A DNA stretch of 64,000 nt from Schmidtea nova (Eukaryota), in the NCBI GenBank assembly GCA_044892505.1, contig CM097883.1:185566001-185630000 (forward strand), given 5' to 3'. Below the pieces are notes generated by a model that had not been told where the DNA came from, searched no databases, and worked only from the letters and a program-made list of their open reading frames with translations. This document shows, piece by piece, positions 1 through 64,000 of this stretch. Made by a program: the position numbers and the translations under genes. The first letter of the stretch is position 1. The number at the start of each line of letters is the position of its first letter.

Positions 1-596
1 TATCTTAAGTTGCAACAAAAAATACACGACTCCTTGAACCAACAAGCAACACTGGAAAAATGGTCGGCCAATCGTCCTTTTTGACACTCAGGTAGAATTT
101 TAAAATAACGAAATTATAATTTTAAAACTATTAAATATAAATGATCAAATTTGCAAAAGTATATATTTTTACGGTTATTTAAAAATATCAGGTAGAAAAT
201 TAACAAATTTATTCATTACTGCTTAGTGAAAATTTTTCCTTTAGTAATTTAGAATGTTGTTACCAAATCTTAGAATATTATGCGACCCTTTGAATATGAG
301 ACCCGAACAAAATATTTCGGCTTACCCTTCTCTGTAATAGACTGGTTTACTTAAATATGTAATGATTTGAGTTTTTAATTAAAAATGATTTATTTATTAC
401 TAGTATTATATTTTTTATTTTTTATTCATATGTTATTGAAATGCATTATGATAATATAATTTCAATAAATATATCGTTGTATTTTTGCTTAGCTTGGAAT
501 TAATGGACAATATTTTAAAGTGTTCGATATGCATCAAAATTCAGTTTGCAACTTCTCTTGTGGAACAGAATTTCGATGCATAGCGTAACCTTGGAG
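1..596 (+). pseudogene. Possible degenerate RFX-family exon remnants (C-terminal dimerisation region)
   Basis: 1-63 reads YLKLQQKIHDSLNQQATLEKW (cf. RFX LEQDFKVTLQQQNSLEQW). 522-596 reads VRYASKFSLQLLLWNRISMHSVTLE (cf. AKLFLLKWSFYSSMVIRDLTL). Stops/frameshift lie between them; similarity judged by eye only. Confidence 0.3.
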
Positions 597-888
597 TATA
601 TATTTTCAGAAATGAATCTATTAATATTAATATTTATATTGGGTTTAGATATGAGAATTTTGTATTGTTCTTGTGAATAATATTTTTTTTAAATTTAAAA
701 TTATAAAATTTAAATTGTTTAAATGATTAGATATAATACAAATTTGATAAATATTTTCTATGTAAAAATTAGGTGAAGTAAAATTGTTTAAATAAATAAT
801 ATAATATTTATTTATTTAGTGTTCAATATGTAGTGCAAATAATGATTGTGTAATATTTTATTAAATATTTAAAAGTACAATAAATATA

Positions 889-1574
889 TGTAGGAATATT
901 AAAAACCAATTAGATTTTATTAATAGAAATTGATCGCTAATTAATAAGCCGGTTTTTCGCAAACGTAGATCTTGATCATTGATATTTAGAGTTGAAATGA
1001 GAAGGTTCAACGACAGTCCTTATTGATTTATTTCCGGTGCTGGCAAATAATCCATTAATCGAGATTGATTGTGATCCAATTTATTGATTTGTAGATTTTT
1101 AGAGTTAGTCATTTCCGATTTGTCTGGATTGTATATTAATATTGATCCAGTTGTTGACAAGCATCTTCCAGTTTGTACAGCTTCTTTTCGCATTCCAGCA
1201 GCGAGACATTTCTGCAATCTACAGAACTGGTAATTGTTTCTTCTTTGAATATCGACTACACAATCTCCACTAGAGTGGCACTGATAATTGTTGTCATTTG
1301 ATGAAAACGAGTCACTGTGAATGTCTTGGGTGAACTGTGGTGAATTATCAATCATTAAACACTGGCCGAGTGTCGTTGAGTGGTTAACGGGGTATATGGA
1401 ATCATTGTTAGCTGTTTGCATTTTTTGTTTGTGATCAGCGTGAATATGAAAATATGTAAATATTAAAACAAGTCTATTAATTTTTACTCCATTTAATAAT
1501 TACTTAAATTAAATTAATTAATTTAAAAAATAAAAGAAATTTATAAAATTGGATATTTAGTCTAAGGCACTTCA
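889..1574 (-). mobile_element. Solo-LTR-like element carrying a nuclear-receptor fragment (copy 1)
   Basis: Minus strand begins TGAAGTGCC and ends TTCCTACA. Flanked by ATATA (884-888, 1575-1579). Homologous to 23201-23794 only between these termini. Confidence 0.75.
1020..1421 (-). pseudogene. Nuclear receptor DNA-binding-domain fragment (second C4 zinc finger + T-box, NR2-like)
   Basis: [41 protein letters not shown] at 1164-1286. One Cys ligand is changed to Tyr; no first finger or LBD. Confidence 0.75.
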
Positions 1575-1777
1575 ATATATAAAATTAAGGAACGTTTGTA
1601 GAATGGAATGTTTAATGTTTTCTTGATTAAAATATTGTTGATTCTAATATGGTAGATAAATAAAAAATATTTCAAAGTATTTATACAAAATATTTATACA
1701 TTTTAATTTAATGTAAATCATAAACGTATATACTGTCATTTAGAAATAAAATAATAATAAAAATAATAATATTAAAT

Positions 1778-1989
1778 ATCATAATTATCCTTTTGTTTCA
1801 CCTTTGATCTTTTTTGAATATTAATATCCATAACTCCCATAATGCTAAGACTATAGAACAAAATTTCTTAATATAAGTACACAATATTTCGGCACAGCCT
1901 TTATCAAGTGTGTATTATTATTACTAGTATGAGAAATATTGATATTAGTACTAAAAAAAATCAAAGGTGAAACAAAAAATAATTATGAT
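1778..1989. mobile_element. Fold-back/MITE family member
   Basis: Ends ATCATAATTATCCTTTTGTTTCACCTTTGAT ... ATCAAAGGTGAAACAAAAAATAATTATGAT; internal family motif TTTCGGCACAGCCTTTATCAAGTGTGTA. Confidence 0.6.
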
Positions 1990-2124
1990 AAATAAAAATT
2001 AGCTATGAATGGTTAATCACTTTTGATTTTGAAAATTTAATGTTAAAATTAATAATAAATTGCATTTATTTTTATATTTATATTTAATATATTATCCCTA
2101 TAATATATTATCTGTTAAAATTTT

Positions 2125-2342
2125 ATCATAATTATCTTTTTTCACCTTTGATCTTTTTTTATTATTATCAATAATTCTCATAATGACTATAGATCAAAAT
2201 TTTTTTTTTATAAACAATAACACAATATTTCGGCACAGCCTTTATCAAGTGTGTATTTGATAAAGGCTGTGCCGAAATATTGTGTTATTGTTTATAAAAA
2301 AAAATTTTGATCTATATTCATTATGAGAATTATTGATAATGT
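2125..2342. mobile_element. Fold-back/MITE family member (hairpin)
   Basis: ~90-bp inverted arms around ...TTTATCAAGTGTGTATTTGATAAAGG...; same family as 1778-1989. Confidence 0.7.
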
Positions 2343-3437
2343 TAAAATTTTGTTTATTAAATATTTATTTAATTATAATGATATTTCTAAAGAAATAAAA
2401 AACAGATAAATTATAATTAAACGATACATTTTCCCATAATTTGTGCTTTTTTGCTTAAATTAGAAATCTTTTAACATTTCAAAGTAGTTTCTTTACTCAA
2501 AAAATATTTTAACTTTTAATTACGAAAATAAATTTTCTCAATTAAGTTTAATGGTTTTCATTAGTTCAATCGAACGAGAAATATTTAACGAAATATTTTA
2601 TTGTACAAATATTCATTAAATTTGTGATTGAAGTTGAATTACTAATTTCAAGATGTTGAATGTGGCGAGATTTTATGTTTAAAAGATTTTTCTAGTGATG
2701 AAAAAATAGATTTTTGAGTGAATGCATATAATGTTTAAGTAATATTTGACTAAAAATAATTGTTAAAATAAATTTAATATTTTTAATAGTTAGAGACTAT
2801 ATGAAATTGTTTTATTATCAAATGAACATAGAATAATATTTGATAAAGAATCAAGCAAATTTTGCCAATATTATTATATTTATAATAGCCCAGTGGTGTT
2901 TGTCTGCTTATTTTTGTTAAATTTAAATTTTTACCACTAAAGATTTTAATATTATTGAAGTTTAAAAAATACAATTAACTATATATATATTATTCACACA
3001 CACACACACATATATATAAATAAATAAATATATGTGTGTGTGCGTGTGCGTGTGTGTAATAATCATATTATATATTAACGTGGCTGCTTGCAGCTCCAGA
3101 ACCAGTTAGTATTCTAAAAAAAATTATAATTAAAAAAAAATTTGAAATAAATGTTAGTAGTTAGTAGCTTATATGAAATAAACTCATTTTTAAAAGAATA
3201 GGCTAAATTTTGTGTCTTAATAAAAATAACTTTAATCTAGTTTTAAAAAAATAAATCTGAAATTGAAAATTTAAACATAAGTGACCAAAATTAAATATAT
3301 TATTATTTGCTAAAAATTAAGTGTGTAGATGTTTCAGTAATATTATGAATTTTAATAAATGGCGAACTTCCCTGTTTTAGGAATAACGGAAATAAGTTCA
3401 GTGATTAACTTTACAAAATTTAACAGAATAAATTACA

Positions 3438-4007
3438 NNNNNNNNNNNNNNNNNNNNNNNNNNNNNNNNNNNNNNNNNNNNNNNNNNNNNNNNNNNNNNN
3501 NNNNNNNNNNNNNNNNNNNNNNNNNNNNNNNNNNNNNNNNNNNNNNNNNNNNNNNNNNNNNNNNNNNNNNNNNNNNNNNNNNNNNNNNNNNNNNNNNNNN
3601 NNNNNNNNNNNNNNNNNNNNNNNNNNNNNNNNNNNNNNNNNNNNNNNNNNNTTACGTTTATATTTTTACTAGTAAATGCATACATTAACTAAAATTTATA
3701 CTTTTACTGTGACACGGATAAATCATAACTAATAAAATAAAATAATTTGTCTGCCGAAGCTATCTTAAAAATAATAGTCATAAATAAATAACAAAAAACA
3801 ATCATTTATCTTTGATAGAAATGGCAGGTTACCCAGAAGCTCTGGAGAAACTAAAAATNNNNNNNNNNNNNNNNNNNNNNNNNNNNNNNNNNNNNNNNNN
3901 NNNNNNNNNNNNNNNNNNNNNNNNNNNNNNNNNNNNNNNNNNNNNNNNNNNNNNNNNNNNNNNNNNNNNNNNNNNNNNNNNNNNNNNNNNNNNNNNNNNN
4001 NNNNNNA
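3438..4007. other. Assembly gaps (3438-3651, 3859-4007); others at 8240-8407, 15034-15365, 20081-20214, 54495-55206
   Basis: N runs; ORF-track entries spanning them are artefacts. Confidence 0.98.
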
Positions 4008-4620
4008 CTTTATTAGAAAATATGAGAGAAAAATTCATTTGTTATCATGAAGTTACAATTGAAAGCAACGATTTACCAGAATCAATTTTTTAAAAGCATT
4101 ATGATTTTGAAAGTTGTCAAAGATTACCAGTAGAGCAATATTGATGATCAAGTTGTTGTATTTTTATGTGTGATTAATTGAAGTGATTTTAAATTAGGCT
4201 ATTTAACTCTAAGAAATATCAAATATCAAATTGAATTATTGCATAATTTTCTGTGAAAGTTCTAAATAAATATAAATTTTATTGAATGGCCAAATGATTT
4301 TGAATTAAAGACGCTTTTTAAAAATTTGAATTTACTTTACTTTCGAACGAGTGTAAATATTTCACAGAAATATTCCAAACTTTTCGAAATTGTATTTAGC
4401 ATTTTTATGGTTTTTAAAAAATTTTATCACTATGAGATTTATATTTAACTAAACAAAGTATAAAGATATACGCAAATTTTCTAGGTGATTTAAGACTGAA
4501 ATTTTATGATTATTAACCTTACATCACAAAAATTATTGAAGAACACTAAAAACATTCTTCTCATTTAGAATTATAATAAGATTTTAGATATAATGCATTT
4601 GTTTTAAAATAAGTATATTA
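4008..4620 (+). pseudogene. Degenerate coding remnants, weakly RFX-like
   Basis: LPESIF*KHY (cf. RFX DBD LPRSTLYxHY) and IEWPNDFELKTLFKNLNLLYF/NEC (cf. PEGITFEHIKAFQVLYREHC); many stops. Confidence 0.2.
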
Positions 4621-5629
4621 TTCTTTGTTATAAGGAGGAAATAAAAGCAGTATAGCCTTTATTTTTAAACACAGTAAAACGAACATAGCTAGAAATTTCT
4701 TATTTATTGCATGACCTCTGTTGCACTACACAACCTTGCTTGCACTGTCAGAATTATAGAAATGCATTTTTAAAGAAATTCGGGTGCTTTCTTCAAAGTA
4801 CTCCTGGAATAAATATCTTTATCGTCTATGAATAATTTTTCTCTTAAGTGATTCTTTAAATTTCGGATTAGGTAGTAGTCACTGGAAATGAAATAACTAT
4901 ATAAAGGATGCTCAAGAAATCTCAGACAGGGTGCTCATTTCCAACCAGGGAAACGCCAGCGGCAAGGTTACTGTAGTAGCCTGCATCATTATAAGCAAAG
5001 CCGATGTTCAAACCTTTTGATATTCCAGAAAATTAATACCATAAGCATACGGCAGTGAGACGTCCTTCCTCCCATCTTGAGTGTCGATTTTTTACGAGGA
5101 AAATTTTAATCAGTAGCATCTTTTTTGGCTTAGGAGTATATGCGCACAGTAGGGTTTTATCTTCTGTTTGAATATTAAACAAAAAACTTGTTTCTATAGG
5201 TAATGCTTTTTTTATTCATCTATTATTATTTTTATAATTATTATTATTTTTATAACTTTTACTTTTATTATAATTATTTTATTATTATTAATATATCAAG
5301 AAAAGAGAAGACAAGATGAAGAACATGTGCTTTATATTGCCATTCCTAAAGAGCGATGATTAAATACCTTTGCATTAAAGACACGTTGGGCAAGTGATCG
5401 CGTCCACAAGAGTTGTCGATGCCACCCCAAAAGTGTGGTCAATAGGACTGGGCAATAATAGTTCATATCTATAGCAATAATGTCTCGGCTATTCAAGGTT
5501 ATCCAGCTACCATTAACAACGTAGTGTTTCATATGTTTTGAATGTGCTGGCAAGAGTGTGTCATAAACACTATGACCAATTTTTTTAATATGGTAAGTAG
5601 GTAGAAGTGTGGAACCGGGAACAAAGACA

Positions 5630-5830
5630 TCATGACTCGTCGATGACTGAAACAAAGACATTATGACTAAACCCTGTGAGTAGAAAGTTTTTCTTTATGA
5701 CTCATCACTATGTCTCATCGATGACGTCATCGATGACTCATTTCAAATTCAAATTTTAAATTTGAATTTCCAAAGGTCAAATAAGGTCAAACCTTCAAAC
5801 AAGGGTATCATTCAAAAGGTCATACCTCGA
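5630..5830. promoter_or_regulatory. Cluster of CRE/TRE palindromes and AAGGTCA half-sites
   Basis: 22-bp perfect palindrome TCATCGATGACGTCATCGATGA (5715-5736); TGACTCA at 5698 and 5734; AAGGTCA at 5773, 5783, 5816; AT palindrome ~5745-5769. Confidence 0.4.
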
Positions 5831-5904
5831 ATTGTCATACCATTGAAGGTTTTTGGAGGGTTCTGAACCTTCAAAAGGTGCAAAACCTTCAATTTTTTCA
5901 TACT

Positions 5905-5953
<49 letters not shown>

Positions 5954-6268
5954 TTCGAAAGGTATTTGAGAGGTAGGTATGATAGTAATACCCTGGATGG
6001 ACTATCGTAAGGACTGAACCCCCAAACTTTCCATTTATAATACCCCGATCTGAATAAATCTTCCATAAGAAATAAAAATTTCCACCTGAATTCATTCCTT
6101 TCAATATATTTTACATTTATAATTTCATTTTAATAATAATCAGTATTTTAACCTTGAAAAATTCCAGTCCTAATTGACATTTTCACTTTATTTTTGTCAT
6201 TTCAAACAGTTTACCATCAGTTTTATTTTATCCCTTTAGAATCTAAACAATATAAACAAGAATAGAAT

Positions 6269-6597
6269 ATAAACAAGTGTGTGGAGGAGCTTTATGTCTT
6301 TAAAAACAATTATATACTGGATCCGGTGTTTTATACCATTTTGAATATAGATGTCAACCGAAATAGATCTCAATGTTGTTTTATTAATTTAAAGGCGATT
6401 GATCATGAACTAATTATAGACAAATATCTAAACTTTAGATATTTGTTTATAATTAGTTCATGATCAATCGCCTTTAAATTAATAAAACAACATTGAGATC
6501 TATTTCGGTTGACATCTATATTCAAAATGGTATAAAACACCGGATCCAGTATATAATTGTTTTTAAAGACATAAAGCTCATCCACACACTTGTTTAT
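6269..6597. repeat. 329-bp near-perfect hairpin (164-bp arms, 1-nt centre at 6433)
   Basis: Arms are reverse complements with two mismatches seen; produces mirror ORFs 6281-6463(+) and 6403-6648(-). Confidence 0.92.
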
Positions 6598-6617
6598 CCA
6601 TAAAATATTAGATGATA

Positions 6618-6960
6618 GTAAGGAGCTTTTGCAGATAAAAACCATCACAAAAGAGGTTCTGTTATCAAGGTTCTGTTAGAAAGGTTCTGGTACTGGATAT
6701 AATTGATTGATGTAGTATAATTCTTTTGCAGGCAAAAACCATCACAAAAGAGGCTCTTCTACCAAGGTTCTGCTAGAAGTGTTCTTTTACCGGATAGAAC
6801 TGATGAAAATGTAACAATTAGGGTTAATGAGTTAAAATATAGAGTATGAAGCTTTTGCAGACAAAAACTATCACAAAAGAGGTTCTTCTACTAAGGTTTT
6901 GTTACCAAGGTTCTGTTACTAAGGTTCTATTAGAAAAGTTCTGATACTGAATATAATTGC
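6618..6960. repeat. Three degenerate ~110-125-bp direct repeats (GCTTTTGCAGATAAAAACCATCACAAAAGAGG + GGTTCTGTTA sub-repeats)
   Basis: Units start near 6623, 6722 and 6849; a fourth related unit lies at ~13110-13205. Confidence 0.8.
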
Positions 6961-8425
6961 CAATATAAAATTTAACCAAATTATTTATTGATTTTCCCTT
7001 TAAAATGTTTTTAGTGAATTATTATTTTTATTATAATTATTATTATTATTGATTTTATTATTATTGATTTTTATTATTAATATTAATAATAATATTACCA
7101 CACGGTAATTTTTTAGAACATTAAATTTTATTCAAATATTCCTAATGAAAATTATAAAAAGTTGCTATAAGAAGAAAGACTTATCAATTTTACACAAAGG
7201 GCAAATCATGTATGTGATGTGATTATGGTTGTGGAAATAGTAACTTTTCATAGAATTGGGACAGTTTTTGTCATGTTTCGATGCATTTCAGTAATTTGGA
7301 TATAATATGTCTATTAAAGATTTTGCATAAATAATTAATTATCATATATTAAAATAAAGTGTGTATCTGCACACATAAATATCGAAAAATTAAAATTAAT
7401 TAAAATTTTAAACGAAATCTGATTAGTTAATTTTAAATTATGAAAACATATATAAATTGAATTAAAATTACAGATTTCATTAAAAAATGTATCAACTTAA
7501 AAGTAAGTTTAATTAATTTTAAATGATTATTTTTAATATTTTATTCTAGAATCTTCGAACAAAAAGATGTTAAAACAAGAAGTAATGAAAATTATTCTTG
7601 AATAAATTTCAATTTTGGCAGCAAATTTGGTTAGGAATTCGGCAGTTCAATTTCTACAATACTTGATGGAATATTTAAAATTTCAAATCATTTATTTATT
7701 TAAAGTATATATTTATTTTTTTTTAAATCAATTTCTAATAATTTCTTTATAGGAATCTGTTACATTGAAACAATGCATGTACAATCTTCAAGTCGGGAAA
7801 ATTGGAGATATTGATTAGTAATTAGAAAAATCTCGATTAAAATTCGATATATCAAATTAAGATACTAATTCAAGGCTTCAAAGAATCTAATGATGTAGTC
7901 AAACCTGTTTGGAAAATTATAGAAACAAATATATGTGAATAAAATTTATTTATCAAATCTTGTCTTTTCATTATAATTTTTTGTTTTGGTTAATTAAAAC
8001 TTTTAATAACAAGTATTTAATGTGATAAATTTATTACCAAGTATTTAAAATCGATTAGTTTTTTATTAAAAATATAATTAATTTTTATTATCATAATTAT
8101 TCTAAATTGATTTAATATTAATAATTTTTTTAATAATTGATTATACGTTTAAAATTAAAATTAATTTTCTTTAATAATTCCCCGACAACAGTAATTTATT
8201 CAGAATTTGGTATATATTCGAATATATATACCAAATTCCNNNNNNNNNNNNNNNNNNNNNNNNNNNNNNNNNNNNNNNNNNNNNNNNNNNNNNNNNNNNN
8301 NNNNNNNNNNNNNNNNNNNNNNNNNNNNNNNNNNNNNNNNNNNNNNNNNNNNNNNNNNNNNNNNNNNNNNNNNNNNNNNNNNNNNNNNNNNNNNNNNNNN
8401 NNNNNNNCAGTAAATTCAACATCAA

Positions 8426-8464
8426 CGCGATATATTTCGATTGTATAACAATCTTCTTCAGGCG
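8426..8464 (-). ncRNA. Minimal type I hammerhead ribozyme (mirror copy)
   Basis: Exact reverse complement of 11753-11791. Confidence 0.8.
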
Positions 8465-8798
8465 GGGCAATCAGGACAATCAATAATAAAATAGAAAATA
8501 TGCTAAAATTTAAACAAATTAATCAATAAAAATCATCTTAATACCATATCAAAATTTTAATTTAAAAATTAAAAAAATTTTTTTTTTTTTATTTTATTAC
8601 ACAAAAATCTTTTAAAATTTAAAATTTAATTAAAAACAAACATTATACATAGAACAACATACGTATTATTTTAAAAATAAAATAAAATTTAATAAAATTT
8701 TAACACAACATAAAATTTACAAATTTTAAAATTTAAAAAAAAAATTAAAATTTTTACAAACAAACAAACAAACATAATCCACAACATTCAACCTTCAG

Positions 8799-10580
8799 TT
8801 ACTTAAACACATTCAAAATATCAGTGGAACGGGCAACTTGATCATTTATTTTTGGATTAAAATATCTAATCAGCAATGCCTCACAAGTTACTCGTTCCCA
8901 ATAATTACTTAAACCCTTTGAAATAATTTTAAAATCAGAGATACCTATTTTTTTACTGACACATTTCCTAAAATGATCACTAATATTCGTCAATCCTTTT
9001 GGTCGGCAATGCTCAAGAACTCGGGTGCAGAGATGACGGGCAGTCTCTCCAATGTATGTGGCATTACACCCATTACATGAAAATTGATACACGAGCTCAG
9101 AACACAAACCAATTGGCGTTGGACATTTACTAGTGAACATACTGCTAACTTTGCAAGACATGGAAACAATCTTAAATTGATCCTTGTCTACATGTTTGAG
9201 AATCTTATGCTTAAATTCTCTGAAGCCCTCAGAATAAGGCAATACTAACACATATTTCGGCTCCGTGCGGTTAGATCGATTTTTGTCACTTTCCGAAATT
9301 AACACAGTCCTTTCATCAGGATCAATAGGTACCTCAGATTCAGACATACGCATACCAACATCATCAGATTTCAACATTAACTTATCCACGGTCACTTTTG
9401 TCATTTTCTCAAGAAAAGATTTAGAGTAACCGTTTTTAAGTAACAACTCAACCAATACATCAATACTTTTTACTGAATTCACAAACGTAGAAGATAGTGA
9501 CCAAGCACGAAACACTAATCCTCTCACCATATTCCTTTTATATTTAAATTCACAAAAACTCTCCGGCGTTGTATACAAACCAGTATCAGTCGACTTTCTG
9601 TATATTTCAGTCTCATAATGTTTCGATTTGCGTTGAATGAGTAAATCTAAAAACGCAATCGATGACATTTTTTCTTCTTCACAGGTGAATTTAATATTCT
9701 CATGCAGATCATTCATAAAATTTAAAAAAGGCATTACATGTTCACGACTCTCAAACACTAAAAAAATATCATCAACATACCGTTTGTACACAGTTGGTTT
9801 AACAAGATGGCATAAAGACATTTTCTTTTCCAAACTAGACATAAAGATGGAAGCCATAGTTGGGGCTAATGGAGAACCCATAGCAACACCATCCACTTGT
9901 TTATACCATTCATTGTTAAACAAAAAATTAACATTCGACGTTGCAAATTCAAGCAATTTGCGAAACGCAATTTTATCAACATTCTTTTGTTCAGATTCAT
10001 TGTCATTCCACATTTCACAACATAAATCAATTGTTTCCGCCAATGGAATGATTTCTGAGTTTGAATGTAAGGATAGCTTTGAATTTGCTTCATTTATTGC
10101 TGCGTTGAAGAAAAGTTCTGATGATGAAATTATGGTTTCGTTTGATGTGTGTAGTCTTTTCACTAATGTTCCATTGGCGGAAACAATTGATTTATGTTGT
10201 GAAATGTGGAATGACAATGAATCTGAACAAAAGAATGTTGATAAAATTGCGTTTCGCAAATTGCTTGAATTTGCAACGTCGAATGTTAATTTTTTGTTTA
10301 ACAATGAATGGTATAAACAAGTGGATGGTGTTGCTATGGGTTCTCCATTAGCCCCAACTATGGCTTCCATCTTTATGTCTAGTTTGGAAAAGAAAATGTC
10401 TTTATGCCATCTTGTTAAACCAACTGTGTACAAACGGTATGTTGATGATATTTTTTTAGTGTTTGAGAGTCGTGAACATGTAATGCCTTTTTTAAATTTT
10501 ATGAATGATCTGCATGAGAATATTAAATTCACCTGTGAAGAAGAAAAAATGTCATCGATTGCGTTTTTAGATTTACTCAT
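8799..10580 (-). CDS. Mirror Penelope RT-GIY-YIG ORF, lacking RT motif A at the fold-back junction
   Basis: GVAMGSPLAP, YVDD and YIGET...RVLEH are present; SFDVCSLFTNV is replaced by antisense spacer sequence. Confidence 0.7.
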   Translation of the reverse strand: MSKSKNAIDDIFSSSQVNLIFSCRSFIKFKKGITCSRLSNTKKISSTYRLYTVGLTRWHKDIFFSKLDIKMEAIVGANGEPIATPSTCLYHSLLNKKLTFDVANSSNLRNAILSTFFCSDSLSFHISQHKSIVSANGTLVKRLHTSNETIISSSELFFNAAINEANSKLSLHSNSEIIPLAETIDLCCEMWNDNESEQKNVDKIAFRKLLEFATSNVNFLFNNEWYKQVDGVAMGSPLAPTMASIFMSSLEKKMSLCHLVKPTVYKRYVDDIFLVFESREHVMPFLNFMNDLHENIKFTCEEEKMSSIAFLDLLIQRKSKHYETEIYRKSTDTGLYTTPESFCEFKYKRNMVRGLVFRAWSLSSTFVNSVKSIDVLVELLLKNGYSKSFLEKMTKVTVDKLMLKSDDVGMRMSESEVPIDPDERTVLISESDKNRSNRTEPKYVLVLPYSEGFREFKHKILKHVDKDQFKIVSMSCKVSSMFTSKCPTPIGLCSELVYQFSCNGCNATYIGETARHLCTRVLEHCRPKGLTNISDHFRKCVSKKIGISDFKIISKGLSNYWERVTCEALLIRYFNPKINDQVARSTDILNVFK

Positions 10581-11418
10581 TCAACGCAAATCGAAACATT
10601 ATGAGACTGAAATATACAGAAAGTCGACTGATACTGGTTTGTATACAACGCCGGAGAGTTTTTGTGAATTTAAATATAAAAGGAATATGGTGAGAGGATT
10701 AGTGTTTCGTGCTTGGTCACTATCTTCTACGTTTGTGAATTCAGTAAAAAGTATTGATGTATTGGTTGAGTTGTTACTTAAAAACGGTTACTCTAAATCT
10801 TTTCTTGAGAAAATGACAAAAGTGACCGTGGATAAGTTAATGTTGAAATCTGATGATGTTGGTATGCGTATGTCTGAATCTGAGGTAACTATTGATCCTG
10901 ATGAAAGGACTGTGTTAATTTCGGAAAGTGACAAAAATCGATCTAACCGCACGGAGCCGAAATATGTGTTAGTATTGCCTTATTCTGAGGGCTTCAGAGA
11001 ATTTAAGCATAAGATTCTCAAACATGTAGACAAGGATCAATTTAAGATTGTTTCCATGTCTTGCAAAGTTAGCAGTATGTTCACTAGTAAATGTCCAACG
11101 CCAATTGGTTTGTGTTCTGAGCTCGTGTATCAATTTTCATGTAATGGGTGTAATGCCACATACATTGGAGAGACTGCCCGTCATCTCTGCACCCGAGTTC
11201 TTGAGCATTGCCGACCAAAAGGATTGACGAATATTAGTGATCATTTTAGGAAATGTGTCAGTAAAAAAATAGGTATCTCTGATTTTAAAATTATTTCAAA
11301 GGGTTTAAGTAATTATTGGGAACGAGTAACTTGTGAGGCATTGCTGATTAGATATTTTAATCCAAAAATAAATGATCAAGTTGCCCGTTCCACTGATATT
11401 TTGAATGTGTTTAAGTAA
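9637..11418 (+). CDS. Penelope-like reverse transcriptase + GIY-YIG endonuclease (N-terminally truncated; genuine homology from ~10047)
   Basis: SFDVCSLFTNVP, GVAMGSPLAP, RYVDDIF, FLDL, YRKSTDTG, VYQFSCNGCNATYIGETARHLCTRVLEH. The first ~137 aa are antisense RT sequence. Confidence 0.9.
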   Translation: MSKSKNAIDDIFSSSQVNLIFSCRSFIKFKKGITCSRLSNTKKISSTYRLYTVGLTRWHKDIFFSKLDIKMEAIVGANGEPIATPSTCLYHSLLNKKLTFDVANSSNLRNAILSTFFCSDSLSFHISQHKSIVSANGMISEFECKDSFEFASFIAALKKSSDDEIMVSFDVCSLFTNVPLAETIDLCCEMWNDNESEQKNVDKIAFRKLLEFATSNVNFLFNNEWYKQVDGVAMGSPLAPTMASIFMSSLEKKMSLCHLVKPTVYKRYVDDIFLVFESREHVMPFLNFMNDLHENIKFTCEEEKMSSIAFLDLLIQRKSKHYETEIYRKSTDTGLYTTPESFCEFKYKRNMVRGLVFRAWSLSSTFVNSVKSIDVLVELLLKNGYSKSFLEKMTKVTVDKLMLKSDDVGMRMSESEVTIDPDERTVLISESDKNRSNRTEPKYVLVLPYSEGFREFKHKILKHVDKDQFKIVSMSCKVSSMFTSKCPTPIGLCSELVYQFSCNGCNATYIGETARHLCTRVLEHCRPKGLTNISDHFRKCVSKKIGISDFKIISKGLSNYWERVTCEALLIRYFNPKINDQVARSTDILNVFK

Positions 11419-11752
11419 CTGAAGGTTGAATGTTGTGGATTATGTTTGTTTGTTTGTTTGTAAAAATTTTAATTTTTTTTTTAAATTTTAAAATTTGTAA
11501 ATTTTATGTTGTGTTAAAATTTTATTAAATTTTATTTTATTTTTAAAATAATACGTATGTTGTTCTATGTATAATGTTTGTTTTTAATTAAATTTTAAAT
11601 TTTAAAAGATTTTTGTGTAATAAAATAAAAAAAAAAAAATTTTTTTAATTTTTAAATTAAAATTTTGATATGGTATTAAGATGATTTTTATTGATTAATT
11701 TGTTTAAATTTTAGCATATTTTCTATTTTATTATTGATTGTCCTGATTGCCC

Positions 11753-11791
11753 CGCCTGAAGAAGATTGTTATACAATCGAAATATATCGCG
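11753..11791 (+). ncRNA. Minimal type I hammerhead ribozyme in the Penelope 3' UTR/pseudo-LTR
   Basis: CGC-CTGAAGA-A-GATTG ttata CAATC-GAAA-TATA-TC^GCG: complete core, 5-bp stem II, 3-bp stem I, palindromic stem III (ATATAT). Confidence 0.85.
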
Positions 11792-11868
11792 TTGATGTTG
11801 AATTTACTGAGTTGGCGTTTTTCTATAATTAAATCATTGCCACGTTTTTTTGATTAAATATTATTATT

Positions 11869-12107
11869 ATTAACAAAGACATTGCAGTACAGATGCAAGT
11901 TAACAAAATCATTGCAAGCCAGAATTACAAAGACATACATTCAATAATAATAGTAATAATAATAATAATAATTTAAATAAAAAACATTCAAGGGTTCAAA
12001 ATTTTTAAAACTATATAAATATCATGCGAAAGATATTTGAGATGTGTGTGTATATATTTTCAAACCTTCAAGATGTCAAAATAAAATAATTAAACTACCT
12101 TAACGTA

Positions 12108-12139
<32 letters not shown>

Positions 12140-12250
12140 TTTCCTATCCATTTTGACACTGCAATTCATGTGCAATATTAACAAAGACATTGTAATACAG
12201 ATGCAAGTTAACAAAGACATTGCAGTGGCAAGCCAAGTTAACAAAGACAA
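11869..12250. repeat. Two ~70-bp direct repeats built from TTAACAAAGACATTGCA units, with (TA)n between
   Basis: 11869-11940 versus 12176-12250. Confidence 0.65.
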
Positions 12251-12346
12251 GATGTCAAAAAAAAGACTAATAATTAATCACAAAGTACATTCTCTTAGCC
12301 AATGATAAAAATAAATTAAATGAAAATACATATATTTTGTACGACA

Positions 12347-12841
12347 TTATATGTATATCACATGATATTCATCAATATTAATACCACAAGATTCACACTT
12401 ATCAATATTTTTTAAACATTTTGAACAAATAATGACATGTCCACAAGGTAAATATAAAATGCCAACTCTGTTGATATTACATATTGAACATGTGAGAAAT
12501 CTTTGTTTGGTTTCTTCCAATTTATTGGTTACATTTACCTCTAAAATATCCACATTCAACATGAAAGTTCGAATAATAGTACGATATTTTCCAAGACGAA
12601 ATTCCATACATGACCAGAAAATGTAATTCAAATTGAATTCAGTAATATCGATATCATTAAGAATCATAATAAAACTGGATAATTTCATCATAGGTTTATC
12701 ATATCCGAATGATTCTGTTAAACCAATAATTAATTTATTATTAAAGGATTTGAATAATTTTGAAAGAATGTCGATATCGCATTTCTCAATCGAAGTTAAA
12801 AGGTCATCAAGTATTAAAAATGATTGGATCCAATTGTCCAA
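12347..12841 (-). CDS. Intronless 164-aa protein with C-terminal IAP/MDM2-type C3HC4 RING finger (putative E3 ligase)
   Basis: CSICNINRVGILYLPCGHVIICSKCLKNIDKCESCGINIDEYHVIYI*; all ligands intact; RING ends at the C-terminus as in IAPs; no BIR seen. Confidence 0.8.
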   Translation of the reverse strand: MDNWIQSFLILDDLLTSIEKCDIDILSKLFKSFNNKLIIGLTESFGYDKPMMKLSSFIMILNDIDITEFNLNYIFWSCMEFRLGKYRTIIRTFMLNVDILEVNVTNKLEETKQRFLTCSICNINRVGILYLPCGHVIICSKCLKNIDKCESCGINIDEYHVIYI

Positions 12842-13204
12842 AGTAATGAAATTATCTGTAACCTAGTTTAAAATAATTAATTGAAATATATATATTTTTA
12901 AAACTAACTTTATTTGTTTCTTTATTCCTTTACGTCAATCAATATTATTTACAAGTTGTATTTATATTGCAAAAATCAACCAATTTAATAACCAACCATT
13001 TTATTGACCAACCAATGATTGAAAGTTTTGCTAAACTGATACATTGAAATGATGATAAGGGACATTGAAAATTAGGTAACAGTATATTTATTATTAGAAA
13101 TATGTTCAAGTAATGAGCTTTTGCACATAAAAACCATCACAGAATAGGTTCTGCTACTAGGGTTTTGATCACAATGTTCTGCTACTAAATGTTCTGTCAC
13201 TATG

Positions 13205-14420
13205 ATAAATACATGAAAATTTATCATACTATTGAGATAATCACACATATTATTCTTAAATTATAGTACCAATATATCAAAAATACATAAAATATACATT
13301 ACATACTTGAAATATTATCACAAAGTATCATTACATACATGAAATATCATCATACTATTGTGTAAAATACATACAAAATATCATCATACTGCAATTACAT
13401 AGAAAATCAACAAAGTTACACACAAAATATGAAAAGTACATAGAAATTCGTCACATACAAAAACATTATATATATGAAATATTATCAAAAATATATACAA
13501 AATACATAGAAATTTATCACATACGTACAAAATATTACCATACTATAGTGAATAAATATACATACAAAATATCAGAAATACAAACATACATAAAATTTCA
13601 TCTTACTATAGTTTGATAACATAGAAATACTTGTAATATCCACAAAATACAGAAACTAACAAAGATATATAGTCATCACACATACAAAATATCACATATA
13701 AGAAATATCATTACAGATTATCACATGCATGAAATATTATTATACTATAGTGCAAATTACATAGAAAATATCAAAAGGACATGAAATATCATCACAAAAT
13801 TATAGGAAATTTCCACACATTAGAAATACATACAATAAAAATCATAAAAAGAATATTATCACACCAGTGCAAAATTATCACATTGCACAAAAGCTTATGA
13901 TATATATGAAATATTATTATACTTTTATGTAAAATACAAAGAAAAATACAAACATATGCACAAAATATTATTACATTATAGTGCCTAAACATCAGAAATA
14001 TTCACAAAATATATGAAATATAATCAAAAAATATCAAAGATTCACAAAGAAAATACACAGAAATTATCATATTATTGTTTGATAACATAAAAATACATTG
14101 AAATACATAGAAAATTATTAGAATACATACAAGTAATACATACATACATGAAATATCATTACACAAAAGTTTATAACATACATGAAATATCTACACACAA
14201 AATATCAAAAGTACATAGAGATAAATCCTATACGCAAAGCATATCATTACATATATGAAATATTATCACAAAATATCTTTACATACATTAAATATCATCA
14301 TACTTTAATGCAAATACAGACAAAATATTATCATGCTTTATTCCAAATACACTCCAAATACACTCTAAATACACTCAACAAAATATTATCATGCTATATT
14401 CCAAATACACTCAAATTCTC
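13205..14420. repeat. G-poor degenerate minisatellite (AAATATTATCAC / AAAATACATAG units)
   Basis: Strong strand asymmetry and recurrent 10-12-bp motifs. Confidence 0.7.
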
Positions 14421-14452
14421 AATTAACGAAACCGTTTCTGTATCGCTGCTTG

Positions 14453-15033
14453 ATGTCATTTTCATTGTATGAACTTGCTCGAAATCGTGGAACTAGTAGG
14501 AGAATTCCGTGTATTATTGCTGCTGGAGTTGTTATTTCAACTGGAGAATTCCTGAGAATTGACAGATGCCCCGGAATCCTCTCGAAAGTCCATTTGAGTG
14601 TTGATTATCTTGTTACGGACATGAATAAATATTATTATTTGGTTTTTGCTCGAATCAAAAATGGTCAGTTATATTACAAACGACAAAATGCGAAATTGCA
14701 ATTTCTCTGCCATTCACAGCTTCATAGAATTCACGAAACTTTTTGTAACGCTTGTTGTTTACAAACAAATTTATGATTGCCTGAAAGACAGTGAAGACAC
14801 ATCCAGACAGATTGTTTTGAAGGAAATTATGAAAAGCTTCCTATTAGATACAGTATTATTTTTCTTTTGCTTTTCCTTCCACAGTGTAATTCAGTTTTTG
14901 TCTGAATTCAATGATAATATTGAGTATTCCATTACGGATAAAGGGTATCGAATAGGCATGGCCATGATTGTAATGTATGCTGTTGTTTATCTTTACATTT
15001 CAATGATCATGAACAATAAAATTCTTAAAAACG
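14453..15033 (+). pseudogene. Intronless, frameshifted ORF of an unknown membrane protein, truncated by a gap
   Basis: ORFs 14450 and 14646 overlap in different frames; hydrophobic segments LFFFCFSFHSVIQFL and IGMAMIVMYAVVYLYISMIM. Confidence 0.35.
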
Positions 15034-15365
15034 NNNNNNNNNNNNNNNNNNNNNNNNNNNNNNNNNNNNNNNNNNNNNNNNNNNNNNNNNNNNNNNNNNN
15101 NNNNNNNNNNNNNNNNNNNNNNNNNNNNNNNNNNNNNNNNNNNNNNNNNNNNNNNNNNNNNNNNNNNNNNNNNNNNNNNNNNNNNNNNNNNNNNNNNNNN
15201 NNNNNNNNNNNNNNNNNNNNNNNNNNNNNNNNNNNNNNNNNNNNNNNNNNNNNNNNNNNNNNNNNNNNNNNNNNNNNNNNNNNNNNNNNNNNNNNNNNNN
15301 NNNNNNNNNNNNNNNNNNNNNNNNNNNNNNNNNNNNNNNNNNNNNNNNNNNNNNNNNNNNNNNNN

Positions 15366-18300
15366 TGTCATCATTTTTTAACAGCTCTACCACATCACGT
15401 ACAGTCCGCACTCCTCGTCATTGATTCCGATGATCCATTTCATCTAGCAAAAATCACTGATAAGTTGGTCACACGACCACCTGTCCGAAACGTACCAACT
15501 ATCATCGCACCAGTTTCCGACTCTTCAATGCAGGAAGAGATATTTTCTTTGACAGAAACTGTTGATGAGATACTCAAATCATCTCAACCAAATGCATGCC
15601 CCCAAAGAAACGACAAGTCGAATTCTTTTCCCCTTCTGACTTGTTATTCTCAAAAGAAATTCTTTTCCGAAGCCAGAACATGTCATATCGGATGTTCATG
15701 GCCAAACCCTCCCTTCCACTTTGAGAATCATTCCTATTTGGATCTATAACAACATTTCCGGTTTACACGCCAAAAATGTCTTGCAGGTTGCACTTTGGTA
15801 GCCGTCCCTCAAATAAATCACATGACAAAAATCATTCCAATTCTTCACAAAAAAACTAGCTCCGCTGTCTGTCAACCCTGGATTTTCAGGTGGCGTCCTT
15901 GCAATCAACAATATCTTCACTGTTGAAGCAAACGTCGATTCCAGCTCATCTATTCATTTTCTCGTCGATTCCTGCTCGTCACTTTCAATCCTTCCAACAA
16001 CTTTCACACTAGATTTAAAATCTCCATTCACTGTCTTAGCCGCCAACAGCACGCCGATTCAATTTTTGGGAACAAAAAACTTTCATTCATAATACCAACA
16101 TTAGAATCAACTTTCACTCATATTTTCCACATAGCAGACACGATCCACTCAATACTAGGCTCTGATTTCTTATGCAAACAATCCATCATGGTAGATTGCA
16201 AAACCCGCAAGTTGTTCACTCTAAAACAAGACATCGACTATACATCAAAAAGTTCATCGTCGAATGTAGCATCAGTCTCTACTCAGATATCTCCAGTGAC
16301 ACAACTAAACTCGATTCAACAGATTTCCACGACGGAAAGCACTCAACACACATTAGACATCAACCAATTAGCCAATCCAGATACAATGTACGACATGATC
16401 AAATTAATTACTAACAAATATCCAAATTTCATCACTAAATCAGCTACCATACCACCCACTACCCTGTCGACTCACTATATTCACACATTGTCATGCATAC
16501 CACAACACAATTGAGCCAGACCTCTTTCTTCCACCAAACTCGACGCAGTCAAAGCCGAATTCGTTTTTCTAGAAAACGCAGGCATTATACGTCGTTCATC
16601 TTTACCATGGGCTTCATCAGTACACGCAGTCACAAAGAAAGACGGATCATTTAGACCTTGCGAAGATTATCGACAACTTAATCAAGTAACAGTGCACGAT
16701 GCATACCCAATGCCAATAATCAAAGATGTAATAACACGCTTGTCTCAATCTACTGTGTTCTCAACTATAGATCTTTCGAAAGCATACCACCAATTTACCA
16801 TCCATATCGATGACGTCCCCAAAATTACCGTCATGTTCATACATGTTCATGCCTTTTGGTCTCAGAAATGCAGCTCAGTCCTTAAAGCGTTTCATGGATA
16901 CAATTTTTCGTGACGTTCCTCACACTTTCGCATACCTCAACGATATCATCATTGAGTCACCTGATCGAGGTAGTCACGCAGATGATTTACACACGGTCCT
17001 TGACTTATCGAACCGCTACAATTTACATATAAATGTGAATAAATGTATTTTTTTTCAAGAACTCGTCAGATTCCTCGTCACATACTTTCATCTACTGGTT
17101 GTGAACCTCTACCCGAAAGACTCGACGTAATCCGCAGCTTTCTTCTGCCAATCACCATGACACAACTACGTAGCTTTTTAGGCATCGTCAACTTCTGCCA
17201 CAGATTCATTAAAAACGCATCTTACATAACAACACCTCTTTCAACACTGAATACAGGGAAAAGGAATTCTGTTATCAATTGGTCCGACACAACACGTGAC
17301 TCATTCAACAAAGTCAAAGACGCTCTAGCAAAGATAAACACTCTTCGCAACCCGCGTCATGAACTCCCATTCACTCTGACAACTGATGCATCCAATATTG
17401 CTACAGGCGCAGTTTTTCACCAAATTAAGGACGGTATCTTACTTCCAATTGAATTTTTTTCGAGGAGATTCTCGTTGGCAGAGTCAAAGTACAGTGCATT
17501 CGACAGAGAATTACTTGCTATCTTTTTAGCAGTCAAACATTTCAGTCACATTTAGAAAGAAGACAATTCACAATCTTCACCGACCACAAACCTCTCATCC
17601 ACTGCCTCACCATGAAAGACCCATCGAACAGAGTACATCATCAGATAACATACCTATCAACTTTCGACATTAAGTTCATTCACGTTTCAGGTAAAAATAA
17701 CGTAGTCGCCGATTATCTTTCTAGAAACATTTCCTCATTTCCACACTCCAACAAATTCTTCGTTCAACAACGCCAAATACAGCTGATCTTGCCCGTTTCA
17801 AAGACTCGCTCGAGATAATAGACGGTATACATTACGACACAACGAATAAAAACACTCTTAGACCAATTTTACACTCGTCACTCAGAAAAGAAGCATTCTT
17901 CGCGATTCATAATATACATCACCCAGGAATTAAGTCCACATACCACCTCACACGACAAAACCTCACCTGGTTCTTGTTATTCAAAGACATAAAACATTGG
18001 GTTTCGGAATGTACAGGCTACCAACAACACAAAATGAACAAACATACTAAACCACCAATCACACAATTCCCGACTGGTTCAAGATTAGGCATACTCCACA
18101 TCGACTTAGTAGGGAAACCTTTCGCCGACGACGGATTCTGCTAAATCCTAACAATGATTGATAGGAAAACACGGTGGCTCAAAGCTGTCACAATTTCCGA
18201 CATCACTGCAAAAACGGTCGCTGCAATACACGCTTTAATATCCACTTGGTTTTCACGTTATCGAATTCCAACCGCCATAATCACAAATCAATAAACACAA

Positions 18301-19111
18301 TTCGAATCAGATCTTTTCGAACATTTGACCACCAGCCTCGGCATCAAACATTTACGAACCAGCTCATATCACCCACAAACAAAAGGTCTCGTAGAACGCG
18401 CCCACCGTACTTTTAAGTCATTCTTCAGAATACTCTCAACGACAACTTCATGGACCAAATCATTACCATTCGTCTTGTTTGGTTGACACAACACACACAA
18501 CCGATTAAGTGGTGTGTCACCTGCACAACTTTTGTTCGGTTCAAACACCTTCATGCCCAACGAACTCATAGACCTCCAGAATGACTCCTCCAGAATGACT
18601 CCAGAGATCAACCTTACCCGCAAACATTTTCTGAGTCATGATACAAACCCATTTTTCACATACTTTACTTCATACAAACCGTTTGTACCACAATCACTTT
18701 CCTCCGCCACCCACGCTTGGATGAAAACAAGTGACTAAAACTTCAAACTTAGATACAAAGGTCCTTTTCGCATTATCGAACTATACAAAAATACGGCAAA
18801 ACTAGAAATCGATAACAACTACGTTATGTTCAATCTATCGCGATTAAAACCATCCTTTTGCACCCTTGAGTATGATGAATCACCAAATTATCATATCACA
18901 AAAGAGGATATTATAGAGGAAGACATTTTAGAAGACACAGAACAACTGATCACTCTTACAAACACGCCTGATTCCTTACGTCCTCAAGACAACCCGCCAT
19001 TCTTTTCAAGACGAACACGCAAACTCCCTCAATACCTCTCCGATTATGACCTTCAGTGACTTACTCAGCACCAAAGCCCCTTTTTTAGCTTAGAGACGCT
19101 CCGCGTACTTC
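15366..19111 (+). mobile_element. Decayed Gypsy/Ty3 internal region (gag end, PR, RT, RNase H, IN)
   Basis: FLVDSCSSLSILP (PR); PWASSVHAVTKKDGSFR..DYRQLN, IDLSKAYHQ, MPFGLRNA, YLNDII (RT); TDASN..YSAFDRELLA, TDHKPL (RH); HHPG, HIDLVG (IN). Many frameshifts. Ends at the 16-mer ACGCTCCGCGTACTTC shared with the pre-PPT of the 42364 element. Confidence 0.93.
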
Positions 19112-19147
19112 TTCTTTTCATTAATTAATTTATTAAATAATTTTTGA

Positions 19148-19606
19148 ATGGAAGATTTAAATAGCTTTGTTTTAATATTTACTTTTTTTCTCTTTTTAAA
19201 AAAAATCCAACATGGTCCGACAAGTACTAATGCAATTTCTTCCAATCAGGATGAATCAATGATGTCGCCAAACATTGTCATAATGATGTTAATGAATTCA
19301 TCAGAAACCACTCAAACTGCTGCGTCACAATCTAATCAAATGTTGGCTCGAACCGATCGATCTAACAATCAAGTTTCATATCTCGTTAAGTCACACGCAT
19401 TTCTCAGCATCTCAAGTAGTGGATCTAACCAAACAAACTGCTCAACAACGAGTAATGATGCTGGATCTATAATGGATAAAAATCAACGGCCTAGACTGTC
19501 AAAGATGCACTTGATGTTAATTCAGAATATATTTTATGTCTATCCGGCTTTTATCAAATTAATTGCTTTCCTACAAAGAGAAATTCAAATAGACAGCAGT
19601 TTTTAA
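19148..19606 (+). CDS. Unidentified S/N/T-rich ORF (possible exon or element accessory ORF)
   Basis: 152-codon open frame in AT-rich DNA with a hydrophobic N-terminus; no recognisable motif. Confidence 0.2.
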   Translation: MEDLNSFVLIFTFFLFLKKIQHGPTSTNAISSNQDESMMSPNIVIMMLMNSSETTQTAASQSNQMLARTDRSNNQVSYLVKSHAFLSISSSGSNQTNCSTTSNDAGSIMDKNQRPRLSKMHLMLIQNIFYVYPAFIKLIAFLQREIQIDSSF

Positions 19607-20214
19607 CTAAGATGAACATCAAATCAATTTTACGCATTAAAATTGCAACGCCGAAGAACCTTTATTTAAATAAATGTTATTTATTGTTGGTAATTTATTT
19701 CAAAGTTACAACAACAATATTTTCTAGAATCCCAAATTTTAATTTATTTTTAATTTTGGAAGTCTTCAGAGTAATAATGGATATCAAGTATTATATATCA
19801 AGACTAAAAATGATGAGAATACTTGTGAGAATATTGCACTATTGAATGTTGAAAAATTCAAAAGCAATTGGAAAAGATTTTATTATTTACATTTCATTCT
19901 TCATCGTGACTAGAAAATAGACTGTAACAAAAAACAAAATTTTATTTAACATGAAATAGTTTTCTAGTGATGGGTGCTGCGTTGAAATAGTTTGTTTGCT
20001 GAGCTGCATCTTTTCTTTATTCAATTGAACGTGCATTTTTTTCTTTTTGCAATTATTAAAACAACTCTATAAATATGTCGNNNNNNNNNNNNNNNNNNNN
20101 NNNNNNNNNNNNNNNNNNNNNNNNNNNNNNNNNNNNNNNNNNNNNNNNNNNNNNNNNNNNNNNNNNNNNNNNNNNNNNNNNNNNNNNNNNNNNNNNNNNN
20201 NNNNNNNNNNNNNN

Positions 20215-20443
20215 CCTTTGATCTTTTTTTATTATTATTATCAATAATTCTCATAATGACTATAGATCAAATTTTTTTTTATAAACAATAACACAATATT
20301 TCGGCACAGCCTTTATCAAGTGTGTATTTATGTGTTTTTATGTATTTATGTGTATATATACACACTTGATAAAGGATGTGCCGAAATATTGTGTTATTGT
20401 TTATAAAAAAAAATTTGATCTATAGTCATTATGAGAATTATTG

Positions 20444-20448
<5 letters not shown>
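20215..20448. mobile_element. Fold-back/MITE family member (hairpin with microsatellite centre)
   Basis: ~100-bp inverted arms matching 2125-2342; followed by (TA)n. Confidence 0.75.
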
Positions 20449-20478
<30 letters not shown>

Positions 20479-23200
20479 CAAAAGCACTACAGAGCATTTA
20501 ATTTAATAACTATTTTTTATCAATGAATAAAAAAGTTGAAAATTTTATTTAATCAATATTAAACAATAATAAACTCATAACATATATTTTATTATTTTTC
20601 TTAAGTAAATTAATATATTTTATTTAAATTATTTCTAATAAATTCTAACTATGCAATATTCCATGTGTGCCGAAAGCTTTAATTTCTGACGAATTAATCT
20701 AATTTAGCATAACAGAAACGGAAGTTAAAAATATTGAAATGTTAAATGTAAAATTGATTATTATACAAAAATTATTTATCCCAGTCATTAGTGAGGCTAA
20801 TGAAATTTCAATTTTGTTTACTCAAAAAAATTAATTTAATTTAATTGAACGAAATTAATTATAAAATCAAAAGAAATTATACATTCTCAACTGTGGTATG
20901 AAGGCAGATTAAAAGAGTTGATTATTCAGATGGATACAATACGGTTTTAAAATAAGTTTAAAAATATTTATTTTTACTAAAAATAAATTAACAATATTAA
21001 AAAGTGTTAAAAAAACTTCGTAAAATTTATGAATAAATTATCTGCTAAGGAGAAATCGGTTTTGACAATTTGGAATGATAATAACCGAGAGAAGGATGGT
21101 AAAAGGAATTCCAGATACCCGAATGTGAGGCCAGAACTTTGTGTTAATAAATACGAATATTGATATTCAGTCTAAAATAAAATAAAAATATAAGTGTCGG
21201 AATAAAACACATAAATTATCTTTGACAAAACATTGATAAATCAATACTAAATAAGCAAACTATTTACTTAAATAATCGAAGTCTTCACTTCTTAAATTCT
21301 TTCTCACTTCTTTAATTATTCTATTCTTTTTTTAGTCTTGTCTTGAGGATGGATTTCAACTTGATGTGGAGAAAGTCCTTTGATGTTCTATGAGGCTTTA
21401 TTTTATCAATAACTTTTGAATAACTTTTTGATCAATTACAATTGATATTTGATATCAAAATAAAGATGTCTATTTCTAAATCTTTGTGTCTCATCGATCC
21501 TCGTAGTCCACGTTTGGTCTTTATTTTACTAACCTTCAAAGAAAGAATCTATGGTCCTTGTTGACTACCCAAGAAAACTCGTTTGTTATCTTGTTTGAAC
21601 TGTACCAAACAGGATAAAGTCGTTAAGCAGGTGAACCTCTCTAGTAAAACTACTCCCCGGACTATCTCCAATTTCCTTGTTCTGACTGTCGTTAGAAGTT
21701 CATACGTAAAGCTTCATTTCTTCCTTTCCTCCTTGATGAAAAATCTAAAATGTTACTTTCTGACTTTCCACGTTTTTTCCCTATAATTATCCACAATCTA
21801 CTGGTGATTTTTCTGTTAAGATTAAGAATTAGAGGAAAATGATAACAGAAATACGATTATGCCTAAATAAATGTTGTACCAATCATTTATACACAAGTAT
21901 TTCTGTACTATGTACATCTTGTTGATTAACTCAGTCTCAGTAAGATTTGCAAGGAAATCAATTTGTTTATCGTGCTTACGCTTCTTTTGACTGAGCTTCT
22001 CTTTTAGACTGTATTTTAGAACTAATGCTGTTGTTAAGATTATTATGGCCGGTTCTGTTGCTATCAAATTTTCCTTGCATTTTATGACTTTGGATATTTT
22101 TAAGGTAAATTCCTAATTTATGAAAGAGCGATTCAGAGCCTCCCGGCAATTTTGCAGTTCAAAATAAGAGTCCAAGAGTTTTGCTTTAAACATTTCTTAA
22201 TATGAGAGACTAAAAGAGAATCGGGTGGTAAGATAGATAAATAATCAGAACTCCTTATATTTTTCTCTCACATTCAAATAATGCATGTTTATGCAGTTAA
22301 TGCATGTTAATGCATGTTTAAACATTGGCATCGCATGAATATGACATTATTTCTATTGTTCTATAAATGGAATATAAAAATTTTTTAATTATAAACTAAA
22401 ATGAATTTAAATTGGTTTCGTTAAATGTTAGTTTTTTGAAAGTGTAAATAGTGCAAAAAATATATAAAAATAAGTTGCAACATCAAAATAGAAATTATGT
22501 ATTATAGGACAGTGAATTAAATCAAAATAGATAAAATGAGTTAAAAGACAATGAATAACATTGAAATAGGTAAAATGTGTTGTAAGGCGATGAATAACAC
22601 CAAAGTGTGTGTAATGAGCAGTATTGTGGTCGCTGACAGCAGAGGTGATGAGAGCGGGTATATTTCAGTGAATAACATCAATAACGTCAAAATATGTTAT
22701 ATTTCAGTGAATAACATCAATGGTGTTGAGAAAAGTAGTATTTCAGTAAATAACAGAAATAACGTTAAATTAAGTGGTGGTTCAGTGAATAACATCAATA
22801 TCGTCAAAATATGTTATATTTTAGCAAATAACATCAATAGTGTAAAAGAATTTATATTTTAGTGAGAAACATCAATAGCATTAAAATAAGTTATGTTTCA
22901 GTGAATAACATCAATAGCGTCAAAATATGTTGTATATCAATGAATAAGATCAATAACGTTAACATTAGTTGAATTTCAATGAATAAGATCAATAGTGATA
23001 AAGTAAGTTACATTTCAATGAATAAGATCAATAGAGTTAAAATAATTTGTATCTCAGTGGATAAAGGCAAAAGCGTCAAAATAAGTTGTATTTCAGTGAA
23101 GAACATCAATGTCATTCAAATAAATAGTACATCAGTAAATACCATTGAAAAGGGGGGAATGCATTGTAACTCGATGAATAAACTCAAAATTGAAAACATA

Positions 23201-23794
23201 TGTAGTGCCTTAGATTAAATTTTCAATTTTATAAATTAATTAATTATTAAATGTATTAAATTAGATGTTGTTTTAATATTTACATATTTTCACTTTTTCA
23301 CGCTGATCAAAAAAAATGCAAGCTGTTAACAATGATTCGATATGCCAATTCACTCAAGACATTCACAGCGACTCGTTTTCATCAAATGACAACAATTATC
23401 AGTTCTACTCTAGTGGAGATTGTGTAGTCGATATTCAAAGAAGAAACAATTACCAGTTCCGTAGATTGCAGAAATGTTTCGCTGCTGGAATGCGTAAAGA
23501 AGCCGTACAAACTGGAAGATGCTTGTCAACAACTGGATCAATATTAATATACTATCCAGACAAATCTGAAATATATAACTCAAAAAATCTACAAATCAAT
23601 ACATTGGATCACAATTAATCTCGATTAAAGGATTATTCGCCAGCACCAGAAATCAATCAATACGGACTGTCATGGAGCTTGCTCATTTCAACTCTTGTTA
23701 TCATCGGTCAAGATTTCCAGTTGCGAAAAACCGACTTATCAATTAGCGATCAATTTCTATTAATAAAATCTGATTTACTTTTAGTATTCCTACA
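23201..23794 (+). mobile_element. Solo-LTR-like element carrying a nuclear-receptor fragment (copy 2)
   Basis: TGTAGTGCCT...TTCCTACA with inverted TGTAG/CTACA ends; 5-bp TSD ACATA (23196-23200, 23795-23799). Confidence 0.8.
23316..23618 (+). pseudogene. Nuclear receptor zinc-finger fragment, more decayed copy
   Basis: [35 protein letters not shown]. Confidence 0.7.
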
Positions 23795-24679
23795 ACATAT
23801 GTTGTGTTTCAATGAATAACTTCAAAAGTGACAAAAAAATTGTACTTTATCAAAGGTAATGAGAACAAACATTTCAGTGATTACCATAAAAAATTGGAAA
23901 GAACATTGTATTTAGTCAATAACATTGAATTTTAAAACATGTAGTGCTTCAACGAATAACATCAAAAGCGAGAATGTGTTTTGTTTGTCAATAAATAACA
24001 TGAAAATCGAAAAGATATATGACATTTCAGTGAATAGCATCGAAAGTGAAAGTATATACAATATTTAAGTGAACAACGTCAAAATCGAGAATAACACAAA
24101 AAAATTTGAAATATATAACTATTGGAGTAATTAACATTAAAAGTAAAAATATGCGTCGATTGACAATGAGTAACATCAGGAAATGGAAAATACGCATCGT
24201 GTTACAATAAATATTACCCGCAAAAATTTTAGTCTAGAAGACAATGATTAACATCCAAAGCTATAGTGAAACGAAAAGACAATGAATAACATCAAATTTA
24301 ATATTGAAAGAGCAGACAAGAGAAAAGAAATACAGCTAATTTTCAAGGATTTATGTCAAAATCAATGAATAGAATGCATTTATTGCAAAGTATTGTGCAT
24401 TGACTGGTTATCGAGGAATACCGTTAATAGATAGTAAAGCATGAGTGAATAAAAGATGAGCGTTTACAATTATTAGGAAGTTTATAAAAAATATATTTGA
24501 ATAGAGAGATGAGAGAAAGAAAGTATAATTGAATAAAACGAAAGTGAAATCAGCCAAAAAGTTGAAAGAGAAAGGATAATAGTTAAAAATAACAGATGTA
24601 AATGGATAAAAAAGTTTATTTGCGAAAGAGATGAAAACTAAAAAAGATAGTTATGAATTAAGAGGCAGCTAAAAGACAA

Positions 24680-27250
24680 TCTAAGTTGGTGACAGAACGG
24701 ACGATGGGCAACAATCGAACCAAGCAAAAGTAAAAATAGAAGCACCAGAAGCAGTAAATAACCAGAGAAAATACACAAGCTTAAAACTTGTCAGGCGAGG
24801 ACTACGTATCCAAACGAAAAAAAGATCAAGATCAACAAGAACAAAACGAGCCCAATTTCGAGGTCGTAATTTGAAAGAAACCACGGAAAGAAAAGTCTAA
24901 AATGAAATAAACGAAAAACAAACTGAAAATAAAAACTATCAAAAACGGATGACATGTCTACTTAAATGATAAATTCAACGAGAAGGAAAGCAGATAAATC
25001 AGATTTAATAAATCGGGGAATCGGGAAAAGTAAATAACAGCAAACATTATAAATAAAGACGAATAGTAAAATTAAACAATATGAACGAAACCAAAAGTAA
25101 AACCAAGTACAAACATAATCAAAACGAAAGAGTTAAGATCAAACAAGCAGTAACAGAATCAAGAGATAGATTGACAGAGACGAAACAAAGTATAAATAGG
25201 AATTAACAACGATAAGATAAACCATAGTGAGTCACAAGATAACGGAATAAAGGCTGGATGGTAGTAAAATCAAAGTAAAAGATAGGTAAATTAAAAAGGG
25301 AAAATTAAGAACCAAACCATTGAACAGAACAAATAATTTTCAAATCTATTGTGTGTATGTTGCTTAGTTGGTTTAATGAAATTAAAACCAATTTTTGAGC
25401 TACCAAATAGTTAGCACGATATAATAATTGGGAAATTACCGACAATCTTCGATGAAGTATAAGAGGCTGGTTACCATCGCAAATGCTGGGAAATCCTTGC
25501 GTGTGACTGATCACCACATTATTCTGTAATGGACTAGTGCTATTGTCTCTCTTCTGGAGTTAGAAAGTGAGGGAAATCCCATATATAATATTAATTATAA
25601 AAGGTGCGCAGTAAAAAATAAATAATATAAAAAATACACTGTGAATAGTTAAATCATATCATCAAGAGAGAAAAGAATCCGTAAGCTTACAAGGAATAGA
25701 AATTAAACTAATACAACACTACAAGAATTTGAAACATATTAGAAACCAAAGGAGAATAGAGAACAGCACATCAAATCGATTCAGTAGTGTACTGCCGAAG
25801 ATCATGCCTCAGGAACAGGACAAACCGACTAAAGAACAAAAAACTCAGAACAATAGTAACCTAAAACGTCAAAAGAAGTTCAGAACGAAATTCCAACAGA
25901 AGTGGATCCAATACCCAAGTTAGATGAACAACTTGCTATAGCTCAAGCAAATTTACAAGAGAACAATTTGATGGAAATCACGAGGAGAAACCAAGTTAGT
26001 TACAACATTTTAGAGCATTTTCTAGCATCAGGATGAACGTCGGAAATAACGGTGCAAAGATTTTTATACTATTTCAAAGGTAACGCCCTAGATTGGTATA
26101 TCAGATTTAAATACGACAAATATCTACCAAAATATTTAAAGGAAATCGAGAAGGCATTATCGAAACCTATGGAACCAGGAAAGACGAACAATATGACTTA
26201 TACAAATTCTTAAACCAAAAGCAAAGAGTAAATAAAACTCACGCAACGTATGCAAGCATATAAGGAAGACTAGTTAAAACAGTATTTCGGGAAGGAAGCT
26301 GGGAACGACAACTGTTGATTCGATTCACGAAAGGCCTGTTACAAGGCGATATAAGACTGTAATACGTTGGAAGAGGCAGTTGAGGTAGTCAATATATGCG
26401 TAAGCCTTTTGAGATCTATGAAGCCAACAACAGAAGCCAGAAAAAAGCAATAAACCCCAATACTAACAATCAATGGCAACATATCATAACGGAAAATAAT
26501 ACCGATTATTTGGATAAAACCGACAATTAAAGCATCACAGACAGTCAACTAACAACTCCCAAAAATATGGATAGATATTGTGAAGCTTTTCGACGACTAG
26601 AACATGATCTAAACAGTTATTATCGACAACGCGAGTGTTGGAACTGCAACATTAACGGACACATCGCAACTGTATGTAAAGCCCAGAAGAAAAGCTTCAA
26701 ATTTACTCAATTGCTTCAAGGAAATACCGTAAACTCAAGAATAGAGCAATCTTTTTTTAAGAAGGCGATCTACCCTAATAAGTAAATCTCTGCTTTTGGA
26801 CCAGTCCAGCCACGATGGCACAGGCTATTTTTCAAGTGTATTATAATAACATCGGCCCACTAGTCATGGTCCGAGGACCAAAGACTTAGATATCAGGAAC
26901 ATCATTCAAATTCAGCCTTCAGGTCAGCATACAAGATCGGGGAATCATTGAGATTAGGGACATCATTTCGGAACATGTGTGGGTATCAATCAGTATAATT
27001 AGGTAATATTCAGGTAATTTGTAATTAAAGATCGAGTATTCAGTCAGTATTCTGGATCGGGAGATCATACATCACTTGAATTGGAAATCAGGTATTTAGT
27101 ATTCAGTGTTTAGTCATCAGTCATCAGGCCTCCAGGCAATCGGACATCCAATCAATAGGTCATCAAGGCGAAAAAAACATCAGATAATCAGGTATCATAT
27201 ACTCAGGACATCAGACAATCGGGTACCCATGTAATCAGGCAAATCTAGAG
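24680..27250 (+). mobile_element. Decayed LTR-retrotransposon 5' region and gag remnant
   Basis: PBS-like TGGTGACAGAA (~24686); YFKGNALDWY (~26070); CCHC knuckle CWNCNINGHIATVC at 26636-26677; stops throughout. Confidence 0.6.
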
Positions 27251-27289
27251 CATAGTGATGTTTTATTTATTGTTGAGTCATTTTTTAAG

Positions 27290-29800
27290 TCATTAGTAGG
27301 ATGTCGAGTGCTTCTTTTCTGGGTGGAACTAGGGTGAATCCTTTGCTGAGGAATTTGTGGCATTCTTAGCATCAATCATAATTTGTAGCATTTCTTTGTT
27401 TTGAATATTTAGTGTTTCTTGCAGTTCTTCTCTTTTTAGGCAATAAAATGGTACCAAAATCGGGGGTATAGGGATGGTGCTTTGATATTTTGTTTTATCT
27501 CTAATATCTTTTTTATGTTTTTGATATCGTATAGTATTTTAAGTATATTAATATGATGAAAGGATTCTTCTATGTTAGTTGTTTTGTATTTAATAGGAGG
27601 ATTATTTAATAAAATTTATTTCGAGAATTTTCTAGTATAATGGTTTGCTCATCATATATTCTTTTTTGTCCTTCATAAGATAATGTTCCTAGTTCATCAA
27701 TGTCAATTATATCATTTTTATACAGCACAGGGAACCATGTAAGTATTCCTTCACCAACATTTTGGAGTTAATGTAGGAAATCGTCTTTTGTACTTTCAAT
27801 TAGGTTATTTATGAAGTAGCGGTATTTTTCAATAATGGCAGCGGCTGCTTCTACTTGCAGGTCTATTATCTGGGTTCTTCTGTAATGTTTGGTATTTAGG
27901 AAAATTGACCAAAGAATTGGAAAGTGATGAATTGAGTATTTTATTGCTTCAACGGCTTTTCCAAGATGATAGCATTTGATGTCTCCGAATATATTAGTTT
28001 GACTAGGATCATAGTGATAGTCATCCTTTTCATCGTCCGAGTCTTCGTTAATTTCATCTGTGCTACTGATATCATTATCAATGCTATTGTTATCATCTTC
28101 AGTCTGTGTCTTTATTTGTTCTTTGATGAATGATGTTTGGTAAGGATTAGTTTTATAGGTAGGATTGATAGTATCAGAAGGATTTTTAATATCGGTGGGA
28201 GATATATCATCTGAGGGATTAATATCATCTGAGGGAGTAATAGCATCTGAGGGAGTAATAGCATCTGAGGCAGTAATAGCGTCTGAAGGAGTAATAGCAT
28301 CTAAAGGAGTAATAGCGTCTGAGGGAGTAATAGCATCTGAGGGAGTAATAGCATCTGAGGGAGTAATAGCATCTGAGGGAGTAATAGCATCTGAGGGAGT
28401 AATAGCATCTGAGGGAGTAATAGCGTCTGAGGGAGTAATAGCATCTGAGGCAGTAATATCATCTGGGGGAGTAATAGCATCTGAGGGAGTAATAGCGTCT
28501 GAGGGAGTAATAGCAACTGAGGCAGTAATATCATCTGAGGGAGTAATAGCGTCTGAGGGAGTAATAGCATCTAAGTGAGTAATAGCGTCTGAGGGAGTAA
28601 TAGCATCTGAGGCAGTAATATCATCTGAGGGACTAATAGCATCTGAGGCAGTAATATCATCTGATAGAGTAATAGCGTCTGAGGGAGTAATAGCATCTGA
28701 GGGAGTAATAGCGTCTGAAGGAGTAATAGCATCTGAGGCAGTAATATCATCTGAGGGAATAATAGCATCTGAGGGAGTAATAGCGTCTGAGGGAGTAATA
28801 GCGTCTAAGGGAGTAATAGCATCTGAGGGAGTAATAGCATCTGAATGATTAATAGCATCTGAGGGAGTAATAGCATCTGAGGGAGTAATAGCATTTGAGG
28901 GAGTAGTAGCATCTGAGGGAGTAATAGCATCTGAGGGAGTAATAGCATCTGAGGGAGTAGTAGCATCTGAGGAAGTAATAACATCTGAGGGAGTAATAGT
29001 ATCTGAGGGAGTAATAGCATCTGAGGGAGTAGTAGCATCTGAGGAAGTAATAACATCTGAGGGAGTAGTAGCATCTGAAGGAGTAATAGCATCTGAAGGA
29101 GTAATAGCATCTGAGGGAGTAATAGCATCGGAGGGAGTAATAGCATCTGAGGAGTAGTAGCATCTGAGGAAGTAATAATGCTAGTATCTGAAATTTTATC
29201 TTCTGAAATGTTATCACAGGGAATTATTGTAGGGTGGATTATTGGTTGGAGTATTTTATCTCTTTTGTTGTTATTGTATTTATCATCGACTTCGTTTTTA
29301 TTTTTATTTTGTTCTTGGTAGTTTTTCGCTGCTAATACATTATTTGTTTCTTGAGTTAATTTTTCATTAAGGTTGTAATTCGTATTGTTTAAATTGGTGA
29401 TTTTTCTTTTGCATTGGGGTTTTTTTCATTATTGGTGTGTTCATTTTTCTTATTGACATTGTTGTTCTTGGTATGGATTTAAATCTATTTAGTATTGGGT
29501 TTTGTTTCACATTTTTCTGTTTGATGTCACTATTCTTTTCCGTTAACGTAATTTTGTGGTCGTCCACTTTTTTCTTGTCTTTTTCGATCTTGATATGAAC
29601 TGTTGGAACATTTTTTGTTAATTAATGTATATCGGAAATATTGGAGTAAATATATCATTTTTACACAGCCCAGAGAACCATGTAAGTATTTCTTCACCAA
29701 CATTTTGGTATTTATGTAGGAAATCTACTCTTGTATTTTTCTCCTCTGTATTTTTTTGGTAATCTTTGAAAACTGTTAAAATCACAGATTTATTTAGCAA
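27290..29800 (-). pseudogene. Large decayed accessory ORF of a retroelement with (SDAITP)n repeat and a duplicated ~30-aa domain
   Basis: Stop-free, ATG-less frame 29180->27771 (~470 codons). DFLH-x-x-QNVGE.ILTWF..L.KNDI occurs at ~29640-29740 and ~27700-27790. Confidence 0.6.
28205..29178. repeat. 18-bp minisatellite (GAGGGAGTAATAGCATCT), ~54 units
   Basis: Directly visible tandem array. Confidence 0.97.
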
Positions 29801-30282
29801 CGGAAACTAGTAAATTTTCACTATTCATTATAAGTTCTCTTTATTCTGATTTCATAAATTACTTTGATTCAACTTCAATAAATTATTTTCCTAAATCATA
29901 CAAAATCTAAATTTCAAAATTATTATTACAATAAATATTTTACCTTTTCGCAATTAACTTTAGCAATTTCACTTTATCACTAATTGTTTTCAATACTTTC
30001 TTTTTATGAACTCTCATCAACTTTGATCAAGTCAGGCTCATTTATATACATTGAGTTTTTGGGTTATTGGTGAAATTTGAAATTGAATTTTTTAAATATA
30101 ATTTTTAAAATAATTTTCTCTCCTATACAATTTGTCTCTTAAATCTTTTCCCAATCTAGATTTCTGGCTGAACTACCGTGGTTTTCCCTTTGATAGCTTT
30201 TCGTTTTCTGTTTCTAGAGATAAATTTTGTTTTTCCCGTTTTTGTCTCCAGAATACTTCATATTTTTTTCCTATCTCACACA

Positions 30283-30777
30283 TTATCTCTGACATCTGTC
30301 AAGATACGCTGTTTCTACTCTTTTTGTTATTCCGCTCTTTTTTATATTTTCCTGATATCTCTGACAGGCTGTCAAAATATAATTATGGAATTTTTTGAAG
30401 TTTTGAAAATGGTAAATTTCATCATGTGTTACTAAGAGTTCTCTGTCAAAAGTCGAATATCTCAATTAATGTGACTTTAGTTTTTTTGAAAAGAATCCTA
30501 ATGGTTGTTTTCCAAATGGATTGTCCTTATTAATTGTTGCGCCCATTGCGAAACCTGAACAATCTGTTGTTAATTGGTATTCTAATTCTGGTTTTGGATA
30601 TCCGAGTAACGTTGCTTGGCTTTCTTTAGCAATTTCGAATACTTCGCTTGTTTGGTATGTCCAATTTATTTTGACATTTCGTTTTGTTTTAATAATCTCA
30701 TTTAGTGAGGCCAATAATCTGCCAATAATTTTGTGTGATGATGCTGATGATGAAACAGATGAAAGTACCGAAACCAA
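30283..30777 (-). mobile_element. Gypsy RT-connection/RNase H remnant
   Basis: EYQLTTDCSGFAMGATI...PLGFFSKKL...RYSTFDRELL. Confidence 0.85.
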
Positions 30778-33479
30778 TATGTTACCGAAGAATTTGCAGA
30801 TGATTTTATTTAATAAAAATTTATTTTTAAATTTTGTGTTTTTATGTTTTTTGTCAGAGGAGAGGGATTTTTCATGTCTCTAGTTTTTATGACTTTTTAT
30901 TTGTATTTCAATTCTTAGTAGGTTGGTATTATGAACGTTATTTTTAATCTTATATGTTATATATTATATATATTTTAATGTTTATGTTGCGAATGCGTGT
31001 TTACAGAAAAATGGAAGAACTCGAAAGAGTCTTGCAATATTGTTGTGCAGACACTCGGGGTGTTTGCTGTGTATTGCACAAAGTTACAATAAACCCAAAA
31101 ATAAAAAATAATTTACGAACAAACAAATTCCACTAACAAACTATATTTAGTAAAAAACAATTTCACTCACGTAATCAGTTGATCGTTTCTCGATTTGGGA
31201 CTTTGGACTCTTGGGGTACTCTTTTAATCGGTTATTCGTTTCTGGATTTATGACTTTGGATTCTTGGAGTACTCTTTTAATCAGTTAATTGTTTCTGGGT
31301 TTGTGACTTTGACTTTGGATTCGTTGAATGGTATATTAGACTTTCCACATAATTCGACTAATTCGCGTTGGGAAATTGAATTTAAGATATCTTTCTTTAT
31401 AGTAATTTTTATATTTATAAAATCAATCGATTTTCTTAGTTTTTTTACTTAGCAATTTTTATAGTAAACTCGTTTACTATAGAAATTGCTTAATCGAATT
31501 TTAATTCGTTTTTTAAATTATTATTATTATTATTTCATTTAAAAAAAGTTTTTTTTTTATTTTGATAACTTCAGTTTCTTGGGATAAGTTTCTGTAGGAT
31601 ACTCGACATAAATTTGTGAAATTATGGAAAAACCAAAATTTGAATAATATAAAGGGGGGAATCCAAACTTTCCATACATAATTCTGATAAAAAAACGCCT
31701 AATATAAAACAGATCACCATACCCAAATGTTGGGTTCACCACAGTTGGCATTAAAGATTTTTAATTTTTAGTAATTTTTAAGTTTTGTAAATTGTGAGAG
31801 TTGACCCTTTTTACGTGGGAATCTTTGTCTTGGGAGAGTGATTTTTCATGTTGTTAGTTTTTTATGTATTCTTGTTCGAAATTCAATTCTTAATAGTTTA
31901 TTATTAATTATGAGTCAATTTTAATATTTGGAAATTGTAAGTCGACCCTTTTATGTGGGAATATGTTTGCAGAGAACTGACTTTTAAAATTCTCCTTTTT
32001 CCTAAATTTATTGAAAATTTTATTCAAAAAAAAACAATTAATTATTAATTATTATTAATTATTATTACATGTTCAAAAATTTTTAGAAACGCGAACAGAA
32101 TTTTCTTAGATTATTTATTTGTGCGTTATTATAATGCATTAATTACTATAAAAATGCAAATAAAATTTAGTTCTAGTAAATTAATTAAACAAAATATTTT
32201 CTTTCTTGTTTCAATAACTTAAGCTTAAGTTCATAACAAAAATAACAAAATAATAAATTTCAGTAACAAAAACCTAAAAAATAATGATCTTAATACAAAG
32301 AATTACGATGAAATAACTATATAAATAAATAATCTTTTTCTGCTGAGTGAATGTTTTATTAAATCTTCATTACTTGAAAGATTATTATAAAACTCTTCAT
32401 AGCTAATGGAAAAATTATATTGAACTTGCAATATTCCAATATTGTGAAAATGTTAAAAGATTTAAAAAGATTTAATTGCGAAAATATTAAACGCAATACA
32501 TGTCTAATGTGGACACTTTCCGGGACAGTTTTCAGAAAGGGACAAACAATTCAAATCCGGGACAGTTCCGCATAATCCGGGCATCTGGTCACTTTACTGT
32601 AGCTCTATTTTTAGCAGTTAAACCATAACATAATTATTAAAAATGTAATATATCTTATTTTTTTGGCTGTGCGTTTTGTTTTTAAAAAAGTTTGAAACAT
32701 AATGAATAAAATAATAAATATTTGACTTGAAAAAATATTTAAAAAGAAAAACTGGGTACTTAACTGTAAAAAATTCCAGTTTTGGAATCTCGACATGAAT
32801 GTCATAAGAAATACCAATAATTTACATATTTAAAAACTAACGTAATAATGCATTAACTATGTTACCTTTAACTTTTTTTAAAAATACTTTTGTTCATGAT
32901 TTTCTTTGATCACTTTCGTCAAAAGGTACCCCATAATTAAAATGCATAATTTAATGTCAAATCTTAAAATAAATCTAATGAGTCACGACTGTTTAATGAT
33001 CAGATCAACTCTGCAGCATAGTTTGAAGTCAATTATTGTGTATTTGTAAATAAACGCCACCCACGCCCTGATAGTTAGCCAAAACACTTACGGTAAACAA
33101 AACCTATCTTACAAACATTTTACAAAAAAGTCATTCACTAATAATAACTAAAATTATGAAATGTTGCTACAGTGATCCTTACTATCAGAAATTTGACTTT
33201 GTCATTAATTTTTGACACTTAAATATGTATGATTTAAGAAATATGCTTTTCATACTATCTTTTTAAGGAAAGTCTATTTGACAATAAAGAAATGACACGA
33301 ATTGCAAAACAAAAAAAAAGTTAATAAGTTTTTTGAAGAGCTTTGCGTTTAAAAAATCAAGTTTTCTTGAAATGAAAATGATATGTGAAATAAAGAAGTG
33401 ACTGTCAGAATGACCAATATTATCTGCTGAATGTGATAGATGATTTCATTTCCCAGACATTATTTATACAAGGAGTAGA

Positions 33480-34000
33480 AATAGACTTAGAATTACTCTA
33501 GATGAAAGTTTTTCCTTTTAATTATCGTCATATATAAACTCTAGCTACTGAAAGGGTGATTGTTGGCAACAGACCCGAAACATTAATTTCTAGTCAAAGG
33601 TTTTATTAAAGATAAAAAAATTAGAAAAAATAAAGTTTATGAAGATTTTCCTGTGATTTCAGAAGTTTAAAGCCAGGATATGACTACCACTACTTTCATA
33701 GATTCCATAGAAATATCTAGCTAAAAATATTTGTTTATATACTTGTTCTGGCATTCATCGTCATGAAAAAGAAGGTTTGTTAAAGATCTGCAAGTGAAAC
33801 TGAAATAATATAAAATTATCTCTGATAAAAAATGAATACTACTATTAACATTTGTTGTGATTTGGAAAAAATCGAATACTTGGAATTTTTTTAGAAAAAT
33901 GTCAAAAGGTCTGCCTCAAATTTATTACATTGAGCTAAATAAGTATTAGACTTTTATGCCTAAACTAATCTAGATAGATTCTATACTCAATCATAAACAG
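33480..34000 (-). mobile_element. Highly decayed hAT transposase remnant; a hAT-like terminus lies at ~32505-32595
   Basis: LLPTITLSVARVYMTIIKGKTFI resembles the hAT dimerisation motif; CCGGGAC repeats ending CTGGTCAC resemble Tip100-type ends. Confidence 0.3.
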
Positions 34001-34799
34001 GGGGCCTTGTATTATTAAAAAAATATATATTTTTTAGTTTACCGTAAAGTTTTGTTGTGCAAATCATATGTTTATTTTCGTTTATAAAAATCCGGTGCTT
34101 TTAAATTGAAATCTAACAATGTTTTTTGTGCTGGAACTTTTGATTCAAACTTTTTCATGAACCGTCCAAAAATTGCATTTTGACTCAGAAGTTGGTAGGT
34201 GGTGAACATATTAAATCACTTATGTTCAAGATTTAATAATTTTTCGGAATATCTTTTTTATAATTTTTTTACAATAAAAAATAAAAAAATTAATTAATTA
34301 ATATTTTAAAACGTTTATTTTTTACATTTTTTTAGGAATATTAAGTTCTTGCAATAAACTATTCTAATTATAATAAAGAGATTTTATGAGAAAATTTATA
34401 ATTCCAGCTTATTAAATTAAATGAACGGAACAATGAAATAATTCTGCTATTAATAATTTGCGGGGGAAAAAAGAAATTAAAAAATCGATTTTCAAATAAA
34501 TCAATCAATTTGACAGTAATATAAATGTGATTTGTTTTATTGATTTTTTAGTGCGACCGGTGAAATTCCTTTTTACAAGGAAAGTACGGTAGGAACTTTA
34601 TTGTATTTAAAGTAAGCAAAATGATTTTTTTTAATAATCAAACATATTACAAGTGGAAATGTAATTAAAAAATAAAAAAGTAAATAATTGAATAAAAGTT
34701 TCAATTGAAACTTTGAAATTCCAGTAAAAAATATTAAAGAAACATATAAATATTATAATTAAAATTTTTAATGTTATATTTGATACGAATACTAATGGC

Positions 34800-35402
34800 C
34801 AGGGCCGTAACAAGGGTGGTGCGAGCGGTGCAGTCGCACAGGGCGCACACCTGAAAGGGGCGCAAAATTGGGATGTAAAATTTTTTTAATGTTACCGAAA
34901 AATAAAAAAATGGCATGCCCGTAAAAAACGACACCCTAACTAGCCTATTTTTAACATTACTGGTTGGACTGGTCTATTAGCGTGCCTTCGTAGGTGTGTC
35001 AATTGAAATTTATTTTGCAAATTCTTTGAACTATGACAACATTATTGACTATTTTGCATCATCAAAAGCTCGCAAAGTTTATATTAAATAGGTTTGAATA
35101 AGCTGGTTATATAATATTATTTAAACAATCTTACAACTCCATTACTATACCAGCTAGCTGATGATAAAAATAAGTTTCATTTTGTAAAATTTTAGTCCAA
35201 AAAATTGGTTCTTGTCATTTTTTTAATTAGCAACAGAATTTTAAGAGCCTTACTACCTATTACAGTAGCTGGAGATGAATACATAGTTAACAATCTTAAC
35301 ATGAACATTATAATTATTATAGTAGGCTATTTTGAATTCGCGTGATGGGGGCGCCAGATATGTGAACCGTACAGGGCGCAATAATGTCTTGTTACGGCCC
35401 TG
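34800..35402 (+). mobile_element. Non-autonomous hAT element
   Basis: 15-bp TIR CAGGGCCGTAACAAG; 8-bp TSD CTAATGGC; retains transposase tail LNYDNIIDYFASSKARKV (~35025-35080). Confidence 0.92.
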
Positions 35403-35670
35403 CTAATGGCGCATGCGTTTCAAGCTTGTTTGACTCTCATTAGTAACATGTTAGAAACTCTTTTTCACTTGGAATTGAAGCCAATTATTTTCTGATAAAA
35501 TCCCGCTATTGAACCACTCTGCCTCGAGTACGCCTCAAATAAATAGTTAATTAGAAGATGTTTTCTATTTATTTATTTACTGCAATCGAATGCTTTTAAA
35601 AACTTTAACTGAATTTACATTTATTTTACTATTAAAGATTGTTATAATTTTCTCATACAACTTGTTTAAA

Positions 35671-36672
35671 CCCTTTCAAGGCAGCCGGTTATCTGAGAAG
35701 ATCACCCATTCACAATTTGTTTATATCTTCCTACTGGTTTTCTCAACTAGCCAGGACGTTAAATGTGTTGTCTATATCAGGGCTTCTTAAACTTTTTTCA
35801 TTCACGACCCCATCTATGACTGTAGATTTTTTGGTGACCCCATATAATTATAAAATAAAGATATATAAATATTTTATGATGATTTATTGATTAGTTTTAG
35901 AATTTGTTTAGAAACATATAAAAATATAAAATTAAAAATTGAACAAAAAGTTGTTAAATTGTATTTATTATAGTTACAAAGAATATATGCTGTTTTTCAT
36001 CAAAATTTCAGTTTTGGTAATAAAACATTTAATTTTTATTTTAAATTCGTGTATTTAAATATTTTACATTTAAATCTCGTGACCCCAGGATTTTGATAAG
36101 CGACCCCGTTTGGGGTCAGCACCCATAGTTTAAGAAACCCTGGTCTATATGTTACTTTTAATGCATTCTATGCGTTTCGTGTAATATTTTTATTGAGAGC
36201 TAGTTTAGGTTAATGTAAACACATGTGCTCTTGCATAGTTGTAATCACTGCCAGATAAAAGATATACAAAGGTGTGATTGTGAATTTATAGGACGCAATT
36301 GCCAGTAATTCAACTCTATTTGTATTATTTCACCATCTGAATAAGTATTTCACATAATATTTGTTTCATTATATTAGTTTGTATGTTTTATTGGTTTATA
36401 TTAAACCAGTTATTATGCCCTATTCATTAATTTTCACAAAAAAAAATAATTCAGCCTTGTACCAGCGAATTTCAATTAATTACTAATTGTGTTTGTATAT
36501 GTGCTGTGCTCGGAATTGCCACGTAAGCTATTTATAATTTTATTTTACTTATTTAGTGTGCAGCAATAGTTTTTATGAGTTTTTTATTTACCGTCAAACT
36601 AAATTAGCAATAAATATTTTTTGCTATAAATACTACATGAATTATTAAAATAAAAAAATCGTATTGAAAGGG
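35671..36672. mobile_element. Possible piggyBac-like non-autonomous element hosting a nested MITE
   Basis: CCCTTTCAA...TTGAAAGGG ends; TTAA on the right, TTAAA on the left. Confidence 0.4.
35778..36142. mobile_element. hAT-Charlie-type MITE
   Basis: TIR CAGGGCTTCTTAAAC / GTTTAAGAAACCCTG; 8-bp TSD GTCTATAT. Confidence 0.92.
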
Positions 36673-37975
36673 TTAAGATATCAAATGTATTTATATTAAT
36701 TTGATCAAAGGTCTATGAAAGTATGAAATTCGATGTCACCTGGAGATGGAGTGACCAGAATATGTGATCTGATGATGGAGTCACTGTGTTCGATCCCGGG
36801 TTGGATTTTGATTTTTGCAAATTATATGTCTACTATCAAAAACCTTAAATTTTCTGACTTCTAGTAACAAGCAATTATTCTCAATTTGCAGCAATTTTCT
36901 CAGAAAATGATGTCAATTTAACATAAATAAAAATGAAAAATTAAGAAATTAAGAAATTATTAAATCCGAACTAAAATTATGAAGAAAATGGTATTATAGA
37001 AAGATTACGAAATTTACGTTCTGCCTTTATCTGTATAATTAGTTTTAAATTTTTAGAGTTTGTTTTCAAAGTCAATAATATCAGTTTAAAAAATTTTAAT
37101 TAATTTTTTTATTTATTAAATGATAATTAAAAGCTTTTGAACTAGCTTTAATAAAGTACTAATCTAATTTATAAGTGTAAAAGAATGTTTCGAAAACTAA
37201 AGACGAAGTCAGAGATTTATTAATTGTGTAACAAATATGCGCAATGCGTTCGAATCTCCAGATATTAGGGACTAATTAAAAATTATTTTGTAATTAAAAT
37301 AAAAATCTAATGATATATAACAGTTGGTAAGAAATACAGTCTTTATTTGGAAATAGTTTTGTAGAACTTCAAAAATATAAAAACGGCTATTATTTTTGTA
37401 TTAATCTAATATTTACATTTTGTATATTTTATCTAATTTACTTATAAATTGTAATAAAAAAATAATAGTTCTTATTATCATTTATGTTTTTTAATTTTTT
37501 TTACCTCTTTTTTCTATTTCAAAGATTTTAATTATTTTACAGACTATAAATCAAAATTATTTTTTTTTAACATACTAATTTTGCACGCTTGAAACCGGCT
37601 GTGCCGAAAATTCATTTGCTAACAAAAAACAATTTTGATCTTTATTTTTTATAAAGAAAAATTATTTTATAAAATAAAATTTTTAGCTACTGAAATAAAA
37701 CACAATAAAGCTAAAAAATAAGTAAACATTTATTCAAATTCCAATGTCGTTGTTGCTTCGAATTATTGATTTTTTATTGTTGTTTTCTGGAAACTGATTA
37801 TCTATTATTGTGCTTCGAAATTGCTGATTTTTTGATTGTTGTTATCTTGCTTGATTCTTCGTTTTTGAAAAAGTGAAATGTTGTTTCGAATTATTGATTT
37901 TTGATTGTTGTTTTCTTGATTGCTTGGTTTTTTTGAAAGGGAAAAAGATGACGTTTTTGGTGATTTAAACAATCG

Positions 37976-38058
<83 letters not shown>

Positions 38059-38062
<4 letters not shown>

Positions 38063-38150
38063 CAATAATTCTCATAATGACTATAGATCAAAAATTTTTT
38101 TTATAAACAATAACACAATATTTCGGCACAGCCTTTATCAAGTGTGTATT
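38059..38150. mobile_element. Single arm of the fold-back MITE family (further diverged copies ~41858-42010, ~56000-56135, ~58040-58215)
   Basis: Matches the arm at 2165-2257. Confidence 0.7.
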
Positions 38151-38254
38151 TCTATCGTTATATTTACTTAATCCTAAATAGTAGCCTTAATTATTTTTTT
38201 AATATTTTATAATGATTTTATTGGATGAAAAAATTTATTTTAATTTTTTTGTGC

Positions 38255-39174
38255 GAATTGAATGTTGATGGACGGTTTGTATTTTTTTATGTAAAAAGTC
38301 TCGGAAGCTAATCTTTGTAATGAATTTTTGAATCATTCTTGTAGAATCTGGCATTTTGTTTCTTCTATAGATGGAGTTGTTTTATGTACTTTCTCCCAGT
38401 GTTCGTAATAATTACTGATTTTGTTTTTAGTGTGTTCATTAAGTCGGGTGCGAAAAGTTCTATGTGTTTCTCCTATGTAAGTAGCGTCACATTTTTGACA
38501 AGAAAGTTTATATACTATATTTTTGGAAAAGCAAAAGCATCGGGTTGTGGAACGGCAAAGACATTTATGTTTGGAGATGTTGGAAATTGGTGGCTTTCGG
38601 AGTTGTGATTTTAACGGTGCGGAGGTTATGAACGTTGGACGGATGTGGATAGGCAAATCTGTTTGATTAAAAATGTTGGTGATTTTGTTGGCTGTAGTGT
38701 CATTTAGGAAAGGTAATCTTAGATATGTTGTGTGTTTGTTATTGTTATTGTGTTTCTGGCGTTTTCTATTGTTGCGTTTATTGTGGTATGGTTCGTTAAG
38801 GAAGTGTTTCTTTACAAAGTCTTCAGGGTATCCATTTTGGAGGAATCGTATTTTGAAGTTTTCTAATGTTTCTTGTATTTTGTTTGAGTCTGAACAGTTT
38901 CTTATGGCTCTTTTTCTTTCTCCTATTAGTAATGCGATTTTGCGTTGAAGTGGAACGTGGCTTTTCCATGGGAGGATATGACCACTATGTAAACTTTTAC
39001 AATATAGCTCGGTGTTTGCATTTAGTGTATCTTGGCTTTTTTTGAAACTTACTATGGTATCTAAAATCGGTATTTTACCTTCTGTGTTCGGTGTTTCAAA
39101 AGTGAATTGTATGTTGGTGTTAGTAGAATTTGCGTGTGATAGGATTTGATTGAGAGGGATTGTGGAGACTATGA

Positions 39175-39175
<1 letters not shown>
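38255..39175 (-). mobile_element. Second Penelope-like element, 3' fragment (RT thumb + GIY-YIG), decayed
   Basis: NIQFTFE...IPILDT; VYKLSCQKCDATYIGETHRTFRTRLNEH; YIKKYKPSINIQ. Truncated at (TA)n. Confidence 0.85.
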
Positions 39176-39251
<76 letters not shown>

Positions 39252-41428
39252 ATTAAAGTTCTATATATATATAAATATTATACTAATATATAAAAAACGG
39301 AGGCACTACAAAATTATTGAATAAAAAAACACCGTATTCAGATTTTATTGGCTTTGATCTTTTATTTCTGTATAATTCATACGTTAACATTAGAGAAGTG
39401 GATTTTCCAAAATACGAATTATACAATATTTACTTGTCATAATAAATAATTACAAAATATTATATTATTCTTATCTTTGGAATTTTTTAATGAAAATTAT
39501 GAAATAAATTAAGTTATTGCAAATTTATTATTTGTACTGCTTTGCTCTTTCAAAAAATTTTCTCAGCACTTATAATCATCCATACGCTATAGCGAGCTCA
39601 TTTCTCTCAGCGTATAAAAACGCCCATAGTACTCAAATGTTAAATCATAGTAATTTATATGATGCAGCATAGTGAAACTTTAACAAAAATGATTATAGGT
39701 TATTAATTATAAATCTGGGGTCTCCTGCTACAAATAATGGATATCTTACTTACAGAAGTTGAAGCCCTAATTTTTCGCGCTTATCAACACGTTTATAGCG
39801 TCAATAGAATGCAAATATAGATATTGAACGCAAGGAAAACTTAAACCAGGTAAATATTAACATATCATTAAATAGAATTTTTCAAATGGGACCATCTCAA
39901 TTTCGGAGCTTCCACACATAAGAGGTGGTAAAATGTCCATTATTTCAACTTTGATTTTTATGATAGACACCAAAAAATATTGTAAGTCCAAAATTTCTAG
40001 TTAAGTCACCGCTCTACCTTTCGAAATTTTAATGTTCCATTTCCTAGTTTCAAAATATATTTTTATATTTAGATTTTAAAAAACAAATTTTGTAGATTTT
40101 CAATTTTAAAAAATATTATTGAAACTTAAAAAATGGAGTGAGATATGTTATAATGTTTTAAAATATTTATAATTCATAATTTACTAATAATTATAAGTAG
40201 TATATTAATATTAATATATTTAATAAATAATTTTGCCTGTAATTTAATGTCTATAACATAAATATGGAAATATTTCATCATCTTTATTGAAACTGAAAGT
40301 ATTTTTTTGAATAAATAATTATTAATAATATTACATCATTAACAGAAGAAATATGTCATCGAATTTTTTTATTATTTCACTACGCTAGTTTGTAAATCGC
40401 ACTTTTCTTGTTTATATTTTGAAAAGTGTGGCAAAATTTTGGTTGCAACATTTTAATTATAAGTTTTGAACATCATATCTTCTTAGTCAGTGACTTAGGT
40501 CTGTGATGTAGTTCTTTCTAATTCATAATAACGTGAAAAATATGTTCATATGTGAGACAGGCGGGTGTTACAGCACGCTAATTGGGTTATAAAATAAAAA
40601 ATGACATTATGCGAACATCCGGAAATTAATATTTAAAGTGTTGAGCTAAAGCAAAATCCAAATAAGTTTGTTTAATTGAAGCGGTTACATAGCATGTAAA
40701 CAGCACGCAATAAGTGAATAAAAAATGCTATCAGAAAATACCAAATAAACACTAATAGCATGAAAACCCAACACATTAGTAGACAGGTGAGTACACTACA
40801 GAACAAATGAAATTAAGTAATCGATGAGTTAGCTAATCAAAATCGAGTGACCCTCTGGGTATTTTTTTACACACACCCCCATACTTCTTTTACATACACC
40901 CATAATATTTTTTACACACAATGAGTCATCAAATTTTATTTTTAAGGTCATTTTAAGGCCAAGGTCAAATTTTCAAAAATTCAAGAACTGATTATCAATA
41001 TTTATTATAAATACATTAAACGATTCTAGCACTGTTGATTTTCTAAATCGGAGACACTGCTTCTTTTGGTTCTACTTTATAGACTTGAATCGATATATCA
41101 ATAAACCAATTTTCATTATCCATAAATTAAGCAGATTAAAATGAGTCATGAAATTAAGTTTTCCTGTTGTTGATAAATATTGTTTCATTGCAAGATAATT
41201 TTTTGTTGATTTTCATCAAAACTTTATTGATTGCACCGATATCTTCTTTATAAAGCTGACTGATTAAGTTTGGATATTGCAATGTGGACAGCTTTACTGG
41301 ATATGAGCACTTGAATTGGGTTTCATTTACCAAGAAAAACATTTGATAATCGTGAAACATTTGAACCGGTCTGAAATCATTTTTGGTTTGAATTGATTTG
41401 GTTTCGTTCTTTACTGGTTTCATTTTAA

Positions 41429-41668
41429 TCCCTTACCGCACACTGTAGCACATCAGTTACATCCTATAAAATGCAACTAAAATTATGTTACTGAAAACAA
41501 GCTGTCAAATAATGGTATACATTGCTTCCAATATCTAACCGATACATGAGCAAAGATTCCTCTCAGTTACATGTTTTTTGCTGTACGTGTTGTGTATGTC
41601 ATTGATAAGTGTCTACCTGTCAGAAGGATTTAGGAAGAAAGTCACAAAAAACGTCATGCAGTAAGGGG
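41429..41668. mobile_element. piggyBac-like MITE
   Basis: TTAA on both sides; TCCCTTACCGCA / TGCAGTAAGGGG imperfect TIR. Confidence 0.5.
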
Positions 41669-42726
41669 TTAAATGAATCTTTAATTGGACTCAATTTGAT
41701 AAAAAGATTTTGCATTTTTGATATTTTATATGAAATTATTGTATGTTTATATCTTTATTATTGGTTTTTTTGCACTTTTAATGTATCGGACTTTTGTTGT
41801 ATTAGATTTTTTGTTGATATTATTATTATTATCATTAATATAATTAATTTTATTATCATAATTATCTTTTTGTTTCACCGTTGATTTTTTTTAATATTAC
41901 TATCAATAATTTCCATAAGACTATATATCCAAAAATATTTTTTTAAACGAGTACAAAATAATTTTGATCTATTGTTTTATGGAAATTATTTATATTGATA
42001 TTATTATTATTTAATCCATTAGGTTGAATCACGGTCGCTAACCACAACGACTTATATGCTTCAATAAAAAAACTAAAGATAAAAACAAACTCATTTAAAA
42101 TTAAAATCTTGTAAACTGATTGACTTCATTATCATCAATAAATTCTGGTACTTAAAATCGTCAAAATTTACCTATAGAGATCTATTTAAGTGTAATTAAA
42201 TCTAAATATAATTATTATAATAAGTTATTAAAAATATAAATAATGGAAACGATAACATGAAATTAAATTGATATAAAACATAACTTATAAAGTATCGTTA
42301 ACGCGCTACTTCACATAATTTAAACATTAGTATGAAATAATTTTTAACAACTTTAAATACAATTGTAGTGCCTCCGTTATTTATATATAAGTACAATATT
42401 TTTATATACAGTAATTTAATTAAATATTATATCTTTATTTTTATATATTAAAATCAAATATGGATTTATTTATAAAAAACAAAATTGTTTAAATCACCAA
42501 AAAACATTCTTTTTAGCTGGATTCAAAAATAAAGCAAGCAAGAAATAAACACTCAATCATCTAAAAGAAGAAATAAACACTCAAAGCATCACACACTCCA
42601 AGCACCACGCACTCCAATCATCAAAGCACCAAGCGCTCAAAGCACCACGCATTCATAGTAACCAAGCACTCCAATCACTTTAAGGAAGACATAATCAATT
42701 GACAATTACATTTGAATAATAATAAA

Positions 42727-43116
42727 ATGTTTTACTATGTTATAGCCTTATTCTATCTTATTTCAGCAGCTAAAAATGGTGTCAGAAATCCTCCTGATGA
42801 CAGTCAAACAGGACTGTTTACAAAGCAACAAATGAATCAATTACCACGACAAATGACTCAAATAATTCCAATAAACATTCGGTTTAGAGAAAATTCCGCC
42901 GAAAATAGCTCTTTACAATTCATGCAGGCTCAGAGGAATAGACAAAGCCAAATGCCACATGCAAGAAGTGGTTATCAAAATTTTCACAATCCTCACATTA
43001 CATTTGCAAATCCAACCGGGAACTTTCGACAAGAAAGACCTCAAATGAATGAATTCAAGTTTCAAGAAATTCAAAATTCAAGAATGATCCAAGTTGTCAC
43101 AAATTGTGGCCAATGA
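42727..43116 (+). CDS. ORF0: 129-aa Q/N-rich ORF with a signal-peptide-like N-terminus
   Basis: MFYYVIALFYLISAAKN...; N-terminal segment conserved in the diverged copy at 37680-37729(-). Confidence 0.4.
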   Translation: MFYYVIALFYLISAAKNGVRNPPDDSQTGLFTKQQMNQLPRQMTQIIPINIRFRENSAENSSLQFMQAQRNRQSQMPHARSGYQNFHNPHITFANPTGNFRQERPQMNEFKFQEIQNSRMIQVVTNCGQ

Positions 43117-43463
43117 TGAAGCTGATGCCCAACAATGTGAATCCAAATAACCGGTGTTCTTTCCACCATAAATTCAATAAGCCGAACGAGCACAATCGGC
43201 ATAACTCCTACAATAATCGGTCATTTATTAGGAAGAACAAAAGAATCAAATATGTCAATGATCAATCTTCAGTAATCAATCTTCAACATCCACACGGCGA
43301 GTCATATTTTAAATTTATACTATTAATTAATTATTTATTATACACATTCCTCTTAAATTGCATAATATTATATATAATACCTATTATAATTATAAAATTT
43401 TATGCTGCACAATTTTTCTACTCTCCCATTAAATTCTATGCTAATAACCCCACTCAATCCACC

Positions 43464-44576
43464 ATGTACAACAACGATTCCTTCGCCACTTCCCCAACAT
43501 ATGTACTAACGCGTTTCAACCACAAAACACGCCAAATCCCCATTTTCACGGATTTGCGCACTGATATCGCCACCTCTCATCTGCTTAATAGGAATGATTT
43601 TTACATGTCGTACAACGGTTTCCCAGTTTCACCCAATGCTATAATAGAAATTCATTGCCGCGTTTTAGGAGGCGTCCGAACCACTACAGAACCGTCTTAT
43701 CTATCCACGTCACGCCAAATTTTGTTCTTTTTGGATCCCGACGGAACACCCTTGTCGTGGTTCCGCATTTTCGAATCGCGCACGTCTTCTTTTCCGAAAT
43801 CATGCGCCGATTACCTACTCGACAGCCTACCATCTGAGCTGATAGCCGAGCTTGCACCAAAAATAGCCGACGCGCTTTACGCAGACAACCCGTACGATGA
43901 TCTCAAATCACTGATAGTGTCAAAATACACCTCATCACAAACCCAAGCTCTCACAAAGCTTTTGGCACCACAAAATTACTCAGGACAACAGCCAAGCCTA
44001 TTCCTAGAACAGATTGCCCGCTCCAACGACACAGCCATTCCAGATCTGTCCAAAAACACGCAACTTTTAAAACACCAAATCTTCTCAGCACTTCTATATA
44101 ATCTACAAACCTCCCTCGCATTGGTAGACTCTGAAGACCCGTACCATCTTGCTAAAATAGCTTATCGTATTTATGCACTTCAACCCCATAAACCGCGCGC
44201 TGATAATTACACACCACCACCGCCACCTTCCATTGTCAACGCAACACATTCACCCGAAAACCACTACACCTGCAACGTCACAAAGTATTCCAACTATACA
44301 CCTCCGTTACAGCAAGCACAACGCCCCAATCATCCACCTGTTACACTCACACAGAATGTACAACCAAGTAGCAGTGCACCACTAATTTGCTATTTCCACA
44401 GCCGATTCAAAAAACATTCACAGAAATGCTGCATTGGTTGCGCTTCCGAATTCCACAACCCTCATAACCCAGTCATTCCAATCTGTATCCACCACCACCT
44501 GTTCAAGAACGAAGCCAAATCGTGTATCGAAGGGTGTACATGGCACAAGACCAGTTACCATCATGCAAAAAACTAA
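43464..44576 (+). CDS. gag: Ubiquitin-like domain-Gag fusion (370 aa from the ACCATG at 43464)
   Basis: First 70 aa end IEIHCRVLGG. Then Gypsy capsid-like FFLDPDGTPLSWFRIFE...YDDLKSLI...QQPSLFL and two C-terminal CYFH..F...CCIGC / CIHH.LF..CIEGC Cys-His motifs. Confidence 0.75.
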   Translation: MYNNDSFATSPTYVLTRFNHKTRQIPIFTDLRTDIATSHLLNRNDFYMSYNGFPVSPNAIIEIHCRVLGGVRTTTEPSYLSTSRQILFFLDPDGTPLSWFRIFESRTSSFPKSCADYLLDSLPSELIAELAPKIADALYADNPYDDLKSLIVSKYTSSQTQALTKLLAPQNYSGQQPSLFLEQIARSNDTAIPDLSKNTQLLKHQIFSALLYNLQTSLALVDSEDPYHLAKIAYRIYALQPHKPRADNYTPPPPPSIVNATHSPENHYTCNVTKYSNYTPPLQQAQRPNHPPVTLTQNVQPSSSAPLICYFHSRFKKHSQKCCIGCASEFHNPHNPVIPICIHHHLFKNEAKSCIEGCTWHKTSYHHAKN

Positions 44577-44654
44577 CTGAGTCGTCGGATATTCTTGGAC
44601 GCTCCGATGACTTCCTGCCAGTGAACACCTCTTCTCTCAGCAAACCACGTCCAA
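44567..44654 (+). promoter_or_regulatory. -1 programmed ribosomal frameshift signal (A AAA AAC + stem-loop/pseudoknot)
   Basis: Heptamer 44567-44573 in the gag frame directly before TAA; 6-nt spacer; 10-bp stem 44580-89/44603-12; loop TTGGACG complementary to CGTCCAA at 44648-54; downstream ORF is in the -1 frame. Confidence 0.75.
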
Positions 44655-45301
44655 CGTACACAATATTAACTCCGCCAGCAAGCACCATCTCAGAAACAAC
44701 CGCTACTCTCTCCACAGTATTATTTCCTCACACGACACCACCACCAATAGCAATACAAGCACCAACACCAGAACAAGAACCAATCAGCACACCTTGCACA
44801 ACACTAGCAACAACGCCAACAACATTACCCGACACACCTCACAGAGCACCACCTGCATCACTACCAGCAGCAACATTCACAATTCCATCAGACGCACCAC
44901 TATTAATACCAGAAGCACCGCTCACCTTTTCCGACGACGAAACCCGCACAGACTACACACATATTCTAGCACAGCCGCCACAAACCACATCTCCGTCTCC
45001 ATTGTCACCAACTACCACCGCCACCATAAATAAGGCAACACTAACTACACCACCCTTAAACAGAATCCCTGAAAATTTCACCATCAACGCCCAACCGTTC
45101 GAAGAATACGGTCAAATCAAACAATGCACAATAACATTTCTCGCAGATACAGACTCATCATATTCAATCCTACCCACCACCTTCACCGCGGACACACCCT
45201 GCTCATCCTCTGCCATAGCCACGAACGGTCCAGGTATAAAGCTATCGGGTGCAAAAACAATCGAGTTTCGCCTACCAGGTTTTTTTTACTCCGATCCTTG
45301 A
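44574..45301 (+). pseudogene. Truncated pol: P/T-rich spacer plus aspartic protease remnant
   Basis: FLADTDSSYSILP (DTG changed to DTD), followed by deletion to the pre-PPT region. Confidence 0.75.
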
Positions 45302-45352
45302 ATCCGTTTTTGCATTTAACCTATACGCTCCGCGTACTTCGGAGGGGGCTAT

Positions 45353-46075
45353 TGTAGTGCCTCGGTTATTTATATATAAGTACAATATTTTTATATAAAG
45401 TAATTTAATTAAATATTATATCTTTATTTTTATATATTAAAATCAAATATGAATTTATTTATAAAAAACAAAATTGTTTAAATCACCAAAAAATATTCTT
45501 TTTAGCTGGATTCAAAAATAAAGCAAGCAAGAAATAAACACTCAATCATCTAAAAGAAGAAATAAACACTCAATCATCTAAAAGAAGAAATAAACACTCA
45601 AAGCATCACACACTCCAAGCAACACGCACTCAAAGCACCACGCACTCCAATCATCAAAGCACCAATCACTCAAAGCTCCACGCACTCCAATCACTCAAAG
45701 CACCAAGCGCTTAAAGCACCACGCATTCATAGCAACCAAGCACTCCAATCATTAAAGCACCAAGCACTCAAAGGATCACACACTCCAAGCACCACGCACT
45801 CCAATCAGCAAAGCACCAATCACTCAAAGCACCACGCACTCCAATCATCAAAGAATCAATCACTCAAAGCTCCACGCACTCCAAACCATTAAAGCACCAT
45901 GCAATCCAAGCACTCGAAGCACTCGAAGCACAACGTACTCCAAGCACTCCAAGCACCACGCACTCCAATCATTAAAGCACCACGAACTCCAAGCACTCAG
46001 AACTCCAAACATTCAATCACTCAAAGCAACACACACTTCAATTACCAAGCACTCCACCACTGCGATGGCTCTACA
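45353..46075 (+). repeat. 3' LTR with internal AAGCACCACGCACTCC-type repeat expansion
   Basis: Follows the PPT; TGTAG...CTACA inverted ends (3' end inferred). Confidence 0.7.
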
Positions 46076-47341
46076 TACCCTCCGCGCACTTCGGCGGGGG
46101 CCATTCTAGTGCCTCCGATAATAAATATTTAAATATTTATTTAATTATTTATTAAAAAAAATATAACTTGTTTTAATAACAAGTTATTTTAGAAAAGGAG
46201 AAATTTAAAATTAGAAGCACAAGACGTTATTTTGAAGAACCAATTTTTTAAAATTTGTATTGGATTGAATAAATTTTTACTTTATATTGTAGTTTTTTCA
46301 ACATCCCTACAACAATATAAATTAACCACAATTTTTCATAATATAAATTAAACACAAAAATTTAATTAACAAAATAAAATTAATTATATTATTAACATAA
46401 ATGATAATAAATTTATTTTACCTCGTGTTGATTAATATAATACACGAAGATTCTTAAATTTAGTTATTTTGATAATCTTTATGATATCTATGATTGCTAA
46501 TTCTAAAGTTAAATCTAAATTTAAAATAATTAAAACTTACAATTTGTATATTATCAGTTCTTGATCAGAACAAGGTTCATGTGTAGAAACTTATTTGGAT
46601 TAATTTGATGAAATTATTAAAATAGAACTGGTAAGTCAACGCAATGAATTAAAATGTAGAAATCGCTGTTTTATTGTGAATATTTATTGGGTGGGTTGTG
46701 AATAATATTTTACGTATTTTATGTGTTAATATGGATGACCTTAAGATATATTTAAGTGAAAACAAACTTGTTTAGTGAAAATACACATGTTTAGTGAAAA
46801 CACATCTCTTTAGTATTTTTATGATGGTTTTAGTACAGAACATGGTCAATTTCAGTGTTTTTTGAGTACCAGTTAACCAAAACTTATTTGTCAAAGTAAA
46901 TCAATGTGGTTTATATGTATAAATTATTACTTACACGCAAATTTTAAAAATAAAGACATACTTTTTCTCAAAAGGTCAAAATTTTATAGATAAAACAGTG
47001 TAATTAAAGATTGGATAGGGTGGATTTCAAATGTGCGGAGTTACACAAACCTGTATGACATGTCGTTGTATGACCTACAGTTGCATTACAATATCTGTGT
47101 TGTCGATGCACATGAGATGTAGTCAAGTTGCAATAGGGATTCAATCAAATTACAAAAGAGATACAAGTTGTAATTCATGACTAATACATACACACAAATC
47201 TTGGAAAATATAAATAAATACTTGAATATTTATGATTATTAATAAAATGAAAGAAATATTTATAATAAATTTGATTGATGGTCTGTTATCAAAAGAAAAG
47301 AATGATATTAAGCACATGTGCTCCATCTTGTCTTCTCTTTT

Positions 47342-47391
<50 letters not shown>

Positions 47392-49121
47392 ACCTGATGT
47401 CGGTTCTGAACATGTGCATAGTTGAAAAGTCTCGACTAAGTAGTCATTGGAGCATTTCTGAGAGTAAACGTAATACAACTTTTCGTCTCTCTCTGATGTC
47501 AAAGCCTAAACATCCTCGAACACCTCATCGTATGTAGTAATACTTACGGATTGGTGGCGTGGTCAAAAGCAAGACATTTTTCAACATAGATTTTAAGGCT
47601 GGAATCGTACTGTATTTTTTTGAAATTTTGCATTGTATTCAAAGACAAAAAGAAACATAATTTTATTTTATATTATTGCATTTTAATTAAAATAACATAT
47701 TAACACAGCATTTATTGAAAATTCATTGACGAATTTATAATTCTGTGGTGCGATGTGTGTAGCGGTGATCGTTAGTTATAATAAACTGCCGATTTTTCCG
47801 ATATCCATTTCGTTCGCAGGGTTACCCATTCAAAGATTCATCGGAAAGAATTAATCATTTATACCTTCTAAACTATCCAACAATGCTATATCGATAAGAA
47901 AATGTTCAGCGTAAAGTCTTGGAAAAAAGTCCAAGGAACAAAAGATTTTTAATGTTTAGAAGAATTCTTAATAATACAATATGTGAAGTTGATAGAAAAT
48001 TATTTTAAGTCTTGATAATCTGATACGTTAGTATTCATATCAAATTTGAATATTAAAAATTCTGTAACTATTACTACAGAAAAATGTATTTATAAAATTT
48101 TTTTTAAGAAACGAAAAGAGGATATAATACATAAATTTTGCTAAAATCTTTACTACATCACCATTTGTCCCGGTGAAATGTGAAATGAAAAAATAAATCC
48201 ATACGGATGAACAGAGAAGCAGAAGATACTTTCCAGGAATGATAGCAGCATTAATCCACCCATTTGTTGTGACTGACTGAGAACTTTTCATTTAGTAGAA
48301 AATAGCGAGGGAAATACTATTATGACAATCAAGTATTAAATTATTAATAAATAACAAAATGCACCTTTGCTGCAAAGTTTTATTAGTTGAACATTTTTGA
48401 TTATTAAATAAGGACCGAAAAAGATTTTATAATTGAAAATTTTCACTAACTAGAATTTTTCAGCAAAGACTTATTTTGTTATTTATTAGTTATTTAACAT
48501 TTATTTAATGTCTCTATCAAGAAAACACTATTTTAAATTAAAGCAATTAAGGTACAATATATGATCGAGGTCAATTCTCTTTAATTTTATTAGCTTTGCC
48601 TTCTTAGACTCCTTCCTACTTAAAAGACTTTAACACTTAGGCCTTAAAATTACTCATTCTTTGTAACTTTCTCGTTTGCTTTTATTTTTTTTTTAAATTT
48701 TCCAAAGACAAAATCTAATTTTGTATTATTCAGTGGATGCTTCGTATTATAGTTAATCATTTAGTGTAAAAGAACATTTAACTTACGATTTTTAATTTCA
48801 AAAGAGAAATTCGAAATTCCTTGCAACAATATTGCTATTGCAATTGAATTTTTCCCGATATTTCGCTGATTATACACAATGAAGCTCAAACATTCGAAGT
48901 TGTGATAAGTCTAGCACAGTGTAATTCGGTCTATGCAAACAAATATGCTCATATAAAACGCTTAACGCATTCCGCCCTCGACGGCGCAATATCAAAAGAT
49001 CATGAAATTGTCATAGCAGTACAGATATATACATAGCTATATTTAAACAAATTCAAAGCTTATTACGGGTTAAACCTCATTAATTCAAATTACCCCTTAA
49101 TTCGAAGTATTTTCCTGTCTT

Positions 49122-49522
49122 AAATTAATTAATAAATAAGTAACAAAATAAGCCTTTGCTGCAAAAATAATTTTATTAAGTGAGAAAATTTTCGATTATC
49201 AAATAATCCTCGTTATTTGATAATCGAAAATTTTCTCACTTAACCTGTTAACCGGGCAGGACGTATATTCAAGTCCTACGAAAATTACTATCAAACGGGC
49301 GAGACGTATAAATGTAGTGCGCAAAAACTGGCGGAACTTTGTTAGCCTGTTGTATGACTCATTTTTACAAGTTTTACATATGTTTTGAGGACGCATTTAT
49401 ACGTCTCGCCCGTTTGATAGTAATTTTCGTAGAACTTGTATATACGTCCTGCCCGGTTAACAGGTTAATAAAATTATTTTTGCAGCAAAGGCTTTTTTGT
49501 TACTTATTTATTAATTAATTTA
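49122..49522. repeat. Compound palindrome: outer hairpin split at TTAA by two inserted palindromes
   Basis: Outer arms 49122-49179 / 49465-49522; inner hairpin 49176-49243; MITE 49244-49464. Confidence 0.85.
49244..49464. mobile_element. piggyBac-like MITE
   Basis: ~70-bp TIRs starting CCTGTTAACCGGGCAGGACGTATA; TTAA TSD. Confidence 0.8.
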
Positions 49523-49726
49523 ATACTTAATGCTGCTACCAAGGAATCACCATTTTATATTTTCCTGTCTGTTCAATTTGTCAATTATAACTACTTTGTT
49601 AATTCGATTACATCATTAATTAGAACTCCCCATAATTCGATTTTGAATTTAAATTTAAAACATCTTTACCTTTATAAATCGATGTAAATAAAATTATTTT
49701 TTTCAAGCATATTTCAAAGCCGGAAA

Positions 49727-50600
49727 ATGTCGAAATGAAATACAAAATATAAAACATTAAAAGTTGAAGATAAATTAAAAGATATTCTAGAAATTGAAGA
49801 GGGAAAGACTCAAAAAGATGTGGCTGCAAAGTTTCAAGTGAAACCTAACACGTTGTCTACAATTTACAAGAATCGTTCAAATTTGCAAAAAATTTTACAA
49901 TGTAAATCTTGCAATGGCGAAAAGGAAGCGCATGAGGGCAGCAAAATTTGAAAAAGTGGATGAGGCTATAAAAACATTTGTTTCCGAATACAGAAATAGC
50001 AATATTCCAATTAATGAGATTATGATTCAACAAAAGACACAAAAATATGGGGAATCCTTAAATTGTGAAGACTTTAAAGCAAGCAACGGGTGGATTAATC
50101 GCTTCAAGAAAAAGATCTGCGATGAAGTGGCGCTGTTTAACTTGAGATGCCGTGGAGGCCGAAACAAAGTGTTGCTACCGATTGGATCAATATTACATTA
50201 AAACCCCTGCTAAGAAAGTACGACTAAAATTAAATTTCTAATGGAAATGAAACCGGCCTTTATTATAAATGCCTACCTGGAAAAACATTTGTATTAAATA
50301 GAGATAAGTGTCTAAAAGGCAAATTCAGTAAGGAGCGAATTACGATAATGCTCTGTTCAAATATGTCTGGCGCTGACAAGATTACATCTTTGGTAATAGG
50401 GAGATCAAAGCGACTGCATTGCTTCAAAAATATAAAATCACTTCCAGTTGAATATAGTTTCAATCAAAAAACATGGATGAACGTTACGATTTTCGAAAAA
50501 TGGCTGTTTAAATTAGATGAAAAAAAAACAAAATTGAAAAATATTGTTTTTTTTGACAATTTCTCTGCATACAAAAAATATTTTCTACAAAAGTTACAAA
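49727..50600 (+). pseudogene. Tigger/pogo (CENP-B-like) transposase pseudogene
   Basis: HTH-psq-like KTQKDVAAKFQVKPNTLSTI; FKASNGWINRFKK; NETGL; KERITIMLCSNMSG; NQKTWMN; FDNFSAY. Frameshifted. Confidence 0.9.
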
Positions 50601-53429
50601 ATATTCGACAGAATTTTGAAGATTCTTTAATTCAGTTCTTCACATCATATACTTTTACGTGAACAAGCTAAATATGTTCAAAATTTTAAAAACCGATTGC
50701 AAAGAAAAGGTTTACAGAGTATTATTTTTATTTTTTATTTCAATATTTTTCAATTCTTTAATTAGATTATTTTTTTATATTATTTTTTTAAGTCAACCTG
50801 TATAACCACCAAGTCATCAAAATAAATTGTTATTTATTTGTTTAATTTTTGTTTGGCATTATTAAAATTTAATAACCAGCTCGCCGAGTTTTTATTGAAA
50901 ACAGAGCCGGCAGCAAGTTACCGCTGGCTGTGAAACATTAAATATCTCAAAATAAAGGACTGTGGCTTATATCAAATCACAATTTACCATATTTATTCAA
51001 AATTTTAAAATTCATTAAAGAAAATCATATAATTTTATGGAAATTTTTTCATTTTAGTTTTTCAAACTTTTTAATTGTATTTTGAATTTTAGCATTTAAT
51101 TTCTATGGAAAAAAATTGTTTCAATCTTTAATATTCTTCATCTTTGATTTTTATTCAATTTCATTTTTTTCAATCAATTAATAAAAAATAATTTTTCTCT
51201 ATTTTTTGCAAATAACAGTTCCTAGAACTTTATTTTGAATAAAAAAAATTAATTTCATTTATTGTCTGAAAAATGAAAATAAAAGAAATATATTTACTAT
51301 AAACTATTCATTAATGTCTTTTGTATTTTTGGAGGATAATTCTATTTTTATTAAAAATCAATATGTTGCACTTTTCGAACACTATCGGCTCTTTTATAAC
51401 TTTAAGTCAAATATTGCAATATGAACAAATTATTAACATTCAAAAAAATCGACATTTACTTCATGAAGTAGTTATAATGCCCATCATATGAAAGTCGCAT
51501 TTTTTTAATTTACTAAGTAATACATACATTAAAAAGTTATTCTTTTAATAGAGATATGGCCAACCAAAATCGAATGAAGAGTCAAAAATTCTAAAATTGC
51601 ATGAGCCGCATGTTTGTGTATAAAGCTTGTCGAGGTTACTAAAAAGGATTACTGATATTGATTTTGGATAAGTTAAAAATCAAAGGAAAATCAAATAACA
51701 TTTTCATTTACAATGAAAATAATGTTCTTGTTTTAAATTAAAAATTTCTTTTGATTTTAAGTATATTTTAAAAATATTTATAAAGTGTTTCGTGAGCCAC
51801 GGATTAGCCAACCCTGCTTTAATATAATGTGTACTTTACATCACTCTTTCCATATTTTACAAAAATAAAATTCAATAATTTCATGATAAATTTATTTTGT
51901 AATCAATGTTTATGAGTTCTGGTACGAAATTATATACACATTAAGACACAATAATTAAGAATTTAATATTGATGGCGACCGACAGACATACAGTGGCGTT
52001 TTATTTATATAGCTAATAACTGTTTTATGCTTGTTTCTTGTTTGTTGGATTTTAGATTTTCCTTGACGTTTCCGATTTTGCAGAAATGTCAAAATTTATG
52101 CGTACGCTTAGCGATCCTATGAAAAAAATATTGTGTAACATTTTTCGTTATTTTTCACAAGTTTTATTAACAACCTCAGAAATTTTATTTTTTAGTTACA
52201 TCAGATTTAAGAGTTTTTATAAGTATACTTCGCGAGTTGCTTTTATAATTTTACCTGTAATTAAACACTGAAATCAAAATAGTATGTGTTAATTTATTAT
52301 ATTAAAAATTCACTTAAATAGCAGTGGTAGAATTAAATTAGAGTATAATTAATGAATATGACAGATATAGTCGCCAACTTGTTAATCATAATATTATATG
52401 TAAGTTGCAGCTTTTTGCATTTTAAATGTTCACTTTTTTATTTTTATTGTTTTCAATAAATTTTAATTATTTAATTAATTTGTAATTCCTTATTGAAAGC
52501 AAGAACTCAGTGATTTGAATTTTTCACAGATGTAAAGTTAGTTTCCTTAAAAGTTCAGAAAACTTTATTTTTTTTCGTTTTTTTAAAGAAAATTAACTTT
52601 GAATTTGAAAAAAAATAATTTAGTAAAAGATTGATATGTGAAAAAAATTGGTAATATTTATTGTTGCCAAAATTTCAGCAAATTTCAGTTCTGAATCAGA
52701 TATTGCTAATAATAATTACGTATTGCGTTTTTGATGTTATGAATGAGCATTGTATGTAATTATCAACTTGCATTAGCACACTTGCAAAAAGGTTTTATAT
52801 GTTATTTTTTGTCAAAAGCCTATATTATAATATATATAAGATATCAAATATAAGATATATTTAAAAGAATATCTTAAAATATTTCTGATAATGATAATTA
52901 TTTATCAACTTAAATGAAAATTATCTTAACAAAATATTAATTTAATAAAACATTAATAAAATGCATACAATCTAACGTAGATTTCGATTGGTTCAATTAT
53001 TTAAAAGCTATTTACATTCATTCAGTTTTATTAATGAAAAACGGTTTTCACTTTTTAAACAAATTGAAATTTAAAAGTGACTTTTTATTCCAAATGCACG
53101 TCAAAGTAATTTTTATTTGTTTATCTTTTAATATTTTTAAAGTAAAGTAATTAATAAATTTTGATTATTGTTTATGTATGTATTATTGAATGGTGATCGC
53201 CAACGCAATCGGAAACATCTGGAAATTGAAAAATAATAATATTATAATTATAATAATATTCTTATTTTTATCTCAGACGTCTACTTCATTTTCATTTAAT
53301 TAAACTTAAATCAACCGGAATTAAACATTGCGTGGGCGTAATAATTAATATCAGGATCAATATAATAATTATTATTATTATTTTTATTATCATTATTATT
53401 AAAGTTATTATTTATTATTATTGATAATA

Positions 53430-53439
<10 letters not shown>

Positions 53440-53512
<73 letters not shown>
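53440..53512. repeat. (AAT)n/(ATT)n microsatellite; (TA)n tracts also at ~5907, 12108, 20447, 37979, 39175, 47345, 59155, 60733
   Basis: Directly visible. Confidence 0.95.
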
Positions 53513-53513
<1 letters not shown>

Positions 53514-56500
53514 TTAAAAATTATAAATTTATCAGCTATAAAATGTTATCCGGTAAATTATTTCAAATCGAAAATATTGAGCACTCACTTTGAAGTTTTG
53601 ATATGAATGAAAAATAATGCACAATTATTAAATCAATATAAAATCACAAATAATAGATATGATTGAAAATATTGCACAATTATTAAATCAATATAAAATA
53701 ACATATAAAATAGATAATTAACTACAAAACATCTAGAGATAAAAATAAATTATTTCATTATTTGTATTTTGTAATTATTTAGTTGTTTGTTAACCTTAAT
53801 TAAAATATTTTATGAAATCGATATTATTTTGAGAGATTTTGGATAAAATTTGAAACCCTTTGTACAATTTGATATTTTCGTTGATAATATAATAATAAAA
53901 TCTTTTATTCACAATTAAATGTTGGAAATAAGTTTTTTTTTCATTATTTCAGAATATAGAAAAAAAGATTTATATTGAATAAGTGAAAAACTTTGGATCT
54001 GTAGACTACAAAAAGTGTAATGAAAATGATATCAAAAGCGACTAAATATTTTAAAGATAGAAAATAAAGAATGAAAAACTTTTACAATTGAATAATTATG
54101 AATTGCAGATCACTGCTATTTTGTTGTTGTCTTTCTAAGAATAAATTATCCTTTAGAAATATATAAATAACTTTAACAACGGATATCCTATTTGAATATG
54201 GCTTTCTAAATCATCCTTTTGATATGCCAATTTAGATGGTAATATCATATAAATCATCAAGTATAAAACAAAACGTGCTTGGATGTAACTTTTAGTTCAT
54301 AACAATACAAAACGGTTCTGGTCAATTTAATTCTTACACCCATAAAAAAGTTTAATTATATTCATATTACATCAAATTTATACCCACAAAAGCACAATTT
54401 ATGTGCAACCCGGATTTAAATAGTAGACGTTGAGTTGACTTATATTTTGAAACAGGTAAAATATCTAAATCTTTTTGAGTTTAAGGTACATTACNNNNNN
54501 NNNNNNNNNNNNNNNNNNNNNNNNNNNNNNNNNNNNNNNNNNNNNNNNNNNNNNNNNNNNNNNNNNNNNNNNNNNNNNNNNNNNNNNNNNNNNNNNNNNN
54601 NNNNNNNNNNNNNNNNNNNNNNNNNNNNNNNNNNNNNNNNNNNNNNNNNNNNNNNNNNNNNNNNNNNNNNNNNNNNNNNNNNNNNNNNNNNNNNNNNNNN
54701 NNNNNNNNNNNNNNNNNNNNNNNNNNNNNNNNNNNNNNNNNNNNNNNNNNNNNNNNNNNNNNNNNNNNNNNNNNNNNNNNNNNNNNNNNNNNNNNNNNNN
54801 NNNNNNNNNNNNNNNNNNNNNNNNNNNNNNNNNNNNNNNNNNNNNNNNNNNNNNNNNNNNNNNNNNNNNNNNNNNNNNNNNNNNNNNNNNNNNNNNNNNN
54901 NNNNNNNNNNNNNNNNNNNNNNNNNNNNNNNNNNNNNNNNNNNNNNNNNNNNNNNNNNNNNNNNNNNNNNNNNNNNNNNNNNNNNNNNNNNNNNNNNNNN
55001 NNNNNNNNNNNNNNNNNNNNNNNNNNNNNNNNNNNNNNNNNNNNNNNNNNNNNNNNNNNNNNNNNNNNNNNNNNNNNNNNNNNNNNNNNNNNNNNNNNNN
55101 NNNNNNNNNNNNNNNNNNNNNNNNNNNNNNNNNNNNNNNNNNNNNNNNNNNNNNNNNNNNNNNNNNNNNNNNNNNNNNNNNNNNNNNNNNNNNNNNNNNN
55201 NNNNNTTCATATACATATTAAGGTAATATAACTTTATGGATCAGTAAATTAAATTAAAATAAAATATACATGATTTGGTAATTAAAATGCAAATTAGATA
55301 ATTTTTTCTGTGTATTTCCCATATGTTCCCAATATCATTAATATTTTACCGTTAAATAATACATTTGCCTATGGAATACCGTTTTATATGACTAATTTAT
55401 GGTTTGGCGCAGTAGTGAATAAAATTGTAATCATGTCATAATGAAAATTATGTTTATTACTGAAAATAATTAAAAAAATTATTAATAATCCCAAAACTGA
55501 TTTACGTAAAATAAACCAGTCAATTGAAAGTTTCAAAAACAAGCTTAGAAAAACAATTAATTTACGCATTATCCGAATATTTAATTTATAACATCTTTTA
55601 TTAAAAATGACAAAGTATCAATATTATTTTTTTAATTTATAAGGTTCTTATAATATAATCTTATAATATAATCAACACTCATATAGCAATAAAAGTTAAT
55701 TATTTTAATTTTGGTTTTTACAAGTAAAATCAAATTGTTTTTTCTGTCTCTCATGCAGTCACAGTAGCACTTTGCTTTTATTCTTAATTAAAACCTTAAT
55801 CGTTTTCTTATTGCTATTAATAAATTTTTAATGTTTAGTCTGACACATTGTAGCTAGTTAATTTTTTGTATCTTTTATTTAGTTTCTTTAATAAATAATT
55901 TGAAGATTGATCAAAAGTTATTGAAACATTATTATATAAAAATTTGTTTTATAGTTATCAATGATCAAGATCTAAAATAAAACTAAATTTTAATTATAAA
56001 TACACACTTGATAAAGATTGTGCCAAAATATCGTGTACCAAACAATCAAAATAAAATTTTATTCTATAAGTCATATAATTATTACTATGAAAATTATTGA
56101 TTTAAAAAATAGAGAAATAAAAAGATAATTATGATATTTACTTATTTATTTAATTTATTTAATTTATTCAATTTATTTGCAATAAAATCTCACTTTGAAG
56201 CAGTTAATATTTAATAAAATAAAACTAAATTGTTTATATTCCTTTACTATTTGAAAATAATAGAAATTGGTATAAAATAAAAATAATTTTAATAAAATAA
56301 ATCATTTGAAGGTAATAATACTTTTGCAATTTATTATAATCTTTAATGTCAATTTCCATAATATTACAATTTCAACATAAGGTTTGCAGATTTTGCAATA
56401 TAAAATTTTGCATGTTTTTCCAAGAAAAAGTAATTTTTAATTAAGTCTTATAGAAAAAAATAATTTTTGTGAAACATATGACGCTTTCTAATTATTTCAA

Positions 56501-57367
56501 TAATCTTTCTTCCTACCGTCATCGTATGTGGTCAAATGAAAATCCCATCACCTCAGATTTTCTTTAGACAAAGTTATGAAATATTTCCTGACGTCTAGTC
56601 CTATACACACAAATGATAAATATCAGTCTTAAAATCAACGTTTATGTAACCTATCAATTTATATTATATATTTATGTATCTGATTTTTTTCCAAAAATAT
56701 AATTTCAATATTAACACATAATATCAACAACAGTATTTCACGTACGATATTTAATAAAATAAACGAGATATTTTCTTAAATGAATTCACGAAAATTTTCC
56801 GATTAATATTTTATGATTTTTATTTGAAGTAATTTCATCTCGTATATTTTTTAAATACATATAAAATTCAATGAATCATCTTTCGAAAGGCGCTTGTTTT
56901 TATTACTAATTTTAACTGGCAACAAAATACAGAAATTAAATTAAAATGGAAAGATATTTTTTTTAAATTTTTTTAGAAAATAATTTATTCGAATTTTAAT
57001 AAAATAAACTAAAATAAAAACACAGTAATTTATATAAAATTTTGTGGTTAAAAATAAATTAATAATTTAAATAAAATACTATTCGTCAAATTCTAACCAA
57101 TGAGAATGATTCATTTGTTCGTTTATAAATATCAATATTATTTTTAGGTCATCAGAAGTTTCTCATGAAATGGAAAGTAAAATCGAAACGGAACTTTTAA
57201 GAAATGTTTAAATGGCGATCATGTGGTTCAAAAGAAAGTTTTAATTCGCAGAACTCTACTCAACAATTTGCTTTTTACTCGTTTTCTTTATTATTCTATT
57301 ATATTTTCAAATTAGTTATCTATATGATGATTCTCACTGATTCTATGTTTTGTCTGACGATTACCAG

Positions 57368-57627
57368 CAAAGATATTTACAATATTCAAAGAAATAATAA
57401 TAATTATTATAATTACATTAATATTAATAAAAATAATAATCAAAACAATGAACAATACAACAAACCAATTCAATTGAAATATCCTGATTTTATAAGTGAA
57501 AATTCTGTATTTCCAACTGCAGTTTTGATTCGTTCAAATATGGGAAATGATGTGAAAATTTCTTTGTCGATTGCGGATAGTCAAATCAAATTAAGATCAA
57601 CAATTTCAAATGAAATTCCTCCAGACG
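57368..57627 (+). CDS. Possible internal exon of an unidentified host gene
   Basis: CAG acceptor at 57367, G|GTAAAA donor at 57628, open N-rich frame ending ...LKYPDFISENSVFPTAVLIRSNMG...EIPPD. Confidence 0.3.
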
Positions 57628-59153
57628 GTAAAAATGTAAATTAAATTCACTTTAAATATTAAAAAACTTGTTTTCCAAGCTTCAAAATTCTCTTATTGTT
57701 GTTTTAAAAGATTTTTTTAAAAAATTTCAAACTATTGACAAATTAATATTTTTAATTGACCAATTTTTTAAATTTTAATTTTTGAAGAAAAAGTATTAAG
57801 GTTTTTTCGAAATGAAAATTTTTTTCGGTATTCGAAGATGTATTACACTTAGAGAATGAAAGCCACCAGGGTTTGGATACTTCATAAAATTTTACGTTAA
57901 AAATTCATTTAATGATATAAATTAAATATAAAAAAATTATATTTTTTATATAATTATGTTTTATTATGTTTTATTTATATAATTATTTTATATAATTATG
58001 TTTTATTATGTTTTATTTCAATAATTTTTATGTTAATATTTGTAATACTATCAGCAGTCTTTATCAAGTGTGTAAACATATTTGTAAATACAAACTCGAT
58101 GAAAGCTCTGCCGATAAATCGTTTACCTAACAATCAAACCAAAAAATTACAAACATTAATAAGAAAATTATTGAATTAAAACAGAGATCAAAAGTGAAAC
58201 TAAAAGATAATTATAATTATTAGTTAAAATAGAAAAACAATAAAAAACATTAAAAAATCTTATTTACAAAAATTAAATATTTTTAATTTTGTACTTCTTT
58301 CACTATAATTTGTTTATATTGTTAATTTATGACGAAAAGTGCAGTTTATATTAAGATAATAAATTGTGATTTAAAACAAATTGCATTATGTATTCATTTT
58401 GTAAATTTTGGTTTTTAATTATTATTTAGGTGAAACAAAATTTCAATCTTTATTTTAAATATATATAATTAGTCATTTGTATAAATGAAATGTCTCAAAC
58501 TCAATGTATGGAAAATGATCACAGCCTCTCATGCTAAAAATATTCGTCATTTTCAATTCATGTATAGTAAATGTCTATATTTTTAGAATCATCTAGTTAT
58601 TTTAATTATTCTGTTACATATAAATAAGCTTTCAAATTTCCAAAAGTTTTATTAACAAAGAAATTGTATTCTAAAAATGTCAAAAATGAAATTATATAAT
58701 ATGCAATGAATAAATTTCTAGTTAAAAAGCAATTGAAAAAGAAGTAATGCATTATTTAATTAAAATAATTATTTTGTAAATATTTAGTATGCTCCAAAGT
58801 TTCGTGAACCATTACTCACTTTTAAAAATGAATGATTTTCGAGATCCGTCTGATCATTAAATAGGCAAAAAGGGGCTGAATGAAAATGTCGTTTTAAATT
58901 ATTGGTATTTTTAATAAACTTGATTTTAAAATTTAAATTTATCTAAAAATTGTAAAAGAAAAACATTTATTTAACGAATAGTTAAACCTACTAATTGTTT
59001 TGGATATTTATTTTCTTTAAGACATACTTAAAAATATAGTTTTCTTACTTCATTTAATCTTAAGTTCTTTATTTCATACTGACTTTACATATTTAATCAT
59101 TTATTTAATATTTTGTTTAATTTTCAAGTGTAAAGAGATAAGAGAAAGTTACG

Positions 59154-59190
<37 letters not shown>

Positions 59191-59355
59191 CTTTTGGAAA
59201 ACCAACACAAAGAAACTAAATAAAAAATAGTAATTTTATGTAAATGTCAGAGGTTACATCTTAGCACCTTTTTTAGAGAAATGTTTTTTAAAATATTTCC
59301 CACAACCCATCATATCTACCAGTGGGTCACAGCTAACACTTTGAAACTACTATTC

Positions 59356-59810
59356 CAGTGGTTTTCAAAGTGTGTTCTGCGACAAAATTTAGGGTTCCGC
59401 GGACATTTTGTCAGCTATAATATATTAGACTGTTAAAATTTTTTTTATAGTATAAAATAATTTTTTGTATACAATTTATAATAATATACAGCATAAATTG
59501 TGAATATTTTATATAAATACGTTGTTTGTTATTTTTGTTTATGTGATCAAAAGAATTTATTTAAGTTTGATTACACAAGGATCACACACAATAGCATGTT
59601 TCAGATAACTGAACAAATCAATTGTAAGGTTCTCAATAAAAAACAATGATTTTTACGTATTTATAAATGTCTTATTTGTCTCATTATTTTTTAAATAAAA
59701 TATTTTTTCTTTTTCTTTAATTGTACATATCAATAATTTGATATTAGGGTTCCGCAAATCTTGTAAAAACGAATTAAGGTTCTGCAACAAAATAGGTTTG
59801 AGAATTACTG
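59356..59810. mobile_element. hAT-Charlie-type MITE
   Basis: CAGTGGTTTTCAAA / TTTGAGAATTACTG ends; 8-bp TSD TACTATTC/CACTATTC. Confidence 0.8.
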
Positions 59811-62800
59811 CACTATTCTATGGTTTTAAAAGAGTTTATAAATAAAAGATTTAAATGACATTGTCTTGAAACTAAATATAGAACTCGGACATTAATTCCA
59901 AAATTTTGAACATTCGAAAATTCCATTACAAGTATAAATAAGTTTATGTCAAGTACCCATTGACTTCTGGCAAGGAGCGTATGTAGACAGTATTTTAATA
60001 TTATAAGCCTAATCCAGAAAGGAATAAAGCACATTTAAAAATCTACGTAAGCCTTATAAATTATAATTATTAAGTTATAAGGTTATCAATAAAGTAGCAG
60101 ATATTCTAGTTCTTGGTTTAGGGTAAGGCTTTTTAATACTTTGTAAGAACATCTTTCAAAGATCTAAAACACTTAAACATATAATGTGTGAACACATTTA
60201 ATTAACTAATAATTAACTTATTACAAAAAAATTAAAATTAAATATATTTTATTTTAAAGAAACTTTTAATCTTTTTACTCATAACATTATCGGAAGTAGT
60301 TCAAATTAAGTTATTTTAATAATGTATCAAAGATTATAAGTTTTAATGGTGAAAAAGTTAATTTTGAAGTTCTTTGGAAGTTAAACCTATTGTTATTATT
60401 AAGGTTGGTCATTAATTTAAACAAACAACTAATTGAGTTTATGCCACCCAAAATATCGTGTGATCCAAACCGATGGCATTTTAGATCAATTTGTAGATAA
60501 AATGAGAAATAAAATTTATATTTTATAAATTACAAAATGGTTCTACGTTCATAATTAATTTGACTTCATTGTACCAGACACCTAAATCTGCACTGTCTCA
60601 TAAGTACTTTACGTGACAATACACAAATTTTGTTCGTTGGTTCTAGTTCTAAGAAAATCTTGAAAAACTGTATTTTCAAAATATTTAAAATTGTTAACAA
60701 ATCTGTATTTTAATTGTTTTAATATCAAGCGATATATATATATATATATCTTCATGGTCATCACCTTTGCTTGTATATGAAATTTGTTTTTGTTATTTTC
60801 AAAACATTCATTGTTCAGGGATATTGAAGAACTTTCTGAATATTGTTAAGTCTTTATTTATTTGGGCATTATTTCTGTCAATGTTCTCCTTTTAACGTGA
60901 TAAAATGTACTGATTTCAATATATTATTTTATTTTTACAACAGCGAACATTCTTAGATAAATACTAGTACACAATTCACTTTATTAAAAAACGATTATAA
61001 TTACATAAATATTTTTTGTTATCTGTTGTGAATTTTTACGTTTTATATTTTCTTTTTTTCTTACTGTATATAATCCAAAGTTCAAAATTTACTTTTAATT
61101 TGGAGTAACAACAATGGGAGAGCTTTTAATTAAAAAATTTTATTAATTATAAAAAATGGTAATTAAATTTAATATCTTGACAAAAGTCAATAATAATAAC
61201 TTTTTGGTGGTAAAGCATAAAATTATCTGATTCGCTAATGAAAATGTGTCGCACTTTATGAATGATGCAAGTAATAAGTGAAGTTTTCTATTAATCTGAA
61301 ATAAGTATGATAGAAATTTAATAAATTATTTTTCAAGTGTATTAAAATTATTTAATATATAATTTACCCGTGGTGAGAAATGCATAAAAATTACATTTAT
61401 CAATTTATAAAATAAATAATTTATTATTATTAATATAAAATAATAATGAAGAAAAACTTCGTTCGATTAGCTTTTTTTCAAAAATAATTTCATCTCACTC
61501 ATTTTTATAATTTATTTATTCCAATTTGTATTTCATCAATGGTTCTTGATTTATTTCATTGTTATTATGAATCTTTTCCTACAAATTAATTAAATTTATA
61601 AAAATTTTAAAATTGTAGTGTCATTGACATACATACAGATCTACACTAGAATTCTTATTAACTATCCATTAATATAGGTTTAATGATTTATTGCATTTGT
61701 ATAAAACTACTTTCGTTTACCCAATTTCAAAGATTTATGATCACAATTTTATAGTTAATTTATTTTTAAAATCTTTTCCGTTGTAACCTTTTAGAGACCC
61801 GTAACAGAAAAATTATTTGCTATTTATTTATTTTACCAATAGTCTCTCGTTTTTATCATTTTCAGAAAAATTTATTGATTTTTCATCTTTGCTTTAAGTA
61901 ATTAATTTTGATGTAATTGTTTGATTAAATATATTTTCGTTATTCTAAATTTCAAAAACTTTTTAAGAGAAAAAAACACTGTTTGCAAATGTACTCTAAA
62001 TCTTTAATAACTACTGGAGTGGTCAAAGATCAAATTATACATCCCGATGATTCAAAATGAATTATGAAAACAAATGAAATACAAATAAAGAAATATATAA
62101 ATTTTTTCATTATTTTATGAGACAAATTATGAATAATAAAGTTGTCGAACAGTCTCATTGTTTCTATTAAATAAAAATATATCAAATCAATTGATGGTAA
62201 TCTTTAAGAATTTTAATAGAGGAGATTGAAAAGAACCTTATTAAGTATTAGAATTATATTATTGGAAATTTGAGAAGATTAAATTAAACGTTGTAAAAAA
62301 GGAACTAATCAAATAAGAGTCGAAGTCTATTGAATAAAATACCAAGTCAAAACAAGAAAATAACCGAAATTTGAATCCAATTGTTGAATCCAATCCAGTG
62401 ATTGTTAAATCATTTGTATTACACAATAGTGCTATTCCTCATGAAGTGTTGATATAACTCAAAATCAAGAAAAGATAGAGGATGTAGATCTTGATGAAAT
62501 GTATGATGACACAATTACTCCAGAATAAGCTGAACTTCTTTTTGTCGAATTAAACTCTAATTCCAACCTGAGAAATTTTTGACTATCATGATATCAATAA
62601 TAAAAAGAAGTTTTATTTATTTTGTTGCTTTTCAGTTTTGAGATGTCATACACTTTCTTCTTGACTTTAATGGAATATTATTTTTCTTATTTCGTACAAA
62701 TGTAATCTTTTCGAAACCTCCAAGCTCAGATATGACATCAAACATACTTCTTATAATTGAACCACCTGTAATTATAAATATGATCTAAATTATATTTGAG

Positions 62801-64000
62801 ATATACTTTATAAGTAAAAATAGTTTCAATAAAGTTTTCAAAATACTAAACATTATATTAAAATGATATTATAATAAAAATTACTTACATTATTATAAAT
62901 TAAACGAAGATTAAAACTGATATACACACAGACTAGTATTATACGTGGTATGCAGTGTTATATAATGTAAGGTTAATAATTATGCATAAATTCGGATGTC
63001 CATTGATTTTGGTTGTATATCACTACTATGTGTGTATGCATCGTGCTTTTTATAGATTTCACTGAGAATAGCAGATCCTATTTAGAAATTGTGTACATTG
63101 TCATTAGCTTTATCATTTATTCAATATAGAGAAATAGACTAAAGTTATTAAACCGCAAATGTTTGTCAAAAAAGAAGCCTAATGAAAAGAAATCTAGTTT
63201 TGAATTATATTATTAAAAAAGAATTAAACGTCTCATTAAATATTTTAAAAAGTTATTAACTGAATCTGACTGAATGAATATTAACGAATTAAAAGTTATT
63301 GTATTTTTAAATTAAAATATCTATAAAAATTCTGTATTTTTCAAAAAAAAACATTATTTATCAACAAATTCACAGGTTCATTTTTTTGCAAATGAGTTTC
63401 AATAAATCTTTGTATGGTTTTAAATATTTAATTCGAAAATTAAATTTTCATTTATCAGCAAAACATTCATGAAATAAAATTCTAAATCTATCAGTTGCTA
63501 GGCACAAATCTGCTAAAATAAGATCAAATTTTCTTTACTTGAGATTCCTTAATTTGTTGACAGAATATAAACGAAAAGCTACGAATTTAAAAAGAAAATA
63601 AAGGTTTTAAAAATATTGAAAGAGCTAAATCAAGAAAATTAATTCTAATCATTTTTGAAATGTCCAAAATGGTTTTATTTTTAAATGACACTCTTTGGAA
63701 TTAAAATTTTAATAAAATAAATTTAAAGTATTTTGAAACTATATAAAATAACTAATTATCTTAATTCTACGTGTTTGTCTATATTTTGAAATATGAAAAA
63801 AAAAATAATTTTTATGTATAATTTCAGTACCTTTCATCGATGTTATGAAGTAAGTATACATCTATTGTTGTATTTCTACCTTGTTATTAGTTAGACATAA
63901 TTTTCTTTACGTTGTATTTCAATGTTTTGATTACCAATTGATTTTAATTAATTAGCACCAAATAAAAAAAATAATAATTTTTTTTCTTAAATTTTTTTTC

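Follow-up and report, generated by a model that had tools for sequence, protein, structure and literature searches.

A ubiquitin-like domain ending in Gly-Gly between a variable leader and Gag in a Ty3/Gypsy retrotransposon family of Schmidtea nova

In the cellular fusion precursors Ub-eS31, Ub-eL40 and FUBI-eS30, a ubiquitin-like domain (Ubl) ending in Gly-Gly precedes a structural nucleic-acid-binding protein, from which deubiquitinases remove it. A comparable arrangement occurs in pestiviruses, where insertions of cellular ubiquitin before NS3 are described in BVDV Osloss, CP1 and CP Rit (PMC8310069, PMC13517609), and where cellular UCHs cut S27a-ubiquitin from NS3 in the cytopathic strain CP Rit (PMC8310069). 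Among mobile elements, PMC2836005 deals with OTU/Ulp1 proteases in DNA transposons, and the CsRn1 clade of Gypsy elements is defined in PMC2582038 by a CX2HX9CX3C Gag knuckle and by LTR ends of TGT...AAA or ATA.

Here we describe an element from a 64,000-nucleotide stretch of Schmidtea nova DNA (the window, by which we mean the whole stretch analysed), in whose family a leader, a Ubl, Gly-Gly and Gag follow one another in a single frame. The first-pass annotation, made from the sequence of the window alone, did not recognise its Ubl-Gag as a described Gypsy architecture. We found no description of the order leader-Ubl-GG-Gag in the literature searched, with Repbase Reports, subscription journals and supplements outside its scope; the word 'ubiquitin' is absent from PMC6238403 and PMC11410931.

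The element and its family

The window element consists of a 5' LTR, a primer site, gag, an A-AAA-AAC site, a shortened pol, a purine tract and a rearranged 3' LTR (Table 1), and the first 222 nt of its two LTRs are 98.2% identical. Its primer tRNA may be tRNA-Leu; a single pattern search for the primer tRNA gene found none. The annotation had read an ATG at 43464 within ACCATG, 70 codons running to ...IEIHCRVLGG at 43673 and a Gypsy Gag following in frame, and all of this was confirmed, the full context of the ATG being CCACC-ATG. The Gag that follows the Ubl is 300 aa long and matches PF23055 (DUF7041) at E 3e-5 and 24.7 bits, under the 28-bit cut-off. At the gag stop, A-AAA-AAC is likely to direct a -1 frameshift from gag into pol; the hairpin downstream of it scored no better than shuffles (z -1.1). 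Neither RT nor integrase is present in the pol of the window copy, which is therefore non-autonomous, and we conclude that it is a decayed member of its family. Beyond the expanded 3' LTR, a second polypurine tract with an LTR-start-like motif lies at 46080-46125.

Table 1. Features of the Ubl-Gag element in the window
Feature	Position	Strand	Remarks
5' LTR	42364..42774	+	ends TGT...AAA; contains AATAAA at 42721 and leader ATG at 42727
Primer-binding site TGGTGTCAGAA	42777..42787	+	leader frame runs through
Leader ORF, type A1	42727..43463	+	brief hydrophobic start, then Gln/Asn-rich cargo and a long hydrophobic segment
Hydrophobic segment, predicted membrane, adjoining Ubl	43305..43427	+	Kyte-Doolittle peak 2.5; AT-rich codons
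Internal Met and Ubl ending RVLGG	43464..43673	+	predicted beta-grasp fold from 43497; gap near 43630
Gly-Gly codons, putative cleavage site GG/V	43668..43673	+	conserved across copies and diverged proteins
Gag	43674..44576	+	flexible linker followed by DUF7041 capsid-like helical domain and two CX2HX9CX3C knuckles
Gag knuckles CX2HX9CX3C	about 44388-44441 and 44484-44537	+	two knuckles
A-AAA-AAC slippery heptamer at gag stop, with 3' hairpin	44567..44613	+	heptamer in 26/30 copies
Shortened pol	44468..45301	+	Pro/Thr-rich stretch and half protease, D-T-D replacing D-T-G (45137-45157)
Polypurine tract	45341..45352	+	recognised from sequence
3' LTR	45353..46070	+	expanded by short tandem repeats; without normal end, end position approximate

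The family has at least 150 copies in the genome at 92-96% identity over residues 1-170 (out of 6082 candidates), and we examined 110 of these, picked by their likeness to residues 1-170. RT and integrase are present in five full copies and a D-T-G protease in 46 of the 110, the autonomous copies carrying DTG, YLDD and integrase; in one of them (L115), the DTG protease is followed by RVT_1 (392-549), RNase H (614-742) and integrase (818-953). In the full copies, the LTR pairs are 97-100% identical, five of seven have a 5-bp target-site duplication with a sixth visible (it is unambiguous in L115, L118 and L120), and the LTRs end in TGT...AAA in five and TGT...ACA in two. With an LTR pair, primer site, polypurine tract, target-site duplication and pol order all present, the family belongs to the Ty3/Gypsy LTR retrotransposons. 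Judged by its Gag, it is a CsRn1-related variant of this group, one from which two defining CsRn1 features are absent.

A non-autonomous lineage with the D-T-D half protease makes up 48 of the 110 copies (L001-L030, L126-L205), and it is found with both main leader types, which points to recombination between leader and pol variants. The non-autonomous form also occurs as head-to-tail arrays with shared LTRs (L116 and L117), whose units of about 3.0 and 3.5 kb are 99-100% identical.

The window holds several other features. Another element with a Gag of the same group, likewise decayed, occupies about 14600-19000 (+), with a hydrophobic leader-like frame from 14625, the C-terminal half of the capsid and a knuckle at 15369-15797 (E 3e-25) and RNase H at 17043-17552; no Ubl is visible in it, part of its frame reading N. 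At 8408-11809, two mirror-image 593-aa frames with an RT match lie in a perfect inverted repeat of 1641 nt with 120 nt between its arms, possibly an assembly fold-back. The minus strand carries a 171-aa frame with a C3HC4 RING finger (12350-12862) and a 314-aa frame without a Pfam match (38336-39277), which by eye we take to be like a Penelope-like RT tail and endonuclease and which is flanked by a brief inverted match to the LTR start of the window element (39223-39311). A broken DDE_1 transposase lies at 49842-50662 (+).

The ubiquitin-like domain and its Gly-Gly tail

The Ubl had been given a length of exactly 70 aa, which is true of the window copy alone: in the other 109 of the 110 copies it has 76 aa, so that the window domain is six residues shorter than in every other copy examined, through a deletion private to this copy. 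AlphaFold and Foldseek had been proposed as a check on an order of strands and helix drawn by eye, and a beta-grasp with ubiquitin-family matches is indeed predicted. For the 70 aa of the window, AlphaFold2 puts these elements in the places foreseen (E12-18, E21-27, H31-38, E46-50 and E61-65, with pLDDT of 74-95 over residues 11-70), and in a Foldseek search the model comes closest to ISG15, SUMO and ubiquitin-type chains, with E-values no better than 0.007. The 76-aa family form, modelled with 43 aligned relatives, is predicted as a beta-grasp at pLDDT 92-96 over residues 11-70 and gives 17 Foldseek matches at E<=0.001, with ISG15, ubiquitin and SUMO at the top. VIA gave this model Z-scores of up to 8.3, a middling value, and rmsd of 2.0-2.1 over 65-66 residues, all top rows being ubiquitin-fold chains. 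Identity between the family Ubl and its best structural matches is just 12-20%.

As single sequences, neither the 70- nor the 76-aa domain has a match in Pfam or the PDB, and the ESM Atlas leads for the region all score under 0.9, several of them ubiquitin- or SUMO-like. The profile of the Ubl family, however, matches ubiquitin from end to end at about E 1e-10 per monomer, and the window domain matches a Ubl profile built without the window family at E 4e-11. The Pfam ubiquitin cut-off is passed by six of 41 relatives, among which P0016 scores 81.5 bits over 72/72 positions. The predicted fold, the full-length profile match and the Pfam scores of the relatives together indicate that the Ubl is descended from ubiquitin and has drifted far from it.

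In the same genome, three further Gag families have a Ubl, with tails LKGG, LRGG and LRGG, and four DUF7041 families were seen without one. The 150 best matches from a profile search of 1.84 billion representatives, joined with P0005, make 151 proteins, and the Ubl precedes the capsid in 40 of these, with one more starting inside the tail. Into a capsid tree we took 45 Ubl rows and 44 of the 101 non-Ubl rows; 40 Ubl rows fall within one group of 45 (SH-aLRT 92), four form a group of their own (99) and one stands apart. Within the main group, five rows lack a Ubl, perhaps because their gene calls are shortened. The tree requires eight changes, of which four are forced by strong branches, and the Ubl was possibly gained more than once. 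The Ubl marks a deep group of Gags, and most related Gags appear to have none. A metagenome scan with the second Ubl group found a Ubl in one of 80 kept loci (of 406), that one being the query's own contig, and the 151 pattern matches from a scan of viral contigs included no relative.

Conservation of GG among family copies was a further point on which the first reading could be checked. GG is retained in 108 of the 110 copies, a figure inflated by the choice of copies for likeness to residues 1-170, and in all of 43 diverged Ubl-Gag proteins, whose Ubls have a median identity of 18%. These 43 are related, so that their counts are not independent and p-values on them are overstated. In them, P4 is L, I or V in 42 and P5 is R or K in 33, and GG is followed by a small residue or Met (S, M, A, T, G or V) in 37 of them, where the linker background would be 0.38, and by Pro in none; an R-L-x-G-G tail and a small residue after GG are conserved across the alignment. 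Since a GG lying 10-75 residues ahead of the capsid Trp had served to select the Ubl proteins, we tested for circularity with a tail-less Ubl profile, which found no GG-less Ubl in the other 111 of the 151 proteins. The distance from GG to the capsid Trp (median 33 aa) is close to that from Met to the capsid Trp in 96 Ubl-less Gags (median 41 aa), which places GG about where ordinary Gags start. P0028, possibly a shortened gene call, has Met at the exact position of GG/S in its near twin P0043.

A tail on an intact fold, followed by a residue other than Pro and then by a flexible linker, is the sequence pattern of a ubiquitin-fusion precursor. The annotation had suggested that a host deubiquitinase matures Gag, and the signatures of such a processing site are all present. 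We consider it probable that a host deubiquitinase cuts leader-Ubl-GG-Gag after GG, freeing Gag with a fixed N-terminus. Against such a cut, the family Ubl has no Ile44 patch, which many deubiquitinases contact too, and the divergence of the Ubl from ubiquitin may block recognition. It could then remain attached to Gag, either as a spacer or to tether it to the membrane, giving a membrane-anchored Gag that would resemble myristoylated retroviral Gag or glyco-Gag, or be removed by the element's own aspartic protease, which the autonomous copies possess in its D-T-G form (the 46 of 110 above). We regard either outcome as very unlikely: the invariant GG with R-L at P5-P4 fits the deubiquitinase motif R-L-x-G-G and not the hydrophobic sites of retropepsins, the residue after GG resembles an N-terminus, and uncleaved Ubl domains are not known to retain GG. 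A Pfam-type domain search found no deubiquitinase domain in the element's Pol.

The annotation also raised the alternative that the Ubl is a product in its own right: once freed, it would act within the ubiquitin system of the host, either conjugated as a modifier or engaging ubiquitin readers as a decoy. The cut would leave a free C-terminal GG, the Arg72-equivalent is R or K in 33 of the 43 proteins, some members such as P0016 are near ubiquitin, and Burro elements, in the account of their domains in PMC6431247, hold several ubiquitin- and apoptosis-related domains. However, such an Ubl would remain joined to the variable leader, and its surfaces diverge faster than the capsid (median identity 18% vs 29%). 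The hydrophobic core is retained across the 43 proteins, and the surface for E1/E2 and readers is not kept: at the positions that we take to correspond to Ile44, Arg42 and Val70 in ubiquitin numbering, Ile is found in 3 (T, S or C in 32), Arg in 5 (an aromatic residue in 28) and Val in 3. This alternative is thus weak, and we hold it to be highly improbable. P0067 and P0133, which fall outside the main group, likewise have an aromatic residue for Arg42 and a small one for Ile44, which suggests selection away from ubiquitin readers.

The leader, its cargo and a proposed mechanism

The first-pass annotation placed the Ubl at the N-terminus. We find instead that it sits inside a longer ORF that starts in the 5' LTR and contains captured host fragments, and it is this variable, apparently host-derived leader, set apart from Gag by the Ubl, that is the main point and had been missed. 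The reason is that the leader of the window copy is frameshifted near 43.06 kb, the stop-free frame containing its Ubl-Gag starting at 43053, whereas in most copies leader and Ubl-Gag are in frame. Intact copies have the ATG that starts this frame within the 5' LTR, some 230-475 codons ahead of the Ubl, and the frame then crosses the primer site.

Several properties of this frame argue that the leader is coding. Of 95 copies, 61 keep the frame open all the way between primer site and Ubl, compared with 71 for a Ubl-Gag stretch of equal length; shuffled leaders contain 15-23 stops, and 0/2000 shuffles were open for each of two copies. Eight of 11 recurrent leader lengths keep one phase, and no frameshift in the leader is common to three or more copies, one split in-frame gap excepted. 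Counting variants common to at least three copies, the N/S ratio is 0.28 for the Ubl (p 0.003), 0.20 for the capsid, 0.35 for the Ig cargo (p 0.011) and 0.50 for the A1 cargo (p 0.046). It is not significant for the eL6 part (0.54, p 0.08), and in the hydrophobic segments, at 0.9-1.0 on few variants, amino-acid constraint was not detected. Selection on the leader is weaker than on Gag, and the variants are few. Leaders of 60-886 aa, as machine gene calls, precede the Ubl in 26 of 40 related proteins, and 11 of these 26 contain a primer-site-like peptide (mean for shuffles 0.45), which is found in none of the Gag parts.

The ATG at 43464 offers another start. If Gag translation began at this Met, the Ubl would be a removable tag at the N-terminus that serves expression or folding, and the leader would be a separate or incidental product. 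Of 110 copies, 108 retain the ATG with its strong CCACC context, the 76 aa from Met to GG equal the length of ubiquitin, the AT-rich stretch upstream could house an internal promoter, and the hydrophobic segment there is the part of the leader in which constraint escaped detection. However, a Met occurs within 90 aa of GG in only 11 of the 43 proteins, three of these rows having been cut at Met. The fold begins at residue 12, which makes the match in length coincidental, and the frame-preserving leader lengths together with the lack of shared frameshifts require read-through from the leader into Ubl-Gag. We therefore judge initiation at this Met unlikely as the whole explanation, and consider that the window family may also start translation there, alongside translation of the leader. 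Splicing into the Ubl ATG was rejected, since no AG, and hence no nearby splice acceptor, occurs between about 43300 and 43463.

What the leader holds differs between copies. In one LTR type, three in-frame blocks are 86-94% identical to the host eL6 gene and lack its 44-nt GT-AG intron, which implies capture from a spliced mRNA. Between primer site and hydrophobic segment, the window family has at least four unrelated cargos: the Gln/Asn-rich type of the window copy (A1), an Ig array that shares 61% identity with a multi-Ig protein, a second, unrelated Ig array and an Asn/Ser-rich stretch. A search of the ESM Atlas with the A1 leader gave no usable match. A second family of the same genome has SAPS in its leader, and host domains were recognised in the leaders of six of 41 database relatives (H2A, tubulin, 5'-nucleotidase, CNOT1 with Rrp44-CSD, an SCC3 repeat and RING). 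The leaders of P0011 and P0043, which have no Pfam match, we take by eye to resemble fragments of Hsp90 and LRRC47. From these similarities, we conclude that leader cargo has been captured from the host and swapped.

Under the reading that we prefer, with cleavage by a host deubiquitinase, the single frame leader-Ubl-GG-Gag would be translated as one protein from the LTR ATG and cut after Gly-Gly by a host enzyme of the USP/UCH type, as in ubiquitin-ribosomal precursors and pestivirus Ub-NS3. The freed Gag would keep the same N-terminus whatever the leader holds, and because the cut fixes that N-terminus, the 5' end would be free to take up host sequence, presumably by template switching onto co-packaged mRNAs; the cut site would let it swap cargo with capsid assembly unharmed. 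In the window family, hydrophobic segments flank the cargo, so that the leader half is predicted to form a membrane protein, with Ubl-Gag on the cytosolic side and the cargo on the outside, though the hydrophobicity may simply reflect AT-rich codons.

A bolder version, which we offer tentatively and with more doubt than confidence, is that Ubl-GG evolved as a gene-capture adaptor. Together with the slot that follows the primer site, the 5' LTR would then form an exchangeable cassette for pieces of host mRNA, displayed here between two membrane segments (twice as Ig-superfamily cargo), and the whole would be an undescribed accessory-protein system of LTR elements, possibly gained repeatedly, acting on host cell surfaces or in cell-to-cell transfer of particles.

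Gag normally needs a fixed N-terminus, and an LTR element is thereby limited in what it can place upstream. If our reading is right, a spacer of ubiquitin cut by the host lifts this limit and explains how elements carrying in-frame host fragments stay highly active. The retrotransposon life cycle would then depend on host deubiquitinases, and leader-Ubl-Gag elements would be a ready source of chimeric membrane proteins. Additionally, the Ubls, which range from near-ubiquitin down to 18% identity, would amount to a natural mutational scan of what deubiquitinases need.

Comparison with known systems

Within Gypsy, the closest elements are those of the CsRn1 clade (CsRn1, PwRn1 and AgCR), which, as described in PMC2582038, share with the window family the CHCC knuckle, TGT...AAA ends, a -1 gag/pol overlap, the order PR-RT-RH-IN and the GPY motif. 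In that account, however, the clade has a tRNA-Trp primer site (TGGTGA...) and a 4-bp target duplication, where the window family has TGGTGTCAGAA and 5 bp (PMC2582038). The window family also doubles the knuckle and has leader-Ubl-GG before Gag, unlike the clade as characterised there. The planarian giants Burro and GYPSM1, going by the description of their architecture in PMC6431247, likewise have a Gypsy polyprotein with host-like domains, including a Ubi2/SUMO-like one. In that description, Burro exceeds 25 kb with a giant ORF and has an N-terminal Gag with CCHC knuckles and its Ubl downstream, between MATH and BCL2, with no processing role given to the Ubl, whereas the window family measures 3-6.5 kb, with CHCC knuckles and leader-Ubl before Gag (PMC6431247). 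Identity with Burro/GYPSM1 was accordingly rejected on element size, knuckle type and Ubl position as reported there.

LTR-mediated retroposition (Tan et al. 2016) is similar in that host mRNAs enter LTR elements by template switch, often in frame and from several genes (PMC5131818). The retrocopies described there interrupt the element (PMC5131818), whereas in Ubl-Gag elements the pieces lie in the LTR or after the primer site, gag-pol is kept, and the captured sequence is in frame with Gag and amplified. With the 2A-like skipping peptides of non-LTR elements, the likeness is that an upstream peptide is parted from a retrotransposon protein within one ORF, by co-translational skipping in LINEs (PMC3708506) and by predicted proteolysis after the Ubl in the LTR elements described here.

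In the pestiviruses, as described in PMC8310069 and PMC13517609, a captured ubiquitin likewise lies inside a polyprotein, sometimes with a host fragment (S27a) ahead of it, and the downstream protein gets an authentic N-terminus. There, the insertions are sporadic, the ubiquitin is near-identical, the carrier is an RNA virus and cleavage has been demonstrated. In the retrotransposons described here, the Ubl is a fixed component of a deep group and has diverged to about 18% identity, an exchangeable leader stands ahead of it, and the predicted cleavage would free a capsid protein. If the cut takes place as we propose, Ubl-Gag elements have converged on the same end as the ubiquitin insertions of pestiviruses and the 2A peptides of LINEs. 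The ubiquitin-ribosomal precursors share the Ubl-GG fusion itself, and their chains appear among the structure and profile matches of the Ubl; in those precursors, however, ubiquitin forms the true N-terminus of a host protein, and here the Ubl is internal and mobile.
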